This document shows, piece after piece, positions 1-64,000 of a DNA stretch of 64,000 bases (the first letter of the stretch is position 1; the number at the start of each line of letters is the position of its first letter). The position numbers and the translations under genes were made by a program. Source of the DNA: a virus; IMG/VR virus record IMGVR_UViG_3300045116_000451, positions 1 to 64,000 of that record, one strand, 5' to 3'. The notes under the pieces are model-generated. The model worked only from the letters and a program-made list of their open reading frames with translations, was not told the origin of the DNA and made no database searches.

Positions 1-15
1 TGGGCGGTCGCGGGC

Positions 16-1392
16 ATGTCGGCCGGGCCCCTGATCTACCAGACTCAGGCCACCTGGTACATCGATCCGGTTGCCGGCAACGACATGAACAACGGGCTCA
101 CAGAGGCGAACGCGATCCAGACGATGCGCGAGTGGTACGCTCGGACGCTGGGTATCTCACGGTGCAACATGACCGTCAACCTCGTCGGCGACTTGCCCTC
201 GAGCGACCCGCTGCCCGGCGACGTCGGGCCACAGGGAGATTTCTACATCGTCTTCAAGGGCACGCTCACTTCCGTGGAGTCCGGCACGATTGCGTCCTAC
301 ACGGCTGCGGACAAGGTCACGTACGGATTGACCCGTCCAGCCATGCTCGTAGCTGCTACCGACTGGACGCCGCACGTCGGGCGTCTGCTCAAGGACACTT
401 CCATCGGCGCGAACGGCGCGTGGATGCGCATCGCGAAGGTTCTGGCTGCGATCACAGACTGCTACGTGACGCCATGCCAGACGTTCGCGAGCGACTTCGC
501 GACCGGAGCCGCTGCGACCCCGGCCATGAACGACGGCTACGAAGTCTACACCGAGTCGAAGCTCTACATCGCATGCCGCGGCTCGCAGCCGAAGTCCGGG
601 ATGACGTACTCGGGCAGCACGATGCTCGGCGTGTACTTCGTGGACCTGGACCTTCGCCCGGCGACCGGGAACGATCTCGAATGGGCTTCGGGCATCAACC
701 GTACGCGCCTGCTTCGCTGCCGAGTTGCTGCGGACAACTCGGCGCAATTCGTCAACCTGCGCGGCGGCTTCCAGGTGTCGATGACTTCCGTGGGCCACCA
801 GTCTCAGGTATCGAGCGCTACGTTCGGTGGGCTCGGGAATATGTATTCGACGCTCGAGTCCGCGCTATTCCTTGGGACCGGCAACAGCTCCGTGTATTTC
901 CGCCAGGGACTACCGACGGCGTCGAACGGAGGCATTCTTTCGATCGGCTGCCGACTGGCCGTGCAGAATCAAACAACGCTCACCTCGAGCGCTGACATCT
1001 GTGTGATGAACGTCGCAGGCACCGGCGCAAACGGCATCGGCGTCAACGTCTACCAAGGTGCGATTCTTGATTTCCCAGGCGCAGCGGTCCTGTACGGTTC
1101 GAACAACACGGCCTGGGGCGTTCAAATCGAATCGCGCGGCGCCGTGCGTGCCGGTGGGCAATTGACTCCGGGATCTCCTCCCTACACCTACGTCAACCTG
1201 AACATCACTGGAGCTACCGGACAGGACGTGAAGATCGGTGGTGCCCTCGTGATGATGCCGGACATCACCGCTTCGGCGGGTCTCGTGCTGCCCGCAACTG
1301 CTCCCTGTCAAACGTGGGCGCAGTGCGCCAACGCTCCCTTCACCGGCACGGTCTGGAACTACGGCAACGGTGCGTACCTCGGCCTGTCGTGA
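16..1392 (+). CDS. Pectin-lyase-like beta-helix spike/receptor-binding protein (probably 5' partial)
   Basis: WYIDPVAGNDMNNGLTEANAIQT matches the typical N-terminal motif of right-handed beta-helix proteins; G/N/S/T-rich beta character. Confidence 0.6.
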   Translation: MSAGPLIYQTQATWYIDPVAGNDMNNGLTEANAIQTMREWYARTLGISRCNMTVNLVGDLPSSDPLPGDVGPQGDFYIVFKGTLTSVESGTIASYTAADKVTYGLTRPAMLVAATDWTPHVGRLLKDTSIGANGAWMRIAKVLAAITDCYVTPCQTFASDFATGAAATPAMNDGYEVYTESKLYIACRGSQPKSGMTYSGSTMLGVYFVDLDLRPATGNDLEWASGINRTRLLRCRVAADNSAQFVNLRGGFQVSMTSVGHQSQVSSATFGGLGNMYSTLESALFLGTGNSSVYFRQGLPTASNGGILSIGCRLAVQNQTTLTSSADICVMNVAGTGANGIGVNVYQGAILDFPGAAVLYGSNNTAWGVQIESRGAVRAGGQLTPGSPPYTYVNLNITGATGQDVKIGGALVMMPDITASAGLVLPATAPCQTWAQCANAPFTGTVWNYGNGAYLGLS

Positions 1393-1431
1393 GGGGGAAC
1401 GTCGTATCTGGTAACTGAACTGGTCCGGGAC

Positions 1432-1659
1432 ATGGCAGAAGAATCAATGACAATTCCAGCGGCGCGCATCGTGACCCATCTCGAACACCGGACCAAGGTC
1501 TGCCCGAGCTGCGGAGGCTCTGGCATCGACTCAACCTACTCGATGGCATTCGAGGTCCACGGTTCCACGGCCTGCCGGTGTTGGCAGTGCCGCGGCGGCG
1601 GCACGGTAATCGACGTGGTCGTGGTCCACCGGCCTGGGGTGCGCGAGGTGCCGACATGA
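1432..1659 (+). CDS. Small DnaJ-type zinc-finger protein
   Basis: CPSCGGSG and CWQCRGGG (CxxCxGxG repeats); ATGA overlap with next gene. Confidence 0.65.
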   Translation: MAEESMTIPAARIVTHLEHRTKVCPSCGGSGIDSTYSMAFEVHGSTACRCWQCRGGGTVIDVVVVHRPGVREVPT

Positions 1660-2048
1660 ACGTCGCCGATCCAGCGCTGCGGATGGAGATGGAGATCGAG
1701 CGCGACCGCTCGGGCATGCGGATCTCGTACCGGGATCGCGCGGCGAGCATTCGCATGGTGCGTCCCGACCGGCTGGAGTGGCAAGACCACTTCGGCCAGA
1801 CGCGGCGAGCGCACTTCACGGTGGATGGAATGACCGTCACCATCGTGGACGGCAAGCCATACGGCAGCATCGAGCTTCGCGCGCTCATCCTCGACGGGTT
1901 GAAGTTGCCGCGCGTGCGAGAAGAGGTGCTCGCTGCAGCGCTGGACCTGTGGTTGGAGACGACCGCTCGGCAGTGGGTACTCAAACGGCCTGATCCACCT
2001 TGGAAAGCCGCTCTCCCAGTCGAATCTCTGAGCACAGGAGAAGCGTAA
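1656..2048 (+). CDS. Hypothetical protein (130 aa)
   Basis: ATG 1656 overlaps upstream stop; GAGGTG upstream. Confidence 0.6.
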   Translation: MNVADPALRMEMEIERDRSGMRISYRDRAASIRMVRPDRLEWQDHFGQTRRAHFTVDGMTVTIVDGKPYGSIELRALILDGLKLPRVREEVLAAALDLWLETTARQWVLKRPDPPWKAALPVESLSTGEA

Positions 2049-2051
2049 CCC

Positions 2052-2588
2052 ATGCACCTTCGTTTGGTAGCGAATCCGCGGCAATTCAGCGAAGAAGACG
2101 CCTGGACCGTCGGCGAGTTGATGCAGCTCGACTGGATGTCCGTTCCGTTCGACGAGTGGTTCCTCGGTCTCAACGTCGAGATCGAGCACTACTCGATCAC
2201 CCGGGGTGACCCGCGGCGCATCGGCATGCTCGTGCTCGAGCACTTGTACGAGGACCGGCACTACTACTCGAAGATGATCCGGGCCGGGGTCGGACGGCCG
2301 CTACCAGTTGCCGAGCGAGCCGCGCCGAAGCGCCCGAGGGAGCCGGACCTCGCGTGCACGTGCAAGACCAGGCAGGGCACGTTCTCGCTCGGTAAGGGAC
2401 ACCAGTTCGGCATGCGCGTTCCGTCCGGCTCGGCCACGTGCACGACGTGCAGGTTCGTGACGCCGGATCTGGAGCGCTGCACGAACCCGGGCTTCATCAG
2501 CTGGCGCATGAGCCTGGGGGCATCGGACCCGAGCCGGTTGCCGTACGCGGCGTCCGAGTACGCTTGCGACGTGTACGAGCCGAGGTGA
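2052..2588 (+). CDS. DUF5661-like protein with C-terminal Cys cluster
   Basis: GLNVEIEH...DP..IG...LEHLYEDRHYYSKM resembles the DUF5661 consensus; N-terminal LVANP. Confidence 0.65.
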   Translation: MHLRLVANPRQFSEEDAWTVGELMQLDWMSVPFDEWFLGLNVEIEHYSITRGDPRRIGMLVLEHLYEDRHYYSKMIRAGVGRPLPVAERAAPKRPREPDLACTCKTRQGTFSLGKGHQFGMRVPSGSATCTTCRFVTPDLERCTNPGFISWRMSLGASDPSRLPYAASEYACDVYEPR

Positions 2589-2591
2589 GCC

Positions 2592-2729
2592 ATGACGATT
2601 GGACATGTCGTCGCTGGTGTTTCCGTGCTCACGTTCCTGGCGGTGGTCGGCTGGGAACTCACGAAGGGGAGCAACACTGGCTTCGCCGCGAACGACAGGA
2701 AAAAGAAGACGCGCAAGAAGCGCCGGTGA
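2592..2729 (+). CDS. 45-aa membrane protein with Asn motif and basic tail (absent from ORF track)
   Basis: Own translation: MTIGHVVAGVSVLTFLAVVGWELTKGSNTGFAANDRKKKTRKKRR; fills the gap between neighbouring genes. Confidence 0.7.
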   Translation: MTIGHVVAGVSVLTFLAVVGWELTKGSNTGFAANDRKKKTRKKRR

Positions 2730-2733
2730 CCCG

Positions 2734-5097
2734 ATGCAGGTAGTCACGCTCGATCAGCCGTTCGACCCGGAGCGACTTCCGGCCGGCACGTACGCGGCCA
2801 CGAGCGACACGCCGGCGTACACGCTTCTCTTCGCCATGGTCGCCTACGGCATGGCTCGCAGGCTCGGGCAAAGGTTCCTGGACGGCGGACGAATTGCCAT
2901 CGGAGCGCAGGTCCCGGGCGCCCGCCGCAACGCCGAATTGCCGTCCGGGATGCGCACGATCACGCTGCCGGAAGACTACTTCGCCGACACGCCGGACGAC
3001 TACCAGGACTGGCGAAAAGCCTGGTGGCGCGAAGTCATCCAGAACTCCGTCGACGCCGGGGCGACTCACATCGAACTCGGGATCCTGCAGCGCGACGATG
3101 GGATGTTCGTAGTTTCATGCCTCGACGACGGCTCGGGCATGACCGAGGACGTGCTCCTGAACGGCTTTCTCGTCGGCCGCGGCAGCGGCAAGCGCGCAAG
3201 AGATCAAGATCGGCGTCGGCCACAGATTGATTGCCTGGACCCGGACGCGCCCAAGTCCGAGACGATCGGTGGTTTCGGCGTTGCGAAGGAACTCATCGCG
3301 TTCGCGTGGCCCAAGTGGACGATCGTCACGAACAGGCTGCGCGTCGACGGCGCCGGCCCGAACTACAGCGTGTCCGAAGCCCCGAACGCCATCGCGCCTC
3401 ACGGGACGCTCGTGGAAGCTACGATGCCGCACGATTCTCATACGGACACGGGCGAGGCCGAAGCCGTGATCGGGATGAGCAATTTACCGGGAGTAACCTT
3501 CACAGTGAACGGGCAGCGGAAGTTCGCCCGAATGCGTCCTGGTGACGAGATCAAGGACGGTCGCTTCGGCTACTGCGCCATCGCCCACTACAACCGTGGC
3601 GCCGAGCGCAAGGGCATGTTCGTCCGTGTTGGCGGCATGTGGATGTACACGAAGCGGTTGCCGGACAAGTTGAGAGGCGCCGTCGTGATCGAGATCGACA
3701 GAGGGCGGTCGCGGTCGCTGCTCGCTGCCGACAGGGACCGAATCCGCAATTACGAGTTGTCGGATTGGGTCGACAAGCTCGGCCAGCGCATAGCCGTGGA
3801 CGTGCGCAGCAGCCTACAGGCCGCCGAAGAAGAAAAAGAGCGCGAGTACGCGGGCGCCAATGCTCCGTCCGAGCAAGCCGTCTCGAAGGTGCTCTTCGAC
3901 ATGCCCGTTCTGCCGGCGTTGCGGCGAGGCATCGGCCTGTTTGATGAGGCCGAGGCGATCCGCCTGGCACGAGCCGTCGCCTCGACAGGAACCGGACCCG
4001 GGACGGTTGGCTCTGGAGCCTCGGAGATGGACGCGGAAGCGCTCGGGCGGCTGCTGTCTCTTCTCGCTCACGCAACGCCCGTGACCGGAGAACGGCATCG
4101 AGAAAACATCGCGAAGCAGCTCGCGTGGAAACCGGCTTTCATCGTCAAGTGGGAGAAGCGGCGTGGCACTCCCCCGACGAGATTCTTCCCGGAAACGATG
4201 AGCGGGCCAGTTCTACTGCTGGCACGGGTCTGGAGCGCGCTATGCGGCTACGTGCTCATGCTCATGAACGCCGACCGGACCTACAACATCGGCTGGACGT
4301 TCGACCCGGAAGTTGGAGCGTCCTACTACACGAAGGGGCGCGCGCATCGCGAATACCTGCTCCTGAACCCGCTCGTGACGATGTCCGAGGGCGAGTTCCG
4401 GGTGTCCATGGCGAAAGAAGCCAAGGTGCTCAACCCGCACGACGACGAGCAGCTCAAGCACCTCGTCGCGGCCGCGCAGCACGAGTGCGCACACATGCTC
4501 ATGTGGCGGCCCGAGCACGAGACGACCGGATATCACGACGAGGAGTGGGGACAGTACGTCACCCGCACAATCGAGAAGATGGCGGACAAATGGCCGGTCG
4601 TGAAGAGGATCGTCCGCTTGGTGAGCGCTGCTCAGAGGAAGGCAACTGAGGCGCACAAGCAGACGGAGCAGGAAACGTCCGCCAGGGAAACGGCCCGCAT
4701 GTTGTTGCCGTTCTTACAAGAAATCGATCGATCAAGAGAAAGCGATTCGTGCGAGCGCATCGAAGATGTCATGCGCACGAATGCCGAAGTGATCTGGCGT
4801 CTGCTGGCCAACAGATCGTCGCCGGCTGTCTCGGGGACGTTCTGCGACAGCGAGCACGGTTTGGCGGTGTTGTACTGGGGCCGTATACGTGGTCCGTTCT
4901 CGGCTGACATGGCAATCGTATGGCTCAAGGAATTGGGATTTTGGGTTCTTGCTACGGACGACAGCGATAGGACCCGCTTGTGGGAAGCGGTGGCGCATGA
5001 AGCGAGCGGTCGGGACATAGAGATTGGTACAACAATCGCGCTGGGGGAGTACCGTGATCTGCTGCGCACATACAGGAAGACGGTTGAAGCGGGGTAG
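2734..5097 (+). CDS. GHKL (Hsp90/MORC-like) ATPase fused to HExxH metalloprotease-like domain
   Basis: REVIQNSVDAGA, DDGSGM and GGFGVA Bergerat motifs; QHECAH followed by YHDEEW. Confidence 0.75.
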   Translation: MQVVTLDQPFDPERLPAGTYAATSDTPAYTLLFAMVAYGMARRLGQRFLDGGRIAIGAQVPGARRNAELPSGMRTITLPEDYFADTPDDYQDWRKAWWREVIQNSVDAGATHIELGILQRDDGMFVVSCLDDGSGMTEDVLLNGFLVGRGSGKRARDQDRRRPQIDCLDPDAPKSETIGGFGVAKELIAFAWPKWTIVTNRLRVDGAGPNYSVSEAPNAIAPHGTLVEATMPHDSHTDTGEAEAVIGMSNLPGVTFTVNGQRKFARMRPGDEIKDGRFGYCAIAHYNRGAERKGMFVRVGGMWMYTKRLPDKLRGAVVIEIDRGRSRSLLAADRDRIRNYELSDWVDKLGQRIAVDVRSSLQAAEEEKEREYAGANAPSEQAVSKVLFDMPVLPALRRGIGLFDEAEAIRLARAVASTGTGPGTVGSGASEMDAEALGRLLSLLAHATPVTGERHRENIAKQLAWKPAFIVKWEKRRGTPPTRFFPETMSGPVLLLARVWSALCGYVLMLMNADRTYNIGWTFDPEVGASYYTKGRAHREYLLLNPLVTMSEGEFRVSMAKEAKVLNPHDDEQLKHLVAAAQHECAHMLMWRPEHETTGYHDEEWGQYVTRTIEKMADKWPVVKRIVRLVSAAQRKATEAHKQTEQETSARETARMLLPFLQEIDRSRESDSCERIEDVMRTNAEVIWRLLANRSSPAVSGTFCDSEHGLAVLYWGRIRGPFSADMAIVWLKELGFWVLATDDSDRTRLWEAVAHEASGRDIEIGTTIALGEYRDLLRTYRKTVEAG

Positions 5098-5099
5098 CC

Positions 5100-5870
5100 A
5101 TGCGTGAAAGCGTGAGGCAGAAGGTCTACGTCCTCACGGCCCCTCGCCGGGACGGCGTGAGCTACCTCGGAGCGACCGTGCGAAGCATGCTCCACAAGCA
5201 GCCCGGCTTGCGCCCGGACCAGATCGTCGCTTGCGTGGGTCGGGGCGATGGCTCGGAGGCTCGAGATGCGGGCTGCGCGGTGCACATGCCCGCTGCGGAG
5301 AAGATCGCTCTGTGGGAAAGCTCGCCTCCAGCGGACAGCATCATTGGCAACATCGTCGAGGCGCTCGGCCTTGCGGTCGAGGATGGGACCGATTGGTGCG
5401 TCATGACCGAAGACGACCTCGAACTCAGCCACGACTGGCTCACGAGGGCCCTCGCCCTGGCGGATGTAGCGCGGGCGTCGAGGGGCCGATGCCTCGTGCA
5501 GGCATGCTCCAGCCACACGGGCCTTCATCCGGACCGCGAAGGCGTCGGCTCGGACAAGGTCAAGCGCTGGTCGCGTACGTACGAGTTCTGGGGCAACCAA
5601 TTGCTGGTGTTCGAGAGAGGATGTGCTCGAGAGATTCAAGAATGGATCCCTCGCTTGCGTGAGTGGGCCGCCGATCCAAAGCACTCAAAGCATGTAGAAG
5701 GCAAGGGCGTCGTACAGCTTTACTGGGGCCCGGACCGCGTCATCGCCGCGTGGTGCCACCTCGCTGGCGTTCCAATCTGGGCAACGTGCCCGTCGCTCGC
5801 GCGACACGTGGGCCTGGTCGGGACGAGCGATTGCGCAGTGCGATGGCCAACGCTGCGCTGGGAGGGCTGA
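5100..5870 (+). CDS. GT-A fold glycosyltransferase
   Basis: VMTEDDL (DxD-like) and CPSLARHVG C-terminal motif. Confidence 0.65.
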   Translation: MRESVRQKVYVLTAPRRDGVSYLGATVRSMLHKQPGLRPDQIVACVGRGDGSEARDAGCAVHMPAAEKIALWESSPPADSIIGNIVEALGLAVEDGTDWCVMTEDDLELSHDWLTRALALADVARASRGRCLVQACSSHTGLHPDREGVGSDKVKRWSRTYEFWGNQLLVFERGCAREIQEWIPRLREWAADPKHSKHVEGKGVVQLYWGPDRVIAAWCHLAGVPIWATCPSLARHVGLVGTSDCAVRWPTLRWEG

Positions 5871-5874
5871 GTCC

Positions 5875-6759
5875 GTGGACCTCATCGCCTTCGGAGGGCC
5901 CGCGGGCCCATGCTTCGCCCAGAAGGTGGCCTGGCGTCGGCCGACCGCGGTCCTGAGCGTCTCGGCCGGTACGCCTCGCAACACGTCCGACGAGCAGTAC
6001 GGAGTGTACGCCTGGCTCGCGGCCCGCGACGGCTACGCCTGGAAGCAGATGGCCGAGAAGGCGAAGATCAACCCAGCCGAGCTTGGCAGCCTCGGCATCG
6101 CCGGCTTCAGCGCCTTCCACGGGTTCGCGAACGGGTTCCTGAAGAATCCCGTCGATGCTGCGCGCTGTTGCTACGTGCACCTGGCCGACGCATGCTTCCT
6201 CGGCGCCGGCGCGACCAAGCCACACGAGGGCTACGCCAAGTTCGCGACCGAAGCGGCCCTCGGCAAGGGCGACAAGCTCATGGTCGCCACCACGAACGGC
6301 CCCTGGGGGAAGCCGTTGGAGTACTCGTACGACTACGGGGACCCGAGCGGGCCCGTGCACTTCTCGCTGACGTCTGGCGCGCAGTGCTTCGAGCTGACGT
6401 GGAACGCCGCAATGGCCGCAGTCGGTGGCAAGCCATCCAAGCCCGAGGTGCCCCCGGGTCTTCCCGAGCCCTCCAGGAGCTTCCGGGTCGGCAACCTCAT
6501 CTGGCTGCACTACGAGACGATGACCAAGGGCCTGCCCAACCCCTGCAAGGGCGAGTACACGCTGCACGGCTGGCACGTCTCGGCCCTGGCGACGCCGCTC
6601 ATGCAGTACTACGGCGCCCCCTGGATGGCCGGAGAACGCGGCGGCGCACTGAGCGCGCCCGGTGGTTCGACCGCAAAGCTCGTCGTCGCCGGCGCCGCCG
6701 CCGTGTTTGCGTACGCGCTCGTGCGGCTCGTGCTTAGACCTTGGCGAGGCCAGCCTTGA
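5875..6759 (+). CDS. Alpha/beta-hydrolase-like protein with C-terminal TM anchor
   Basis: IAGFSA nucleophile-elbow-like motif, VHLADA; LVVAGAAAVFAYALV TM segment followed by Arg. Confidence 0.45.
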   Translation: MDLIAFGGPAGPCFAQKVAWRRPTAVLSVSAGTPRNTSDEQYGVYAWLAARDGYAWKQMAEKAKINPAELGSLGIAGFSAFHGFANGFLKNPVDAARCCYVHLADACFLGAGATKPHEGYAKFATEAALGKGDKLMVATTNGPWGKPLEYSYDYGDPSGPVHFSLTSGAQCFELTWNAAMAAVGGKPSKPEVPPGLPEPSRSFRVGNLIWLHYETMTKGLPNPCKGEYTLHGWHVSALATPLMQYYGAPWMAGERGGALSAPGGSTAKLVVAGAAAVFAYALVRLVLRPWRGQP

Positions 6760-6903
6760 CGGCGTCTTGCGCAGGCCGGCCCGGCTCGCTATCGACATGG
6801 CCGCCCAGTTCGACGCGTTCGCTCGCAAGCTCGGCATCCGCGTAGCGTACAAACGGCGCGCCGTCTGCGTAACGGCCACGAAGCTGTCGGGCGCACAAAA
6901 GCG

Positions 6904-6932
6904 TTGACAATCGCTGCGCGCGGTCTTACGGT
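6904..6932 (+). promoter_or_regulatory. sigma70-type promoter for ssb
   Basis: TTGACA-17-TACGGT; AAAGGA RBS before 6966. Confidence 0.6.
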
Positions 6933-6965
6933 TACGCAACCGCAACCCACAGAAAGGACGTTGCC

Positions 6966-7412
6966 ATGATCGGACACGCTTCGTTCCAAGCCTTCGGGAC
7001 GGTGGCCAAAACGCCGTCCCTCGACAAGCTCCCGAACGGGACCTCCCGGTTCGTCATCACGCTCGTCGCGAACCTGCCGCACAAGCCCAAGGGCTCGGAC
7101 AAGTGGACCGACCGGCCAACTTGGCTGCGCCTGGCCGTGTTCGGCGACAAAGCCGAGCGACTTGCGCGCGCCGTCAAGAAAGGGCAAGCGCTCTTCGTCG
7201 AGGGCAACATCTCGTCGTACGAGCAGACCGACTCCCAAGGGCAAAAAACCTGGGGTGTGAACTTCAACGTCCAGACAGTGCGCATCGCGCAGGATCACTC
7301 GCATCCGCGGTCCCAGCCCCAGCCCGAGAAGCGTTCGGACGGGCCGCAGCCTTCGGCCGCCCCCTACGAGATGGAGGAGCCCGTCGGAGACGACGCGCTG
7401 CCGTTCTCATGA
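6966..7412 (+). CDS. ssb: Single-stranded DNA-binding protein
   Basis: WLRLAVFGDKAE..KKGQALFVEGNI; acidic DDALPF tail. Confidence 0.9.
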   Translation: MIGHASFQAFGTVAKTPSLDKLPNGTSRFVITLVANLPHKPKGSDKWTDRPTWLRLAVFGDKAERLARAVKKGQALFVEGNISSYEQTDSQGQKTWGVNFNVQTVRIAQDHSHPRSQPQPEKRSDGPQPSAAPYEMEEPVGDDALPFS

Positions 7413-7747
7413 GCGAAGACGACCTCGAGTTCCCCGCCGATCCACCCGACGGGTACAGGGACGCACAGCCGCATGCCGTGGTGGCCAGCGCGGCAAAAGC
7501 TGCGGGTGCCTCGATTGCGAACATGAGCGCGAACGAGATCACGGTCCTTTTCAACGTGCTAGCGCCAGCGACGCTCAAGCTCTGCTGGTACGAGAACCGG
7601 TACAACGCGATGTTGAAAACGATCCGGGAGCTTCGCGCAGAAAAGCGCAAGATTTCAAATCGGTTGCGGAAGCTCGAGCAGCGAACAGGCCTCGGTTCTC
7701 ACGACGCCGGCGCGAGCGACGGGCCTGAGCCAGGCGGGGACGAGTAG
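7409..7747 (+). CDS. Hypothetical coiled-coil protein
   Basis: ATGA overlap with ssb stop; heptad-like C-terminal half. Confidence 0.6.
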   Translation: MSEDDLEFPADPPDGYRDAQPHAVVASAAKAAGASIANMSANEITVLFNVLAPATLKLCWYENRYNAMLKTIRELRAEKRKISNRLRKLEQRTGLGSHDAGASDGPEPGGDE

Positions 7748-7751
7748 CGCA

Positions 7752-8318
7752 TCACCTCCGGTACGTCCCGTAGAGTATCGCCGAGGCAACCGACCACATC
7801 TTCAAGCGTTCCATCGCATCTTCATGGTCCTTCAGCGCCCCGGCGACGATGTCCGATGCGTATTTCTTCGCTCTCTTGCTTCTCGCGGCATTTTTCAGTT
7901 GCTCTCCGACAACTCTGCGTTCGGAAGCCTGCAGAACGTCGTTTTGAGCAAGTTCCATCCAGGCATCCGCAGTGTTCGCTGCGGCCATGAGGGGAGAAAT
8001 CCCTTGATGGGAGCATACGAGCCGGCGGGCCTTGGTGCTTGGCTTACCTAGAAGCGCCCGGTTGAGGGCTTCTAGGGCCACATCGCACTCCACGATGTCA
8101 TTCGTGTCTGCTCGAAGTCGCTCCAGCCATGTTTCCCGCAGAAAAGCGACTTCCCTTCTCATCGCGAGGCCAGCGCCTTTCAGCTCGAACTCGTCGGCGA
8201 GCGAACTAAATTTGCTCGCTTCGCTTCGTCGTCCGACAGACCGCTTGCGGTCTTGCTCGATCCACTTGATCGCGCGGCCGATGATGCTTGCCTTGGTGTC
8301 TTGCTTGGCTTGCTTCAT
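7752..8318 (-). CDS. Hypothetical helical protein
   Basis: Start MKQAKQ at 8318; last gene of the recT operon. Confidence 0.55.
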   Translation of the reverse strand: MKQAKQDTKASIIGRAIKWIEQDRKRSVGRRSEASKFSSLADEFELKGAGLAMRREVAFLRETWLERLRADTNDIVECDVALEALNRALLGKPSTKARRLVCSHQGISPLMAAANTADAWMELAQNDVLQASERRVVGEQLKNAARSKRAKKYASDIVAGALKDHEDAMERLKMWSVASAILYGTYRR

Positions 8319-8322
8319 GGGT

Positions 8323-8523
8323 TCACCTGCCTTCGCAGTCGATGCTTTTGTGCGGATCTGCGGGAACGGGAGCCGCGTCGGCGTGCACGTGCACGCGAAG
8401 GCCCCCGAGCGCCGCGCTGCCGCGTGGGCGCGCTTGCACGAGCAGCGATCCGAGCACGCGCGCCGTTCGGTCGTCGATGTCAACGTCCATGGTCCCGTCT
8501 GCAGCCGTCGTCACCTTGAACAT
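8323..8523 (-). CDS. Hypothetical protein (66 aa)
   Basis: MFKVTT start; tightly packed between neighbours. Confidence 0.45.
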   Translation of the reverse strand: MFKVTTAADGTMDVDIDDRTARVLGSLLVQARPRGSAALGGLRVHVHADAAPVPADPHKSIDCEGR

Positions 8524-8525
8524 CG

Positions 8526-8756
8526 TCAGTCCCCGCACCAGTTGAGTTCGTCCCATGGCGCCGACGGAATCACCCGACTGTGATCTTGAGCGCCTCCGGC
8601 GAACACGTACTGGAGCAAGTTCAACGCTCTGCTTCTCGAAATCGTTTTTTGCTCGAGCAGGCGCAAGATCGTCTCGACCGGACCCTGGGACGCGAAGGCA
8701 GGCCCGCGCCACCAGTTCGGCGACCCGATCTCGTCCGTGATGAATCTTGGGTTCAT
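8526..8756 (-). CDS. Hypothetical protein (76 aa)
   Basis: MNPRFITDE start coupled to recT stop; GGAGG upstream. Confidence 0.55.
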   Translation of the reverse strand: MNPRFITDEIGSPNWWRGPAFASQGPVETILRLLEQKTISRSRALNLLQYVFAGGAQDHSRVIPSAPWDELNWCGD

Positions 8757-9802
8757 CAAAACACCTCCTCCGGGTCTGGGCCAGTGCTTTCCGCAGGCTC
8801 CGGCTGCGGGCCGGGCTCCGGGGGGCTCGGGACCTTGGCCTGGGGCTGCGGCACCGGCGCCTTGAGCGCCTTCGTCGATGCGGAAGCGACCTTGGCGCTC
8901 GCTGCCGGAGCCGCTGCGCCCGAGGTCCCGGTGGCCGGCGCGCTCTGGGCAGACCCATCCGCGAGCAGTCGTTGCTGGCCTCCGTTGCCAGCCGCTGCGG
9001 CTTCGAGCCGGGCTCGCGACTCCGCGACGCGACCGGAGACGCGAGGCTCGGCCGCTCGACCGAGATCGACCATCGCGGGCTCGTCCACGTCGGCCTCGGA
9101 GAGCTGGTCGATCTGGATCGCGCGCTGAAGCTCGCTGGAGCGCGGGGCGTCCTTCAAGCCATGTCGCAGCGCCGTCTTTCGGTACATCTCGGCTCGGTGC
9201 GTTCGCCACGGGCTGTCCGGCTTGTCGTGCCCGGGCACGTTGAGTCGGATCGCGTCCAGGTCTCGGAGCGGCATGACGAAGTGCTTCACGCCGCCGGTCG
9301 TGAGCTGGATCTGGCAGTAGCCGGCGACGACTCTTCCCGGGTCGTCTCCGAGGTACGGTCCGTAGACGACCTCGTTTCTGCCAAGGCCCGAGACGTCGAA
9401 CATGTCGCGCTCGTACACCACGTACGTGTTCACGACCGAGATCAGCTGGCTGCGGTACGCCAGGCGCACCAGACCAGGGTAGCCGATCACCAGGCGCGCC
9501 CGCTTCGGCTTGCTCGGGTCCTTGGAGGCGTAGCCGATGATGAACGCCTCGCCCATCGAGCCCCCGATGTCCAGGCCAAGCTCCGCCGCCTGCACGAAGG
9601 CCCAGAAGATCGTGCTGGGATAGCACTCGGCGAGCTTCGCGTCGCGCGACAGCTCCACCACCAGGCGCGCCAGCGTGCGCTCGAAGCTCACTCCGGCCGG
9701 AAGCGCCGGCTCGATCACTGCCCGAGCGTTCACGATCTGCGTTTGGACCTGCTCGCGGAATTTCACCAAATGTTCGTCCTGTGCCATCTCGTCCTCCGTC
9801 AT
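8756..9802 (-). CDS. recT: RecT-family single-strand annealing protein
   Basis: AAELGL..GEAFII..LVIGYPGLVRLAYRS..MYRKTALR motifs; adjacent to YqaJ. Confidence 0.9.
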   Translation of the reverse strand: MTEDEMAQDEHLVKFREQVQTQIVNARAVIEPALPAGVSFERTLARLVVELSRDAKLAECYPSTIFWAFVQAAELGLDIGGSMGEAFIIGYASKDPSKPKRARLVIGYPGLVRLAYRSQLISVVNTYVVYERDMFDVSGLGRNEVVYGPYLGDDPGRVVAGYCQIQLTTGGVKHFVMPLRDLDAIRLNVPGHDKPDSPWRTHRAEMYRKTALRHGLKDAPRSSELQRAIQIDQLSEADVDEPAMVDLGRAAEPRVSGRVAESRARLEAAAAGNGGQQRLLADGSAQSAPATGTSGAAAPAASAKVASASTKALKAPVPQPQAKVPSPPEPGPQPEPAESTGPDPEEVF

Positions 9803-10839
9803 TCGTCATCGTTCGAGGCGTTCACGAGTTTGACCCTGAGCGCCCTGGTTACCTTCCTGTGACTTTCGATCGTTTCGGCGTCGAGCTTCACGCCGTACGT
9901 TTGCTGAATCCTCTGGACGAGCACTTCCCAGTCGGGTCGTCCGCGATGGCAACGCCAAGTCACTTTTCCCCAGGGTCCCTCGATGCCCTCGGCGCTTCGC
10001 ACGATCTCCTTGAGCCGCTGCGCGGCGAGTTCCTTCTGCCGCTTCGCCCGTTGCTCTTCGCGCGAGGCGCGCACGTAGTCGATCGCGATCTGCTCGGCCT
10101 CGGCCGGCGCGATGGCCATCTCGCGATCGGTCGAAGGGTACAGCTTGCGCAAGTACTTCAAGTAACCCTCGGACCCATCCGCGGCAGGAGGAATCTGCGT
10201 CACGACGTGATCTCGCCAGAACTTGTAAGCGGCATCACGCAAAAGCCCGGCGTACTCCTCGTCGTAATCGATGCGGAAGCTGCGGAACCTCGTGCCGTAC
10301 ACGAGGGCGGCGACGTCGGCGCGCTTGTAGCCCGTGACGAGCATCTGCCACTGCACCTGGCAGAAGACGTAGGTAGGAACCCGGTCGCAGTCGTCCGCGT
10401 CGTCGTCTTCGTCCAGGTTCCAGTGCCTCGCGACCCTAGAGCCGACGAGCTTGCACTCCAAGAGGTGACTCGCCGCGCCGCTGAGCGCCGCACGACGAGG
10501 GTCCATGGCCACCGGCGGGCCTACGATCACGAACCTGTCCGGGGTTGCGAGCGCCCACTGTGCGTCGGGCTCCCTGCACCGCCACGTCTCGTTGGGCTCG
10601 TACAGACGCCAACCCGACCTGTTCGGAGCGTCTTCCATGAGGTAGCGCTGCGCTACGGCCGCTTCGACGAGCGACCCCATCATGGCTTCAGGCGACGGCG
10701 GCGAGAGGGCTTCGGCTGGCTCGCATTTGTCGCGCCACACGTCGATGGGGCGGTGCCACGGGTTCTCGCCAACGATCGCTGAAATGTCGGTCGCGGTGAT
10801 GCCCGTCCTTCGCATCTGAAGCTGCTCTTCACTCAGCAT
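9799..10839 (-). CDS. YqaJ-like viral recombinase exonuclease
   Basis: RRTGITATDISAIVGENPW, ATPDR, LLECK, QVQWQMLVTG. Confidence 0.9.
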   Translation of the reverse strand: MLSEEQLQMRRTGITATDISAIVGENPWHRPIDVWRDKCEPAEALSPPSPEAMMGSLVEAAVAQRYLMEDAPNRSGWRLYEPNETWRCREPDAQWALATPDRFVIVGPPVAMDPRRAALSGAASHLLECKLVGSRVARHWNLDEDDDADDCDRVPTYVFCQVQWQMLVTGYKRADVAALVYGTRFRSFRIDYDEEYAGLLRDAAYKFWRDHVVTQIPPAADGSEGYLKYLRKLYPSTDREMAIAPAEAEQIAIDYVRASREEQRAKRQKELAAQRLKEIVRSAEGIEGPWGKVTWRCHRGRPDWEVLVQRIQQTYGVKLDAETIESHRKVTRALRVKLVNASNDDE

Positions 10840-10859
10840 TGCCCGAGCCTCGAACGGAC

Positions 10860-10929
10860 AGCATACGCACACGCAAGCGGATGTCAAGGCACTTTTCGTT
10901 CTTGACTTGTGCGTGTGCATGCGTAAGCT
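10860..10929. promoter_or_regulatory. Back-to-back divergent promoters with matching spacer/operator sequences
   Basis: Minus: TTGACA(10887-10882)-16-TATGCT. Plus: TTGACT(10902)-16-TAAGCT. Both spacers contain TGCGTGTGC. Confidence 0.6.
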
Positions 10930-10937
10930 ACGAGCGC

Positions 10938-11252
10938 ATGAGCGAGATCACTATCCAGGGCCTCGTACCGGCGGTGAGCAAGTTGCGGCGCTTGTTCGCC
11001 GAGGGCATGAAGCAGCGCCTGCTCGCCGAAAAACTGGCCGTGTCACAGGCAACCGTTTCGCGTTGGGCAAGCGGCGAGAGCGTCCCCGCTCCGGAGCATC
11101 GGCAGGCCATCGAGGACCTGAGCCGGACCTCTGGCAAGCTCGTCATCACGTTCGACGACTGGTACACGCTCGAGCAGCTCAGGCTCGCGTACCGCTTCTC
11201 GCGAAAGCGTATCGCTCGTCTTCGAGAGCGAAAGGAGCAGGGCGATGAGTGA
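10938..11252 (+). CDS. XRE/Cro-like HTH regulator
   Basis: MKQRLLAEKLAVSQATVSRWASGESVP. Confidence 0.85.
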   Translation: MSEITIQGLVPAVSKLRRLFAEGMKQRLLAEKLAVSQATVSRWASGESVPAPEHRQAIEDLSRTSGKLVITFDDWYTLEQLRLAYRFSRKRIARLRERKEQGDE

Positions 11253-12162
11253 GTACCGGACGGTGTGCAAACGCTGTGGCGAGCAAGCGGGGCGCTTGAG
11301 CTGGAACGAGGACAAGAACGGCGCCGCGCACCTCAAGGTCGAGTGCGCCGCGTGCGGCCAGTGGACCGCGTGGGCTCCGCAGAACCGGCAGACGCTCGCG
11401 CTCGCACCGAGGCATCCGTTCGCGGAGGCGTACTGCAAGGAGCCCCTCCTCGACTGGCGACGGGAGTTCGTCGCGTTCGACACGGAAACGACGGGCCTTG
11501 ACGGGCACGCTCGGATCCTCGAGTTCGGAGCGGCGCACGTGCTCGGCGGCAAACTCGTACGCGCCTACCACACGATGATCAAGCCCGACGGGTTCGACCC
11601 GAACGACGAAACGACTCGCAAGGCGCTCGAAGTGAACAAGATCACGCTCGAGCAGATCGAGTGCGCGCCGGCTTTTCTCGACGTGCTGCCGAGGATCTGC
11701 GAGACGCTGTCGTGCCCGATCTGGGTGGCACACAACCTAGAGTTCGATCTTCGCATGCTGCGCCAGGAGCGCGCTCGGCTCAAGGGTCAGCCCGCAGCGA
11801 GCGCGACGGTTCCAAGACCGGCGCTCAAGCTGTGCACGATGCTGCTCGACGTCTCGCTCGGCCCGAGCGCGAAGGGACGTAGCCTTGCGGTCGTGGCAGA
11901 ACGATGGGGAGCGCCCGTCGGTGGACCTGTCGAGTGGAAGCCGATCAGCGCTCCTTTCACGCAGGAAGACCGGTGCGAGATGCACAACGCCTGGAGCGAC
12001 GCCGCGACCGCTGCCGCGATCCTGATGCGCATGCTGCCCAAGCTGCCAGCGCGCTGCAGCGATATGACCGACCTCATGCGAGAAGGAGAGCGCCGATGGA
12101 CCAAGATCGTCGAGGCTCGAAAGCGCATCGACCGAGAACGAGCCAGCGACTCCGAGAGCTAA
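11245..12162 (+). CDS. DEDDh 3'-5' exonuclease (DnaQ-like) with N-terminal Zn ribbon
   Basis: AFDTETTGL, VAHNLEFD, HNAWSDA; CKRC/CAAC. Confidence 0.9.
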   Translation: MSEYRTVCKRCGEQAGRLSWNEDKNGAAHLKVECAACGQWTAWAPQNRQTLALAPRHPFAEAYCKEPLLDWRREFVAFDTETTGLDGHARILEFGAAHVLGGKLVRAYHTMIKPDGFDPNDETTRKALEVNKITLEQIECAPAFLDVLPRICETLSCPIWVAHNLEFDLRMLRQERARLKGQPAASATVPRPALKLCTMLLDVSLGPSAKGRSLAVVAERWGAPVGGPVEWKPISAPFTQEDRCEMHNAWSDAATAAAILMRMLPKLPARCSDMTDLMREGERRWTKIVEARKRIDRERASDSES

Positions 12163-12635
12163 AGGAGCGCAACCGCGTGCTGCGCGAGCGCGTGGCGACG
12201 CTCAAGCGCCTGCACCGCGGGCACAAGGCACGGCTCGCGTCCGCGGAAGAGTGGCTGCACTCTCGCGTGTTCGGTCTGGGCGACATCCACGGCCGGGTCG
12301 TCGACGCCGCGATGCGCGTCATCGACGAGCTTCTGCGTGAAGTCGCGCGCCTGAACCTTCAACTAAGCGCGCTTCGGTCATCGCGCGATCTCGGGGTTGT
12401 GAAAGCATGGACGCTCCCTACACCCGGCGCGTCTATGCCCTTCGGGAGCCTTTCCAAACTAGGAAGCGACGCGCACGCTTCCTTTTCGCCCCCAGCACTC
12501 CCAGTCCGAAAAGCGGCGCCGGCCCGGCGACAGAAGGCAGGCGTGCCGGACGCAGGAACGAAACCTGCGGCCTCCGGCGCAGCGAAGCGAGCGCCGCGCC
12601 AGAAAGCGCGACCGAAGGCTCGGGCTGGCAGCTGA
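12096..12635 (+). CDS. Hypothetical coiled-coil protein with basic tail
   Basis: AAGGAG RBS before ATG 12096; 3' end overlaps the convergent SGNH gene. Confidence 0.5.
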   Translation: MDQDRRGSKAHRPRTSQRLRELKERNRVLRERVATLKRLHRGHKARLASAEEWLHSRVFGLGDIHGRVVDAAMRVIDELLREVARLNLQLSALRSSRDLGVVKAWTLPTPGASMPFGSLSKLGSDAHASFSPPALPVRKAAPARRQKAGVPDAGTKPAASGAAKRAPRQKARPKARAGS

Positions 12636-13233
12636 GCCAGGCGAAAACGTGCTCGGCCCAGCCCGCGTACCCCCGACCGCTCGGGTGGATCCCGTCGGCC
12701 TGTCGTAGCGGAAGCCTGCTCGACTCGAAGCCGTGCAGCCCGGCCTGGCGCACGAGAGGCCCGACCCTGTCCGGCTTGGGCAAGCTCGGGGGTAGGATCC
12801 AGGCCATCTCAGCCCCCCGCGAGGTCGCGAGCGCGTGCACGGCGGCAACGTCGGAGCGCAGCTGCTCGTCGGAGCGCGCGCCGTACGAGTCGTTCGTGCC
12901 GAGCGAAACGAGCACGAGCGTCGGCGAGAACGATCCGAGCGCCGCTTCGACGCTCGCTCTCGGGGCGCCCGCAATCCAGTAGGTCATGGTCGTGCCCGAC
13001 TTCGCGAGCGCCAGAAAGTCCGCGCCAGCGCGCGTGAACGCGCTGCGTAGAGGCGGCCCGAGCCCAACGGCAAGGCTGTCGCCGACCAGCAGCACGCGGC
13101 TGCCTGGAGCGACCGAGGGCCTGCAGGCGGGCTCGCCGTGCTTTCGCACCGCGACCGCAAGGCCGACGCCCGTGGCGACGAGCACGCCTCCCAGCACCCA
13201 CGGGGTCGGGTCGCGGACGTTCACGTGTCGCAT
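12433..13233 (-). CDS. SGNH/GDSL hydrolase with N-terminal TM
   Basis: VGDSLAVG, SLGTND and DGIHP blocks. Confidence 0.85.
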   Translation of the reverse strand: MRHVNVRDPTPWVLGGVLVATGVGLAVAVRKHGEPACRPSVAPGSRVLLVGDSLAVGLGPPLRSAFTRAGADFLALAKSGTTMTYWIAGAPRASVEAALGSFSPTLVLVSLGTNDSYGARSDEQLRSDVAAVHALATSRGAEMAWILPPSLPKPDRVGPLVRQAGLHGFESSRLPLRQADGIHPSGRGYAGWAEHVFAWLSCQPEPSVALSGAALASLRRRPQVSFLRPARLPSVAGPAPLFGLGVLGAKRKRARRFLVWKGSRRA

Positions 13234-13288
13234 GGTAGCGCTGCGGGCGCACTCGTCGCAAGAGGCAGGCAGGCGTTACGATGCCGGC

Positions 13289-14074
13289 ATGCCTTCTGCC
13301 TGGATGAACAAGTGCGGCGTCGCCTACCGATTCTGGGAGGACGGGCGCATCGAAGTCGAGAACCTGGGTTTCCCCAGCATTGCCACGACGGGCAGGGAAG
13401 CGGACATCGTGCGCAAATCGTGGGCTCGATGGGGCGCGGCCGTCATGAGCGCCTCTGCGAAGAAAGGCGTTCCTGCGCCCTGGATCATGGGCATCATGCA
13501 CATCGAATCGGCCGGCAACCCGAAAGCTGTAGCAGCTTGCGAGCCTGTCTACTGCCCAGCCATCTGGAACCGGGGTGGCTGCGCTGCACAAGGAGGGACC
13601 GAGAAGTACTGCGCCGGGGGGCTGATGGCGTTCATCACCGCGACCGCGCGCCAGTACGGCCGGACGATCGAGTACTACATCGAGCATCCAGAAGATCAAA
13701 TCACCGACGGCGCCGACCTGATAGCCAAGAACGTGCAAAGGTACGGCGGGGACATGCTGGCGGCCGCAAAAGCGTACAACGGAGGCTCGATCTGTAGTGG
13801 CGGCGGCATCGTGAACATGGGCGGTCAGGCGAACTACGTCGAGCACTTCCTGAAGACAGTCAACGGGTTCATCGCCATGGACCTTCCCATGCCGGCCGGC
13901 TTCGAGCCCCCGGCCACGACCGGCAAGCTCGGGCTCGGAGCAGGCGCCGCCGTCGCGTTCACCCTGGGCACGCTGGCGTACATGTTCGCGGACATCCACT
14001 GGGGCTTGACGGATAAGATCGTCGAAACGGTCAACCGAACGTTCGGCACGAGCTGGCTGCAAAAAGGGGCTTGA
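13289..14074 (+). CDS. Lytic transglycosylase (SLT) with C-terminal membrane anchor
   Basis: IMHIESAGNPKA catalytic Glu, GLMAF, AYNGG; KLGLG precedes the TM segment. Confidence 0.85.
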   Translation: MPSAWMNKCGVAYRFWEDGRIEVENLGFPSIATTGREADIVRKSWARWGAAVMSASAKKGVPAPWIMGIMHIESAGNPKAVAACEPVYCPAIWNRGGCAAQGGTEKYCAGGLMAFITATARQYGRTIEYYIEHPEDQITDGADLIAKNVQRYGGDMLAAAKAYNGGSICSGGGIVNMGGQANYVEHFLKTVNGFIAMDLPMPAGFEPPATTGKLGLGAGAAVAFTLGTLAYMFADIHWGLTDKIVETVNRTFGTSWLQKGA

Positions 14075-14098
14075 CGCTGAAGCGCCGGTGAATATGCT
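14071..14098 (+). promoter_or_regulatory. sigma70-type promoter, probably leaderless transcript
   Basis: TTGACG-16-TATGCT; ATG begins 7 nt after the -10. Confidence 0.5.
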
Positions 14099-14104
14099 CT
14101 CGTC

Positions 14105-14581
14105 ATGGACACCACAGAAAACGGGCTCGAGCAAGAGCTGAGCAAGGCGTTCGAGAAGTTCTACTCATCCAAGGTCGCCGCCACGCTGGCCGCCGTGCAC
14201 GCCGAGATGCACGCGGACCTCGTCAGCGAGATCGCGAAGGGACATCGTCTTCGCCGGAGCCCCGGCGGCATCCCAAACCGGCCCGCGCTGCGCCAGGTCG
14301 CCGGCAAGCAGCTCGAAAAAGCCGGCATCCGGGCGCGGCCGAAGCGAAAGCGTGGCGAGCCGAACGCGCCACGCTCGGACGTGAACGTCATCATGGGTGA
14401 GGTCGTCGACGCGCTCAAGTCGAAGGGCGAGTCGATGAAGTTCACCGAGATCGTCGAGGCGGTGAAGAAAGTCGGCGCCTACTCGCCGTCGCAGATCCGC
14501 AAGGCCGTGCAGCTCGGCAAAACCGAGGGGCACGTGCGACAGATCGGCGCTCGCCGAAGCGCCATGTACCAGGCGGTCTAG
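14105..14581 (+). CDS. Basic DNA-binding protein, C-terminal winged helix
   Basis: Basic linker, then helical domain ending in GARRSAMY wing. Confidence 0.55.
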   Translation: MDTTENGLEQELSKAFEKFYSSKVAATLAAVHAEMHADLVSEIAKGHRLRRSPGGIPNRPALRQVAGKQLEKAGIRARPKRKRGEPNAPRSDVNVIMGEVVDALKSKGESMKFTEIVEAVKKVGAYSPSQIRKAVQLGKTEGHVRQIGARRSAMYQAV

Positions 14582-14856
14582 CTGCGCCGACGTGATGGAG
14601 GCCGGGCCGGCGGCCGCTCTTCCTCTTCCTCGTCGTCTTCTTCGAGCCAGCTCGGCTCGTGGAAGCGCTCGTCCCACTCCTCGAGCACGCCGTCGGCGAC
14701 ATCGCAAGCAAGCTCGACCGCGTCGTCCGCGTCCGGGTTGTCGTCATCGTCCGTGGTCTCGCTGATCGAACTTGAGAGCGCGCGCAGCGCTGCGTTGATC
14801 CACAGGTTCTCGATCTGCGAATTCGCGTCCGCTGGTAGTCCTTTTCTCGTTTTCAT
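14578..14856 (-). CDS. Small acidic protein (92 aa)
   Basis: MKTRKG start overlaps the RHH stop; very D/E-rich. Confidence 0.6.
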   Translation of the reverse strand: MKTRKGLPADANSQIENLWINAALRALSSSISETTDDDDNPDADDAVELACDVADGVLEEWDERFHEPSWLEEDDEEEEERPPARPPSRRRS

Positions 14857-15065
14857 TTCTTGTGCCCTTCCAGTTGCGGCAGGTGCTGGGCCAACAGATA
14901 CCGGATGACGGCGGCTCGGCTCGCCTTGGGGTTCTCGAACCCAAGGCTCACAGCCTGCTTGCGCATCTTTTCGGCGACTCGGTCGATCCGTGCCACCATC
15001 TCGGGAGGGAGCCGGATCATGACGAGCGAGCTGGGCTTGCCTTGACAACTGCCTTTCGATGACAT
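14853..15065 (-). CDS. Ribbon-helix-helix regulator
   Basis: VMIRLPPEMVARIDRVA...SRAAVIRYLL. Confidence 0.75.
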   Translation of the reverse strand: MSSKGSCQGKPSSLVMIRLPPEMVARIDRVAEKMRKQAVSLGFENPKASRAAVIRYLLAQHLPQLEGHKK

Positions 15066-15100
15066 AAGCTTCTGCTAACGCACCTGATAGCTTTTGTCAA
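15042..15100. promoter_or_regulatory. Overlapping face-to-face promoters
   Basis: Plus: TTGACA(15042)-17-TAAGCT. Minus: TTGACA at 15100-15095 with a weak -10. Confidence 0.5.
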
Positions 15101-15104
15101 GCCC

Positions 15105-15557
15105 ATGCGAGATCGAGCGCTCAAAGCCCTGACGTCGTACTCCCCGAACCCCCTTCTGTGGTTTCTGCTGAGCCTGCCGCGAAAGCGCCCAGCCTGGCTG
15201 AAGCTCGTGCAAGAAGGGGATGCGAGCGCGGTCTACGAGACCGAGGACGGATGCTTCGTGGTCCTGAGCGCGCGCCTGGGCGAGAACGACGAGAGAATCC
15301 TGCAGCTCGAGGTCACGGCCGAAAAGCGAGAGCTGACGCTAGGACGTCTGCGCGAGATCCAACGAGCGTTCTTCGGGGCTGGGGTCCTCACGCTGCAACT
15401 AAATTTCCCTCAGACCGAAGAGCCCGACTTCGGGCGCGCTGCCATCCTGCACTCGCTGGACGGCTGGCCGTTCCCCAAGATGCGGAGCGCCTCGGACATG
15501 ACGCGCGACGAGGCCGCCAGAGAAGCGCTGCGCTTGCGAGCTTGCGAGGAGGACTGA
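15105..15557 (+). CDS. Hypothetical protein
   Basis: ORF with plausible composition downstream of a promoter. Confidence 0.55.
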   Translation: MRDRALKALTSYSPNPLLWFLLSLPRKRPAWLKLVQEGDASAVYETEDGCFVVLSARLGENDERILQLEVTAEKRELTLGRLREIQRAFFGAGVLTLQLNFPQTEEPDFGRAAILHSLDGWPFPKMRSASDMTRDEAAREALRLRACEED

Positions 15558-15635
15558 CCGTGCGTTCCTCAAGACGAAACCCCATCGCAGCGGGCTGGAA
15601 GCCGTGACGAAGCTGCGGAAAGGGGAAAAATAGGT

Positions 15636-16190
15636 ATGACTAGTTCGCGTGACCGCAAGAAGTTTTTCGGCCCCACGTTGCTCGCTGAGGCCGTGAACCA
15701 AGTAGGAGCGCTCGCGAAAGCCGAAGGCGTGCGCGTTGCGCTCATCGGCGGGTTCGCGTTGCAACTCTTCGACTCCGACCGGGCGACGGGTGACGTCGAT
15801 TTTGCCGCAAAGGAAAGAGTGCGAGCCCTGCCTCGTGGCAAGGCGCTCTCGTTCGGCGGAGAGCAGACTGTGGCCCCGAACGGTGTCCCCGTGCACGTCG
15901 TGTTGCGCAGCGACGACTACGCTGGCCTGTACGAAGAGGCGCTGATCCAAGCAACGCGCGTGCAGGGTGTGCAGGTGCCGGTGGCGCGCCCCGAGCACCT
16001 CGCCGCCATGAAGATGGTCGCCCGACGAGCCAAGGACATCGCCGACCTGGAGTTCCTCGTCGCGTCGGGCACCGCCGACCCGGCGAGGGCGCGACCCGTC
16101 ATCCGGAGCCATCTCGGCCCATACGCCGCCGACGAGTTCGATCGCGTTGTGGAAGAGATCGCGTGGAAGGCGTCGCGGGGGCGCTTGTGA
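15636..16190 (+). CDS. Nucleotidyltransferase-fold protein (AbiEii/DUF6036-like)
   Basis: LIGGFAL, RATGDVDF, PEHLAAMK..RAKDIADL. Confidence 0.8.
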   Translation: MTSSRDRKKFFGPTLLAEAVNQVGALAKAEGVRVALIGGFALQLFDSDRATGDVDFAAKERVRALPRGKALSFGGEQTVAPNGVPVHVVLRSDDYAGLYEEALIQATRVQGVQVPVARPEHLAAMKMVARRAKDIADLEFLVASGTADPARARPVIRSHLGPYAADEFDRVVEEIAWKASRGRL

Positions 16191-16228
16191 CATCGCCATC
16201 GCCGACGGATGGTGACGACGGAGGCAAC

Positions 16229-16687
16229 ATGAACAGAACCATCGGACACCGATCACGTCGCGGCTGGGTAGTGGCCGCGGTCTCGCTCTTGTGCTTGCTC
16301 GACTGCAGCTCGGGCCCCGAGCCGGTCCCGCCCGTGACGCCCGAGATGGCATGCGAACGCGCGGACATGGTCGTTGCCGTCGTGCAGCATCCATGCAGGC
16401 AAGACCAGTGGTGCGCCGAACGCGTGGCGGGCTCTACCTGCAAGGTCTACACGTCGGAAGGCAGCACGGTATCGTTCTACGGGTGCGCCATTCCGTGCTC
16501 GCAGGACACGCACTGCGGGTGCTGCGTCGCCGACCGATCATCGTGCTCGGCCGTCTGCGTCACGTCGGGTTCTGACGCTGGCACGTGCGCGAAGCAATGT
16601 TTCGGAGACGAGACCAGCTGCCCTTTCTATCCGCTCATGTTCTGCCGAACTGGCATCGCGGCCGGTACATCCGCCTGTCAGCCTTGA
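16229..16687 (+). CDS. Cys-rich putative lipoprotein
   Basis: Basic n-region, hydrophobic h-region and Cys (LLDC); many Cys; GGAGG RBS. Confidence 0.6.
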   Translation: MNRTIGHRSRRGWVVAAVSLLCLLDCSSGPEPVPPVTPEMACERADMVVAVVQHPCRQDQWCAERVAGSTCKVYTSEGSTVSFYGCAIPCSQDTHCGCCVADRSSCSAVCVTSGSDAGTCAKQCFGDETSCPFYPLMFCRTGIAAGTSACQP

Positions 16688-16696
16688 CCAGCTCCC

Positions 16697-17077
16697 TTGT
16701 CCATCGTGCGCCTTTCGTGGGACAATCCGATCGTGTGGACCAGCTACAACGGCGGCACGCCTCGAGACGACGCCCCCTGGGCCGAAGAGCTGCTCTGGGC
16801 GAAGCTTCGCTCCCGGCAGATCGAAGGCGTCCGGTTCCGTCGCAACTACGAGCTGGCCGGCTTCAAGATCGACTTCTACGCCCCGGGCATCAAGCTCGCG
16901 ATCGAGACCGACGGCTCGCAGCACGACTTCTCGCGCGCCAAGGACGCGCGGCGTGACGAGAAGCTCGTGCACGAGGGCGTGACGGTCATGCGCTTCGACA
17001 ACGCCGAGATCGAGGGCGATCTCGCGCGCGTGGTGCGCGAGATTCGCGCAAAGGTCGGCGAGCTTCTTCGGCGTTGA
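16697..17077 (+). CDS. DUF559/Vsr-like PD-(D/E)XK endonuclease
   Basis: AEELLWAKLR..RFRR..IDFY..LAIETDGSQH..RDEKL. Confidence 0.85.
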   Translation: MSIVRLSWDNPIVWTSYNGGTPRDDAPWAEELLWAKLRSRQIEGVRFRRNYELAGFKIDFYAPGIKLAIETDGSQHDFSRAKDARRDEKLVHEGVTVMRFDNAEIEGDLARVVREIRAKVGELLRR

Positions 17078-17184
17078 CCGCGTCGACGCGCTGTTGTAGC
17101 TTCGGGCTTCCAGGACGCCCGCTCCGTGGCCCCCCTCCCCTGCATGTCGGAGCGGGCGTTCGCTTGCCCGTCATCCGACTTGTG

Positions 17185-18336
17185 CTACTGACCGATCTCG
17201 GCCGCCCGCTGCGTGCGATCGTGAAGGACCAGACCCGCCACGGTACCCAGCACGAGCACGCTCCCGCCAACCAAAAACCACCGCCGCCGTCTTTCATCGC
17301 GCTCGAGCGACTCGCGCGATTCGACCATCGCCTTCGCCATCGCACCGACCGCCGAGGCGATCCGCGCTTGCTGCGCCAGTGTTTGGCGGGACGAAACAAC
17401 TGCCTTCGCCATCGCACCAGCTGCCGAGGCGATCCGCGCTTGCTCCGCCGTCTTCGCCCGGGCAGCGGCTTCTAGCGTCGCCTTGGCCTTCGCCTGCAGA
17501 GCCGCTTGGGCCGCCGCCGCCTGCCGCGCCTGCTCGCGATTGCGAGCGACACGAGCCGCCGCGATGGCGCCGAGAAGGTCCCCGAGCGAGGCCTCGAACG
17601 CGGCCGCGAGCGCCGGAGCCCAGACGTTTCTGAGCGCCGTCGAGCCTCCCAGGACCACGGCCTGCTGCAGGTCCGCGCTTGGGCAAGCCGGCATGGGCGA
17701 GCCGTGCGTCAGCATGATGATCCACGCGTAGTCGCCCGTGATCGCCGGGCGCGATGCCAGCCACTGGTTGTCGTACGGACCGAACACGAAGCTATCGCCC
17801 ATCCAACGAGCGTCGGCCGACAGCTTCGATGCGATCGAAACGCGCGCGTCGAATTGAACGTCTACGCCGGATTGCGAACGCACGGTGTCTAGACTTTTGA
17901 TATATGCGTTGTACTGATCCGTTAGGACTTGCGCACTCCCGTCCACGAGGCACTGGTAGCACATCACGCCACAAGCCTGCGGCAAAAACGCCATGAGCGG
18001 AGCGGCGATAATCGACGAAATAACCTTGGTCGTTTCCTTGACGACCGGCCAGACGGCTTTGGAAACAACAGCCGCGATCTCATCGCACAAGAACGCGCTC
18101 GTGCCCGGCGGGATGCCGGCGCTCGCGGCGCCCGCCTGGCAACCGTACGTGAGCCCCCTTTTGACCGCGTGCTGGCCGCAGGTTTCCTCGCTCGCCTCCT
18201 GTCCGACGCACGCCTTCGCGGCCGCCCAGCCCTCCGATGCGAACTTGGCCCCTGGCTTCGCTTCGCCGGGCACCTCGAGCCCGAGCCCGGGCAGCACCGG
18301 CCCGAGCCCGAAGCGGGAGCGGCCATCCACGCGCAT
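17185..18336 (-). CDS. Putative virion membrane protein (RFGLG near N-terminus, C-terminal TM)
   Basis: GLG motif, Ala-rich coiled coil, WFLVGGSVLVLGTVAGLVL TM. Confidence 0.65.
   Translation of the reverse strand: MRVDGRSRFGLGPVLPGLGLEVPGEAKPGAKFASEGWAAAKACVGQEASEETCGQHAVKRGLTYGCQAGAASAGIPPGTSAFLCDEIAAVVSKAVWPVVKETTKVISSIIAAPLMAFLPQACGVMCYQCLVDGSAQVLTDQYNAYIKSLDTVRSQSGVDVQFDARVSIASKLSADARWMGDSFVFGPYDNQWLASRPAITGDYAWIIMLTHGSPMPACPSADLQQAVVLGGSTALRNVWAPALAAAFEASLGDLLGAIAAARVARNREQARQAAAAQAALQAKAKATLEAAARAKTAEQARIASAAGAMAKAVVSSRQTLAQQARIASAVGAMAKAMVESRESLERDERRRRWFLVGGSVLVLGTVAGLVLHDRTQRAAEIGQ
17330..17444. repeat. 43-bp direct repeat, 72-bp period (QARIASAxGAMAKA x2)
   Basis: 17330-17372 and 17402-17444 are near-identical. 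Confidence 0.8.
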
Positions 18337-18338
18337 GG

Positions 18339-18674
18339 CTAGCCCGCGACCGGCGGCCGTCCGCCCGGGGGCGCCGAGGGGGGCCTGGCCGTTGTGGTCG
18401 TTGTGCCTGCCCGGAGCTGCTTCATCAAGGCCCCGGCGCCGACCGTGAGCCCGGCGGACACCCCGGCCCCGAGCGCTGCCCCGGCGAGGCGCTTCGAGGG
18501 CCAGAGCAGCGCGCCCGCGACGGCGCCGACGATCGCAGCCCCAACGGGCGGGCCGTACGTGCGCAGGGCGACCGTGGTAGCGCTCGGCTCCGTCCAGGTG
18601 TCCCCGCCTGGCGGCGGCGCCTTCAAACGAACGTCTCCGAGCCCGGCGAAACGGCTGAAGCGCAACATGCGCAC
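18339..18674 (-). CDS. Small 2-TM protein with FAGLG motif
   Basis: Two Gly/Ala-rich hydrophobic helices. Confidence 0.65.
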   Translation of the reverse strand: MRMLRFSRFAGLGDVRLKAPPPGGDTWTEPSATTVALRTYGPPVGAAIVGAVAGALLWPSKRLAGAALGAGVSAGLTVGAGALMKQLRAGTTTTTARPPSAPPGGRPPVAG

Positions 18675-18717
18675 AGTCTAACCGCTGGTGCGTGGAAACA
18701 GAAGGTGCCCGCTTGTG

Positions 18718-19467
18718 TCAGACCGCGACGAACCTGTGGATCTGGTGGAAGGCGTACTCGGCCGGGCAGAACTTGCCGATGTCGTGCAGCCATCGGTTCA
18801 CCTCTTCGTCGTTGTCGGTGAGATGGCGGAGGCGGTTGCCGATGACCTTCTCGTAGGCCCAGAAGGGCAGGAGCAGAGCGCCCGCGCTCTGCGCGAGCAC
18901 GAAACCGTGTCGCTTCACGAGGTCGATCAACTCGCGGAACCCGAATTCGCGCACGTGGTACTGGCACATGAGCGGGACTTCGACGCCGAGCTTTCGGCCC
19001 ATGCGCACGTGCAGCGAATCCCGGTTGGGAGTCGAGACCACGAACACGCCGCCCAGCTTGATGCACTCCCGGATCGCGTCCAGGCCCGCGTCGACATCGC
19101 CCCAGTGCTCGATCGTTTCTCGCGCGAGCACGAGGTCGAATGTGTCGCTGTACGACCGAAAGGTTTCGATCGGCCCGTGATGGATGGTCGCGTTTGGCAT
19201 GGCTTTGCAGGCCTCTTCGTACGCGCTTCGCACGGGCTCGACGCCGACGACACGGCATCGCAACTCGGCCATCAGCTCGCCCTTTCCGCAGCCAACGTCG
19301 AGGGCGTCAAGGTAATTCGTTTGGATCTCGGGGCACGCGAGGTCGTGAAATGCTCGGACCAGAGCTTCGTGCATTTGGCGGTCGAACGGGAGCGCCAGCG
19401 TTCCAACTCCCGGCGTGGACCAGAGCGCCTCGGCGAGACGGGTTGCGGTGTCGTGCGGTTGGCTCAT
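18718..19467 (-). CDS. Class I SAM-dependent methyltransferase
   Basis: ALDVGCGKG, FDLVLARETIEH, GGVFVVSTPN. Confidence 0.9.
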   Translation of the reverse strand: MSQPHDTATRLAEALWSTPGVGTLALPFDRQMHEALVRAFHDLACPEIQTNYLDALDVGCGKGELMAELRCRVVGVEPVRSAYEEACKAMPNATIHHGPIETFRSYSDTFDLVLARETIEHWGDVDAGLDAIRECIKLGGVFVVSTPNRDSLHVRMGRKLGVEVPLMCQYHVREFGFRELIDLVKRHGFVLAQSAGALLLPFWAYEKVIGNRLRHLTDNDEEVNRWLHDIGKFCPAEYAFHQIHRFVAV

Positions 19468-19510
19468 GCTCGGCAGGGTAGCCGAGCGATCGGATCGGCA
19501 CAAGCCGTGG

Positions 19511-19834
19511 TCACGGCTGGCGAGGTTCTCTTCGTGCTTCGTCGATGATCGCCGCCAGCTCGGCTTCCAAGCCGTCGGGTACGCCTTGCGATACGTACTT
19601 GGCAGCGAGCGTTTGTGCGAGGTGCATGTGGCCGGCCTTTGCAGCTGCGCGAACCGCACCGCAGCGTGCAGCCGCGCCCTCGAGGTCGTGTGCGGGCAAC
19701 GCCGAAGCGATTTCGCTTTCCAGCTTGCATACCTTCAAGAACGCCAGTTGACGTTCAGCGGCGGTTTTGTGACCTCCGCCGTCCGCTAGAAGGATCGCGT
19801 GCGTGACTCGGTGGTACAGGTCTTGGAGCGTCAT
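19511..19834 (-). CDS. Hypothetical helical protein
   Basis: MTLQDLY start; EGAAARCGAVRAAAKAG helical repeat-like segment. Confidence 0.6.
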   Translation of the reverse strand: MTLQDLYHRVTHAILLADGGGHKTAAERQLAFLKVCKLESEIASALPAHDLEGAAARCGAVRAAAKAGHMHLAQTLAAKYVSQGVPDGLEAELAAIIDEARREPRQP

Positions 19835-20255
19835 GCGCCAGAGCGTAATACACGACGGGAAACGTGCTTGAACGATCGCGCGGAAGATCGACGCGCGCGA
19901 AATCGACAAGCGTAGCTCGGCGAGACACGCGAGCGCAAGCGGAATGAAGGCGATCGTAACTGCGCGACAGTGCGCGGGATCCCGCTCGGGCGCGCACGGA
20001 TACCGCCACGTTGTAATCCGGGCACGTGCAGATAAGCACCCCTTATTGCCACGTTAGCCGTACGGCCCGCGGGGCCCGGGGTGGGGTGCGGCATCGGGAA
20101 AAATCGGCCCGCGCGCGTCAAAAACATATGGCGCGCGCGCGTACTACGTGGTATGGTCTGTCCTGGACCACGGAGGTCCAGCAACCCCCCCCCCGGCAGG
20201 GCCGGGCGACGACGGGCGCCGCGCCCCCCCCCATCGCGCGGCAGGAGCGGACGAT

Positions 20256-20486
20256 ATGGTGACCCTGTGCACGGCCCCTAGGCCCCCCGATGACGTGCTG
20301 GTAGACCTACTGGACCCCGCGTACCCCCCGGGGGTACAGTGTTACGGCTGGACGGCCGTAGATGACGCGGAGTTGGAGGTCGCGGACGCCGTGTCGATCG
20401 GCCCGCGGGCAACGGCGGCGGCACGGGCCGTGCTAGACGCAGCCCGCGCGCGTGTCGCGTGCGCGGTGCATCCGTGTAGCCCGTAG
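20256..20486 (+). CDS. Hypothetical protein (76 aa), first gene of the early-like block
   Basis: AGGAG RBS; ATG 20256. Confidence 0.5.
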   Translation: MVTLCTAPRPPDDVLVDLLDPAYPPGVQCYGWTAVDDAELEVADAVSIGPRATAAARAVLDAARARVACAVHPCSP

Positions 20487-20515
20487 CACACCCCTGGCGA
20501 CGCGCCGCAGGGGCC

Positions 20516-21079
20516 ATGCACCGCCTAGACCCCCTCCGCGAGCTACTCCGCGCCGCCGGCGCGGCGGTCGAGGTCCGCGCGGGCCTGGCCGGACTCGCGG
20601 CGGACGGCGCGGTGCTGGCGCCTGCCACGTGGACCGCGCGCGTAGCACGTCCTGGCCTAGCTGTCGTGGCTGGTCGGGTCACGCTGGACGCGCACGCGAT
20701 CCCGCGCGCCGAGCTGCGCTCGGGCGAGCGCGCCTACCGCGCGACCTGGATCGAGGTCGTGGGCGGGGCCGTCCGGGTCGTGCGCGGAGTGATCGCGTCG
20801 CGCCTCACGGACCGGTCGCGCGTGGACTGGTCGCACGCGTCCGGGCTGGCCGAGTGGCGACGCACGGCCGGGGCCCGCGCGAGGCGCCCTAGCTGCCCCG
20901 CTGTCGCGTCGAGCACCTCGGACGGGTCGGACCATGGGCGCCCCGCCGAGCGCGATAGCGCGTGCTATACACAGTTTGCGGTGGGGCCTCGCGGCGGATC
21001 CGATGCCGCGACGTTCCACCACGCATCGATTGCGACCCCGGGCACAGCGCCCGGGGATTCGGGTTGCGCGCGCTGGTAG
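20516..21079 (+). CDS. Hypothetical protein, paralogue of the C-terminus of 21552-22364
   Basis: VTLDA..YRATWI..VRVVRGVI..WSHAS matches VTLAA..YDASWI..VRVQHGVI..WIHAS. Confidence 0.55.
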   Translation: MHRLDPLRELLRAAGAAVEVRAGLAGLAADGAVLAPATWTARVARPGLAVVAGRVTLDAHAIPRAELRSGERAYRATWIEVVGGAVRVVRGVIASRLTDRSRVDWSHASGLAEWRRTAGARARRPSCPAVASSTSDGSDHGRPAERDSACYTQFAVGPRGGSDAATFHHASIATPGTAPGDSGCARW

Positions 21080-21158
21080 CACGTGCTATCATGCGTAGCG
21101 CGTGGCGCGCGGTGCGCCTACGCGCTACGGTCGCCCGGACCGGATACCGGGCAGGGAG
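21064..21158 (+). promoter_or_regulatory. Repeated promoter/operator/leader, copy A
   Basis: TTGCGC-17-TATCAT with palindrome TAGCACGTGCTA (21077-21088); leader near-identical to copy C. Confidence 0.75.
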
Positions 21159-21163
21159 AAAAA

Positions 21164-21406
21164 ATGACACGCGAACAGGCGATCGATCGACTCGTAAACC
21201 AGGTGGCCCGGTGGGGCGAGGGCGAGCGCGATACATCGCGCCCCGCTGACTGGGATTCCCGGCCGAATCGGCGCGCCGAGCTGTGCGCCTGCCCGGACTG
21301 CGGCGAGTCGCACGTGGACAACTGCGACGACTGCGGCTGTTGTGGTTTCTGCGGCGACTGCCACTGCGGCGGCACGACGCGCTGGGATGCCGTCGCCGTC
21401 GAGTAG
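21164..21406 (+). CDS. Small Cys-rich metal-binding protein
   Basis: CACPDC..CDDCGCCGFCGDCHC; GGGAG RBS. Confidence 0.65.
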   Translation: MTREQAIDRLVNQVARWGEGERDTSRPADWDSRPNRRAELCACPDCGESHVDNCDDCGCCGFCGDCHCGGTTRWDAVAVE

Positions 21407-21427
21407 TGCGCCTAGCGCCCCCGCCCG

Positions 21428-21517
21428 CCCCGGGGCGTCCTGCCCCCCCCCCTCCCAAAAACCGCTTGCGCGCGCTGGTAGCGCGTGCTATATGATGATA
21501 GCCCGCACGGAGCGGGC
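21428..21517 (+). promoter_or_regulatory. Repeated promoter/operator, copy B
   Basis: C-run/CAAAAA upstream, TTGCGC(21466)-17-TATATG, TAGCGCGTGCTA; hairpin GCCCGC-ACGGA-GCGGGC. Confidence 0.75.
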
Positions 21518-21551
21518 CAACGACCGGGCAGGGCCCGGGGAGGATAGAGCG

Positions 21552-22364
21552 ATGAGTCACCCACCTATCAGACTGAGCGTCACTGAACGAGGCCGACTGC
21601 ATCTGACCGGCCGCGCGGCGGGCTACCCCGCCGCGGACTACGCGTGCGTGTCGTCGCACGCGGATGATCTGGTCACGCGCTGGAGGCGCGCGTGTCAGGT
21701 CGCGGCGCGAGCATGCGACCTGCCGACGTCCGTGCGCGCGGCCGCGCTCGCCGCGCACGAGGTGCACGCGAGGCGCGAGATACAGCGGGCCACATCGATG
21801 GACCTGCTCGGCCGAAGATGCCCGGGACTCGCGGTCGCGCGCGCTACGCGCGTCCTCGCGCAGCGGTCGCGCGAGCACGAGGGACGCGTCGTGCACGCGG
21901 TGCGCGCAGCCTGGCACGTGTCCCCGTACCGTCGAGCGGCCGGGACCTGGGCAGGTGGCCATCACGGCCTGGAGGTCACCTGTTCCGAGTATGTTCAGGC
22001 TCGGACTGCAACCTGGAAAGTTTGGTCGAAAAACGGAAAATGGTCCGGGCTAGACGCTCGGACTGTCCTCGCGGTCGATCCGCGCAGGTACCCCCTCGAC
22101 CGCGCGGAGCTGCACGTGGTCGAGCGCCTGGTCACGCTCGCTGCGTCTCCGATCGCGTGCGCGACGGACGAGCAGGTCTACGACGCCTCGTGGATCAGGC
22201 AGGCGCGCGGGCTCGACGTGCGAGTGCAGCACGGTGTGATCTACCGTCGCCGATCCCGAGCGGGCGGCGCGTGGCTACCGTGGATCCACGCGTCCACGCT
22301 CGCCGCCGCTCGATCGGTCACGTCCCGTCTAGTGCGCGAGGCGCGCGCGCAGGTGTCGCCGTGA
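21552..22364 (+). CDS. Hypothetical protein (270 aa)
   Basis: GGAGG RBS, ATG 21552; GTGA coupling to next gene. Confidence 0.65.
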   Translation: MSHPPIRLSVTERGRLHLTGRAAGYPAADYACVSSHADDLVTRWRRACQVAARACDLPTSVRAAALAAHEVHARREIQRATSMDLLGRRCPGLAVARATRVLAQRSREHEGRVVHAVRAAWHVSPYRRAAGTWAGGHHGLEVTCSEYVQARTATWKVWSKNGKWSGLDARTVLAVDPRRYPLDRAELHVVERLVTLAASPIACATDEQVYDASWIRQARGLDVRVQHGVIYRRRSRAGGAWLPWIHASTLAAARSVTSRLVREARAQVSP

Positions 22365-23146
22365 GCTACCGCCGCGCCCCCCTCGCTGCGTGGCTGGCCC
22401 CGGAATACCCGCGCGCGTCGCTGGAGCAGGCGCGCCAGCTGCGATCGGGCCTCGCGCCGGCCGCCATCGCGCGCCGCGCCGACCCCGCCTCGACGCTCAC
22501 GGCCGCGGAGGCGCACGCGTGGCTGAGCGAGTCGCCCGACGTCGCGCCCCTCGCGTGGGCCACGCGTCACCTGCTCCGCGGCCAGCACGTCGTGCGGTCG
22601 TGGACCGTGCTCGGGTGGCTGCGCCGCGTGCTCGCCACGCCCGCGGAGCGCGCGGCGCTCCAGCGCGATCGGACCGTGCGCGGGCCCGGCGGGCAGACCG
22701 CGCGCGTGCGGCTCGTCGACCGCATCGACGAGATCCAGGACTGCGACCTAGCGCGCGGCGCCCGCACGGGCGTCGTGGCCGCCTTCGAGGCCGCCGCGGA
22801 GCGGTGGGGGTCGGCGTACCTCGCGCGCCTCGCGACCGACCATCGCGTGCTCCGCGACCCGCCCCCGTGGCGCCTCGGAGCACGCGTGCGCGTGCTCATC
22901 ACCGCCGCGGACCTAGTCCGTGAGGGGGCGGATATGCACCACTGCGTCGGCGGGTACGCTCACGCCGTCTCGACCGGGCAGAGCGTGATCCTCTCGATCC
23001 GGTGCCGCGCGCATCGGAGCACGGTTGAGGTGTCCCGAGACGGGTGTATCCGACAGCACAAGGGGGCAGGGAATGTTCCCCCGGACTCGGTGTGTGTGGC
23101 TATTCTGGAGAGTCTGAAACGAAGGAATGGGTGGCAACATGGGTAA
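22361..23146 (+). CDS. PcfJ-domain protein
   Basis: DLVREGADMHHCVGGY..ILSIR..TVEV..IRQHKG.GN. Confidence 0.8.
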   Translation: MSYRRAPLAAWLAPEYPRASLEQARQLRSGLAPAAIARRADPASTLTAAEAHAWLSESPDVAPLAWATRHLLRGQHVVRSWTVLGWLRRVLATPAERAALQRDRTVRGPGGQTARVRLVDRIDEIQDCDLARGARTGVVAAFEAAAERWGSAYLARLATDHRVLRDPPPWRLGARVRVLITAADLVREGADMHHCVGGYAHAVSTGQSVILSIRCRAHRSTVEVSRDGCIRQHKGAGNVPPDSVCVAILESLKRRNGWQHG

Positions 23147-23369
23147 CGCACGAAAAGTGAAGCTCGGCCGCGCCAGGCTCATCCTGCGCGACCATGCCGC
23201 GTGGGCCGGCGTCTCGGTTCCGCGCTCGGTGATGCGCCGCGAGACGGCGGCGCTCCTGCCGCTCGCCCGGCCGCGCGGGCTCGTGGCCGTGCTCCGCCTC
23301 GCCTGGCGGTGCGCCGTCGCCGCGTGGCGATGCTCGCGCGCCGCTGCCCGCCGTCTCCCCGTCTCCTAG
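23139..23369 (+). CDS. Hypothetical basic protein
   Basis: Overlaps the PcfJ stop; ends before the next promoter. Confidence 0.45.
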   Translation: MGNARKVKLGRARLILRDHAAWAGVSVPRSVMRRETAALLPLARPRGLVAVLRLAWRCAVAAWRCSRAAARRLPVS

Positions 23370-23379
23370 CCTCCCCCGT

Positions 23380-23510
23380 CCCCGGGGCGGCCTGTCCCCC
23401 CCCTCCCAAAAACCGCTTGCGCGCGCTGGTAGCACGTGCTATATGCACAGTGCGTGGCGCGCGGTGCGCCTACGCGCTACGGTCGCCCGGACCGGATACC
23501 GGGCAGGAGA
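23380..23510 (+). promoter_or_regulatory. Repeated promoter/operator/leader, copy C
   Basis: TTGCGC(23417)-17-TATATG, TAGCACGTGCTA (23430-23441); upstream part matches B, downstream part matches A. Confidence 0.75.
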
Positions 23511-23517
23511 CACCATC

Positions 23518-23949
23518 ATGGCTACTATCCTCACCCATCTGGCGGACCCCCGGAGCGCGACACCGGGTCCGTGCGCTATTTGCGGTTCCGACGCGACGTC
23601 CTGGCGCCGCACCGGCCTGGCCGCGGGCGGGCTCGTGCGCGCGGCGCGCGCTTGCGAGGCGCACGAGCACGACGTGGTCAGCGCGTTGGCCGCGCTCACC
23701 ATGGACGATTGCGTCTCGTTCGTGCCGCGCGCGAGGCGGCTCGCGCGCGCCGATGCCGCCGAGCGTCGCGCGGAGAGGCTGTGCGCGCGAGCTGGCGGGT
23801 GGCGGCGGATGTCCGCGTCGCTCCGTGGCGCATCGTCGCACACGCACACGTGTGCGCTCGTCGGGGGCGCATGCGCGCGCGAGGCCGCCGCGCTCGATGC
23901 CTATGCCGCCGCGCTCCGGGCGTCGATCGGGACGGGGGGTGAGTCATGA
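23518..23949 (+). CDS. Hypothetical protein, possible Zn finger
   Basis: CAIC..CEAH; AGGAG RBS. Confidence 0.55.
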   Translation: MATILTHLADPRSATPGPCAICGSDATSWRRTGLAAGGLVRAARACEAHEHDVVSALAALTMDDCVSFVPRARRLARADAAERRAERLCARAGGWRRMSASLRGASSHTHTCALVGGACAREAAALDAYAAALRASIGTGGES

Positions 23950-25433
23950 CCAGCACCTACACGCTCGCGGGCATCCGCGCTGTGCCGGTGACGATTGGCG
24001 TTACCATGACCGAGCGATCCGGGGTCTCGATCATGGGCATGACCGACGTCGACGCGCGCGAGACGCGCGTGCGCGTGCGCGCTTCCCTGGCGCGCCTCGG
24101 TGTGGACGTGGCCAGCCTCTCGGTCACAGTCATCGCCGATCCGCCCGTCACGTCGGACGCGGCGGCGCTCGATCTGCCGATCGCGTGCGCCGTGCTGGAG
24201 GCGCTCGGCGCCGTGCCGCCCGAGGCGCTGCGCGGCACCGTCATGCTCGGCGGGCTGTCGCTCACCGGCGCGGTGCGACCGATCCGGGGGCTCCTGCCTC
24301 GGCTCATCGGGGCGCGCGAGGCCGGGATGCGGCGGGCCATCGTGCCGGCGGGCAACGCGCGCGAGGCGGGCGCGGTCTCGGGGATCGAAGTGTTCGTCGC
24401 CGAGCACCTGGAGCAGGTGCGCGATCACGTGCGCGGCAAGGCTCTGCTTTCGACCGCGGCGGCGCGGGCCTACGAGGCGAGCGACGAGGCGGCGTTCGAC
24501 CTGGGCGACGTCAAGGGCCAGCACGCCGCGCGGCGAGCGCTCGAAATCGCCGCCGCGGGCGGCCATCACCTTCTCATGCTCGGCCCGCCGGGCGGCAAGA
24601 CGATGCTCGCCCGGCGAATGCCGTCCATTCTGCCGCCCCTCACCTTCGACGAGGCGATCGAGGCGAGCGTGGTTCACTCGGTCGATGGCATCTTGCCTGC
24701 CGACTCGGGCATCGTGCGGTCGCGTCCCTTCCGCGCCCCCCACTACACCGTGAGCGAAGCCGGGCTCGTGGGCGGCGGCGATCCGCCCCGGGCCGGCGAG
24801 GTCTCGCTCGCGCACCACGGCGTGCTGTTCCTCGACGATCTGGCGGAGTTCCGTCGGAGCACGCTCGAACAGTTGCGCGCTCCGCTCCACGACGGGTCCG
24901 TGACCGTCGGCCCGAACCGCGCCCGTGCGACGTTCCCGGCCCGCCCGATGCTCGTGGCGGCCATGAACCCCTGCCCGTGCGGCTACGCGGGAGAGGGGAG
25001 CGGGCGGTGCCGGTGTACCGTCGACGCGGTCACCCGATACCGCGACCGCGCGCTCGGTGCGCTCGGCGATCTGATCGACGCCCGAGTGCGGATCGAGCCG
25101 ACGAGCCCGAGCGCTCTAGCGGCCGCACCCCCGGGCGAGCCGTCGAGCGCTGTGCGAGAGCGCGTGGTGGCCGCGCGCGCGCGGCAGGCAGCCCGGCAGG
25201 ACGGGCAGCTCAACGGGCGCCTCGACCAGGCCGATTTCGAGCGCGTTGCGCCGCTCGACGAGCCCTCGACGCGCATGCTCGCTATCGCGGCGGAGGCCCG
25301 CGCGCTCGACGCCAGCGCCATTGTGCGCGTCCGTCGTGTCGCGCGCACGATCGCGGACCTAGACGGTGTCGAGCACGTGCGCGCCGAGCACGTGGCCGAG
25401 TCGCTCGCCCTCGCGGCCCCGGTTCTCCTGTAG
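23946..25433 (+). CDS. comM: ComM/YifB-family AAA+ protein with degenerate catalytic motifs
   Basis: DVKGQ..RRALEIAAAGGH, RPFRAPH, GEVSLAHHGVLFLD, AAMNPCPCG, RVARTIADL. Confidence 0.9.
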   Translation: MTSTYTLAGIRAVPVTIGVTMTERSGVSIMGMTDVDARETRVRVRASLARLGVDVASLSVTVIADPPVTSDAAALDLPIACAVLEALGAVPPEALRGTVMLGGLSLTGAVRPIRGLLPRLIGAREAGMRRAIVPAGNAREAGAVSGIEVFVAEHLEQVRDHVRGKALLSTAAARAYEASDEAAFDLGDVKGQHAARRALEIAAAGGHHLLMLGPPGGKTMLARRMPSILPPLTFDEAIEASVVHSVDGILPADSGIVRSRPFRAPHYTVSEAGLVGGGDPPRAGEVSLAHHGVLFLDDLAEFRRSTLEQLRAPLHDGSVTVGPNRARATFPARPMLVAAMNPCPCGYAGEGSGRCRCTVDAVTRYRDRALGALGDLIDARVRIEPTSPSALAAAPPGEPSSAVRERVVAARARQAARQDGQLNGRLDQADFERVAPLDEPSTRMLAIAAEARALDASAIVRVRRVARTIADLDGVEHVRAEHVAESLALAAPVLL

Positions 25434-25450
25434 CCCCCCCCAAAATTCGC

Positions 25451-25480
25451 TTGCGTTGTGTGCTAGCACGTGCTAGCACA
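25451..25480 (+). promoter_or_regulatory. Promoter/operator copy D with 22-bp perfect palindrome
   Basis: C-run CAAAATTCGC, TTGCGT; TGTGCTAGCACGTGCTAGCACA (25459-25480). Confidence 0.7.
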
Positions 25481-27096
25481 TGTCAGACGCGCACCCGCTC
25501 GCGCGTTTTCGATCGCGCATGCGTAGCTCCTGCCCCCGTCCTAGGTCCGACCGCGCCACGTGGCAACACGTGCTGGCGGTCGAATACGACCTGCCGGCCC
25601 ACGCGGGCGCGGCGAGAATCTGGGCGCGCGTGACGCGGCCGCCGCGCCCGATTCTCACGCCGGGCGCGTACGTCGCCGCCTGCCGGCGCCTTGCGGGCGA
25701 CCGCGTCTACACAGACGTTGTCCTCGACGGCGATCCGCCGTGGCGCCCGCTCGTCGGCTACTCACGCGTTGACGGGCGCCTCGTCGCGGCCGGGTTCGGG
25801 CTCTGCCCGCCACGCCGGTGGGTCGAGTCCGAGCTGGACCGGTTCCTGCGGTTCTGGCGCCGCACGGCGGGCCGGCCCGGGCTGGTTGGTTCCTCGTACA
25901 ATCCGCATTCGCCCGAGGTCACCTACCAGGCGTTGCGCGCCGGCGTGCCCGCGTGGATCGTGGCCTCAGGCGTCCGGCTCACAGGCCGTGACGGGCGCGT
26001 GCACCGAGTGACGCGCTCTAGGCGCCGGCGCCTGCAGGCCATGGCGAGGGCCATGCGCCGCCGCAGTTTCCACCGCTACGGCGTGACGTGGGGCCACGAC
26101 GCGCTACGGGCGATCGGGCGTCTGTCGCCCGAACTACAGGCCGTGGCGGTTTTGTCGGTGCGTCGCGAGCAGGCCGCCCGCAAATTCGCCGCGTGGACCG
26201 TCCGCGCGCGGGACCTGGACTGGCCACGGATAGCCGCGGTCCAGGCCGAGATCCTGGCGAACCCCACTGGCCCCCTCCGGGCCGCGTGGTCTGCCGTCGC
26301 CGACGCAAAAACGCCGCTGGGCGTCCGCGCAACGGCGATGCTCCCCGCGTGGTGCCGGGCCGAGGACGGGACCGTTAAGACGCGCCAGGCGATCGAATGG
26401 TTTGCGCCGGGCTCGCGCTGCGTCTCGCTCGCGCGCGCGGTGCGTCTCGCGCGCGGCGAAACGCCCGCCGAGATCGCAGGCGGGCTGCTCAGCGAGGCGG
26501 ACGCCGCGCGCTGGATCGCCTCGGAGCTGGATCCGGCGGAATGGCTCGCGGCCGAGATCGCGTCGGGCCTGCCGTCGGTCCGGGATCGCGAGCGAGTTCT
26601 GGACGAGCGTGGCCCGCGGCTCCTAGCGTGGCTGCGGGCAGTCGACCTGGCCGGCGGGTTGCCGGCGCTGTCGGCCGAACGCGTCCTGTCGAACCCGCAG
26701 GGCGAGCGGTTCCGGGTGCGGTACCTGGAGCAGCTCAGCACGTTCGAGCAGGCGCTGTACGTAGATTCGACGGAGCGCAACCCGGACGTGCTATTTGCCC
26801 GCGCGTTTGACTGGGGTTCGTGGCAGGCGCGCAACCTGCGTCCAGTCGAATCGCCCGCGCAGGAGGTGATGGAGCTGCGGGCGCGCGTGCAAATAGCGCG
26901 CGAGGCAGTAGCACAGCTGCTCGACGATTTGCGCGCCGGTCGCGCGCGCAGTCGAGACCTCGACGCCGCGCGCAGGGCGCTCGACGCGCTCGACAATGCC
27001 GCGCCGGGTGACGTGGTGCTCGTGCGCGTCACGCCCCCGGCTCGCCCCGGCTCCGAACCCCCCCGCAGAAAAATCGTCCTGCGGGAGACAGATTGA
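25480..27096 (+). CDS. Hypothetical protein sharing a domain with the PcfJ protein N-terminus (start uncertain)
   Basis: WFAPGSRCVSLARAVRLARGETPAEIA matches WLAPEYPRASLEQARQLRSGLAPAAIA. Confidence 0.6.
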   Translation: MSDAHPLARFRSRMRSSCPRPRSDRATWQHVLAVEYDLPAHAGAARIWARVTRPPRPILTPGAYVAACRRLAGDRVYTDVVLDGDPPWRPLVGYSRVDGRLVAAGFGLCPPRRWVESELDRFLRFWRRTAGRPGLVGSSYNPHSPEVTYQALRAGVPAWIVASGVRLTGRDGRVHRVTRSRRRRLQAMARAMRRRSFHRYGVTWGHDALRAIGRLSPELQAVAVLSVRREQAARKFAAWTVRARDLDWPRIAAVQAEILANPTGPLRAAWSAVADAKTPLGVRATAMLPAWCRAEDGTVKTRQAIEWFAPGSRCVSLARAVRLARGETPAEIAGGLLSEADAARWIASELDPAEWLAAEIASGLPSVRDRERVLDERGPRLLAWLRAVDLAGGLPALSAERVLSNPQGERFRVRYLEQLSTFEQALYVDSTERNPDVLFARAFDWGSWQARNLRPVESPAQEVMELRARVQIAREAVAQLLDDLRAGRARSRDLDAARRALDALDNAAPGDVVLVRVTPPARPGSEPPRRKIVLRETD

Positions 27097-27098
27097 AC

Positions 27099-27150
27099 TT
27101 GCGCCGCGTATACGCGGTGCTATCGTAGGCCATGCCCGCACGGCGCGGGC
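27099..27150 (+). promoter_or_regulatory. Promoter with a different palindrome and the shared leader hairpin
   Basis: TTGCGC-16-TATCGT; CCGCGTATACGCGG (27104-27117); GCCCGC-ACGGC-GCGGGC. Confidence 0.6.
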
Positions 27151-27171
27151 GCTGAACACCAGGAGGTGACC

Positions 27172-28743
27172 ATGTCCGAGAAACAGACCACCCGCCCCGC
27201 CATGGCGTCGGCGCTCATCCGCGCGAGGATTCGCGCGGTGCCGCTCGTGGCCGTGCGCACGGCGGACCAACCCGCCGCTGTGCGGGTGCTCACGGCGGCG
27301 CTGCTCGAAAGCGCCGTCGAGCGCGACGAGCCCCCGCCCGGGATCGTCGTGCATGACCCGGTGCGAGGGTTCGCGCCGGGCACCACCGCCGGAGCGGCCG
27401 GCCAGGCCGCGCAGGAGGCGATTGCGGCCATGCTCGGGGACCTCGACCCGAGCATGAGCGCCGACCCCGTTACCGCGCTCACAATGGCGGCCGCCGCGCC
27501 GCCGGACACCGTCGTGATCATGATGGCCGGTGACCGCGCGCTCGGCGAGCCGCGCCCGGCGCTGGCGGCCCTCCTGCTCCGGGACCGCTACGCCGCCGGG
27601 CGGTCCACGCTCGTTGTGCTCGGCGCGTCCTGGAGCCCCGCGGCCGAGCTTGGCTCGGACGTGTACGTGCTGGACGACGAGCCGCCAGAGACGCCCGAGC
27701 GGCGCTCGACGGTCGAGCGCCTCGTGGCCGATGCGAAACTCAGAGCGGACACGGCAACGATCGAGTCCGCATGCGGGTTCACTCGGGGGCTGAGCCGGTT
27801 CGCGGTCGAGCAGACCGTGAGCCTCGCCCTCAACGGAAAGGGGCTGCGCTTGGACGTGCTCGCGCGCGTCTGGCGCGAGGCGATCGACCGCACGCCCGGG
27901 CTCCGAGTGGAGTCCACGGGCTCCGGGGACGCCGAGTCCGTCGCCGGGCTCGCCGCGCTCCAGGCGCACGCCGCCCGCGTCACGAGCGGCCGCGCCCGCC
28001 CCGATGTTGTCGTGTGGATCGATGAGATCGAGAAGGCGCTGGCCGGCTCGTCCGGCGCCGTCGCCGACAGTTCCGGCGCCTCGCAAGCCGTGCTCGGATC
28101 CATCCTGACTGCGATGGAGCAGTCCGGGGCCGAGGGCATGATCCTCGTCGGCCCGCCCGGGACCGGGAAAAGCCTGTCCGCGCGCGTGATGGGCGCGGCC
28201 GCGGGCGTGCCCGTGATCCAGCTCGACCCCGGGCGAATCAAAGGGTCGCTCGTCGGGCAGACCGAGGCGCAAGCGGCGGCCGCCATGGCCGCGCTACGGG
28301 CCATGGGCGGCCGCTGCTACTGGGTCGCAACGAGCAACGGCCTGGCGACCGTGCCGCCCGAGCTGCTCCGCCGGTTCACGGACGGCGTGTGGTTCGTGGA
28401 CCTGCCCGCGCCCGACGAACGCGCCGCGTTGTGGCGCTTGTACCTGGACCGGTGGGATCTCCAGGACGAGATGCCCGCGTCGAGCGCCGACGTCGGCTAC
28501 AGCGGCGCCGACGTGCGCAACGTGTGCCGCACGGCGTGGCGGGACGGCGTCTCCGTCGCCGCCGTGATGGCGAGTTACGTGCCCGCCTCGAACGCGGCGC
28601 GCGATCGGATCGAGGCCCTGCGGCGCGGTGCCGTGGGCGCCTATCGATCGGCGTCCTACACGGGCGCCTACAGGATGCCGGTGGCGGAGCCGGCGAGTCA
28701 GCCGGCGACGGGCCGGAAACTGCAGCTAGGACGGGAGGGCTGA
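27172..28743 (+). CDS. Ycf46-like AAA ATPase with Walker B placed before Walker A
   Basis: VVWIDEIEKAL precedes GPPGTGKS; VATSN, PPELLRRF and FVDLP follow. Confidence 0.85.
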   Translation: MSEKQTTRPAMASALIRARIRAVPLVAVRTADQPAAVRVLTAALLESAVERDEPPPGIVVHDPVRGFAPGTTAGAAGQAAQEAIAAMLGDLDPSMSADPVTALTMAAAAPPDTVVIMMAGDRALGEPRPALAALLLRDRYAAGRSTLVVLGASWSPAAELGSDVYVLDDEPPETPERRSTVERLVADAKLRADTATIESACGFTRGLSRFAVEQTVSLALNGKGLRLDVLARVWREAIDRTPGLRVESTGSGDAESVAGLAALQAHAARVTSGRARPDVVVWIDEIEKALAGSSGAVADSSGASQAVLGSILTAMEQSGAEGMILVGPPGTGKSLSARVMGAAAGVPVIQLDPGRIKGSLVGQTEAQAAAAMAALRAMGGRCYWVATSNGLATVPPELLRRFTDGVWFVDLPAPDERAALWRLYLDRWDLQDEMPASSADVGYSGADVRNVCRTAWRDGVSVAAVMASYVPASNAARDRIEALRRGAVGAYRSASYTGAYRMPVAEPASQPATGRKLQLGREG

Positions 28744-28746
28744 GAC

Positions 28747-29094
28747 ATGCCGTGCAGCACTCGCTACGAAACCACGTCCATGGACGTGGCGAACATGAAC
28801 AGAACGCGCCTCGCGTCCGCGCTCGCGGACGCGGGGTGGAGCGTGAGCCACGACACCCACGCGGGGACGCTCACCGCGTGGTCCAAGGGCGGCGCGCGCC
28901 TGATGATCGACTCGCAGGGGGCACGGGTCGAAACGTCGGCCTACACCGACACCCCCGCCGCCGTCCAGACCGCGATTGCGCGCGCGTACGCGCTGCGCAC
29001 CGTGGCCGAGGTGGCCAAGCGCTTCGGGTTGCGGCAGACCGCCGCGCCCCAGACAACGAACAACGGCGCGACCCGCGTGCGCCTCACGAGGTGA
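28747..29094 (+). CDS. DUF1257-like small protein
   Basis: Size and position after Ycf46-like AAA; LASALADAGW..RAYALRTV..AKRFG. Confidence 0.5.
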   Translation: MPCSTRYETTSMDVANMNRTRLASALADAGWSVSHDTHAGTLTAWSKGGARLMIDSQGARVETSAYTDTPAAVQTAIARAYALRTVAEVAKRFGLRQTAAPQTTNNGATRVRLTR

Positions 29095-29096
29095 CT

Positions 29097-29363
29097 ATGT
29101 GCCAGTCCGTGAAGGGGCCCCTGGCCCCGAATACCCTCGACGTCGTGATTCTGCCAGACGGCAGGATCCGAATCGAAACCGGCTCGTTCGCCGGTGCCTC
29201 GCACACCAGCGCAAACGCGTTTCTCGCCGCGCTGGTGAAAGAGCTGGGCGTGTCGATCGAGCGGCGCGAGCCGCTCGCGCACACCCACGCTCACGAGCAC
29301 GCTCACGAGCACGAGCACCAACACGCGGGCACGGGCTCGCACGGAGGGCACGACCATGGCTGA
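29097..29363 (+). CDS. DUF2997-like small protein with His-rich tail
   Basis: VVILPDGRIRIETGSFAG; HTHAHEHAHEHEHQH. Confidence 0.55.
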   Translation: MCQSVKGPLAPNTLDVVILPDGRIRIETGSFAGASHTSANAFLAALVKELGVSIERREPLAHTHAHEHAHEHEHQHAGTGSHGGHDHG

Positions 29364-30924
29364 CACCGGAACGCTCGGACTGCCCGTTTCGTCGCAGCCC
29401 CCGACCGAGCCCGAGGCGCGCGCCGCGGGAGCGCTCGCCGCGAACGGAGCCCGATTCGACTCGGCCGAACGCCTGGAAATCTCGCGCGTGGTCCTGGCCG
29501 CGTTCGACGCGCCCGCGGCAACGCGCGGGGCCATCGTGGGCGCGCTCGACGTCGCGGCCGACGCGGCCACCTCGATCCGAGTCGGCGGGGTCTACTCGTC
29601 GGCGGCCGCGTTCGTGCGTGACCTGCCGCGCACCACGCGCCCGGTCGCGCGGGCTCTGCTCGTCGCCTGGACCGAGGGGGCGACGGTGCAGGCGCCCGCG
29701 CCCGCGCCCGAGCCCGAGGACGACGGGTTCGAGCCGGAGCCGGCACCGGAGCCGGTGACCGACGCGCCGCCCTCGGTCGAGGCTCCTGCTCCCGCCGCTA
29801 CGGTGCCGGAGCCCGTCGCGGCTGCGCCCGCGCCCGAGCCCGTGGTTGCCCCGCCCCCTCCCCCGCCCCCGGCTCCCGAACCGGTGATGGAGGCCGCTCC
29901 GGCCCCCACGCCGGTGCCCCCGGAACCCGTTGTGGAGCCCGAGCCCGTTCCGCTCCCGGCTCCCGAGCCCGAGCCGGACCTGTCGGATCTGCCGGCCGAC
30001 GCTCTGCGGGCCGTCGAGCAGGTCGAGGATCCGCTGGCGAAATGCCGGTGGCTCGTGCTGTCGTTCGACCGGCTCGGCCGATCGCGACAGGTGCGCGGCT
30101 ACGACGTGGACGTCACGGCGAACGGCGAGGACGTGGACGCGAGGCAGCTCGCCATGTCCAAAAAAATCCTTGACGTTAAACAGTCTAGGGCAATCGGATC
30201 GGCGGACTGCGGCCTGCGCGCGCAGCTGCGCGACGAGTACGCGTTGACCGCGGTGGGGGGCATGTACGCGATTCCCGTGCGCCTCATGTCCGCCGTCCAC
30301 GATCGCCTGACCGAGCATCGCGAACGACGCGGGAGGCTAGTTGCCGCGTTCCGCGAGGCCTACGCGGCGTCCATAGAGGCCGACCGCACGCGGCTCGGCG
30401 CGCTGTTCCGCGAGGCGGACTACCCCGCCGTTGAGGACGCGTGCAATGCGTTCGCCATGGCGTGGACGTGGCGGAGGCTCGACGGCGCGAGCGATGAGGA
30501 CCTCACCGACGCCATGGCCGCCGAGCAGCGGGAGCAGCTCGCGGCCGACTACGCCCGCCAGCGAGCCGAGGTCGTGGCCGGGCTACGGGCCATGTTTGCG
30601 AAGCTCGCGGAGGAACTGCGCGAGCGGCTCACGGCCGAGCGCGAGGCAGGCAAGGGGGCCATTTTCCGCGACGAGCGGGTCGAGAAACTGCGGCGTTTCG
30701 TCGGGCTGTTCGCGGAGCGCGACGTGGGCGATCCAGCCCTCGCGGACGAGGTCGCGCGCGTTGGGCGAGCGCTCGACGGCGTGGACGCGGACGACCTGCG
30801 CCGGGACGACTCGCTCCGGCGGACCACGGCCGAGACGCTCGCGAGCGTGACGGCCGCGGTAGCCACGTTCGAGACGGGAGCGGCGCCCCGGCGCAGGATG
30901 CGCCTTCGCCCCGAGGACGAGTGA
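29356..30924 (+). CDS. Two-domain protein with P/E/A linker; C-terminus DUF3150-like
   Basis: Long PEP linker; SKKIL..GMYAIP..LFREADYP..IFRD helical domain. Confidence 0.6.
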   Translation: MADTGTLGLPVSSQPPTEPEARAAGALAANGARFDSAERLEISRVVLAAFDAPAATRGAIVGALDVAADAATSIRVGGVYSSAAAFVRDLPRTTRPVARALLVAWTEGATVQAPAPAPEPEDDGFEPEPAPEPVTDAPPSVEAPAPAATVPEPVAAAPAPEPVVAPPPPPPPAPEPVMEAAPAPTPVPPEPVVEPEPVPLPAPEPEPDLSDLPADALRAVEQVEDPLAKCRWLVLSFDRLGRSRQVRGYDVDVTANGEDVDARQLAMSKKILDVKQSRAIGSADCGLRAQLRDEYALTAVGGMYAIPVRLMSAVHDRLTEHRERRGRLVAAFREAYAASIEADRTRLGALFREADYPAVEDACNAFAMAWTWRRLDGASDEDLTDAMAAEQREQLAADYARQRAEVVAGLRAMFAKLAEELRERLTAEREAGKGAIFRDERVEKLRRFVGLFAERDVGDPALADEVARVGRALDGVDADDLRRDDSLRRTTAETLASVTAAVATFETGAAPRRRMRLRPEDE

Positions 30925-31009
30925 GGGGCTCTGCCCGGGTCGGTGTGACAGCCGGCCCGGGCGCTGGGGCGCATGGTGCGTCCTCGTTACGTACTGCGGA
31001 GGTAGGAGC

Positions 31010-31246
31010 ATGAATTTCGCGAATATTGAGCATTGGCTGGGGCACTTCTGTCCGCATCCGGGCGGCGAGTGCGATCTACTGGTCGAGCGCGACCACACGT
31101 CCGCCGCAGTTCCGTGGACGGTGAGCGTGCGATCGGACATGGGGCGCACGTTCGGAGTGGGGGCCTCGCTAGCCGAGGCGCTCGCGAACCTGGACGCGCA
31201 GCTCGGGACGAGGTTCCCGATCGGAAAGCGGGAGACCGAGCGATGA
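31010..31246 (+). CDS. Hypothetical protein (tandem paralogue 1)
   Basis: AGGAG RBS; GASLAEALANLDAQLG. Confidence 0.6.
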   Translation: MNFANIEHWLGHFCPHPGGECDLLVERDHTSAAVPWTVSVRSDMGRTFGVGASLAEALANLDAQLGTRFPIGKRETER

Positions 31247-31521
31247 GGTACACGTGGATTGACAAGTACCTGGCCACGTTCGGGTGCGAGGTGCGCGTCG
31301 AACGCACGTCCGTCCATCGCGCTGTGCGGTGGTGGTCGAGCGTGCCTGCCAACGGAGAGGCTACATTCGGAGCCGACGGATTCGAGGTTGAGGAAAAGTC
31401 CGTAGTCTGGAAGATAAGCGTGCCCAGCGGTCACGAGCGGGTGACATACTCGGGCGAAACGCTCGCCAATGCGCTCGCGGACCTGAACGCGTATCTGGGC
31501 TGCAAATTGGCTACGATTTAG
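31243..31521 (+). CDS. Hypothetical protein (tandem paralogue 2)
   Basis: ATGA coupling; GETLANALADLNAYLG. Confidence 0.6.
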   Translation: MRYTWIDKYLATFGCEVRVERTSVHRAVRWWSSVPANGEATFGADGFEVEEKSVVWKISVPSGHERVTYSGETLANALADLNAYLGCKLATI

Positions 31522-31528
31522 GGTGTGA

Positions 31529-31548
31529 CCCCGGCCACGTGGCCGGGG
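31529..31548. repeat. 20-bp perfect palindrome with CACGTG core
   Basis: CCCCGGCCACGTGGCCGGGG, intergenic. Confidence 0.75.
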
Positions 31549-31588
31549 AATCGGGCGCCCGGCCCCGGAAGCCGGGCAGGAGGACAAC

Positions 31589-31978
31589 ATGGCAATCAAT
31601 ACGCACAACGGAGACGGTAACGTGGAGGCGTTCGGGATCTACGCCCCGCATTGGGTGTGGGTCGCGCTCGGGGCAACGCCCGACTGGTGCGGCGGGAGGT
31701 TCCGGTGGGACGAGCGGGCATTCGCGGCCGCTGGCGCGGCGATCGAAATCGCCCGCGCCGAGCTGAAGAACGGGGCGACCGACGCGGCTATCCTCACGCG
31801 CGCCATGCGCATCCGACGCCGGGAGGCCAGCATCGATCGCGCCGTGGACGCGGTGCAGTCCCTCGGCGACGCGCTTCGTCGGGGCGTCCCCGTGCGCGTG
31901 AGCGGCGAGGTGACCCACGAGCTTGCGCATGCGATCGGACATGTGTTGACCACGACGTGCGAGGAGGTGGAATCATGA
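31589..31978 (+). CDS. Hypothetical protein
   Basis: AGGAGG RBS. Confidence 0.6.
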   Translation: MAINTHNGDGNVEAFGIYAPHWVWVALGATPDWCGGRFRWDERAFAAAGAAIEIARAELKNGATDAAILTRAMRIRRREASIDRAVDAVQSLGDALRRGVPVRVSGEVTHELAHAIGHVLTTTCEEVES

Positions 31979-32418
31979 AAACCCTGGACGTGTACGTGCG
32001 CGGGTTCTACGAGGCGCGGATCGGTCGGCGTAGGACGCTGGTGCGGATTGACGCCGTCGCACCCGACGGCGGATGGTACGCGACCAATACGAGCACTGTT
32101 CGGCCAGTGCGCGTAGTTGCGGCGCAGTTGAGCCCGCCCGATCTGCCTGCGATCGGCCCTGTCGATCCGGAGCGTGTGGACATGGCGGTGGCCGACATCG
32201 TTCAGTACACACCGGAGAATGTGCTCGACACGCACGGATCGTTTCGACTGGCGATTCTCGGCCCCGACGAGCGAGACGCGGTCGAGCACGCGATCTATTT
32301 CGCTCAGGTGTCCGACCTGGCGCGAGCCGTCGCCGAACGGGAGCCGGTGCGCCAGTGGGTGAGCAAACTGCTCGACGAGCGCGACAGAAGGCGCGCGCGT
32401 TTGGTGTTCGTGGAGTAG
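31975..32418 (+). CDS. Hypothetical protein with small N-terminal beta domain
   Basis: GGAGG RBS, ATGA coupling; VRID..GGWYATN..VRV. Confidence 0.65.
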   Translation: MKTLDVYVRGFYEARIGRRRTLVRIDAVAPDGGWYATNTSTVRPVRVVAAQLSPPDLPAIGPVDPERVDMAVADIVQYTPENVLDTHGSFRLAILGPDERDAVEHAIYFAQVSDLARAVAEREPVRQWVSKLLDERDRRRARLVFVE

Positions 32419-32428
32419 GAGGCTGACC

Positions 32429-32665
32429 ATGGCTGTCGAAATTCGTGCACGTCAACTGTCCGGAACGAGACGCCGGTTCGTCCCCCCTCCCACGGAACGG
32501 TGGGGCACGTTCGAGGACGCCATGGATCATCTCCGTGGCGTTCACGTGCATCCCATCGAATGGGCGTCGGTGCTGTCCGACGAAGAGCGCGCCTGCGGGA
32601 CCCTGGCGCGGGGCTGGTGCCCCGCGACGTGCACCGCTTACGTTGTGGTGCAGGTCCGAGAGTAG
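32429..32665 (+). CDS. Hypothetical protein
   Basis: AGGAGG RBS. Confidence 0.55.
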   Translation: MAVEIRARQLSGTRRRFVPPPTERWGTFEDAMDHLRGVHVHPIEWASVLSDEERACGTLARGWCPATCTAYVVVQVRE

Positions 32666-32851
32666 GTTCGCCCTGCCCCCGCCGGGGGCATGGCCGCGAG
32701 GCCGTGGGCGCGCTGGCGACGCGCCGCAGGGACCGCGCGTGAATACGCGCTGTAGTCCTGCCCGGACGCCCGCGGCTGACATGATGTCGGCCGCGGGAGC
32801 CTGGGACGGACTCAGGAGCAAGCCGGGCGCGGCCCGGCACGGAGAACGAAA

Positions 32852-33439
32852 ATGGATACAGGCGTGAATACGATCGAGTTGGCGGAGAAGGCGCGGCGCG
32901 TGCAGGCGGACCATGCCGACTACCTGCTCGCGCGCGAGCGCGAGCGGGAGGCGGAAGTCGCGTTGCTGCAGGCAACGATCGAGACCGTCCGTCCGGCGCT
33001 GCCCGGCATGTCGCAGTGTATTCGGCGCCGGAGCGCCAGCACGAGCGGCCGCAACGGCTGCAACCCGGTCGACGAGACGGCCGATTTCGACGACGAGATC
33101 GGCGTCCTGCTCGTCGATCGGTACGACCGCGATCGGGACGAGACGGGGAGCCGGGGCACGTACGGGGGCGATCGGCTCTACCTGCTCGACGATGGGAGAC
33201 TCGCCGACGTCGAGCGCACTGGTTCGTGGTCGCACTGGCAGGGAGAATGGTCGAGCTGGGAGGCGGCTCTGTCGCCCATGACCACGGCCGAGGCGGTGAG
33301 CGCGTACGGGCTCGACAACATCCTGGCCGGCCTCACCAAGGCGCTCGACGTCCAGATCGCCGGCAACACCAAGGCGCAGGCGCAGGAATTCCGCGATCGA
33401 GCGGACAAGCTGCGTGATGCGCTCAGGCTCTTGAAGTAG
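32852..33439 (+). CDS. Hypothetical protein
   Basis: GGAG RBS; typical GC3 coding pattern. Confidence 0.65.
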   Translation: MDTGVNTIELAEKARRVQADHADYLLAREREREAEVALLQATIETVRPALPGMSQCIRRRSASTSGRNGCNPVDETADFDDEIGVLLVDRYDRDRDETGSRGTYGGDRLYLLDDGRLADVERTGSWSHWQGEWSSWEAALSPMTTAEAVSAYGLDNILAGLTKALDVQIAGNTKAQAQEFRDRADKLRDALRLLK

Positions 33440-33443
33440 CGGC

Positions 33444-33472
33444 TTGACCGGACAAGAGCCAATGCCTATGGT
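33444..33472 (+). promoter_or_regulatory. sigma70-type promoter
   Basis: TTGACC-17-TATGGT. Confidence 0.5.
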
Positions 33473-33516
33473 GTCCCGGAGCGCCCGAGGTGCGGCGCTC
33501 GGAAAGGCAGGAGCCG

Positions 33517-33870
33517 ATGAAATGGAATGTCTATCAGGCAACCTCCACCACGTGCTGCGTGGACCACCGCTACATAGCGTTGATGGAGCACGCCAGGGAG
33601 ATGGCGTCTCTAGCCCGCAAAGCGCTCACCATGGCGCAAGCTCTCAATCGAGACGTGTCCTGCGCGACGCTGTGGTGCGCTCCATTTCTCGTGCTCCAGC
33701 ATGCGCCCGATGACTGGGTCACCAACGGCCAGAAGTGCGACGTAGAGGAAGACCGCAACGAGAAAATCGAGGGTGCGAAACTCGTCGCAGCCACGGGCGG
33801 GTGGCGAATTTGTTTCACGCTCCGTCATCAGGGCGACGAGTACGAAACACCCATGATCAAGTGGGACTAG
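33517..33870 (+). CDS. Hypothetical protein
   Basis: AGGAG RBS, ATG 33517. Confidence 0.55.
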   Translation: MKWNVYQATSTTCCVDHRYIALMEHAREMASLARKALTMAQALNRDVSCATLWCAPFLVLQHAPDDWVTNGQKCDVEEDRNEKIEGAKLVAATGGWRICFTLRHQGDEYETPMIKWD

Positions 33871-33926
33871 AGACATGCGACTGCGCGGCGCACGGCGCGC
33901 TCGCGCACGACGAAAGGACGGCAGCT

Positions 33927-34355
33927 ATGTCGAAGTCGAAGCACGAAAAGAAACTGATGAAAAAGATGGCCAGAATGGCCGAGGAAGGGCCGCTCGTGAC
34001 CGGAGGGCTGGAGTCTGCCTGGTGGCGGAACGCCGGCCCGCCGGCCGCCGCGAATCTGACACTCGTCCCGACGCCCGAGATGAGCGCGTTCGGCGTGCCG
34101 GGCGAGGTGCTCGGCCGCTGTAGCGTCCGAGGGTGCCAGGGCAAGGTCGTCGTCGGAGGGCTCGCCGAGGACAACCCCGGCCTCGCCTGGTGCGGTTGCG
34201 ACACGTGCGGGATCGAGTCTCGCGCGCGCATCCTGCGCGAGCCCGATGGCAAGAAGGCGCGAAAGCGCGCCCGAGCGCTACTCGACGAGCGGCTGAGCCT
34301 GTCCGTCGAGGACGAAGCCCGCTACGAGGCCATGTTCGCGGAAGGCGCTGGTTGA
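33927..34355 (+). CDS. Hypothetical Zn-ribbon protein
   Basis: CSVRGC..CDTC; AAAGGA RBS. Confidence 0.6.
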   Translation: MSKSKHEKKLMKKMARMAEEGPLVTGGLESAWWRNAGPPAAANLTLVPTPEMSAFGVPGEVLGRCSVRGCQGKVVVGGLAEDNPGLAWCGCDTCGIESRARILREPDGKKARKRARALLDERLSLSVEDEARYEAMFAEGAG

Positions 34356-34358
34356 CGC

Positions 34359-34640
34359 ATGGACACCACACGCAAGGCGATCGTTGCCGAGGTGACCTCG
34401 GCCATCGTGCGCGCGCTGCGCTCCGGCATGACTGCGGAGCGGGCGGCAACGGTGCTGCTCGCCGCCGGCCAGGTGCTGCGCGAAGAACTGGACGAGCCCG
34501 CCCGCCAGCGCGTGACCGAGCAGGCCGACGCAATGGCGTCGCTGGTCGGCATGGCCCGCGCTGCAGCGCAACTCCTGCGCAAGGGCAAGTTACCTCCAGC
34601 CGGACCGTCGGGCAGCCCGCCACCTGCGGAATGCGGCTGA
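34359..34640 (+). CDS. Hypothetical helical protein
   Basis: Compact ORF between neighbours. Confidence 0.55.
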   Translation: MDTTRKAIVAEVTSAIVRALRSGMTAERAATVLLAAGQVLREELDEPARQRVTEQADAMASLVGMARAAAQLLRKGKLPPAGPSGSPPPAECG

Positions 34641-34661
34641 TACGGTCTACGGAGACGACCA

Positions 34662-36455
34662 ATGCACGTGACCGTTCACGGCTCGCTGTTCATGATCCAA
34701 CTCACGAACCAGCAGCGGTTCGTGGCCGACGCGCAATACCTGCGTTCGCTCGGCATGAGATTCCACGGCATCAAATGCAAGGGTCGCTGCGCTGCATGCG
34801 AGCAGGACGCCCCTCGCAAGCGCTGGTGGACCGAGCACGCGACGCTGGCGCGCATGGCCGCGACGTCCTGGGACGAGGCTGCGGGGGCCGCGTTCGCTCG
34901 GCTCGAAGGGCAGGTGCGCGACAGCGCGGCCACCGACGCGGACGTGGACACGCCGTGCCCCGAGGGGCTCAGCTATCGCGGCTACCAGAAGGCCGCGATC
35001 CTGTTCGCCCGGGGCCGGCGGGGCGTTCTCATCGGCGACGAAATGGGCGTCGGCAAGACGATCGAGGCCCTCGGCATCGCGAACGACGACCGCTCGTTTG
35101 AGCGCGTGCTCGTCATCTGCCCGCTCGGGCTCAGGGCCAACTGGGCGCACGAGGCCAACCGATGGCTCGTGCGATGCCAGGGGCCGAACGCAATCCGGCC
35201 GGTGGTCGCGCAAAGCTCGGACGACGTGCCCGGCCCCGACGAGCCGTGCGTGCTCGTCGCGAACGTCGAACGCATGCTCAGCCATCGGCTCGGTACCGGT
35301 GAGGTGCGCGCTCGCGGCAAGCGCCTTCTCGCCGCACTCCTGGCGCAGCGATGGGACGTGCTCATCGTGGACGAGGTTCACCGGCTCCGCACGCAGCACT
35401 CGGAGAGTACGTTCTGCGTGTTCGGCTCGCCCGACAAAGACCTCGTCAAGGGCCATCCCATGCCTGCGAGGCCGGGCCTGGTGTCGCGCGCACGTCGCGT
35501 CGTGCTGCTCACGGGTACGCCGATCCCAAACCGCACCCGGGACATCTGGCAGGCTGTCCACGCGCTCGTGCCCGAGGAATTCCCGAACCACTGGTCGTTT
35601 TTGCACCGCTATTGCGGCGCTCGACGGGTCACGTATCCCGTGCGTGGCGGTCACGGGGAAACGCGCGAAAGCTGGACGTTCGACGGCTGTACGAATTCCG
35701 CGGATCTGTACCTACGCCTGCGCGCGTCGTGCATGATCCGGCGATTGAAGGGCGACGTGTTGAGCGAGCTGCCGGCGAAAACACGTGAGATCATCGTGCT
35801 GCCGTCCGACGACATCAAGGCCGTGGTCGATCGCGAGCGGGATGCCTGGCGCCAACTCGGCCTGATTCGGTCCGAAGGAACGGCGATCGACTACGAGCAA
35901 GCGCTCGACCGGCTGCACGGCGCGCCTTGCGGCGTCGGGCCGGCCGCCGAGATCGCCGAAGCGCGCCAGGACCTCGGGCTCGCCAAGGTGCCGTACCTGG
36001 TGCAACACCTCGAATCGATGCGCGACCAGGGCATCGCGAAAATCGTAGTGTTCGGGCACCATCACGTCGTGCTCGAAGAGCTGCACGATCGCTACCCCGA
36101 ATCGGTGCTCCTGTACGGTCCCAGCAGCGAGCGCGAGCGAGAGGACGCCCTGCATGCGTTCACGTGCACCAAGGTGCCCGTGTTCATCGGCTCGATCCAG
36201 GCCGCGGGCATCGGCCTGAATCTGCAAGTCGCCTCGCACGTTCTGTTCGTGGAGGCGAGCTGGAACCACTCGGACCTCGTACAGGCCGAGGACCGCGTGC
36301 ACCGGCTCGGCCAGCGGGAGCCCGTGCTGGTGCAGCACTTCGTGTTCGACGGCACGATCGAGGGGGACATCCTGCGCCGCGCAATCGAAAAGCAGGCGGA
36401 CGCCGACAAGGTGCTCGACGCAAAGGCGCCCGGCGCGCCGGAAAGGCAGGGCTGA
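34662..36455 (+). CDS. SNF2-family (SMARCAL1-like) helicase/translocase
   Basis: GDEMGVGKT, DEVH, LTGTPIPN, MIRRLK, GIGLNLQ, QAEDRVHRLGQ. Confidence 0.92.
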   Translation: MHVTVHGSLFMIQLTNQQRFVADAQYLRSLGMRFHGIKCKGRCAACEQDAPRKRWWTEHATLARMAATSWDEAAGAAFARLEGQVRDSAATDADVDTPCPEGLSYRGYQKAAILFARGRRGVLIGDEMGVGKTIEALGIANDDRSFERVLVICPLGLRANWAHEANRWLVRCQGPNAIRPVVAQSSDDVPGPDEPCVLVANVERMLSHRLGTGEVRARGKRLLAALLAQRWDVLIVDEVHRLRTQHSESTFCVFGSPDKDLVKGHPMPARPGLVSRARRVVLLTGTPIPNRTRDIWQAVHALVPEEFPNHWSFLHRYCGARRVTYPVRGGHGETRESWTFDGCTNSADLYLRLRASCMIRRLKGDVLSELPAKTREIIVLPSDDIKAVVDRERDAWRQLGLIRSEGTAIDYEQALDRLHGAPCGVGPAAEIAEARQDLGLAKVPYLVQHLESMRDQGIAKIVVFGHHHVVLEELHDRYPESVLLYGPSSEREREDALHAFTCTKVPVFIGSIQAAGIGLNLQVASHVLFVEASWNHSDLVQAEDRVHRLGQREPVLVQHFVFDGTIEGDILRRAIEKQADADKVLDAKAPGAPERQG

Positions 36456-36456
36456 C

Positions 36457-36909
36457 ATGTACGACGAATTGTTGGCCGCGCGGGCCGTCGCGGATGCGGA
36501 GCGCTGGTGTCTCGACTCCGGCGTACCGTCTCTCGTGCGACCCGCGCGCGATGGCTACGACATGCGGACGGCGCTTCTGCGGCACGTCGCGACCGCGATC
36601 GAAGACACGCTCGGCATGCCGGCCCTGGACGTGCGCCACACGCGCAGCTACGATGAGCGCGCATCCCCGCGCGAGCACGCGCTGCAGCTGCGAGACAACG
36701 TGGTCACGGCCGTTGCGGCGACCATGTCGCACCTCGGACTGCCCGACTCCGTGCAGGTCACGGTGCAACCTGTCTCGCGCATGTCGTTCGGTTCCTCGAA
36801 GCGAACCGTCGTGATCGTCGAGCTTTGCATGGCAGGGGTCGAGCCCCCTCTGTGCGCGATCTGGGACACCGAAATGCTAGGAGAACCATCATGCGAAAGT
36901 ATCTTTTGA
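36457..36909 (+). CDS. Hypothetical protein
   Basis: Starts right after the helicase stop. Confidence 0.55.
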   Translation: MYDELLAARAVADAERWCLDSGVPSLVRPARDGYDMRTALLRHVATAIEDTLGMPALDVRHTRSYDERASPREHALQLRDNVVTAVAATMSHLGLPDSVQVTVQPVSRMSFGSSKRTVVIVELCMAGVEPPLCAIWDTEMLGEPSCESIF

Positions 36910-37229
36910 ACAGCGCCGTGATCACATCGCCGGGCATGTATTGCTACGAGCACGTCGATCTGGACGAAGCAACCAAGTGGCTCGAAGCCGGCGATTGGAC
37001 GAGCACCATCGGTTACCCGGAGACGGCCGAGGCCCTGTCGGAGCTGACCGGGCTGCGCATCCCGGTGAACCGGAGCGTCGTCACGATGCAGCCGGGCGAC
37101 CAGGCGCTCGTGTTCCGGCTCGTGCTGCCACCGGGCGCCCGTCGGGTCGCCCCCGGCGCCAAGGGCGGCCTGGGCGTGGGCTACATCCTGCAGCACTGCG
37201 AGATCGGCCTGCTCGAACGGGTTTCCTGA
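36891..37229 (+). CDS. DUF1874 / STIV B116 / AcrIII-1-like protein (GH changed to GY)
   Basis: YLLNS..A..WL..STIGYPETAEALSELTG..IPVNR..MQPGDQALVFRL. Confidence 0.75.
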   Translation: MRKYLLNSAVITSPGMYCYEHVDLDEATKWLEAGDWTSTIGYPETAEALSELTGLRIPVNRSVVTMQPGDQALVFRLVLPPGARRVAPGAKGGLGVGYILQHCEIGLLERVS

Positions 37230-37283
37230 GAAACTCCCGCCGGGGGCTTGACTCCCCACGCACAGATAAAGCACACTCTACGT

Positions 37284-38030
37284 ATGCAGGGTGACGGTCC
37301 CGCCATTCGACGCCACCTCGACGCACGCCTGGTCAGCTACGCGCTGTCCGTGGTCGAGGGCAAGATGGACCAGGAGCTGGCCGGCACGCTCCAGACGTGC
37401 GCTGCGGCCTGTCTTCAAGCCGCGAGCGGCATCCTGGCGCTCGTGATGGCCTGCCGGGCAACGGCGCGCGCGCCGGCCCTGGTGCGCCTGCTCGACGCCA
37501 AGCAGCGCGAACGCTTGACCACGCTTCTCGAAAGCGTCGCCGAGGTGGTCGAGGACTCGTGGAAAGGTCAGCTGCAGGAAGTCATGGAGGTGGTGGTCGT
37601 CATGGCGTGCTCGACCACGGACGATCCCGAAGTCGAAGCGAACCTGCGCAGCTGGGCTCACGGGCTGCGCCTGGACACGCGCGCGCTCGCAGTACACGAG
37701 GACGAGGACACGATCGAGGACGTCGTCGAACCCGACACGCCCATGCACCGCAGGGAGCACAAGCGCCGATCGCGCTCGTCGCGCTCGGCCTACCAGAAGG
37801 AACGCTGCGACAACCTGGTCGCACGCGCCGTTTCGATGGGCGTTCACACGACGCGGCCGCTTCTCGCGAACGGACAGGTCGTGATCATCGGCCAGGCGCC
37901 TCGGGGACAGGCGAGGCTCGCGAAGCTGCGGGGCTCCATGGCCGAAGCCGAGGTGCTCTGCAAGCAGATCAACGAGCAGATCCGCCAGCTCGGCGTCGGC
38001 GAGCCGAAGCTATCTCAGGCCGTGGGATGA
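37284..38030 (+). CDS. Hypothetical protein
   Basis: Helical N-terminal part; ATGA-coupled to the recombinase. Confidence 0.6.
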   Translation: MQGDGPAIRRHLDARLVSYALSVVEGKMDQELAGTLQTCAAACLQAASGILALVMACRATARAPALVRLLDAKQRERLTTLLESVAEVVEDSWKGQLQEVMEVVVVMACSTTDDPEVEANLRSWAHGLRLDTRALAVHEDEDTIEDVVEPDTPMHRREHKRRSRSSRSAYQKERCDNLVARAVSMGVHTTRPLLANGQVVIIGQAPRGQARLAKLRGSMAEAEVLCKQINEQIRQLGVGEPKLSQAVG

Positions 38031-41000
38031 TCGAGCCCGAGGACACGCTCACGGCGGTGCCGAACCGAGCCGACGCGCTCGGCGCGTTCGGCGAGCTTGC
38101 GAACGGCCAGGCGGGCTACAAGGAATCGCGATACGCGCAGGCGATCCGCTCGCTCGTCGAGCGGCTCATGATGAGGGCGACTTCGATCCAGCAAGTGCGC
38201 GGCAAGCGCCGGCTGCGAGAGCGCCCGCAAGACCGCTCGAACAGCGTCAAGACGTACGTCAAGGCGCTGGAGCTGTTTTCGTACTGGTCGGTCACGATCT
38301 ACGGCCGTGAGCTGGACCCGGCCGAGGTCACGACGGCCGTCGTCGGCGATTACGTGTCGTGGCTCCGGGCGGACGCGACGCGTGCCATCGCGAACGCATC
38401 GCCCGAGCAGCAACAACGGCGCGAGGAATACGTCAAGACGCGTCTCGCAGTGCGGCGGCTCATGATCCGCGCATCCGGCACGGATGCGATCCAGGTGCAC
38501 GACGCTGCCCTCAGCGCGATCGAGACGTACGGACAGGCGAACATCCACCAAATCTACGAGGCGCTGCCTCCCAGGGTTCGAGACCGTTACGTGCTGCCGA
38601 AGCAAGATGCACGCGTGCCCCTGGACTACTCGCAGCTGCACCGCGTGCTCAACACCTTGCTCCGAGCGCACAGAGTGATCGAACGCAGCCCAAGCTCGCG
38701 CCAGATCCGCTCCCGGAAGGGCTACATCTGGTCGACCGAAGAGCGCGATCCGCTCATTTACCGCTACCTTCTGGCAAGGGTGACGCCGCTCAAAGAAACG
38801 AGCGTTTCGACGCACCTTTCGGCTCTGAGCGCTGTTTGGCGCGAAATGCTCAAGCGCACGGACCAGGGCCCCGCACCCCTGGTGTTCAACCCGTGGGCAG
38901 ACGCGCTCAGCCAGTCGTCGTGGAGGGTACGCGCGCAGAAGACGGCCGAACGATCACAGCTCGTGCCGAGCAAAGCGCTCACCAAGCCCATTGTGCGAGC
39001 GCTTTTTGGCGCCGCTTCGGGACCGGCGCTGGAGCAGCGGCGCGACAAGCTGGCGCTGGCGCTTCTCACCTGGCTCGGGCTTCGGGCCGAGGAAGTCGTC
39101 GGGGCGCTGCGGGCGGACCTGGGCACGCGCGAGGGCGCGATGGCGCTCACGGTCTACGGCAAGGGCAACAAGGCGCGCCTGGTGCCCGTCTTCGCGGAAA
39201 TCCGGCAGGCGTTTGAGCTGCTGAACGACACGCTTGGGTCGATGACCCGTGAGACGTTCGTCGGCGAGGACGGCCAGCGAAGGCCCACCTACAGCGCGCG
39301 TTACGCGATGGCGCTGCTCGAACCGGACGCGCCGCTCGTGCCTTCGCTCGTGCGCTGGGGCACGAACGTACGCACGGGCGATCCAGAAGCCGACGCACGC
39401 AACCCGCTGGACACCTCGGGTCTGCGGGCGCTCGTGTGCAAGCTCGGCGACCGAGCGAGGGTGCGCGTGGTCGCGACCGGTGAGATCCGGGCGCTCGACA
39501 CGTCCGAGCGGGCGCGTGTGCACCCGCACGCCTTCCGGCACTACGCCGCCACCGCGGCTTCCGAGGGGGGCGTGAGCATGGTCAAGATCAAGGGTCTGCT
39601 CGGCCACGAGTCGATCCGCACGACCGAAGGCTACGTAGAGGTGCCGGCCGAGACGAGCGTCGAGGTGTCGGTGGCGATCTACAGGGCGACGGAGGGGGGC
39701 GAGGCGATGACGGCCGATGAGCTTTCGTCGGCGAGGGTGCGGTCCTCGGCGATCGAGCAGCCGGAGATCGAAGGGGTCGTGGTGCAGCCGGCGAGGGTGG
39801 TTGGAACGGCGCCGGCGGTTTCTCCTTTGGCTGGCTCGGCGCGTGTGGATCCGGGCGAGAAGGTCGCAAGCCCTGGCTGGGCCTACGTGCCGGGATCGGA
39901 AAAGACGATCGCGTACATCCCGCGTGGGATGACCGCGGTCGCGTTCTCGCGGCATGTGCAGTCGCAGGCCCAAGGGGCGAGGGCACGGGCGGAGAAGGCT
40001 CGCGAGACGGGCGACGCCAAGACGTACGAGAGCGCGCTCGCGGAGTACGTCGTGTGGCGCTCGAAGTACCTTTACGTGACCATGCGACAGGGCGAAAAGA
40101 GCAAGCTCGCGTGGTGGACTGGACGGGCTGGACGATGGCAGGGGCTGGAGCGCGCGCCGATCATGGGACCTTCGCAGCTCGGGCCTGAGACCGATCGGGA
40201 TCGAATCGTCACGGACGGCTTGAAAGCGCTGTACGAAGCGTTCTGGGAGACGCGTGGGCCGACGAGCGCTTCGGCTCTTGCCGTGTGGGTCGGTGAGATG
40301 GTGGACACGGCTGCAGGCGTGTTTGCCAGGGCCATGGTCGAGAGGGGCGACAGCTGGGTGGCCTACGACGAGCCGGCGGCGCCGGTCGAGCCTGTGGTGC
40401 GCATGCACCGCTCCGAGGCGATTCTGGAATGGTTCGAGCGCTGGGGCTGGAGCTACCGCGTGACGGGCGAAAAGGGTTCCGAGCGAGGCGGCAACGTTGC
40501 CCTGGCCGAGTTGGAAAGCTTACCGGAGTGGTTCTGGCTGGAGGACCCTCTGCTCGCGCTGCCAGCTGCGGAGCGCCGGCAGCTTCGCTTGTGGATCGAG
40601 CAGCTGCAGGCGCTGCGCCCGTCGCCTGGGCGTCTTGCCGAGGCGGTCGAGCAGATGGTGGACATCATGCGGGCATACCGCAAGCTCGGCCGCGCCTACG
40701 AACAGCGTCTCGAGCGAGAAGGTCGAGAAGAGCTTTCGCCCGAGCTGAAGCTGATGGGCGATCGGCTGCGCGGGATGGAGGGCGCGTTCGCGCAGCAGGC
40801 GTTTAGGCTGTGGCCTACGTTGCGCGAGCCCCTGAGCGCGGCCGCGATCGTGATGGGTCCTGGCCTGCCCTTCAGGGATCGGCTCGCGAAGGCGCTGCGG
40901 GCCCAAGGGATCGACATGGGCAACGCTTCGCAGGCACGCCTGGATCCTGTGCTGCTGCCCGAGGATGCAAGAGCTGGCACGCACGTCTTCGATGCCGCGC

Positions 41001-42208
41001 GTCTTCGCTTCGACGCAAGGGACACGATCGTGCACACGGCTGCGGACAAGCGAGCATGGTTCGAGCAGTTCGGAACGGACTCCGAGTGCGTGGCGCGGCG
41101 GGCTGTGCGCGTTCTGTGGGAGCGTCGGCAGCGTCTTCTCCGATCGCAGGCGCACACGCTCGTGTCGCGACACCTCGACATGTGGCTGGCCTCGCTCATA
41201 CCGTGCCCGGCCGAGATCGAAGAGCGCATGAAGTCGAAGGGCTGGAAGCCGCCGGCTAGCGCCGAGGAAAGGCTCGAAACTTCGGCGGCGGCTTGGCGTG
41301 CGCTCATGGCGGCGATCCGCCGCAGCCTGGGACAGCCGGACCCGGAGGTGTCCCAGCAGGCCGAGCAGGGGGCCGTGGAGCTATTCGCGCCCGAGGTGCC
41401 CGAGGTGCAGGCGATCGTGGCCGAGGGCGCCGAGCAGCCCGTGGCCGTGAGCCCGGAGCGCTTCGAGGCAACGGGCGAGCTTCCCCAGGAAGCGACGGCG
41501 CCTGCCGCCGCAGCGGCGCCGGAGCCTGCTGTAGTACCGCAAGCGGCGGCGAGCGCGCTGCGCGCGTCCGCCCAGCGAGACGGCGACCTCATCGCGATCG
41601 ACGCGCGAGCGCTGTTCGATACGGCCTCCGGCAAGGTCACCTGGCTCGTGCTCACGGCAGGTGCGGCGGTGCTGGGCTGGCCCGCGGACCTGCTCCGCAA
41701 GTTCGGGGCGGGGGCCGGCAGAGTTGCGAAGGTGGCCCTGCTGGACGTCGGCGGCGCCCGCTTGATCTTTCGCTGGCCGGGCGACAAGGGAGGCTTCGTG
41801 CTGCCGGCGAAGGTGTCGGCTCCGCCCGAGGGCGAGACGGTCACCCTCGTGGACGTGACGCCTGCCGAGGAGCGAGCGACCCCGAACCCCCCATGGGCCG
41901 ACCCTAACCAGCAAGCGGCCCAGTGGCCCGGCTATCCAGGAGTGGACCCCGCTGACCAAGGCTCAGCGCTCATGGATTGCATCGCGTGGCCCGAGCAACG
42001 AGAAGCCGAGCCGACGCCCATCGACCGCTGGAGGCTCGCGTGCGCGATGCGCACCTACTCGATCTTGAAGCGCGCCGAGGCCGGAGCGCTCGGGGGACGG
42101 GTGCCGTCCGGCTGGAGCCGTTCTCCCCAGGCAGCCCTGCCGAACGCGGTGCCATCGGTGCTGCCGCACCCGATCGACGTCGCGATGGCCGCCGCTCGCT
42201 CGACCTAG
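38027..42208 (+). CDS. Giant tyrosine recombinase (1393 aa) with long C-terminal extension
   Basis: GLRAEE (R), GKGNK (K), HAFRH (HxxR), LLGH and TTEGY (Y) catalytic set. Confidence 0.85.
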   Translation: MIEPEDTLTAVPNRADALGAFGELANGQAGYKESRYAQAIRSLVERLMMRATSIQQVRGKRRLRERPQDRSNSVKTYVKALELFSYWSVTIYGRELDPAEVTTAVVGDYVSWLRADATRAIANASPEQQQRREEYVKTRLAVRRLMIRASGTDAIQVHDAALSAIETYGQANIHQIYEALPPRVRDRYVLPKQDARVPLDYSQLHRVLNTLLRAHRVIERSPSSRQIRSRKGYIWSTEERDPLIYRYLLARVTPLKETSVSTHLSALSAVWREMLKRTDQGPAPLVFNPWADALSQSSWRVRAQKTAERSQLVPSKALTKPIVRALFGAASGPALEQRRDKLALALLTWLGLRAEEVVGALRADLGTREGAMALTVYGKGNKARLVPVFAEIRQAFELLNDTLGSMTRETFVGEDGQRRPTYSARYAMALLEPDAPLVPSLVRWGTNVRTGDPEADARNPLDTSGLRALVCKLGDRARVRVVATGEIRALDTSERARVHPHAFRHYAATAASEGGVSMVKIKGLLGHESIRTTEGYVEVPAETSVEVSVAIYRATEGGEAMTADELSSARVRSSAIEQPEIEGVVVQPARVVGTAPAVSPLAGSARVDPGEKVASPGWAYVPGSEKTIAYIPRGMTAVAFSRHVQSQAQGARARAEKARETGDAKTYESALAEYVVWRSKYLYVTMRQGEKSKLAWWTGRAGRWQGLERAPIMGPSQLGPETDRDRIVTDGLKALYEAFWETRGPTSASALAVWVGEMVDTAAGVFARAMVERGDSWVAYDEPAAPVEPVVRMHRSEAILEWFERWGWSYRVTGEKGSERGGNVALAELESLPEWFWLEDPLLALPAAERRQLRLWIEQLQALRPSPGRLAEAVEQMVDIMRAYRKLGRAYEQRLEREGREELSPELKLMGDRLRGMEGAFAQQAFRLWPTLREPLSAAAIVMGPGLPFRDRLAKALRAQGIDMGNASQARLDPVLLPEDARAGTHVFDAARLRFDARDTIVHTAADKRAWFEQFGTDSECVARRAVRVLWERRQRLLRSQAHTLVSRHLDMWLASLIPCPAEIEERMKSKGWKPPASAEERLETSAAAWRALMAAIRRSLGQPDPEVSQQAEQGAVELFAPEVPEVQAIVAEGAEQPVAVSPERFEATGELPQEATAPAAAAAPEPAVVPQAAASALRASAQRDGDLIAIDARALFDTASGKVTWLVLTAGAAVLGWPADLLRKFGAGAGRVAKVALLDVGGARLIFRWPGDKGGFVLPAKVSAPPEGETVTLVDVTPAEERATPNPPWADPNQQAAQWPGYPGVDPADQGSALMDCIAWPEQREAEPTPIDRWRLACAMRTYSILKRAEAGALGGRVPSGWSRSPQAALPNAVPSVLPHPIDVAMAAARST

Positions 42209-42516
42209 CCGCCGTACCCCCCATCGGGACCGATCTGGAAGCAGTCGGGCTGATAGAGGTACAGGTAGGTGACCTCGGGCCGGTTCTCGGCGGAAACGCG
42301 TTTTTCGATGAGTTCGGCGCCGACCGATTGCTGTACTCGCTTTTTCGCAAGCGGGTATGTGCGCTCGACGTTGGTTGCCCCACCGTAGTCTTGCGCGCGC
42401 TGCGCGAGAAACATGGTCGAAGAAACGCGCGTGATCGTGCCCACGAGCTTGCAGCCGAGGGGCGCTGCCATGAGGCCGTCACCGTAGGGGTTGTCGCCGT
42501 ACTGTCCGATTGCCAT
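42205..42516 (-). CDS. Hypothetical protein (103 aa)
   Basis: MAIGQYGDNPYG start; convergent with the recombinase. Confidence 0.55.
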   Translation of the reverse strand: MAIGQYGDNPYGDGLMAAPLGCKLVGTITRVSSTMFLAQRAQDYGGATNVERTYPLAKKRVQQSVGAELIEKRVSAENRPEVTYLYLYQPDCFQIGPDGGYGG

Positions 42517-42602
42517 GATCAAAGGATACGCCGCGCTGGCGCTCGTGGCAAGACGGTGCGCCCGGCTTCTCGGATCTCGCGTTGCGCTGGTAGAGTGATC
42601 CG

Positions 42603-43109
42603 GTGCTTGAGGCCGAGCAGAGCAGCGCGACCGTCTCCGTCGAGTCGGGCAGAATCGCCATCGTGCCCGTGCGGAAGCGCCCCTCTCGGGTGCTCTCGGA
42701 GTACTCGCTGTGCCTGCCGGCTGCGCAAGGTCGCTACGCCGTGCTGGTCGAGCCCGAGGTGAGGCCACGTCGGGGCGTGGTGACACGGCTGTCAATCCGG
42801 CGCGAGCAGGACGGGGCCGTCTCCGAGTCGAAACCGGGGCGGTTCGCGCTCAGCGTGCTGGCGCCGTTTCTGTACGTCGGCGATCCCGGCTTCCTGTACG
42901 GCAAGGAAGAAGTCGAAGAAGAAAAGCGCGCGATTTACGCGAGCACGGAGCCCCGATCCGCTGGCTCGTATCGAACGCGCGGTGGCGATGTCGCCGTGTG
43001 CGTGCGCATCGGCGGGAAGCTAGCTTCGCTCAGGGGGCAAACCCGCCTGGACGCGGCTGACGCGTTGGACGAGCTTGTGCTGGACCGGCTGCCCGACCCA
43101 GAAGCGTGA
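42603..43109 (+). CDS. Hypothetical protein
   Basis: GTG start; fills the gap. Confidence 0.5.
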   Translation: MLEAEQSSATVSVESGRIAIVPVRKRPSRVLSEYSLCLPAAQGRYAVLVEPEVRPRRGVVTRLSIRREQDGAVSESKPGRFALSVLAPFLYVGDPGFLYGKEEVEEEKRAIYASTEPRSAGSYRTRGGDVAVCVRIGGKLASLRGQTRLDAADALDELVLDRLPDPEA

Positions 43110-43110
43110 C

Positions 43111-43446
43111 TCACTGCGCGGGCGCGACGACGGCGGGCGCCGAGCCGGTCGCGCTCACAAGCTCGATCTTGCCGGCGATCCAGCAAGCCACGATGTTGTC
43201 CGGGTCGAGCGCGACGTCGATGCTCGTGCGGGGATCGGTCGGGTTGGCGTACGTGAGGATGGGTTGTCCGTTCTGGAGCCTGAGCTTGCCCTCGACGTGG
43301 TCGAGCGCGATCGGGGTGTTCGCGTATTGATCGGAGCCGCGCATTGCCATCGGCACGAAAGACCGCCCGGAGTAGCCGAGCAGAAACACGGCCTGCTTGA
43401 GTTGCACGAACACGATCTCGCCTTCCGCGAAGGACAAGTTGATCAT
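43111..43446 (-). CDS. Hypothetical beta-rich protein
   Basis: AGGAG RBS; ATGA coupling. Confidence 0.6.
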   Translation of the reverse strand: MINLSFAEGEIVFVQLKQAVFLLGYSGRSFVPMAMRGSDQYANTPIALDHVEGKLRLQNGQPILTYANPTDPRTSIDVALDPDNIVACWIAGKIELVSATGSAPAVVAPAQ

Positions 43447-44537
43447 TGGTATTTTCTCCTGATGTCGTCCATCCAAGGTTGGATCTGGCGTGACCAGACC
43501 CACGCATGTGATAGCGTTTGTGCTTGGGCCACGGCGTCGCTGGCGTTCTGTTGCGCGTCACGCCGAGCTTGCTCGAGCGATTCCTTGATTGCGTGCGGGC
43601 TCGAATGGGGGGCGGTGCCGCCCGCGTCATAGATGGCCGGACCTTGACCGTCGAACGGAACGGGCACGACGCCGGGGATGGGCGCACCGTCCCGCAGCGC
43701 CCACTGCCGATGCCCCCCGCACAAGGTAACGATGACCGGAACGCCGCAGCAAAGGGCTTCCAGCGGGCAGAGGCCGAACCCTTCCCCGCGCGAAGGCTGC
43801 ACCACGTAGTCGAAACACGAATAGACCCAGCGCATGCGCTCGGGAGCTGCGTTCAAGCGGCCCATGATCGAAACGTGGTCCACGTGTTCGTCGTACTCGT
43901 CTTCGAGGCGCGCGCGCGCCACGGCGAGTTGGGAGGCGGACACGACCACGGTCAAGTGAGCTTCGCGCCGATGGTCCCAGTCGGTGAACGCTCGGATGAG
44001 CGGCCAGGTGCCTTTTCTCTCCGTGCTCGACTCGGCCAGGTGAAGCAACGACAGCCCTGGCTTACGAAAGGCAGAAAACAGCTCGCTCGCTTCGAACTCG
44101 GCGCGCTCTTCTTTCGCGATAGGCGTCATGCACTCGGACACGCCGTGAGGCACTACGGTGACCGGCAAGATGAACTCGGGCGGTGCGCCATCCACGATGA
44201 CTTTCTTGGACCACTCGCTTGGCGTGAGCAGGCCCGTGCAAGAGCACATGACCGCATCGTAGATAGAAGGTGGTACCCAAGTTGAATTCGCCGCAAGCAT
44301 GAACAGGCGCTCTTCGTGCCCGAACATGGCCATGTACCCGATCTCGAAAGGCAGCCCGCACACGAGCCCGACCGGCGCACCGGCTCCATGGCTTCCGACC
44401 TCGACGTCACCGATTCTGTTTGCGTAGCTCACGGAACCGGCGAGCAGGTTTTCTCGGTCGAGCGCGCTTGCGATACCGTGCGTGACGACCTGAAACGAGC
44501 CCCAGCCGACGGTCGAGCCGTAGACGCGCACGATCAT
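43443..44537 (-). CDS. GT4 (GT-B) glycosyltransferase
   Basis: VVPHGV, RKG, PSRGEGFGLCPLEALCCGVPVI. Confidence 0.9.
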   Translation of the reverse strand: MIVRVYGSTVGWGSFQVVTHGIASALDRENLLAGSVSYANRIGDVEVGSHGAGAPVGLVCGLPFEIGYMAMFGHEERLFMLAANSTWVPPSIYDAVMCSCTGLLTPSEWSKKVIVDGAPPEFILPVTVVPHGVSECMTPIAKEERAEFEASELFSAFRKPGLSLLHLAESSTERKGTWPLIRAFTDWDHRREAHLTVVVSASQLAVARARLEDEYDEHVDHVSIMGRLNAAPERMRWVYSCFDYVVQPSRGEGFGLCPLEALCCGVPVIVTLCGGHRQWALRDGAPIPGVVPVPFDGQGPAIYDAGGTAPHSSPHAIKESLEQARRDAQQNASDAVAQAQTLSHAWVWSRQIQPWMDDIRRKYQ

Positions 44538-45934
44538 GGGCGCTCTCCGTCCACGTTGATTCCCGCGGTTGGTGTCGAAGACCGACTAGTGAGTCGATCG
44601 ACTTCACTGCGCATCTTGGCGCCGACGCGGTCGAGCGTGTAGGGGCTCGAATCGAACGCGTGCACGTAGTCGTCGCGTGACCTGAACGCGTAGACCAGGG
44701 CGACCTGAAGATGCGTCACACCGAAAGCCGACCAGACCGTGCCGACAGGCATCGCATACCAGCTCGGAATTTCGTAGCCCCATTCAGATTCGCCGATGCG
44801 AATGTCGCTCGGCGTGGCGTAATCGGAAGGGCCACCAAAGCCAGAGTAAATCAAGCGCAAGCCCATGACCTTCGCGTCGAACGCGGGCAAGTCGAATCCT
44901 TCGAAACGCCCGCTCGACACGTAGCAGTCGCACTCGGCGTACAAGCGTGCCAAGTCCGCGCGGTCGAAGCGCTGGTTCCAGAAGACGCGAATCTTCGCCA
45001 GGGCCTGCTCGCGCGTCCACAGGGAAGCCGAATAGCTAGTCAGGAAAGCTGCGTCGATGCTTTCGTAGGGGGTCGAGGGGTAGCCGGGGCTGCGCGCGAA
45101 TGGCATGCATTTGAGGACAAGCTCGACCGGGTCGTCCGGAGAAAACGCCGAAAGGAAAGCTTCGACAAGCTCGTGCTGCGCTTTGCGCGGTTCCCATTTG
45201 CCGACGTGAAGAAAGCGATACGGTCGAGGTGCGCTCGAACGAGGCGTCGTGCGCATTGGATCCCGAAACGCCATGGGATGCGGGATGATCGCGATCTTGG
45301 AGCGGTCGAGGCCGCATGCGACGAGACCTTCTGCGTTGTGCCGGCACGGCACCCAGACACCGCCGAGCCGTCCGAGAAGCTCTACGGTTTCGGAGCCGAG
45401 CGTTTGTGTCTCGAAAGCCGCAAAGAGCACCGTCGAGGCGCGCGCGGCCGAGCGTTCTTCTCGTGTGCCCTGCGCGAGCCAGGCATTGCGAGCGACGCGT
45501 TCGACGTTGGCAATGCTCGGCACGACGTGACGGATGACGAGCGCGGTCTTCCCGTGCCTCAGATCCGCAACGTGGCCGATCTCGTCTCGGACGCTCTGGG
45601 GCAATTCCGAGTAGGTCACGCGCTCGACGAGCCCGTCGTTCGAGTGCGTGTGGCTCTCGCTTTGCAGAAACACGGGCAGGCCCGTGCGGCGCAGAGCGCA
45701 GGCGTTGCGACGAACGGCTACGCATACGCCGTCGGCCTCTGTTTCGTAGGGCCCTCGATAGATGACGCCGACGGAGTACTGGGCACCGTGCCCAGGCGCG
45801 AAGACAGGACCTTCAGCTTCGAGTTCCTGCTCGGCTCGTGTGCGTTCTTCGGCCGCGTCCCGATCGGCTCGTTCTGCGAGCGCTTGCTGGTAGCGCTCGA
45901 GGTCCTCGGCGCAGACGTGGGGGTCGCCAGGCAC
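44534..45934 (-). CDS. GT4 (GT-B) glycosyltransferase
   Basis: VWVPCRHN, GKWEPRKA, SGRFEGFDLPAFDA. Confidence 0.88.
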   Translation of the reverse strand: MPGDPHVCAEDLERYQQALAERADRDAAEERTRAEQELEAEGPVFAPGHGAQYSVGVIYRGPYETEADGVCVAVRRNACALRRTGLPVFLQSESHTHSNDGLVERVTYSELPQSVRDEIGHVADLRHGKTALVIRHVVPSIANVERVARNAWLAQGTREERSAARASTVLFAAFETQTLGSETVELLGRLGGVWVPCRHNAEGLVACGLDRSKIAIIPHPMAFRDPMRTTPRSSAPRPYRFLHVGKWEPRKAQHELVEAFLSAFSPDDPVELVLKCMPFARSPGYPSTPYESIDAAFLTSYSASLWTREQALAKIRVFWNQRFDRADLARLYAECDCYVSSGRFEGFDLPAFDAKVMGLRLIYSGFGGPSDYATPSDIRIGESEWGYEIPSWYAMPVGTVWSAFGVTHLQVALVYAFRSRDDYVHAFDSSPYTLDRVGAKMRSEVDRLTSRSSTPTAGINVDGERP

Positions 45935-45937
45935 GGG

Positions 45938-46597
45938 TCACCTCGTGCGGTACAGGCGGTTCTTGTGCACCTTGAACGTGCAACCGCAGCCGACGCCCGC
46001 GCACCGGAGCGCGTCCGTGTCCATGATTGTGCCCGCGCTGCGGTAGAACTCCCGACCACCCGGCACCGTCGGGTTTTCGGCCCATCGGACCTCTCCCGCG
46101 CCTTTTTCGTCGATGTGCCAAGCCCGGTTTTTGTCGGAGACGCGACATTGCGCGAAGCCCTGGTTCACGCCGCGAGCGACGCATTCAGGGCAGACGAAAA
46201 TGAGGATCTTTTCGCCCGTGATGTCGTCGGTCACAAGCTCACAAAGCTCGGTGATGGCCCGGCCGTCGCGGTACTCATAATAGAGCGCCACTTTGGGGCT
46301 CGCGACCGGATCGGCGAACTGGTGAGCGTACAGAGCCGCTCCACCGTGCTCGATCGGGATCGCTCCGAGCTTGTTTTCTGCGTCGTATTCTGCTCGGCGA
46401 GCTTTCGCGTCCGCAACTTGCTCGGCGAGCTGCGTGTCGAACCGGCTGCTCGTCGTGCCCCCTTGGACCCAGGTCGTCAGCTTGTAGGGCCCTTCAGCAG
46501 GCGGCTCGGCCGCACTGGGCGTCTCGGGCGACGCGGGCTCGCTCGGAGCGTCAGTCGGTTGCTCTGGGATGCAGGAGCTTTCTTCGGCCTGGCTCAT
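45938..46597 (-). CDS. Hypothetical Zn-binding protein
   Basis: CPEC..CAGVGC. Confidence 0.6.
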   Translation of the reverse strand: MSQAEESSCIPEQPTDAPSEPASPETPSAAEPPAEGPYKLTTWVQGGTTSSRFDTQLAEQVADAKARRAEYDAENKLGAIPIEHGGAALYAHQFADPVASPKVALYYEYRDGRAITELCELVTDDITGEKILIFVCPECVARGVNQGFAQCRVSDKNRAWHIDEKGAGEVRWAENPTVPGGREFYRSAGTIMDTDALRCAGVGCGCTFKVHKNRLYRTR

Positions 46598-46628
46598 GCG
46601 GTGAAAATCGCACGAAGCCTCGGAGCGA

Positions 46629-47039
46629 TCAAGCCCTCTTTTGCCACGCGAGGTACGAGAAGACGGCGGCCGCGATGGCGCCGACCGCGGTCACGCCGCC
46701 CATGATCTTGATGGGCAGCATGGACTTGTCGATGTTGGCCTGCACGGTCGGCCAACTCTGGTTGACCACGTACTGGATGAGCCCCTGCGCGCCCCCCTGA
46801 AGCAGTCCCTGCAGGTCAGAGACCGCGTCTCCCATCCCGCAGCCGCGAAGGCCGGGGGGCACATGCGAGCGCAGCTGGGACATGTAGGTGTGCGCTCCGA
46901 GGCCGTCCAGGAAGCGGGGGCCGGCGGCCGCGGGCGAGTACATGGCCTGCGGGATCGCCGGGTTGTGCGTGCCTGCCTGGAAAGCTTCGAACGCAAGGCC
47001 CGGCGTGGGCTGGACCGGCTGCTGCGGGAAGTAGCTCAT
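46629..47039 (-). CDS. Virion-like membrane protein (LDGLG, LRGCGMG, C-terminal TM)
   Basis: MSYFPQ start; TM followed by KRA. Confidence 0.65.
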   Translation of the reverse strand: MSYFPQQPVQPTPGLAFEAFQAGTHNPAIPQAMYSPAAAGPRFLDGLGAHTYMSQLRSHVPPGLRGCGMGDAVSDLQGLLQGGAQGLIQYVVNQSWPTVQANIDKSMLPIKIMGGVTAVGAIAAAVFSYLAWQKRA

Positions 47040-47665
47040 TTCTGCCTGCTCCTTCTCACCGCAGCATACGCCTCGTCGATCGCCTTGAACAGCTTCGCGT
47101 CCAGCTCCGCGCCTTCCTTGTCGCGCCCAGCTCGGTCTGGGTGGTAGCGCGCCACGAGCTTCTTGTAGGCGCGTTTCACGTCCTGGTCGTCGGCGTCTGG
47201 ATCGACCCCGAGCGTTCTGTAGGCCCACGCGAGGTCACCGTTCGACCCGGGCGAACGAACGGGAGGGCGCCATCGCTTCACGTGCTGCGCGGCCGTACGC
47301 ATGCACGGAAAGCACACGACCGTGGCGTCCATGGCGACCAGGCAGTGCCCAACGCACACGGGCATCCCGCAGAGCAGGCAACAAGCAGCGGCCTGGGCGC
47401 CGCACCACTCGTCGGGCTTTCGCTCGAACGCGCACACGTGCGGGCCATCGACCGGCAGCACCCACTTCGAAGGCGCGAAACGAGCGACGTTCGCGGCCCA
47501 GGGCAACAGGACCGTGAGAAGCAGACGCTGCGCGCTTTCGTCCAGGTACGATTCGATAGTCTGAGCGAGCGAGCCAAGCTGCGCGAGCGTGTGCAAAGAT
47601 TCAGCGGTTTTGGCGCTCGGACGGCCACCCGCCATCGCTTGCCGGAACATGTCGAGAAGAGGCAC
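47036..47665 (-). CDS. J-domain (DnaJ-like) protein with Zn finger
   Basis: AYRTLGV..VKRAYKKLVARYHPDR..FKAIDEAY; Cys cluster. Confidence 0.88.
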   Translation of the reverse strand: MPLLDMFRQAMAGGRPSAKTAESLHTLAQLGSLAQTIESYLDESAQRLLLTVLLPWAANVARFAPSKWVLPVDGPHVCAFERKPDEWCGAQAAACCLLCGMPVCVGHCLVAMDATVVCFPCMRTAAQHVKRWRPPVRSPGSNGDLAWAYRTLGVDPDADDQDVKRAYKKLVARYHPDRAGRDKEGAELDAKLFKAIDEAYAAVRRSRQK

Positions 47666-47683
47666 GCGATCGAGCTTACCACA

Positions 47684-47911
47684 TCAGGGCCTCGGCTGGG
47701 CGCGCGAAACCCATTCGCGGGGAAGGTAGCGGGCTAGGTAGATGCCCGCACCGAGCCCAAGCGCGACCGACCCCGCTGCTACGATCCAGACCGGGATGCG
47801 CCGCTGCGAGAACTCGCGCACGTCCTCGGTTCCGAGCCCGGCGAGCAGCCCCGCGGCCGCGAGAAGCTTGTCGGTCACGTGAGGGTTGGCGAGCAGGATG
47901 GACGCGCCCAC
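47684..47911 (-). CDS. Small membrane protein (LLANP, LAGLG, TM)
   Basis: WIVAAGSVALGLGAGIYL TM. Confidence 0.6.
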   Translation of the reverse strand: MGASILLANPHVTDKLLAAAGLLAGLGTEDVREFSQRRIPVWIVAAGSVALGLGAGIYLARYLPREWVSRAQPRP

Positions 47912-47917
47912 GGCAGC

Positions 47918-48820
47918 TCAGTACCTGCGTGCGCCAGCGCGCAGCGTGAACACGTCCCGCGACAGATCGACAGGAGGCTGCCCAAGACCCCGGATGCCCT
48001 TGTACGTTGCGCTGCTTGAAGCGCTCGCCGGCCGCGGCATGGGCGGCCGGAAGGCCGCGCTTGGCTGGGCGCTGTAGCGCGGCGGCGACGGAGCGCGTTG
48101 CATGGACGACATCGTGGCCGATGCGGGTGCCGGCCCGAAGGCCCCGGGGCTCGCGCTCGGCGCGGCGTAACTTGCCGAGGGCAACGTTCCGCCCCAGCGG
48201 CTGGCCGTGCTCGAGATCGCTCGCGACGCCGCGCGCCAGGCCGAACCGATGATGCCCTGGCTGCCAGCGGGCTGCACGCCCGAGGGCATCGCGGTCTGCG
48301 AAACAGGCGCTACGTAGCCGGGGCCTGCCGGCGTGACGCTACCGGGCGCGAACGGCCCCAAGCTCGCGCCGGGGGTCGTGCCCGCTGGCTTGCCAGGTCC
48401 GATCCCGCCGCCGCCTGGCAAGGGCATGGCGCCCGGCAGCGGGCCGCCGCTCGGCCATGCCCCGCCTCCGGGCTCGGGCAAGGCGCTCCAGGGCGACCCG
48501 GAGGGAAGGTACCCGCCGCCACCACCGCCATCCCCTCCGCCTCCACCTCCGCCGCCCCCTTGCTCGGCCGCGACTTCTTCGGGGGACTTTTTCGTGAGGA
48601 AGTGACAGATCAGGCCGGCGAGCAGCCCCGCGGCAGACCCCACGGCCGCTCCCTTGCCCCTCGATGGCTTGTAGGAGAGAGCGCCGATGCCTGCGCCACC
48701 AGCCAGGCCTGCGCCGAAGCACGCCAGGCTGCGCCAGTGCAAATCGAAGAAGCTCGGCTGGGCGCCGGTCGCGTCCGTGCCGAAGCCAGCCAAGGCCACG
48801 ATGCAAGAGGGACAGGTCAT
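47918..48820 (-). CDS. 2-TM Pro/Gly-rich membrane protein (LAGFG, IRGLG)
   Basis: Two hydrophobic helices, poly-G and P-rich tail. Confidence 0.65.
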   Translation of the reverse strand: MTCPSCIVALAGFGTDATGAQPSFFDLHWRSLACFGAGLAGGAGIGALSYKPSRGKGAAVGSAAGLLAGLICHFLTKKSPEEVAAEQGGGGGGGGGDGGGGGGYLPSGSPWSALPEPGGGAWPSGGPLPGAMPLPGGGGIGPGKPAGTTPGASLGPFAPGSVTPAGPGYVAPVSQTAMPSGVQPAGSQGIIGSAWRAASRAISSTASRWGGTLPSASYAAPSASPGAFGPAPASATMSSMQRAPSPPRYSAQPSAAFRPPMPRPASASSSATYKGIRGLGQPPVDLSRDVFTLRAGARRY

Positions 48821-48863
48821 GCGCTGATCCTACGAGCGAGGGGCTTTTTGCCCAAGGCGCGCG

Positions 48864-49835
48864 TCACCATCTTTCGGCGGCGCGCGGCGCGAGCAGCTTG
48901 CGGGCCGCGAGATAGCCTAGCGACAACCCGACGACGAGCATGGCGGCCTTCTCCCAGCCCTTGGCCTTGGCGAGCACTTGTTGCAGGCCGCTGCCACCAG
49001 GCGGAACGACGCCGGTCGGAGGTCCGAGCCCGGGAGGCACTACCGGGGGGCCTACTTGCGTGGTTGCCGCGACCACAAGCGGCTTGAGCGTCTTGGGGTC
49101 GAACGCCGAGCCCGTCGCGATTCCGTAGCCGCCCGTGCCGAGATACGGCGGGTTCGAAGCCCACGCGTTGTCGGGCAGTCGGTCGTGCACCTTGGCGTAC
49201 ACGTACGAGTAGCCCCATGGCAGCGCCGCGTCTGGGACGCGCCGGTATTCCCAGTACGCCTGGTTCGAGATCCAAAAAGAGAGCGCGGCCCTCTGCCAGA
49301 CGTCGGTGTCGATGTCGCCCGATGAAAAGCTTGCTTCGAGCGGCATCAGGCCGACGACGAACACCTTGGGCGTTCCGCGGCTGCCGGCGAGCGCGTTCGC
49401 GAGGTACTGCTTCCAACGCTGCACTTGCGTGGCGAAGCTTTTCTCGGTCGCGTTCGGCTGGAACACGAGATCCACGGTCCAGGTGCCTGCCCCTGCCTGC
49501 AAGCTTTCGTTCCACGAGTCGCCGAACGGAAGGGTGTAGGTGTGCGGTTCTAGGTACTTCACCACGTCGCCGTTTGGCACGTGACGAAGCGCAACGCCCT
49601 TGACTTGATAGGGTCCGGCAAGCTCGCCCGTGACGGCGAACGTAGCGCCGACCTTTTTCGCAAGGTCAACGAGCAGGTGCGCGGGAGGGACGTCGAGTTC
49701 CCAGTCGTGCAGGACGACGCGAAGAACGTGATCGATGCCCCCCTCGAACGTTGCGCTCGGGGCCGCCAGCGACCAGCCTGCGAGCAGGAAGTTGTCGTAG
49801 CTGCGAAGGGCCTGGTAAAGCTCGGTGTCTGACAT
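48864..49835 (-). CDS. Putative virion protein with C-terminal TM
   Basis: Globular N-terminal part, P-rich linker, TM and basic end. Confidence 0.65.
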   Translation of the reverse strand: MSDTELYQALRSYDNFLLAGWSLAAPSATFEGGIDHVLRVVLHDWELDVPPAHLLVDLAKKVGATFAVTGELAGPYQVKGVALRHVPNGDVVKYLEPHTYTLPFGDSWNESLQAGAGTWTVDLVFQPNATEKSFATQVQRWKQYLANALAGSRGTPKVFVVGLMPLEASFSSGDIDTDVWQRAALSFWISNQAYWEYRRVPDAALPWGYSYVYAKVHDRLPDNAWASNPPYLGTGGYGIATGSAFDPKTLKPLVVAATTQVGPPVVPPGLGPPTGVVPPGGSGLQQVLAKAKGWEKAAMLVVGLSLGYLAARKLLAPRAAERW

Positions 49836-49933
49836 GCGGAACCCCGGGTTCGAGATCGGCCAGGGTGCGCTCGGGCTTGTTGTTTGCCGTCGCGACCGCG
49901 TGCGATCCTACGCCGGGGTTCCGAGATCGACCA

Positions 49934-50728
49934 CTACCGCAGGCTCTCGCTCAGGTCACGCTCGATCTGCTTGAGCAGCATGGCCGGGCACTTGTAGCCC
50001 ATCACCTCGCCCTGGATGAAGGCGACCGGGCTTTCGATCTGCCGGTACACGACGCCCGTCATGGTGAAGATGACGTCCTCGTAGACGTACTCGGTGAAGG
50101 GAGCATCGGGGGCGCCGTAGCGGCGCGGCGTCTGAGGCATGACGCTGGAGCCGTATCCCGCGGCGGAAGCGTACTGCGTGGCCGCCGCGATGATGAAGTC
50201 GGCCGCGGTCTGCTGGCGGATGGGCACGATGGGCCCGCGGCTCATCTGGCTGGACTGCGTGCGCAGCGTGCTTGGGATCGGGTCGAGCCGGTAGCGCAGG
50301 TTGCCCGGGTTCTGGTTGTTCATGCGCACGACGTAGCCGAGCGAGCCCGACAAGCGGCCCTCATCGAGCGGCACGAAGTCGAACGCGTTCACGCCGCTGA
50401 AGCGATACGGCTGGATGCGGTAGTCCAGGAGAATGATGGCCTGCCCGACGTCGGCCTTTACGGCTCCGATCTCGAAGCTCGTCGGGCTGGTCGGCGATCG
50501 TGCCGGGTCGAACCACGCCTCGTTCGGCTCGACCCGGAAAAGCTCGTGGTAGGGCTTGGTCTCGGGGTTGCGGGCGATCTTCGCCATGATGGCGCCCGCT
50601 TCCGAGACCACGGACGAGGCGCCGGTGCCTGGTTGGCCGGACCAAGGCGGCGGAATGGGAGCGCTCGGATCGAGCGGGCACCCCTCTCGGTTCAGGGGCC
50701 CCGTGTGCAACGGAAAAGGCTTCGGCAC
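49934..50728 (-). CDS. Soluble beta-rich structural candidate (minor capsid/vertex)
   Basis: GGAGG RBS, GTG start; no TM; alternating beta patterns. Confidence 0.45.
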   Translation of the reverse strand: MPKPFPLHTGPLNREGCPLDPSAPIPPPWSGQPGTGASSVVSEAGAIMAKIARNPETKPYHELFRVEPNEAWFDPARSPTSPTSFEIGAVKADVGQAIILLDYRIQPYRFSGVNAFDFVPLDEGRLSGSLGYVVRMNNQNPGNLRYRLDPIPSTLRTQSSQMSRGPIVPIRQQTAADFIIAAATQYASAAGYGSSVMPQTPRRYGAPDAPFTEYVYEDVIFTMTGVVYRQIESPVAFIQGEVMGYKCPAMLLKQIERDLSESLR

Positions 50729-50747
50729 GGCGACCTCCTAGAGCCCG

Positions 50748-51731
50748 TCAAATCATGCGCACGCCAGCCGGCTGCAGGATTCGGAACCCGAGCAGACCGA
50801 CGATGACCACGCCGTCGGGCTTGCGAATGATGGTGTCCTGCACGCCCTCGTCGCATTCCCATTGCGAGTAGCCGATGCCTTCGTGGCCGTCGTACTGGCC
50901 CGCGAGGTAGGGCATCGAGCCCACGATCGCCTGGATGTTGCCGGCGATGGGATTGTTGATGTGCATGGGCTCCAGTTCCAACTCGATCGTTTCGCCCTTC
51001 TCCCAGTAGTCGAGAACTGGCAGCGTGAGCATCTGCTCCATGCCGGGGGCCCACAGGCTCGACGGGACTTTGTCGGACTGGCGAGGGTAAACCGCGCCCT
51101 TGAGCGAGATCCAGCCGTCCCACTCCATCGTACGGAACGGAGATTGGTTGGTCGCGCGGTGCGGCACGGCGCCAAGGGGCGTCGTTTGCGGCGGCACGCA
51201 CCCCTCGTTGCCCAGGTTCCAGCTCCAATCCCATCCGTTCATGGCGTCCATGAAGTCGAGCACGCTCGAGATGGGACGCTGCCTGCCCCAGGAGCGCCCT
51301 TCGAAACGCTGTACGTTCTGGCCGTCGGTCACTTCGAACCCGTACAGGGACACGAACGTCGCGTAGCGCGCAACGGCGACGAAAGGCCCGTCCTGCGAGA
51401 TCGTGAAGCTGCCCGAGACGCCCGTTTGAAGGTTCGCGGGCACGGCGATCTGAATGGGGATGTCGAACGGGATCCTGCGGCCCGGGATGTCCTCGATGGC
51501 GAGCATGTCGGGCGTTCCGAGAAGGGTCCCTCCGCCCTTGGAGCCTCGGACCTTCATGCCTTCGAGCATGCCGCCCATGCGCTGGATGGCGGCGGCGTGC
51601 GCGGCGTGCGAGCGGCGAAGCTCGTCGTGAGCGGCGCCGAGCCTGCGGCTCGCCTCGACCGCTTCTCGGGCGGCGCGATTCGCGCCGTCCGTCATCTGCT
51701 GGATACGTGCCCAGATTTGGTTGATGTCCAT
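50748..51731 (-). CDS. Coiled-coil plus beta-sandwich structural candidate (second capsid protein?)
   Basis: AAGGAG RBS; beta-rich C-terminal domain ending VVIVGLLGFRIL. Confidence 0.45.
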   Translation of the reverse strand: MDINQIWARIQQMTDGANRAAREAVEASRRLGAAHDELRRSHAAHAAAIQRMGGMLEGMKVRGSKGGGTLLGTPDMLAIEDIPGRRIPFDIPIQIAVPANLQTGVSGSFTISQDGPFVAVARYATFVSLYGFEVTDGQNVQRFEGRSWGRQRPISSVLDFMDAMNGWDWSWNLGNEGCVPPQTTPLGAVPHRATNQSPFRTMEWDGWISLKGAVYPRQSDKVPSSLWAPGMEQMLTLPVLDYWEKGETIELELEPMHINNPIAGNIQAIVGSMPYLAGQYDGHEGIGYSQWECDEGVQDTIIRKPDGVVIVGLLGFRILQPAGVRMI

Positions 51732-51833
51732 CTGTCGCTCCTTGCGCCTTCGAGCGCGGAGTCACCGGCCCCCGGGATCTCCGAGGGCCGGCGCGATCAG
51801 GGATGCGAAGCGGGCCCGGCGGCCCGCCCCGGG

Positions 51834-52601
51834 CTACTGCACGTCGCGGCTCAGCAGGCCGTCGATCGTCATCGACACGACCTTGGTGATCGCGTCGACG
51901 GCGTTCAGGTTGCTGATGGGGTCGCGCATGTTGCGGTTCTGGTTGGTCGCGGTGCCGAAGACGGTCGCGTTGCCGCCGTCCGGGTACGCGACGCCCTGGA
52001 CGCTCACCTTGATGAACTGGCGAGGCGTGATCGTGATGGCGCGCGCGATGCGCAGGATCGCCGCGTGCGTCGAGTCACCGTTCTGCCAGTGGATGAGGTC
52101 GGTCGGGCCACCGTTGTCGCCGCTCAGGCCGCCGCCGTACGGGAAGTACATCGTCGGCATCGACTTGAGCGAGTCCTTCTCGCCGGCTCCGAGCGTCCAG
52201 AACAGGCCCTCGGCGCACTGCGAGTGCAGGCGGTAGACGTCGTAGAGGTCGCCCGGCGCGTTGCCGATGGCGACACCGCCCGGACCGTTCGGCCACACGA
52301 TGGCGTCGCCCGGCGTGACGTGGCCCCAGTCGCCGTTGACGGCGACAGGGCCCGCGGGATCCAGCACGCGCTGGATCGGCGCGCGGAACCAGAGCATGAC
52401 CCGCGCGGCCAGGATGATCATGCTCGAGTCGTTCGGCAGGATCGCGCTGGTCTTGAGGTTGGTGAAGCCCTCGTCGCGGCCCTGCAGGATGAACAGGTCC
52501 GTCTGGGGGTTGAGCCCGCCGGGGCTGATGCCGAACGTCCTGATGAGGGCGTCTCGGTACGGCTGGTGGACTCGCTCGCGCACATTCAGAATCTTTGCCA
52601 T
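51834..52601 (-). CDS. Candidate major capsid protein (jelly-roll-like, 255 aa)
   Basis: No TM, beta-rich, strong GC3 bias, GGAG RBS; directly follows the core-like gene and is followed by a hairpin. Confidence 0.45.
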   Translation of the reverse strand: MAKILNVRERVHQPYRDALIRTFGISPGGLNPQTDLFILQGRDEGFTNLKTSAILPNDSSMIILAARVMLWFRAPIQRVLDPAGPVAVNGDWGHVTPGDAIVWPNGPGGVAIGNAPGDLYDVYRLHSQCAEGLFWTLGAGEKDSLKSMPTMYFPYGGGLSGDNGGPTDLIHWQNGDSTHAAILRIARAITITPRQFIKVSVQGVAYPDGGNATVFGTATNQNRNMRDPISNLNAVDAITKVVSMTIDGLLSRDVQ

Positions 52602-52720
52602 GGTGGTTTCTCCGTTGCCCGGGTATTCACCCGGTTGCTTGCCGGCCGGTGCTGTTGTTCACGCGGCCAAGTTCCGCGAGCCGGCCGGCGTTGTTCCTTT
52701 TTTCCTCGTGGTCCCCGGCA

Positions 52721-55384
52721 TCAGCCGAAGACGCCGTTCGAGCCTCCGACGTCGAAGATCCCCGTGTCCGGCGCGATCTCCTGCCCACCGACGACGCTCA
52801 TCTGCGTGGTCGGCACGTAGTCGGAGCGCGTTCCGGGCCCGCCGCCCGTCAGCATGCCGGGCCCGGCGCCCAGGCCCGCTGCGGCCTCCATCACACCGAA
52901 TTCGGCGTCCAGGTTCCCGTCCGGGCGCACGCCGTCGTTGATGTAGCCGAACCCATCCGCTGAGCCCGAGAAGCTCGGCAGCACCTCGTAGTCGCCGTAG
53001 CCCTCGACCTGCAGGCCCGAGGCGACGTACTCGCCGAAGTCACTGACGGGCGCGAGCGAGCCGTCCGAAACGTACTCGCCGGTGCCGGTCACGTACTCGC
53101 CGAAGCCGGCGTTTGCCTGGTAGAACTGGCCCATGCCGGCGGCAGCCTGCACGAAGCGCGGGTCACCGAAGCCGGCGTTCGCCTGGTAGACGGGCTGCCC
53201 GAAGCCGCCCATCACGTAGCGCGAGCGCTGGCCCTGGCCCGGGATGCCCGAGAACCCGGGGATGGTGTAGCCCACGGCGTTCAGAATGCCCTGGATGACG
53301 CCCGTCGCCATGGCGACGAAGCTGCCGACGCTCACGGCCTGTGCGTAGTGGCTCTTGCTCGGGTCGGTGAGGAACCACTTGCCCGAGGCGTACATGCCGA
53401 TGCCACCGGCGACGACCTTGGAGGCGGGGCCGACGAACTTCGCGACGCCCGGCCCGAGGTAGCCGCCGAGGATGCTGAACAGGCCCGAGAGCAGGTTGAT
53501 GCCGATGAACCCGCCGATGCCGGTGAGGCCGGCCTTGATGGCATCGCCCCAGCTCGGGTACGCGAGGTTCTCCATGTAGAAGCCCGGGTTCTTGCGGAAC
53601 TTCTTGCCCATGCGCTTGTACATCTTCGACGCCTTCTTGACGCCGTAGCGCTTGACCAGGGCCTTCCACGTGCGCTTGCCGAAGCGCTTCTTCGCTTTCT
53701 TGCCGTACTTGCGCTTCTTGCTCGTGGACCGGCGCTTCTTGCTCTTGCCGCGCTTCTTTCCCTTGCTGCGCTTCTTGCCGCCGATCGCCCAGTAGTCGGG
53801 CTTGCGGAACGCGCTCTTGGTGCGCGCCTTCTTGAGGTACTTGCGGAAGCGCTTGGAGCCCATCATGGCCCGCACCCACGCGTCGAAGTCCTCGTACTCG
53901 GGGAACTGGCGCTGGGCGTGCCCCTCGGCCATGGCTTCCATCGCGAGGGCGAGCTGCTGGGGCGTCACGCCCATGTCGCGCGCGGCCTGCACGGCGGCGT
54001 ACGTGAACTTCGGGGGCTTGGGCATCTTCGGGGGCTTGATGCGCCTGCCGACCCAGGGAGGAAGGAAGCCGGGCCCCCAGTCGAGGCGCTGAGCCCAGGC
54101 ATACGGATCGAGGCGCTGGCCGCCGATGCCGGGCCGGAACGGGTAGCCGGTGCCTGCGCGCGTCTGCATGCGCGTGATGACGAGCAGGCGGCTTCGCGCA
54201 AGCGCCTTCTGCGACGCCGTCGCGCCCGGATGTGCGAGCACGGCCTGGAGCAGGCTTTCGGCGTAGCGGAAGTTGCGAGACCGAAGAGCCGTCAGGGCGC
54301 GCGCCAGCATGCCGGCCGGATCGCCGTGCCCGGCTGCAGCGCCGTACTGGTTGGGAGCGAACGGGCTGTTCTTGATGGTGACGTTGAGCGCGCCCCGTCC
54401 GCCCACGGCGTGCACACGACGAGCGCGCAGCGCGCCCTTGCGCGCGTAGCCCTTGCGCCCACGCTTGGCCTTGCGGCTGCGCTTGGCCTTGCGGCCGTAG
54501 CCCTTGCGGCCGCGCTTTCCCTTGCGCGCGTAGCCTTTGCGCCCGAAGCCGCGCTTGGCGTACGCGCCCTTGCGGCCCTTCTTGCGTCGGCGCTTGCCCT
54601 TGCCGCGACGCTTGCCCATGTTCTCCTCGAACTCGAAGCTCGAAGAGCTGGACGAGCTGCTGTCGTCGTTCGCTTCGAACTCGTCCGCGTTGCGGCGGAA
54701 GGCTCGCACCTTGCCCCTGTACGGACGCAGGGTGAAGCTTTTTGAGATCAAGCCGGGAAGCCCATGGCGTCCCTTGCCCTTGCGGCCTCGCTTGCCCTTG
54801 CCGCGCTTGCGGCCCTTCTTGCGATTCTCTTCCATGACGATCATTGGATCCTCCGTCCAGGGTGGGCCGGCGCCCGGGCCGGCGGGGTTGTTGAGCGCGG
54901 TCTGGACGCCGTACTTCTTGGCGGCGGCGCGGATCCGGCGCTTGATCTTCGAGCGCACTGCCGGCGTGTAGCTCGGGCAGTGCTTGCCGCAGTAGCTGGC
55001 GGCGGCGCGCACGAACGATTGGCTCTGGGCCTTGGTTTTTCCGTGGATCGGGTACGCGTAGCATTCCGGCAGGGCGTAGTGCTTTCTTTCTGTGGCACCG
55101 CGGCGGCGGTGTTTTGCTGGAGGTGACGAATGGCAGGTGACCCCGCCGACCTTCTTGGCGTTCGTGAGGAAGCGCCCCTTGTCGTCTCTGGGCTGCGCCC
55201 GCGGACGCCGCCGATTCCCCGGGTTCGAGATGCCCATGAGGGTGGTGACGCCGGCAGGGTTCGGGTTCAGGCGCAAGGGATGGCCCTTGGGTACGCCGTA
55301 CCCCTTGGCGATCTTGCTGCTCACCTCGAAGACCTCGCCGGTCGCCACGCGCATGCCTCTGCCGCATTCGCGGGAAGCCGCCAC
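52721..55384 (-). CDS. Protamine-like basic membrane core (poly)protein
   Basis: K/R/G repeats, DUF6582-like YALP..YPIH..RIRAAAKKYGV segment, multi-TM region, acidic GFG(E/Q)Y repeats. Confidence 0.7.
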   Translation of the reverse strand: MAASRECGRGMRVATGEVFEVSSKIAKGYGVPKGHPLRLNPNPAGVTTLMGISNPGNRRRPRAQPRDDKGRFLTNAKKVGGVTCHSSPPAKHRRRGATERKHYALPECYAYPIHGKTKAQSQSFVRAAASYCGKHCPSYTPAVRSKIKRRIRAAAKKYGVQTALNNPAGPGAGPPWTEDPMIVMEENRKKGRKRGKGKRGRKGKGRHGLPGLISKSFTLRPYRGKVRAFRRNADEFEANDDSSSSSSSSFEFEENMGKRRGKGKRRRKKGRKGAYAKRGFGRKGYARKGKRGRKGYGRKAKRSRKAKRGRKGYARKGALRARRVHAVGGRGALNVTIKNSPFAPNQYGAAAGHGDPAGMLARALTALRSRNFRYAESLLQAVLAHPGATASQKALARSRLLVITRMQTRAGTGYPFRPGIGGQRLDPYAWAQRLDWGPGFLPPWVGRRIKPPKMPKPPKFTYAAVQAARDMGVTPQQLALAMEAMAEGHAQRQFPEYEDFDAWVRAMMGSKRFRKYLKKARTKSAFRKPDYWAIGGKKRSKGKKRGKSKKRRSTSKKRKYGKKAKKRFGKRTWKALVKRYGVKKASKMYKRMGKKFRKNPGFYMENLAYPSWGDAIKAGLTGIGGFIGINLLSGLFSILGGYLGPGVAKFVGPASKVVAGGIGMYASGKWFLTDPSKSHYAQAVSVGSFVAMATGVIQGILNAVGYTIPGFSGIPGQGQRSRYVMGGFGQPVYQANAGFGDPRFVQAAAGMGQFYQANAGFGEYVTGTGEYVSDGSLAPVSDFGEYVASGLQVEGYGDYEVLPSFSGSADGFGYINDGVRPDGNLDAEFGVMEAAAGLGAGPGMLTGGGPGTRSDYVPTTQMSVVGGQEIAPDTGIFDVGGSNGVFG

Positions 55385-55417
55385 CCTGGCGAAACGGATC
55401 TCCGCTACCTGCGTGCC

Positions 55418-55446
55418 GTTCTACCGGCGCGGACACGATCTGTCAA
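55418..55446 (-). promoter_or_regulatory. Promoter for the core/capsid operon
   Basis: TTGACA(55446-55441)-17-TAGAAC. Confidence 0.4.
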
Positions 55447-55457
55447 GCGCGGCGCCG

Positions 55458-56204
55458 TCAGTCGAACCCGTGCAGCGACTGCAGCAGTACGCCGACGAAA
55501 GCGTCCGCCCATTCGACGGCGAACGGTCGGGAGCCAGCAGGGCGGCCGGCAGCGCCCGCGAGCGACCTCAGCTTGGAAGCCACTTCGACCGAGGGCCAGG
55601 CGGTCTCGGGGTCGCTCATGTGCACGGGCACTTCAGCGCGTCCGAGTAGAGCTTGCAGAGCGAGCGCGAGACGCTTGGTGTAGACCTCGGCTGTGATCGC
55701 GGATTGTTCGGGTTGCATCGCCCAGGCTTTGCCGAGCGTCACCGGATCGCCCGCGACCGTGTGACCGAACCCTGCCCACCAAAAGCCTCGGAGAACACCC
55801 GGTTCGGTTTTCGCGTTTGGTTTGGTGCGTTCGAATTCGTAGCCCCGCTTCGAATGCGCCACGCGCATGAGATGTTCGCTCGCCGGATGGCGAAACTCGA
55901 CGAGCGCTGCTCCTTCGACAAGCTTGTCGATTCGATCCCTGAGAACAGCGATTGTGTCGGCACTAGGCCACTCGCTTTTTGCCTGTTTGGACCAAACGTG
56001 CACGTGCTCGTCACCGAGGAGTGCGGTCAAGGCCAACTTCAAGTTGTCAGCCATGATGCCGGCAGCTTTACGCGCATGCGTCCGATCAATCGACCAGGCG
56101 GTGCCTATTTTGATTTCGTCGCGCCACAGCAATCCAGGATCACTGTAAAAGGTGTGGCCGAAGTCGGACGACCACAGTATCGTCAACGGGTCGGATTGTT
56201 TCAT
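55458..56204 (-). CDS. Protein with internal domain duplication
   Basis: FGHT..DP..G.AW..L.LAL.ALLG..WPS..LR occurs twice. Confidence 0.65.
   Translation of the reverse strand: MKQSDPLTILWSSDFGHTFYSDPGLLWRDEIKIGTAWSIDRTHARKAAGIMADNLKLALTALLGDEHVHVWSKQAKSEWPSADTIAVLRDRIDKLVEGAALVEFRHPASEHLMRVAHSKRGYEFERTKPNAKTEPGVLRGFWWAGFGHTVAGDPVTLGKAWAMQPEQSAITAEVYTKRLALALQALLGRAEVPVHMSDPETAWPSVEVASKLRSLAGAAGRPAGSRPFAVEWADAFVGVLLQSLHGFD

Positions 56205-64000: not shown

Follow-up and report, generated by a model that had tools for sequence, protein, structure and literature searches.

What could strip AA and TT from the start of a viral gene block so thoroughly that the encoded proteins almost lose lysine, asparagine and phenylalanine? 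The question is raised by a stretch of 64,000 nucleotides (the window; positions 1 to 64,000 of IMG/VR record IMGVR_UViG_3300045116_000451), for which the original prediction, made from the letters alone, had described extreme avoidance of both dinucleotides at 20413-23020. Selection on the DNA itself had been proposed as the cause, such as removal of restriction or BREX-type sites or unmodifiable bases from the first-entering genome end, strong enough to rewrite protein sequence. The IMG/VR record analysed comprises 95.6 kb and the genome of the virus about 120 kb. What is unusual about the locus is the clustering of AA/TT, its departure from the signature of the virus elsewhere and a purge of the trinucleotide AAG/CTT.

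Scarcity of AA and TT at the head of the block

Exact recounts agree with the counts made by eye: AA and TT are absent from 20413-20974 and from 22041-22403 and occur twice in 22381-22980, as compared to 35 occurrences in the contrast region 6001-6600. Runs free of AA/TT measure 564, 365, 380, 241, 229 and 276 nt, the first three of them lying in a core stretch (20184..23100) with a strand-symmetric relative abundance rho(AA/TT) of 0.50 versus 1.11, and 12 of the 16 such runs of at least 150 nt in the whole 95.6-kb record fall between 20.18 and 25.2 kb. Relative to base composition in 500-nt windows, the observed/expected ratio (O/E) of AA/TT drops to 0.15 at 20501-21000 and 0.08 at 22501-23000, and is about 1.1 elsewhere. 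The near-loss of Lys, Asn and Phe is equally genuine, these residues being present at 0.17, 0.29 and 0.16 times their frequency in the rest of the genome. The leftover AA/TT, predicted to survive in promoters and one patch, clusters at repeated upstream cassettes, ribosome-binding sites, gene 3' ends and a patch at 21983-22039. CTA/TAG had been called common here, and CTAG does reach 3.4 per kb versus 0.7, with a rho(TA) of 1.10 versus 0.48; this TA/CTAG enrichment is particular to the window virus and is not kept in its relatives.

Synonymous codon choice in the early genes is biased in one class only. Codons that make AA/TT account for 5.2% in these genes versus 19.4% elsewhere (odds ratio 0.23, p 4e-11), a roughly fourfold cut in which GAA, CAA, CTT and TTG are the codons avoided, whereas other A/T-ending synonymous codons are unchanged (17.9% versus 19.7%, p 0.24). 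A depletion acting at the amino-acid level only, as deduced from within-gene synonymous codon permutation, was overturned by this test of codon classes. At codon junctions, AA/TT in the early genes of the window virus alone is not significantly low (0.91); when the virus is pooled with four relatives the value is 0.68 (z -3.65), with AT/TA at 0.95.

Genes and elements of the block

The block starts at a divergent non-coding region (19660..20255) that forms a sharp composition boundary, and a GC plateau (20000..31000; 0.73-0.74 versus 0.65-0.67) follows on which every gene lies on the plus strand. A 76-aa ORF with a weak coding score and devoid of Lys, Asn and Phe (20256..20486) precedes a 187-aa orphan ORF (20516..21079) with no Lys, no Asn and two Phe, all AA/TT of which is confined to the last 105 nt, beneath the next upstream cassette; searches of Pfam, PHROG and the Atlas gave no lead for the latter. 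Within this ORF a palindrome scan located TAGCGCGTGCTA (20956..20967), the first of four copies of TAGC[AG]CGTGCTA. The cassette itself (21064..21095, plus strand) consists of TTGCGC, 17 nt containing the palindrome TAGCACGTGCTA and TATCAT; repeat comparison revealed a second copy at 21466..21497 and a third, again with the palindrome, at 23417..23448. These cassettes may combine promoter and operator, and they are termed putative because a sigma-70 consensus scan returned no promoters (and no terminators), the cassettes scoring below threshold. An Rfam search yielded no RNA family and a tRNA search no tRNA.

Downstream of the first cassette, and likewise on the plus strand, are an 80-aa Cys-rich ORF (21164..21406) and a 270-aa protein (21552..22364) whose orthologues at loci L026 and L034 share 35-38% identity; 13 of the 16 AA/TT of the latter gene, and all its Lys and Asn, sit in the short patch mentioned above (21983..22039). 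The next gene (22361..23146) encodes a 261-aa PcfJ-like protein that matches PF14284 over residues 175-239 (46 bits, gathering cut-off 25, E 6e-12) and carries 11 of its 13 AA/TT in the last 122 nt. It is followed by a further 76-aa ORF (23139..23369), a 143-aa ORF with no Lys, no Asn and a single Phe (23518..23949) and a ComM/YifB-like ATPase of the Mg-chelatase family (23946..25433). In the remainder (25570..30924), an AAA ATPase and two small genes accompany two larger products, one of 508 aa that is related to the N-terminal portion of PcfJ-like fusions and one of 522 aa; the rise in GC3 is generic here, the loss of AAG/CTT specific. No function could be assigned to the orphan early proteins from PHROGs or the protein Atlas. 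Their Atlas models have pLDDT values of 0.37-0.39.

Avoidance of AAG/CTT over 17 kb

Among the 32 trinucleotides AAG/CTT is the most depleted between 20.2 and 31 kb, at 0.23 of its level in the rest of the genome; CAA/TTG (0.60) and GAA/TTC (0.61) come next, and AAC/GTT stands at 0.98. The depleted domain (20184..37000) has a sharp onset near 20.1 kb and weakens along the direction of transcription. In a 2-kb profile rho stays within 0.15-0.51 as far as 32 kb, climbs to 0.65 at 32-34 kb and 0.86 at 34-36 kb, and has normal values from about 37 kb onward. Flanking bases do not matter, since every NAAG and AAGN word is low (0.28-0.68) and the AAC controls are not (0.87-1.2). In the part between 23.9 and 37 kb AAG/CTT alone is avoided; GTT, ATT and AAC are normal or raised. 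Intergenic DNA shows the same avoidance, with 8.1 AAG plus CTT per kb versus 27.4.

The depletion persists when amino acids and codon usage are held fixed by synonymous reshuffling (the Robins/Kupczok method). At codon boundaries AAG/CTT occurs at 0.49 (z -2.2), 0.38 (z -5.5) and 0.57 (z -4.6) of expectation in three segments of the block (20.2-37 kb) versus 1.49 and 1.09 outside it; AAC/GTT rises where AAG/CTT is purged, and five control words range from 0.86 to 1.39, with the exception of CAA/TTG in the early genes (0.67). A Markov control for sub-words gives an O/E of 0.42-0.44 in the block and 1.29 in the rest (AAC 0.93-1.25). In GC-matched controls the boundary O/E of AAG/CTT is 1.03-1.10, rho is 0.78-0.96 and AAA makes up 4-12% of Lys codons. 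Within the reading frame, Leu is encoded by CTT in 0 of 88, 6 of 205 and 6 of 172 cases versus 12% elsewhere, with Val GTT unchanged. The predicted use of AAA for Lys was confirmed: AAA accounts for 19 of the 32 Lys codons at 20.2-31 kb versus 18% elsewhere (p 4e-5 and 0.003), the fractions in the block being 0.71 and 0.56 versus 0.19. This preference is particular to the window virus and is not kept in its relatives. On the coding strand, CTT is the more depleted of the two words at codon boundaries (0.26, z -7.8, versus 0.78 for AAG); across all phases, coding-strand AAG has a rho of 0.72 versus 1.53.

The block in related viruses

An alignment search of IMG/VR identified relatives of the virus, whereas a single-sequence search of the same resource found none, and phage and plasmid records, searched at both the DNA and the protein level, returned only distant PcfJ-domain matches. 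The depleted block is common to the closest relatives and absent from more distant ones. In G004/L026 it is the minimum of that genome for both AA/TT and AAG/CTT, the latter again being the top-ranked depleted word (0.31-0.37); Lys falls to 1.3% in the L026 block versus 7.4%, with Ile and Tyr unchanged. Lys heads the depleted residues in every block-bearing virus, at 0.07-0.41 of background, and Arg increases. The codon-boundary signal specific to AAG/CTT is weak in the relatives except in L026. Three more distant viruses (G005, G006 and G007) have normal composition around the PcfJ-like gene, and distant PcfJ-like homologues keep normal Lys and Phe (K+N+F 5.8% in homologue P0006 versus 1.9% in the window virus), which is in line with a selection strong enough to rewrite protein. 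All sequencing runs that carry the virus are lake-water metagenomes, and no RNA run is among those listed.

Discussion

The fourfold cut restricted to AA/TT-making synonymous codons and the avoidance of AAG/CTT across codon boundaries uphold the proposal of selection on the DNA itself, and it is highly probable that the avoidance of motifs at the nucleotide level is real. The explanation that we favor, tentatively and at slightly less than an even chance, regards the AA/TT-free runs as the extreme head of a graded selection footprint on the rightward early gene block, with a CRISPR-PAM reader as candidate cause. Three layers of it are shown by the data: the GC plateau from 20 to 31 kb, the first 3.8 kb, in which genes under the palindrome-bearing cassettes have Lys, Asn and Phe replaced and AA/TT-making synonymous codons avoided, and the AAG/CTT purge from 20.2 to about 37 kb. 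Each AAG/CTT in the block, and each TT on either strand in its head, would be a liability because a DNA-reading factor would need such a word of 2-3 nt beside its target.

The best candidates for words of this kind are the PAMs of CRISPR-Cas systems. For type I-E and type IV-A systems AAG serves as the canonical PAM and acquisition motif (PMC4246573, 10.1101/2023.06.23.546257), and TTN is the PAM of Cas12m, a silencer that binds only (PMC10442227, PMC11013384). Binding effectors, or interference that precedes the expression of early anti-defence functions, would weigh most at promoter-proximal early operons; the purge would therefore be regional and fade downstream. That the avoided motif is indeed a CRISPR PAM is possible, if somewhat less so than not. 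A regional purge would protect little from a cleaving type I system able to strike genome-wide, and the stronger depletion of CTT than of AAG on the coding strand fits the orientation of a roadblock and equally well a cause at the level of RNA.

That the whole pattern is a by-product of composition, stemming from a GC-rich module of Ala/Arg-rich orphans at 73-79% GC that may be host-like or have arrived by horizontal transfer, is improbable, though part of the data is of just this kind. The GC plateau has sharp edges, and the AA/TT density of the early genes is on average only modestly low for natural DNA of matched GC (about 1.8 per 100 nt, as compared to 2.0-3.3 for genes of 72-76% GC from Kineococcus and Acidobacteriota). 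GC-matched cellular genes are likewise poor in AA/TT and in Lys/Asn/Phe, and a Kineococcus plasmid also holds an AA/TT-free run of 532 nt. Between 23.9 and 31 kb both codon classes halve, as in an island-like uniform shift with sharp edges, the ComM-like gene is on a par with cellular homologues that have the same GC (K 0.6, N 0.8 and AA/TT 2.4 per 100 nt versus 0.4, 0.8 and 2.9), and L026 lacks this part altogether. According to the original prediction, an O/E near 1 after correction for GC and codons would have spoken against it; much of the dinucleotide effect at 23.9-31 kb is indeed a matter of GC, but the early genes and the AAG/CTT purge are not explained in this way. The ordinary GC effect accounts for about half of the AA/TT effect. 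Between 20.2 and 23.9 kb the codon shift is not uniform, as only the AA/TT-making class drops; furthermore, AAC/GTT rises at the very codon boundaries that are purged of AAG/CTT, AAA is preferred to AAG, L026 keeps Ile and Tyr while it loses Lys and Phe, and other high-GC windows of the virus have an AA/TT O/E of 1.0-1.7. Composition is thus refuted as the sole explanation and stands as a partial cause. Quite unlikely is the originally suggested clearance of a first-entering genome end from restriction or BREX-type sites or unmodifiable bases, as in T7-like and T5-like leading regions. Restriction sites are reportedly avoided in the first-injected region in T7 and T5 first-step-transfer DNA. 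The sharp onset and the fading along the direction of transcription would suit such an end, and Murciavirus provides a documented case of leading-region motif avoidance, which involves a Type I R-M system (PMC12455610); there, too, what counts is solely whether the motif lies in the early region, which is variable and harbors anti-defence genes. However, the word avoided here has 3 nt and is independent of its flanks, R-M or BREX sites are longer (4-8 specified bases), and 4-6-bp palindromes (CGCG, GCGC, CTAG and ACGCGT, for instance) are not depleted but enriched. First entry of this DNA is also without support: the interval 16732-21129 is spanned by a contig of sequencing run X1, the listed X1 pieces have a flat depth of 12.6-14.8 with no terminal repeat seen, and G004, the closest of the complete relatives, could be assembled end to end and closes on itself with an overlap of just 127 nt, so that an end at 19.9-20.2 kb, as had been supposed, finds no backing in contigs, which cannot show true ends.

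Selection might also act on RNA, early messages avoiding CUU, AAG and UU/AA because these are read by a host or viral ribonuclease or RNA-binding factor. The excess of CTT over AAG depletion on the coding strand, the coincidence of the depleted domain with plus-strand transcription units and the lack of terminator-like T-runs in our search all agree with this reading; nevertheless its chance appears slim, as AAG is depleted too, Lys has shifted to AAA, the two strands are equally affected in L026 (0.40 versus 0.46), and joint loss of a word and its complement is the signature of a reader of double-stranded DNA. We know of no ribonuclease with such AAG/CTT specificity. Protein-level avoidance of lysine, for example as an escape from a host system that modifies or tags this residue, would render the DNA pattern a side effect and agrees with the primacy of Lys loss and the rise of Arg in all block-bearing viruses. 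It leaves the out-of-frame avoidance of AAG/CTT and the losses of Leu CTT, of AAG in favor of AAA and of Phe unexplained, is contradicted by the synonymous and out-of-frame tests and must be considered very unlikely. Even less credible, and already disfavored, is protection from sunlight, in which TT steps, the main sites of UV dimers, would be removed from genes that are transcribed off the unrepaired genome in lake water. All sequencing runs with the virus do stem from lake-water metagenomes, and AA/TT is hit specifically with AT/TA spared, but TC, CT and CC, which are dipyrimidine steps as well, are unchanged, the coding strand is as poor in AA as in TT without any template-strand bias, and the region from 23.9 to 37 kb avoids no word other than AAG/CTT. 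Two further candidates were dropped: the retention or enrichment of TA and AT steps speaks against avoidance of a xenogeneic silencer, and the avoidance extends to out-of-frame words, which speaks against a tRNA or an anticodon nuclease as the cause.

The favored reading, a graded footprint left by a candidate CRISPR-PAM reader, has counterparts in the PAM depletion of phage genomes, where a motif of 2-3 nt is rare after control for codon usage and sub-words (Kupczok and Bollback, 2014, PMC4246573; P. aeruginosa phages with the CC PAM of type I-F, PMC12174588). Kupczok and Bollback (PMC4246573) employed the identical reshuffling test, list AAG and GAA/TTC as PAMs and report over-representation of AAY beside AAG depletion, as is the case here. 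Published PAM depletion is, however, genome-wide with shifts of a few percent, whereas the present one is confined to about 17 of about 120 kb, forms a gradient, amounts to two- to fourfold at codon boundaries and is accompanied by altered amino-acid content. Binding-only effectors (Cas12m with TTN, PMC10442227, PMC11013384; type IV-A with AAG, 10.1101/2023.06.23.546257) would explain why just the promoter-proximal, essential early operons need to lose PAMs; in these viruses, in contrast, no target of such an effector was found.

The only forms of motif avoidance known so far in phages are a weak depletion across the genome and the disappearance of a few restriction sites from a leading region. 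New in the present case is a word of 2-3 nt that is erased regionally, graded along early operons, and dictates amino-acid content. If the reader is a CRISPR effector, it is in the early operons that binding-type interference would be won or lost, the odd compositions of some phage early proteins would be explained, and a purged word would allow PAM pressure, and hence host defences, to be deduced from sequence alone for an uncultured virus. If it is not, a novel factor that recognizes AAG/CTT would be implied. In its most far-reaching form, which we consider doubtful, the proposal would declare the immediate-early operons of this lineage of large lake viruses to be PAM-free zones, with TT on either strand (for the Cas12m-type TTN) erased over the first 3-4 kb and AAG/CTT (for types I-E/IV-A) over 17 kb, the drivers being RNA-guided DNA binders of hosts and of rival viruses of the same lineage, and with nearly all Lys, Asn and Phe of the early proteins replaced; regional PAM erasure would then be a general principle in the design of phage early genes.

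The gene content makes a CRISPR arms race plausible. A STIV_B116-like protein (DUF1874, AcrIII-1 family) is encoded at the fading end of the AAG/CTT-poor domain (36891..37229, plus strand), its L026 orthologue sits within the depleted block, and both the window virus and G004 possess a Cas12-like gene with arrays. About 16 spacers of the window virus had no match in the relatives examined, the sole match being to itself with the flank TGC; array units of G004 did not match any of the loci examined, nor did an array match G004-G007. Two spacer seeds found no match in IMG/VR, and a repeat seed hit three loci, all of them without arrays. Cas12m is related to the Cas12-like effector of the window virus and its closest relative.

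Extent of AA/TT depletion in the putative early-gene block

The full IMG/VR record of the virus comprises 95.6 kb (CheckV completeness 66%); the window covers positions 1 to 64,000, and all 17 sequencing runs containing the stretch are lake-water metagenomes. Plus-strand genes extend from about 20.2 to 42.2 kb and diverge from the upstream minus-strand genes, including that for a class I methyltransferase (18718-19659, minus strand), at a shared non-coding region. The block encodes a 270-aa protein (21552-22364), a PcfJ-like protein (22361-23146), an identical copy of which is present on a 120-kb contig, a ComM-like protein assigned via Pfam (23946-25433, plus strand) and a 508-aa protein (25570-27096). 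Relatives have a 521-aa protein with a PcfJ-like C-terminus (L027 4089-5654), and the 508-aa protein is a homologue of its N-terminal part, which brings the PcfJ-related family to two members in the block.

The counts underlying the original prediction, which proposed avoidance of AA/TT at 20413-23020, are exact upon recount: none in 20413-20974 and 22041-22403, two in 22381-22980 and 35 in 6001-6600. Within 20.2-25.2 kb, runs free of AA/TT measure 564, 365, 380, 241, 229 and 276 nt; only four of the 16 such runs of at least 150 nt in the record lie in the other 90 kb. The strand-symmetric relative abundance (rho) in 20184-23100 is 0.50 for AA/TT, compared with 1.11 outside, and 1.10 for TA, compared with 0.48. 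CTAG is indeed common there (5-fold enriched), and over 20.2-31 kb lysine prefers AAA (19 of 32 codons versus 18% elsewhere). The putative early proteins are, as predicted, short of Lys, Asn and Phe (0.17, 0.29 and 0.16 of the genome level); Ile and Tyr stand at about 0.6, and Ala, Arg, His, Cys and Trp are raised. The surviving AA/TT are strongly clustered in repeated upstream cassettes, ribosome-binding sites, gene 3' ends and one 57-nt patch (21983-22039).

These cassettes, putative promoters at 21064, 21466 and 23417, consist of TTGCGC, the palindrome TAGC[AG]CGTGCTA and a TATCAT-like hexamer; they scored below threshold in a scan for the sigma-70 consensus. Four copies of the palindrome lie in the block (20956, 21077, 21479 and 23430) and one elsewhere in the genome, and the half-site TAGCAC/GTGCTA is 15-fold enriched, coding sequence included, and scattered, among other places, over 20430-20660. 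The enrichment of TA and CTAG is partly due to these palindromes and half-sites. C-runs of 8-10 nt precede the cassettes (20186-20234, 21441-21450, 23397-23405). Over 20.2-23.5 kb, CCCCCC/GGGGGG is enriched 17-fold. Downstream of the cassette, two different genes are preceded by a leader of some 60 nt (21090-21150 and 23450-23510), 96% identical between its copies and without match in Rfam.

Share of the depletion explained by GC content

The region from 20.0 to 31.0 kb forms a plateau at 73-74% GC in a genome of 65-67%. Genes of 72-76% GC from a Kineococcus plasmid (150 kb) and an Acidobacteriota genome (400 kb), used as controls, contain 2.0-3.3 AA/TT per 100 nt and 3.4-5% Lys, Asn and Phe combined; the corresponding values for the early genes are about 1.8 and 1.7%. 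The Kineococcus plasmid also has one AA/TT-free run of 532 nt, and the ComM-like gene equals cellular homologues of the same GC content in Lys, Asn and Phe content as well as AA/TT density. In 23.9-31 kb, AA/TT-making and other A/T-ending synonymous codons are both halved, which is a generic GC3 shift. Much of the dinucleotide effect is thus expected from GC content, an outcome for which the refuting condition of the original prediction had allowed. High-GC windows elsewhere in the virus, however, show observed/expected (O/E) ratios for AA/TT of 1.0-1.7, and GC content does not account for the codon classes of the early genes or the scarcity of AAG/CTT.

Avoidance of AAG/CTT

Early genes (20.2-23.9 kb) make little use of the synonymous codons by which AA/TT arises (GAA, CAA, CTT, TTG, TTA, GTT, ATT): the share of these codons in their families is 5.2%, as opposed to 19.4% elsewhere (odds ratio 0.23, p 4e-11), while the remaining A/T-ending codons are unchanged (17.9% versus 19.7%, p 0.24) and use of CTA is raised. 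With base composition normalised, AAG/CTT is the strongest outlier among the 32 strand-symmetric trinucleotides in 20.2-31 kb, at 0.23 of its value in the rest, followed by CAA/TTG (0.60) and GAA/TTC (0.61); AAC/GTT stands at 0.98, and AAA, AAT and TAA exceed 1. In 2-kb steps, rho of AAG/CTT is 0.15-0.51 over 20-32 kb and then 0.65, 0.86 and 1.0 (rest of the genome 0.65-2.2), so that an abrupt left boundary is followed by gradual fading on the right. Every NAAG and AAGN word is low (0.28-0.68; AAC controls 0.87-1.2).

When synonymous codons were reshuffled with amino acids and codon usage fixed (PMC4246573), AAG/CTT spanning codon boundaries gave O/E values of 0.49 (20.2-23.9 kb), 0.38 (23.9-31 kb, z -5.5) and 0.57 (31-37 kb, z -4.6), as against 1.49 and 1.09 outside the domain; for boundary-spanning AAC/GTT the block values are elevated, at 1.2-1.39. 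Shuffling of whole codons had the same outcome for AAG/CTT, and Markov O/E is 0.42-0.44 in the domain versus 1.29. The Leu codon CTT occurs 0/88, 6/205 and 6/172 times in the three domain segments versus 12%, with Val GTT unchanged, and intergenic DNA carries 8.1 AAG/CTT per kb in the domain versus 27.4. The GC-matched control genes were without AAG/CTT effect (boundary O/E 1.03-1.10, rho 0.78-0.96, AAA 4-12%). Avoidance of a motif at the nucleotide level is likely to be real in the block.

Occurrence in related viruses

PcfJ-like homologues were found at 50-61% identity. The orthologous block of L026/G004, a relative with a background GC of 57%, comprises the 270-aa protein, the PcfJ-like protein, small genes and an AcrIII-1-like gene; it is the GC maximum of that genome and its minimum for AA/TT and AAG/CTT, the latter ranking as top-depleted (0.31-0.37). 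Its proteins contain 1.3% Lys versus 7.4% and 0.8% Phe versus 2.2%, with Ile and Tyr unchanged. Two further relatives, L034 and L035, behave in the same way. Pooling the window virus with four relatives gives, for AA/TT at codon junctions, 0.68 (z -3.65) in block genes versus 1.04 in background genes; AT/TA is 0.95. At codon boundaries, the AAG/CTT signal of the window virus is strong and that of L026 moderate; in the small samples from the others it lacks significance. Lys AAA preference and enrichment of TA/CTAG are confined to the window virus.

The depletion was not found in three more distant viruses (G005, G006, G007) with PcfJ-like proteins of 37-50% identity, and Lys, Asn and Phe make up 5.8% of the PcfJ-like homologue P0006 versus 1.9% in that of the window virus. 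Membership of the protein family thus does not in itself bring the trait, which is a labile, lineage-specific state. A 344-aa PcfJ-like homologue of 36% identity on a 1174-nt contig (P0007) is even more extreme in composition than that of the window virus (no Lys, one Asn, no Phe). G004 has a second locus of high GC with low AA/TT and AAG/CTT at about 65.9-66.9 kb (contig coordinates; 53-54 kb reversed), far from the PcfJ block.

Possible causes of motif avoidance

Since the word is depleted along with its complement, whatever the codon phase and outside coding DNA as well, the evidence points to a factor that reads double-stranded DNA, to which every AAG/CTT copy in the block would be a liability. 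The original prediction named restriction or BREX sites, but such recognition sites are longer than the avoided word, and palindromes of 4-6 bp are enriched in the block. Nor did its proposal of a first-entering genome end near 19.9-20.2 kb find support: a contig of one sequencing run (X1) spans 16732-21129 and the listed X1 pieces are flat in depth (12.6-14.8), although true ends are not visible in contigs. Between 21 and 23.5 kb the contigs break at the repeated cassettes. In four of four runs, summed contig depth jumps several-fold at 24673-25339 and 28675-29341, with many loose ends at 24948-24986. Conserved ATPase motifs draw contigs of other organisms, and these jumps are no copy-number signal. 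The complete genome of G004 (119.9 kb) closes on itself, its ends overlapping by 127 nt. UV protection would lower TC and CT as well, both of which are unchanged. Silencers of the H-NS/Lsr2 kind favour TpA-rich tracts, and TA is retained in the block, which speaks against escape from them. Avoidance of lysine as a residue is countered by the out-of-frame words, which are avoided too.

A CRISPR protospacer-adjacent motif (PAM) is a possible cause that we put forward tentatively. PAMs are words of 2-3 nt; AAG serves type I-E systems in acquisition and interference (PMC4246573) and is also used by type IV-A (10.1101/2023.06.23.546257). Cas12m has a TTN PAM and silences by binding, which is protective only if essential genes are targeted (PMC10442227; PMC11013384). 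Interference by binding, or interference preceding early anti-defence expression, would press hardest on early operons in a promoter-proximal position, which fits the regional, fading depletion. At codon boundaries, CTT is scarcer on the coding strand than AAG (0.26 versus 0.78), as would result from an I-E-type complex with its guide pairing to the coding strand; Cascade roadblocks are reported to be effective in this orientation (10.1101/2023.06.23.546257). A cause at the RNA level fits this asymmetry equally well.

Circumstantial support for the PAM comes from the window virus itself, which carries a Cas12-like gene (81776-83689 of the whole record; TNB domain) with two arrays and a gene of the AcrIII-1 family; in L026 the AcrIII-1-like gene sits within the depleted block. 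In G004, arrays at 78058-80408 and 80686-82563 (13 and at least 6 units, with a repeat different from that of the window virus) adjoin an ORF for a 664-aa Cas12-like protein of 28-32% identity to its counterpart; G005-G007 gave no match. A comparison of about 16 spacers of the window virus and the G004 array units with the relatives yielded no spacer-protospacer pair. Spacer 5 of the first array (74922-75298 of the whole record, G000) matches its own genome perfectly over 30 nt (80422-80451), where the 5' flank is TGC, not TTN. In the array beside the Cas12-like gene (G000 81090-81360, L148), one "spacer" is a 272-nt insert with an A/T content that looks higher than in the flanking DNA. Its minus strand seems to start with ATG and has what appear to be paired Cys codons, so that a small gene of zinc-ribbon type may lie within the array.

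Follow-up and report, generated by a model that had tools for sequence, protein, structure and literature searches.

The gene at 23946–25433 of the analysed window (64,000 nucleotides of a record classed as viral and derived from a lake-water virus) encodes a full-length, three-domain homologue of ComM/YifB in which the residues of the motor are altered. The reading that we prefer, and hold with moderate confidence, is that a captured host comM has been turned into a motor-dead pseudo-ATPase, probably kept for a role in binding only. In Gram-negative bacteria, branch migration during natural transformation is driven by the motor ComM, and comM is among the commonest targets of mobile elements: from this frequent targeting stems the idea that ComM helps cells to delete such elements. 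The gene and its surroundings contain the following features:

23396–23445, + strand: copy of a promoter-like element (TTGCGC, 17 nt, TATATG) with the palindrome TAGCACGTGCTA at 23430–23441; repeat family D1, 98% identical to 21445–21494
23443–23507, + strand: 65-nt leader; repeat family D2, 95% identical to 21091–21155
23518–23949, + strand: gene that precedes comM in the operon; the ATG at 23518 is the probable start (143 aa), the listed frame being 168 aa from 23443; ORF list and sequence reading
23946–25433, + strand: ComM/YifB-derived gene, 495 aa; ORF list, profile matches and alignment
25430–25479, + strand: next copy of the promoter-like element, with the palindrome TAGCACGTGCTA at 25464–25475, which begins the following gene (25480–27096); repeat and palindrome counts

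The preliminary description of this DNA had proposed a full-length viral ComM/YifB with an intact frame of 495 aa, and this assignment is confirmed. The product consists of a Lon-like N-terminal domain (aa 1–170), an AAA+ domain with an embedded C4 zinc finger (aa 171–392) and a Mg_chelatase_C lid (aa 393–495), and is matched by the Pfam families PF13541 (2.9e-19), PF01078 (1.4e-77) and PF13335 (7.1e-21). It scores 414.4 bits against TIGR00368, above the curated cut-off of 362.4 bits, and its best match among solved structures is Legionella ComM (8rxd), both by sequence alignment (E 6e-87, residues 2–488) and by comparison of an AF2 model with the PDB (top match, E 1.3e-31, TM 0.65). This three-domain architecture scoring above the cut-off, together with a C4 zinc finger following sensor 1, places the protein within the ComM/YifB family; the same three domains and zinc finger are present in LpComM (8rxd/8rxt, PMC11612176) and in V. 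cholerae ComM (Nero et al. 2018). An ORF of 810 aa is also open across this stretch in a different frame.

In terms of its expression, ComM would come second in a unit lying behind a promoter/operator-like repeat, coupled translationally to the gene before it. The TGA of the upstream ORF overlaps the ATG of ComM (ATGA) and an SD-like stretch is also intact, whilst the 65-nt leader in front of the upstream gene ends at a Shine-Dalgarno sequence (AGGAGA, 23505–23510). The upstream gene itself returned no Pfam or PHROG match. The palindrome TAGCACGTGCTA occurs in 5 copies in the window, against 0.02 expected. A sigma-70 consensus scan of 20000–31500 called no promoter, so the repeat is treated here as a putative one: of the earlier claim that the gene is co-transcribed from a promoter copy, the position behind a copy of the repeated element stands, whereas promoter function is presumptive.

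In order to describe the state of each functional motif, the viral protein was compared with 318 relatives, whilst invariant columns were taken from 80 diverse bacterial ComM/YifB sequences. The following positions are concerned:

23997–23999, + strand: Gly18 in place of the Glu that forms an inter-subunit salt bridge of the Lon ring (LpComM E22–R117); Glu in 313 of 318 relatives (alignment)
24582–24602, + strand: Walker A GPPGGKT, one residue short of GPPGxGKT (codons, comparison with the 318 relatives)
24834–24839, + strand: Walker B Asp297-Asp298, the catalytic Glu (LpComM E302) being replaced by Asp (alignment)
24912–24914, + strand: Arg of the Ps1-beta pore loop (LpComM R328) replaced by Pro323 (alignment; role of R328 from PMC11612176)
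24972–25016, + strand: intact zinc-finger motif CPCG...CRC, with C343, C345, C355 and C357 (alignment)
25050–25079, + strand: ALGALGDLID in place of SGPLLDRID, with S370L, P372A and R376L (LpComM R381) (alignment)
25305–25316, + strand: LDAS in place of LSAR, with S455D and R457S (LpComM R463) (alignment)

The codons of the Walker A motif read ggc ccg ccg ggc ggc aag acg: the extra residue (G/S/A/T) is present in 318/318 relatives and the shortened form in 0/318, with the viral gene showing GGC GGC where its closest relatives mostly have three Gly codons. Walker B reads LFLDDL (24825–24842), the second acidic residue being Glu in every one of the 318 relatives and DD occurring in none, and the Arg of LLDRID, which is Leu376 in the viral protein, is found in 316 of the 318. 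These three changes (with LFLDEL as the expected form of Walker B) and the intact zinc motif had all been singled out in the preliminary description, and each is borne out by the comparison. Five further replacements had been missed: the 'SAR' arginine of the lid, Arg in 313 of 318 relatives, is Ser457, the Pro of the H2i loop (PxPGE) is Ala283, and Pro323, Ser70 and Gly18 stand at the counterparts of LpComM R328, K76 and E22. R323P and P283A both fall in columns that are 100% conserved in the 80 diverse members, and neither pore loop retains its family form. The counterpart of the lid arginine in LpComM, R463, is termed an arginine finger in the structure paper, from which the E22–R117 salt bridge between Lon-ring subunits and the roles of R316, R463 and the pore-loop R328 are also taken (PMC11612176). 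R463 sits at the sensor-2 position.

Compared with LpComM, the viral copy thus combines a P-loop that is one residue shorter with Asp for E302, Leu for R381, Ser for R463, Pro for R328, Ala for the H2i Pro, Gly for E22 and Ser (Ser70) for the Lon-domain Lys K76; in the Lon-ring contacts E22–R117 and S26–R50 of LpComM, the equivalents of R117, R50 and S26 are R111, R45 and T22. R38 and R41, which are basic residues of the pore, are retained. The viral protein falls short of an active helicase in Walker A, the Walker B Glu, both trans-acting arginines and the pore loops. With P-loop length, catalytic Glu, both neighbour-site arginines, pore-loop Arg and Pro and Lon-ring Glu all lost, it is predicted to be incapable of acting as a branch-migration helicase. 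Since the alterations extend to two further arginines and to both pore loops, loss of motor activity appears better supported than the preliminary description had supposed.

These changes are not restricted to the motor. When near-invariant columns are defined as those at least 97% conserved in the 80 diverse sequences, 18/92 are changed in the viral protein, whereas other members average 0.62 and never exceed 4. All three domains are affected, the Lon-like domain being hit hardest (7/19 invariant columns), and no significant concentration on catalytic residues was detected (3/7 key residues, P = 0.13). Agreement with the consensus is nevertheless graded, amounting to 81% at the most conserved columns against 22–35% at variable ones, and the replacements at conserved columns have a mean BLOSUM62 score of -0.08, compared to +0.67 in other members and a neutral expectation of -0.6. 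At least 5 lineage-specific indels are present, all of them in frame, and there are 0 frameshifts.

The sequence itself is stable between samples. The three motifs do not vary between contigs from three further lake-water runs and those from the probable source run (for Walker A, identity is seen in runs X1, X3 and X5), and the same sequence recurs in runs listed under 2018 and 2025; its presence in contigs of three other lake runs speaks against an assembly error. Reads restoring the missing Walker A codon had been named as an observation that would count against the altered motif: no such restoration is seen in the contigs of the four runs, contigs being apt to hide rare variants. The virus's own contigs show zero differences, a low-depth variant of roughly 93% is seen in runs X1/X4, a second contig of 120 kb encodes the same ComM protein, and the 'other letters' at 24801–24821 and 24983 stem from comM genes of other organisms. 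No RNA runs are listed among the runs that match the sequence.

In the tree, the viral ComM is nested within the Polyangiales clade (SH-aLRT 100), which sets the direction of transfer as host to virus and indicates that comM/yifB was captured from a lineage of the Polyangiales (Myxococcota). The nearest relatives are YifB proteins of Polyangiaceae/Polyangiales MAGs (P0006, P0011, L023, L024), with 50–56% identity and similarly high GC; they retain every catalytic motif, whereas the viral copy does not. Evolution has been faster since capture: the terminal branch is 0.74 against 0.31–0.43 in the cellular sisters, i.e. more than twice as long at the lower end of that range. AA and TT dinucleotides are depleted in the viral gene (observed/expected 0.61 and 0.74, against about 1.0–1.4 in Polyangiales), as are Lys and Asn. 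Avoidance of AA/TT was rejected as the driver of the losses, given that the depletion is mild and that the E-to-D and R-to-L/S/P changes are unexplained by it; capture as a block together with neighbouring host genes was likewise not supported. Close relatives of the viral ComM were not found: in a set of 5.8 billion proteins the best match reaches 56%, and viral contigs offer 48% at most. Phage records contained no near-identical DNA and only protein matches below 60% identity, and for ORF538, too, viral contigs yielded no close relatives.

A second phage-borne copy is informative with regard to selection. The uncultivated tailed phage IMGVR_UViG_3300037504_000719 (L004) carries a full-length ComM at 9845–11431 on a long branch, itself a singleton for which no close relatives were found. 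Unlike the copy described here, it adjoins a phage recombination module, with Sak4, an exonuclease, a DnaC-like loader, a HJ resolvase and baseplate genes as neighbours, and it was captured from a Bradymonadales-like rather than a Polyangiales lineage (closest relative a Bradymonadales MAG, 62%). Relative to its own cellular sisters only three invariant positions differ, E18K, E298D and R376Q, and all three positions are also changed in the Polyangiales-derived copy (816/125580 = 0.0065). The two proteins therefore have in common the DD of Walker B, the loss of the LLDRID Arg (Gln in L004) and the loss of the E22-equivalent (Lys in L004), whilst L004 keeps an intact Walker A and the arginines of sensor 2 and of the pore loop, which the viral ComM lacks; the R117-equivalent is lost in L004. 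The E22-equivalent Glu is lost, too, in a third phage ComM (L008). That the same positions are altered in a separately captured copy points to selection besides decay. An AU test of a common origin for the two proteins gave p = 0.057, i.e. common origin was not quite rejected; such an origin would turn convergence into shared ancestry, though it would still argue for long retention. Two candidates were discarded in this comparison: L005, a host comM interrupted by a serine integrase immediately behind LLD, is not a second example, and H267F in L004 is not convergent, as its cellular sisters already have it. A more general proposal strikes us as rather unlikely, namely that viruses repeatedly convert captured comM into a hydrolysis-dead, ring-incompetent or ring-capping subunit, each time by changing the Glu of the Lon ring, the Glu of catalysis and the Arg of LLDRID. 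Such subunits would inhibit ComM-dependent recombination as proteins and would form a new class of anti-transformation or anti-'chromosomal curing' factors, with the present gene as an advanced member.

The preferred reading has to be weighed against simple decay, to which we assign a sizeable minority of our belief: a comM captured by chance would have lost its function, perhaps through slippage that shortened the GGC run in the Walker A motif, and would now be drifting, with the frame open only due to the rarity of stop codons at 74% GC and the gene riding along with a useful upstream gene. The spread of changes over three domains in the absence of a significant catalytic focus makes relaxation or decay a live rival, as does the position of the replacements between the family norm and neutral expectation; furthermore, the viral ComM is a singleton, and viruses with the same neighbouring AAA module carry no ComM. 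Integrity of the frame is weak evidence for selection, since the probability of encountering no stop is ~0.22 for 20% neutral amino-acid change in a gene of 74% GC, and the 810-aa frame is likewise open. On the other hand, a 20% change at invariant residues would need ~150 neutral substitutions, which, judging by bacterial pseudogenes, should bring several frameshifting indels, whereas every indel observed is in frame. The site-by-site conservation gradient is still strong, translational coupling and the SD-like stretch have survived, the gene is flanked by operator-bearing copies of the repeated element, and the three positions shared with L004 are altered there in a protein that otherwise looks fully constrained.

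If the protein is retained, its action could lie in poisoning, as the preliminary description suggested, or capping host ComM rings, and thereby in shielding the virus, or the form of it that is integrated, from recombination that depends on ComM; as a specific mechanism we judge this rather unlikely, although dominant-negative action on host ComM is plausible. A viral subunit devoid of both trans-acting arginines could not fire the ATP site of its neighbour, or, with the E22-equivalent Glu lost, ring contacts would not be passed on, leaving host hexamers stalled or unclosed; the partner R111 as well as R38 and R41 are kept. L004 fits this pattern insofar as Walker A is intact and its changes are confined to two Glu residues (interface and catalytic) and the Arg of LLDRID. 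The present record contains a tyrosine recombinase domain, and the virus may therefore have an integrated phase. Precedent comes from RadA, an analogous hexameric branch-migration motor whose ATPase-dead mutants are dominant-negative (PMC4786428): the E. coli alleles K108R and K258A, which remove Walker A function or an arginine/'piston' in a ring motor that likewise has a Lon-like domain, interfere with the wild type. These alleles were made in the laboratory by point mutation of the cellular gene, whereas the viral ComM is natural, virus-encoded and far more diverged. Against poisoning stands the fact that the most eroded part, the Lon-like domain, is the one that builds the constant ring; moreover, the R117-equivalent is missing from L004, which is hence not a one-faced cap. 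Oligomerisation and DNA binding by ComM need nucleotide, and K224A loses DNA binding (Nero 2018, 10.1101/147660); with its P-loop shortened and the Lon-ring Glu lost, the viral protein may thus fail to co-assemble with host ComM. Far less probable still is an active, if unusual, ATPase/helicase in which a register shift of the P-loop (LGPPGGKT read as x-xxxx-GKT), Asp in place of the catalytic Glu and other basic residues would compensate for the losses. K218 and T219 of Walker A, D297 of Walker B, the sensor-1 N341 and the sensor-3 R311 (LpComM R316) are indeed retained, and arginines lie near those lost (R325 and R327 by P323; R461, R463 and R464 after S457), but four independent catalytic elements are in states absent from the 318 relatives, both pore loops are hit, and K224A alone abolishes ComM function (10.1101/147660).

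In the motor-dead, retained copy that we favour, the motor residues are lost, whilst the protein would keep its fold of three domains and its zinc finger, and the gene a position that looks expressed. Such a protein may engage host ComM subunits, or the DNA and protein partners of ComM, without turnover, which may in turn block ComM-dependent recombination; a role as a non-ring scaffold is an alternative. The presumed target and rationale would be those of mobile elements that commonly inactivate comM, through insertion or through the plasmid sRNA RocRp, thereby preventing recombination that depends on ComM, or 'chromosomal curing' (review PMC12378983). These known routes hit the gene or its mRNA, whereas the viral ComM would act as a protein, and a decoy at the protein level is absent from the routes covered in that review.

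Should the gene prove inert, it would be a clear example of a captured host gene leaving a viral genome. A virus-encoded, motor-dead ComM that interferes with the host motor would represent a new route, at the level of the protein. As a natural 'mutant' it would mark the residues that are needed for communication between ComM subunits, and the overlap between two separately captured copies gives a short, testable list of these: LpComM E22, E302 and R381.

The window covers positions 1-64,000 of an IMG/VR virus record that is 95,653 bp long (CheckV completeness 66%), and the runs that contain its DNA are lake-water metagenomes. The gene under study is:

23946-25433, + strand: ComM/YifB homologue, 495-aa ORF

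The 495-aa protein matches PF13541 (Lon-like ChlI N domain), PF01078 (Mg_chelatase AAA+) and PF13335 (C-terminal lid), scores 414 bits against the TIGR00368 'YifB family' model (cut-off 362) and aligns over residues 2-488 with the Legionella pneumophila ComM helicase of solved structure 8rxd (E 6e-87). The best structural matches of its AlphaFold2 model (mean pLDDT 70.8; residues 240-332 low) are 8rxd/8rxt (E 1.3e-31, TM 0.65).

A preliminary description had reported an intact frame and zinc motif alongside three altered catalytic elements, and had proposed a dominant-negative decoy. We compared the motifs with those of 318 relatives, comprising the 119 nearest to the query, 80 diverse bacterial genomes and the 119 nearest to the ComM of a second viral contig (L004), with residue roles and numbering following the L. 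pneumophila structure (PMC11612176). The 495-aa frame, all four zinc-finger Cys and each of the three alterations were borne out: the Walker A motif GxPGxGKT has eight residues in every one of the 318 relatives and is one residue short in the query at 24582-24602 (GGC CCG CCG GGC GGC AAG ACG = GPPGGKT). Since GPPGGGKT is the most frequent state among the nearest relatives, loss of one GGC from the GGC run would be a simple slippage event. The catalytic Walker B Glu (E302; 318/318 relatives) is Asp298 in the query, and the LLDRID Arg (R381; 316/318) is Leu376, adjoined by S370L and P372A. The lid 'SAR' Arg (R463; 313/318), the arginine finger that together with R316 contacts the neighbour's gamma-phosphate (PMC11612176), is replaced by Ser457, adjoined by S455D. 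Also replaced, and not listed in the preliminary description, are the Ps1-beta pore-loop Arg (R328, by Pro323), the H2i loop Pro (by Ala283), the Lon-domain Lys (K76, by Ser70) and Glu22 (by Gly18), which with R117 forms an inter-subunit salt bridge of the Lon ring (PMC11612176). Retained are K218/T219, D297, sensor-1 N341, sensor-3 R311 and the equivalents of R117, R50, K43 and K46. Across 92 columns with at least 97% conservation among the 80 diverse genomes, the query is changed at 18 (Lon-like 7/19, AAA+ 8/60, lid 3/13), other members at 0.62 on average and 4 at most. The query cannot be a normal ComM motor, and that it still acts as an ATPase is very improbable.

These motif changes are not an artefact. 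The Walker A, Walker B and LLDRID regions are covered by contigs from the probable source run and three other lake-water runs (listing years 2018 and 2025), and among these contigs, which can mask rare variants, we found no difference and no indel at any of the three motifs, and no variant restoring the missing codon. Low-depth contigs of two lake-water runs (X1 and X4) depart from the window at about 7% of positions in 25848-26113, within the gene that follows ComM; the same lakes may harbour a sister strain of the virus, from which dN/dS could be derived.

In maximum-likelihood trees the query was nested within a Polyangiales/Polyangiaceae clade (SH-aLRT 100), which indicates transfer from the host lineage to the virus. 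Its terminal branch measures 0.74 substitutions per site, with sisters at 0.31-0.43 from the same node. The 119 nearest relatives show 50-56% identity, the named ones being Polyangiaceae or Myxococcales MAGs or Polyangium, and neither 5.8 billion proteins nor IMG/VR yielded a closer one. Five of the relatives (P0054, P0077, P0088, P0101 and P0113) are Polyangiaceae-like YifB proteins that keep Walker A/B and no longer have the sensor-2 Arg; the LLDRID Arg is missing from P0077 and P0101 as well, and P0077, P0101 and P0113 form one clade.

Within a genome of ~65% GC, the gene lies in a 10-kb block (window 20000-30000) whose GC content is 73%. The block has its own set of promoter-like repeats, in whose copies the palindrome TAGCACGTGCTA occurs (5 occurrences versus 0.02 expected).

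23396-23445: promoter-like element copy, then a 65-nt leader, Shine-Dalgarno and 143-aa gene
21091-21155 and 23443-23507: 65-nt stretch, copies 95% identical, each following a promoter-like copy

By its sequence, the 65-nt stretch looks like a shared, non-coding 5' leader: its second copy ends just 5' of a strong Shine-Dalgarno (AGGAGA) and ATG 23518, so that the upstream ORF probably has 143 aa, not 168. This upstream gene belongs to no known family; its TGA overlaps the ComM ATG, 5' of which stands GGGGGTGAG, and another promoter-like copy begins immediately past the ComM stop. The earlier placement of ComM behind a promoter copy is correct as to the element; its sites went uncalled in a sigma-70 consensus scan, and its promoter activity is something we infer. 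Neighbouring genes encode a PcfJ-like protein, an AAA ATPase (phrog_8638) and proteins without known function. PcfJ-like proteins are a family known from conjugative elements; here the match (PF14284, 1.6e-11) is to the C-terminal part of ORF 21692-23146, which overlaps a second long ORF (21342-22364), so that the gene structure drawn here is tentative. Both 20413-23020 and the ComM gene show mild AA/TT depletion (observed/expected 0.3-0.7).

The other viral contigs with ComM matches yielded one independent case. L002 and L003 carry ordinary-looking genes. At L005:1905-4498 a host comM is broken directly after the LLD of LLDRID and abuts a large serine integrase gene, the classic form of mobile-element insertion into comM. 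The ComM at L008:9421-11040, in a phage that has terminase and portal genes, is highly divergent, with a terminal branch of about 1.7-1.9; its catalytic motifs are all intact and its E22-equivalent is lost (Gln). The independent case is:

L004:9845-11431 (IMGVR_UViG_3300037504_000719): full-length ComM of a tailed phage

It is flanked by a recombination/replication module (Sak4-like protein, exonuclease, DnaC-like loader, HJ resolvase) and baseplate genes. Walker A is intact, Walker B is DD, LLDRID reads MLDQFD, the E22-equivalent is Lys, and the R117-, R50-, K46- and K64-equivalents are changed too. Its nearest relative is a Bradymonadales YifB (62% identity), which points to a capture separate from that of the query; forcing both into a single clade cost 40.9 log-likelihood units (AU p = 0.057). 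Compared with its own sisters, only 3/92 invariant positions are changed (E18K, E298D and R376Q, query numbering); H267F was rejected as L004-specific, being inherited. All three positions are changed in the query as well, an overlap with a chance probability of C(18,3)/C(92,3) = 816/125,580 = 0.0065. The only putative cellular relatives without the E22-equivalent Glu, P0088 and P0101, also lack trans-acting arginines. From these alignments, the Lon-ring Glu, catalytic Glu and LLDRID Arg, all of which act in hydrolysis or inter-subunit contacts, tend to be lost jointly, and this co-loss, whether by convergence or shared ancestry, argues that viruses may keep hydrolysis-dead ComM copies with altered ring contacts.

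On sequence grounds, it is an even call whether the query has been retained as a motor-dead protein that serves a binding role. That it is instead a slowly decaying relic is less likely, if credible. In favour of decay, the losses run across all domains and any catalytic focus is not significant (3/7, P = 0.13), conserved-column replacements have a mean BLOSUM62 of -0.08 (family norm +0.67, neutral expectation -0.6), and the frame would stay stop-free through 20% neutral amino-acid change at 74% GC with a probability of ~0.22. Such a neutral phase, however, requires ~150 substitutions, over which several frameshifting indels are expected in bacterial pseudogenes, whereas the query has none, its lineage-specific indels (at least 5) all being in frame. 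The translation signals are likewise intact, and the family's site-specific constraint persists, with a consensus match of 81% at the most conserved versus 22-35% at variable columns.

A retained query would most likely bind without turnover, and might then either cap or poison host ComM assemblies or occupy DNA or protein partners of ComM. Nucleotide is required for ComM hexamerisation and DNA binding, and the K224A variant lacks activity (10.1101/147660). That the query specifically poisons host ComM, the decoy originally proposed and one form of the retained reading, seems unlikely from the sequence. Its P-loop is shortened and its Lon-like domain eroded, which makes co-assembly with host ComM uncertain. 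RadA alleles with dead ATPase are dominant-negative (PMC4786428).

The ComM/YifB family and the concept of dominant-negative ring ATPases are already known; of a virus-encoded, naturally motor-dead ComM we found no earlier description. Such a protein is of real interest, yet unproven. Mobile elements frequently silence comM via insertion or sRNA, a protein decoy is absent from the routes in a review of this silencing (PMC12378983), and the query may represent a candidate protein-level route.

Follow-up and report, generated by a model that had tools for sequence, protein, structure and literature searches.

ATPases of the AAA+ and P-loop folds are among the most studied proteins, and textbooks, profile models and annotation pipelines treat the order from Walker A through Walker B to sensor 1 as a defining feature of them. 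The protein described here does not follow that order. We take it to belong to the same broad subfamily as Ycf46, although this placement rests only on the source names of its normal-order relatives. Ycf46 has been described as an AAA ATPase that interacts with KaiC and influences circadian timing and carbon concentration (PMC13683863). The cyanobacterial and plastid protein shows the normal order of motifs and is found in cells, not viruses. Its mechanism is likewise unknown, and no DUF3150 partner was established for it in this analysis. The genes for DUF1257 (Ycf35) and DUF2997, two families that recur below, adjoin each other in cyanobacteria (PMC4284462).

The stretch analyzed here, termed the window, comprises positions 1 to 64,000 of the IMG/VR record IMGVR_UViG_3300045116_000451, which is estimated by CheckV to be 66% complete. 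On its plus strand, where all features discussed below also lie, an open reading frame at 27166/27172..28743 encodes 525 amino acids (aa) from GTG 27166 or 523 aa from ATG 27172, with a GC3 of 0.90. Residues are numbered from GTG 27166; the database copy begins at ATG 27172. The protein matches phrog_8638, of unknown function, in four stretches. Its AlphaFold2 model (pLDDT 94.7, pTM 0.88) is that of a permuted, Ycf46-like, two-domain AAA+ protein. The first domain, D1 (aa 12-241; 27199..27888), is a degenerate AAA-like alpha/beta domain with a lid and has neither a P-loop nor a Walker B motif. It was identified by the order of secondary structures in the model and by a two-domain alignment to p97/Cdc48. 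Faint echoes of the block C and block A hidden Markov models (HMMs) described below are detectable inside D1. The second domain, D2, is considered active, although its ATPase activity is inferred.

The motifs of D2 occur in an order that is not that of classical AAA domains. The first is VAGLAALQ of helix alpha0 (aa 259-266), followed by Walker B, VVVWIDEIEK (aa 281-290; 28006-28035), in which VVVWIDE occupies aa 281-287 (28006-28026). DSSGASQ..LTAMEQ comes next, still ahead of Walker A, GPPGTGKS (aa 329-336; 28150-28173). Pore loop 1, KGSLVGQTE (aa 359-367; 28240-28266), then precedes sensor 1, WVATSN, with N391 (28336-28338), and PPELLRRF, with the arginine fingers R402 and R403 (28369-28374). 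Walker B is therefore 48 residues ahead of Walker A, while sensor 1, the arginine fingers and the lid are in their usual downstream positions. Each motif is present in a single copy in the reading frame. The full motif set of Pfam AAA (PF00004) can be found, namely Walker A GxxGxGK[ST], Walker B hhhhDE, the sensor-1 Asn and two arginines of the SRH. However, PF00004 matches (46.7 bits versus a cut-off of 21.2) only in two separate stretches, the better of which covers profile positions 1-55 alone. Likewise, in a phmmer search of PDB chains, residues 275-327 align to Cdc48 576-628 (Walker B and alpha3 of its D2), and residues 320-367 align to Cdc48 519-566 (Walker A of D2). Other curated AAA models match the protein only in fragments of ~50 residues, at 24-33 bits.

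The order is best described in terms of three blocks. Helix alpha0, with its "GL..L" motif (aa 263-274; 27952..27987), retains its usual position before the core. Block B (aa 279-322; 28000..28131) is the moved piece and consists of beta3 with Walker B, the pore-loop-2 region (DSSG) and alpha3. Block A (aa 323-382; 28132..28311) holds beta1, Walker A, alpha1, beta2, pore loop 1 and alpha2, and block C (aa 383-415; 28312..28410) holds beta4 with sensor 1, alpha4 with the arginine fingers, and beta5. The helical lid, or small subdomain (aa 416-489; 28411..28632), is followed by a conserved C-terminal tail. Along the chain, the order is alpha0, beta3, alpha3, beta1 (P-loop), alpha1, beta2, alpha2, beta4, alpha4, beta5 and lid. 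This is not a circular permutation, as alpha0 is still at the start, the lid is still at the end, and only an internal block has moved. The first-pass annotation, made from the sequence alone, had claimed that Walker B precedes Walker A, that each motif is present once with the catalytic residues kept, and that two internal beta-alpha blocks are exchanged in a non-circular permutation. All three claims held, and the out-of-order HMM matches that it anticipated were obtained with both Cdc48 and Pfam AAA. We refine its description to one in which a single block, beta3-alpha3, was shifted from behind alpha2 to a position ahead of beta1, within a two-domain protein whose D1 is dead and whose D2 is inferred to be active.

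The fold appears to be unaffected by this relocation. In the AlphaFold2 model, D2 has exactly five core strands, and block B has a pLDDT of about 97 in a compact monomer. D2 aligns to Vps4, spastin and p97-D2 with Z scores of 15-16 over 199-214 residues at 2.4-3.4 Å. Coevolution was analyzed by mean-field direct coupling analysis (DCA) of 304 sequences (Meff 258; 32,640 pairs). The best-ranked couplings between strands are found for beta3-beta4 (ranks 25 and 27), beta3-beta2 (93, 110 and 126), beta1-beta5 (10) and beta1-beta4 (78), whereas non-neighbors rank far lower (beta3-beta1, 645; beta2-beta4, 1527; beta1-beta2, 426). Thus, the strand that is first in the chain, beta3, is placed between beta4 and beta2, and block B coevolves with beta4, beta2, alpha1 and alpha2 of D2. 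One exception, a strong coupling between residues 385 and 406 (beta4-beta5; rank 22), does not reflect simple adjacency. The model and the coevolution together predict that the normal five-strand sheet order, 5-1-4-3-2, is retained, although no experimental structure of any member exists. This prediction is based on DSSP assignments, alignment lengths and coevolution; the model coordinates were not inspected directly. The new connections, from alpha3 to beta1 and from alpha2 to beta4, would each reach one strand further while keeping the old direction, so by inference from known AAA+ topology the crossovers would all be right-handed.

The permuted order is shared by the whole family. Because simple regular expressions missed many divergent sequences, motif order was called with block HMMs, which assign B-A-C to every one of the 76 complete viral loci and to about 237 of the 263 collected proteins, and which detect no second A or B block among the collected proteins and loci. 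Walker B is ~46 aa before Walker A in every one of the proteins P0002 to P0095. The best representatives of 150 clusters at 50% identity each align to the permuted profile as a single collinear stretch (E<1e-169); this set contains only the best of 4,595 representatives found at E<=1e-30. The order is also present in gp103 of a cultured phage, Tunturiibacter phage Tunturi_3. The junction linkers are short, with a median of 3 residues. Inteins are inserted within the P-loop and at sensor 1 of some family members. Among the 263 proteins and 240 loci, no evolutionary intermediates (A-B-A-B or B-A-B-C) were found. Two candidates for such forms were rejected: locus L073, flagged by a regular expression, was a false alarm, and the extra length of proteins of 650-900 aa is due to inteins, not to duplicated blocks.

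A sister family with the normal order reveals what has changed. These proteins (P0096-P0121), named "SpoVK/Ycf46/Vps4 family AAA+-type ATPase" or "AAA family ATPase" in their source records, account for at least 329 loci in viral contigs, where they too are abundant. They resemble the window protein in length (~495 aa), dead D1, alpha0, lid and C-terminal tail, are ~28% identical to the permuted family over their full length, and have near-identical block motifs (DEIEKAL.G...DSG.S..LG.LL.W/M..D). However, their Walker A block is followed by the Walker B block and then sensor 1, and the CDC48 model matches them continuously (85 bits, aa 219-432), unlike its fragmentary matches to the window protein. 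The two families align by hhalign with a probability of 100 and an E value of 4.4e-87 (aa 13-524 versus 2-488). This alignment is collinear except for one block of 44-45 residues that has changed sides relative to the Walker A block, leaving reciprocal gaps of ~45 residues, and a second hit pairs the B blocks of both families. Swapping the blocks back in silico improved the score against the normal-order HMM for all 85 sequences tested, with a median gain of 182 bits; for P0001, four fragments (best, 83.5 bits) became one domain of 232.8 bits.

A tree was built from the 445 alignment columns that exclude block B; in it, a single branch with a support of 100 separates the B-A-C sequences from the A-B-C sequences. 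Therefore, one change of order suffices, and the permuted order has a single origin. The block of beta3 (Walker B) and alpha3 would have left its place between alpha2 and beta4 and come to lie directly ahead of beta1, presumably in the ancestor of a large viral lineage.

The catalytic residues are strongly conserved. In the family alignment, K335, G332, E287 and N391 are present in 304 of 304 sequences, R403 in 303 and R402 in 290; D286 is found in 290, and the other 14 have E. The ATP site would thus be formed by the usual residues, K335, D286/E287, N391 and R402/R403. By inference, the protein is an active ring-forming ATPase that threads a substrate, although no member has been subjected to an ATPase assay. 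Pore loop 1 is non-aromatic (Leu-Val-Gly), as it is in the normal-order sisters (A2 consensus GSLVGQTE); threading of a polypeptide is therefore assumed and not shown. A complex prediction with three copies of aa 245-525 (score 0.29, mark 0.42) is neutral with respect to ring formation.

The genes downstream of the ATPase gene suggest a conserved module. Immediately after it, a gene for a 115-aa protein (28747..29094) is DUF1257-like by predicted structure only (TM 0.72, in an Atlas structure search, to a cluster with DUF1257 in 97% of its members). It has no Pfam match, and this assignment is a lead rather than a match at the sequence level. The next gene (29097..29363; 88 aa) encodes a His-rich tail and weakly matches Pfam DUF2997 (E 0.021; 15.1 bits, under the cut-off of 24.1). 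Its product belongs to small-protein cluster 19, found beside 12 other permuted AAA genes. The third (29356..30924; 522 aa) encodes a DUF3150-type partner, in which the first ~200 residues are Pro/Ala-rich and the C-terminal ~320 aa are of the DUF3150 type. The AlphaFold2 model of this protein (pLDDT 86.5) has as its best match among viral structures a "DUF3150 domain-containing protein" (TM 0.72-0.79). Pfam DUF3150 matches a relative at E 1.6e-4 (21.6 bits, under the cut-off of 24.9), and a fold search of the PDB returned nothing more specific than generic helical bundles, at Z scores (<=9.8) too low to be meaningful for helical proteins. None of the neighboring genes has a match above cut-off in Pfam, PHROGs, NCBIfam or PADLOC. 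The DUF3150-type cluster 1 is nevertheless shared by both families, being found beside 70 permuted loci and 42 normal-order loci, and in the window. By inference, the permuted protein would do the same job as its normal-order sisters, with DUF3150, DUF2997-like and DUF1257-like partners, in the early/replication region of the virus. Phages commonly carry the AAA/DUF1257/DUF2997/DUF3150 module, for which no function is known. An assignment of the ATPase to the anti-phage IetA (IteA) ATPases was rejected, because it scores 33 bits versus a family-model cut-off of 510; the PADLOC IetA model matches only a 50-residue fragment, at 34 bits.

Several other explanations of the motif order must be considered. 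A misjoin in assembly could have put the Walker B block upstream of Walker A, and the window does come from a metagenome-derived viral record that is only 66% complete. However, >150 clusters at 50% identity and 76 independent viral loci have the same arrangement, as does the genome of a cultured phage. Moreover, the range 27777-28345, with both junctions, is matched with 0 differences by a 569-base contig from another lake-water sample, and no joints or indels were reported. The possibility of misassembly over 27950-28330, which the first-pass annotation had left to be checked, is thus not supported, and an artefact is all but excluded. The same annotation had allowed that the DE motif might belong to a degenerate N-terminal AAA domain, with a cryptic second Walker B downstream of Walker A. 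Such a domain does exist, it contains block echoes, and the protein aligns to p97 D1-D2 with a Z score of 17.7. Yet five strands and a lid are already accounted for within D1 (aa 27-241), and the DE motif lies beyond these and beyond alpha0 of D2. Between the end of alpha2 (aa 381) and the start of the sensor-1 strand (aa 384) there are only ~3 residues, and therefore no room for a hidden second Walker B. Also, block B aligns to the Walker B block of the active domain in the normal-order sisters, and its coevolution is with elements of D2. We regard this tandem-domain reading as very improbable. The remaining expectations of the annotation fared well, in that homologues share the order, and structure prediction gives five strands whose arrangement is supported by coevolution.

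Block B could instead be inserted into the sheet of a neighboring subunit, so that active sites would be complete only in the oligomer. DCA does not separate contacts within a chain from those between chains, and a block that has come to lie at the beginning of a domain is of a type capable of swapping. However, the linker from alpha3 to beta1 has a median of just 3 residues, AlphaFold2 gives a compact monomer with high confidence in the block, and rewiring within a chain requires only crossovers that are longer by one strand. There is little to recommend a domain-swapped ring over these observations. Finally, the protein could be a pseudo-enzyme that retains an AAA+-like fold as a scaffold but has lost ATP hydrolysis. 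Biochemical data are absent, and D1 of the same protein is already dead. Against this, K335, E287 and N391 are invariant, and R403 nearly so, in sequences down to about 27% identity; D1, from which the motifs are gone, shows what loss looks like; and inteins target the P-loop and sensor 1. Loss of activity is accordingly most unlikely. We conclude that the window very likely encodes, in an uncultured lake-water virus, a Ycf46-type AAA+ ATPase of the classical clade with a relocated block B, while its fold, activity, ring formation and role remain inferences.

Hundreds of viral relatives have the permuted order and retain the catalytic residues. Thus, a well-studied fold has been rewired once, and the result looks functional. 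The change is a natural, family-wide move of an internal strand and helix that keeps the catalytic site and, by prediction, the fold, and it occurred in a single event that was followed by a large radiation. Together with their normal-order sisters, with which they have partners in common, the permuted proteins form a matched natural pair for the study of folding order, co-translational folding and tolerance of rewiring. Because curated models produce only fragments of ~50 residues, automated pipelines under-describe these proteins. If a large and ancient lineage of viral motors indeed has a permuted core, chain order in ASCE/AAA+ proteins would be no constraint on folding or catalysis. A bolder reading can be entertained. 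Block B carries pore loop 2 and now leaves the ribosome first, which could, speculatively, change how hydrolysis is coupled to the pore loops. Another possibility is that neighboring subunits exchange block B and form active sites only in the ring. As a whole, this reading, of an ancient permuted lineage with a changed motor mechanism or an exchanged block, is unlikely.

We did not find this rewiring described in the open-access literature searched, although most subscription journals were outside the scope of the search. To our knowledge, no move of an internal block is established in related folds, in which circular permutations are known. The best two-domain structural matches to the window protein are the type II proteins p97, Cdc48, NVL and Drg1 (D1-D2; Z 15-17.7 over about 395 residues), with a Z score of 17.7 over 394 residues at 4.1 Å for the whole model versus p97/Cdc48 D1-D2. 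As in p97, the second domain has the features of the classical clade, namely pore loop 1, the sensor-1 Asn and two arginine fingers. However, the window protein lacks an N-domain and any nucleotide motif in D1, its D2 chain is rewired, and identity is only 14-18%. Without a P-loop or Walker B in D1, it also does not meet the type II definition of two nucleotide-binding AAA domains. Permuted GTPases of the YlqF/YjeQ type and permuted DNA methyltransferases are natural rewirings that keep three-dimensional structure and activity; PMC7824862 and PMC10853773 refer to the latter. The permuted GTPases keep Walker B (G3) downstream of Walker A (G1). Both of these rewirings are circular and create new N and C termini, whereas the AAA domain described here keeps its original ends and differs in the position of an internal block.

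The AAA+ gene spans positions 27166-28743 on the plus strand and alone among the frames there shows a coding-type composition (GC3 0.90). Its product has 525 amino acids from a GTG at 27166, from which residues are counted here, or 523 from an ATG at 27172, the start in an identical database copy (P0002). In the second AAA domain (D2), the segment VAGLAALQ (α0) is followed by Walker B (VVVWIDEIEK, aa 281-290) and DSSGASQ...LTAMEQ, and then by Walker A (GPPGTGKS, aa 329-336), the pore loop (KGSLVGQTE, aa 359-367), sensor 1 (WVATSN, N391), and an arginine pair (PPELLRRF, R402/R403). The first-pass annotation correctly placed Walker B at about 28009 and Walker A at about 28150, and its claim that each catalytic motif occurs once held. 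Its prediction of out-of-order matches to the ATPase core was also borne out. A phmmer search of PDB chains aligned aa 275-327 with Cdc48 576-628 (Walker B and α3 of D2) and aa 320-367 with Cdc48 519-566 (the P-loop of the same D2). Because the two matches occur in opposite chain order, the pieces are reversed relative to a normal AAA domain. Pfam AAA scores above its cut-off, though split into two stretches. Curated NCBIfam models match the window protein only in fragments of ~50 residues, whereas the same models match a normal-order relative (P0096) in one stretch of ~210 residues.

A misassembled contig could produce such an order, but the order is not an assembly artefact; it is common to a family. 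A 569-base contig from a different lake-water sample spans 27777-28345, including both junctions, with 0 differences. In a set of 5.8 billion proteins, Walker B lies ~46 residues ahead of Walker A in all 94 closest clusters, which match at full length with identity down to 30%. A profile built from 85 of these was searched against 1.84 billion representatives, and the best 150 matches (all E<1e-169) each align in one collinear stretch, except intein carriers. Relatives are encoded on 115 IMG/VR viral contigs (the record holding the window is 95.7 kb). HMMs were made for block B (β3 with Walker B, plus α3), block A (β1 with the P-loop, to α2), and block C (β4 with sensor 1, α4, and β5), and they give the order B-A-C in 76/76 complete viral genes. 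The one match among GenBank phages, Tunturiibacter phage Tunturi_3 gp103 (annotated "ATPase"), also has B (281-320), A (324-381), then C (386-431). Among 185,579 prokaryotic genomes (one per species), the B-A-C order occurs in only six of the 80 top-scoring loci, each of them on a MAG contig, and the other 72 classified loci have the normal order. Three contigs of a single Armatimonadota MAG from Lac Pavin (L163-L165) each carry one permuted AAA gene, whose proteins are 34-35% identical to the window protein; this suggests that several related viruses were binned with that MAG.

The other rival holds that the DE motif belongs to a degenerate N-terminal AAA domain, with a cryptic second Walker B downstream of Walker A. 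Such a domain does exist. An AlphaFold2 model (85-row alignment; pLDDT 94.7, pTM 0.88) has at aa 12-241 an α/β domain and four-helix lid without nucleotide motifs, and the whole model matches p97/Cdc48 D1-D2 (Z 17.7, 394 residues, 4.1 Å). Thus, the protein carries two AAA domains, of which D1 is dead. However, the DE motif lies past the D1 lid and past α0 of D2, so this rival fails on position. In the model, the D2 core has exactly five strands (281-285, 323-328, 350-353, 384-390, and 408-410), and the stretch after Walker A leaves no space for a further Walker B strand.

The next-best relatives (P0096-P0121) share ~26% identity and the same length, and have the normal order. Aligned profile to profile, the two families match collinearly across aa 13-524 (probability 100, E 4.4e-87) apart from reciprocal gaps: the permuted family has an additional block between α0 and β1, and the normal family has one between α2 and β4. 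A second alignment pairs these blocks (DEIEKALAG..DSSG.SQ..LG.LLT.MED in the permuted family versus DEIEKALSG..DSGVS..LGTLLSWLNDH in the normal one). The relocated unit is aa 279-322 (β3 with Walker B, the pore-loop-2 region, and α3), the block jumped over is aa 323-382, and the new junctions are bridged by linkers with a median length of 3 residues. Swapping the blocks back in silico raised the best-domain score against a normal-order HMM in 85/85 sequences (median 182 bits); the window protein, which had matched in four fragments (best 83.5 bits), then matched as a single domain scoring 232.8 bits. The proposal that two internal β-α blocks were exchanged therefore held.

In a tree of 141 viral sequences (445 columns, moved block left out), a single branch with support 100 parts all 76 B-A-C rows from all 65 A-B-C rows, so one change of order suffices. 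The tree is unrooted; only the order seen elsewhere in the AAA+ superfamily suggests that the change ran from normal to permuted. No proteins with a duplicated block, as possible intermediates, were found among the proteins and loci scanned. On five related viral contigs (L118, L119, L120, L121, and L160), the normal-order gene is split into ORFs of ~316 aa and ~141-174 aa lying ~900 bases apart; the cause could be an intron, insertion of a homing endonuclease, or genuine splitting of the gene.

The sheet order was examined by mean-field DCA of 304 permuted sequences (Meff 258; aa 240-500; 32,640 pairs ranked). Strands that are neighbours in the order 5-1-4-3-2 give the best ranks: β3-β4 (25, 27, 85), β3-β2 (93, 110, 126), β1-β5 (10, 113), and β1-β4 (78). 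The best ranks for non-neighbours are 645 (β3-β1), 1527 (β2-β4), 426 (β1-β2), 401 (β3-β5), and 527 (β2-β5). Couplings between β3 and α1 (284-339, rank 3), between the start of β3 and the end of α2 (281-381, rank 6), and among several top α3-α2 pairs fit normal packing. The sole misfit couples the starts of the non-neighbours β4 and β5 (385-406, rank 22 of 32,640; nt 28318-28320 and 28381-28383) and might reflect a contact across the start of β1. Coevolution and the predicted model thus make it likely that the normal sheet order is kept, with the first strand in the chain occupying the β3 slot. D2 matches Vps4, spastin, and p97-D2 (Z 15-16, 2.4-3.4 Å) over 199-214 residues, the length expected if a sequential aligner skips one 45-residue block of a ~260-residue domain. 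The new α3-to-β1 and α2-to-β4 connections would each be one strand longer, with direction as before; from known AAA+ topology, we infer that they would keep the same sheet face and stay right-handed.

K335, E287, N391, and G332 are invariant across the 304 permuted sequences. R403 is present in 303 and R402 in 290, and position 286 is occupied by D in 290 sequences and by E in the remaining 14. Decay, in contrast, is visible in D1 of these proteins, where the nucleotide motifs have disappeared. That D2 is an active ATPase is inferred from this conservation, without activity data. Family members of 650-900 aa contain intein-like insertions, 130-400 aa long and each ending in HN and then Cys or Ser. 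These interrupt the Walker A loop (P0253, P0230, P0226), the AT|CN site of sensor 1 (P0133, P0231, P0262), or the lid (P0088). Inteins tend to favour essential conserved sites, and we read their exact placement in the P-loop and sensor 1 as further support for the importance of these sites.

Three genes trail the AAA gene almost without spacers. They encode a 115-aa protein whose resemblance to DUF1257 rests solely on predicted structure (TM 0.72), a His-rich 88-aa protein matching DUF2997 only weakly (E 0.021), and a 522-aa protein whose C-terminal 320 residues are DUF3150-type (AlphaFold2 pLDDT 86.5; best viral match "DUF3150 domain-containing protein," TM 0.72-0.79). A DUF3150-type gene adjoins 70/80 permuted and 42/80 normal-order loci; thus, either AAA form can apparently take the same place in a single module. 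On other viral contigs, the module lies amid replication and recombination genes (DnaB-like and SNF2 helicases, PD-(D/E)XK exonuclease). Window neighbours include an SNF2 helicase, a full-length ComM/YifB-type ATPase two genes upstream (23946-25433, plus strand; Pfam ChlI, Mg_chelatase, and Mg_chelatase_C), and a RecT and YqaJ-exonuclease recombination pair (8756-10920, minus strand) with relatives in 3-4 of 80 other permuted viral loci. In a 1603-aa ORF (37397-42208, plus strand), family matches are confined to aa 533-749, a tyrosine-recombinase (Phage_integrase) domain. The gene directly upstream of the AAA gene (25480-27096, plus strand) encodes a 538-aa Arg-rich protein. Searches of Pfam, PHROGs, NCBIfam, and PADLOC returned nothing for it, and none of the 80 permuted viral loci encodes a relative. 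Two adjacent group-1 glycosyltransferases lie at 43443-45934 (minus strand); one of them hits Pfam GT4-conflict, which covers family 4 glycosyltransferases of conflict systems.

Cellular Ycf46 has been reported to be an AAA ATPase that interacts with KaiC, by a mechanism that is not clear (PMC13683863). For the viral protein, our best guess, held with somewhat more doubt than conviction, is a ring-forming ATPase that would remodel proteins early in infection, working on the partner proteins or together with them.

No description of a Walker B-first rewiring of AAA proteins was found in the open-access literature searched, and, to our knowledge, non-circular permutation is not known in nucleotide-binding folds. 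The YlqF/YjeQ GTPases and DNA methyltransferases are circularly permuted. In the permuted AAA family, by contrast, the domain ends are unchanged and an internal block has been relocated, as the first-pass label "non-circular" had it.
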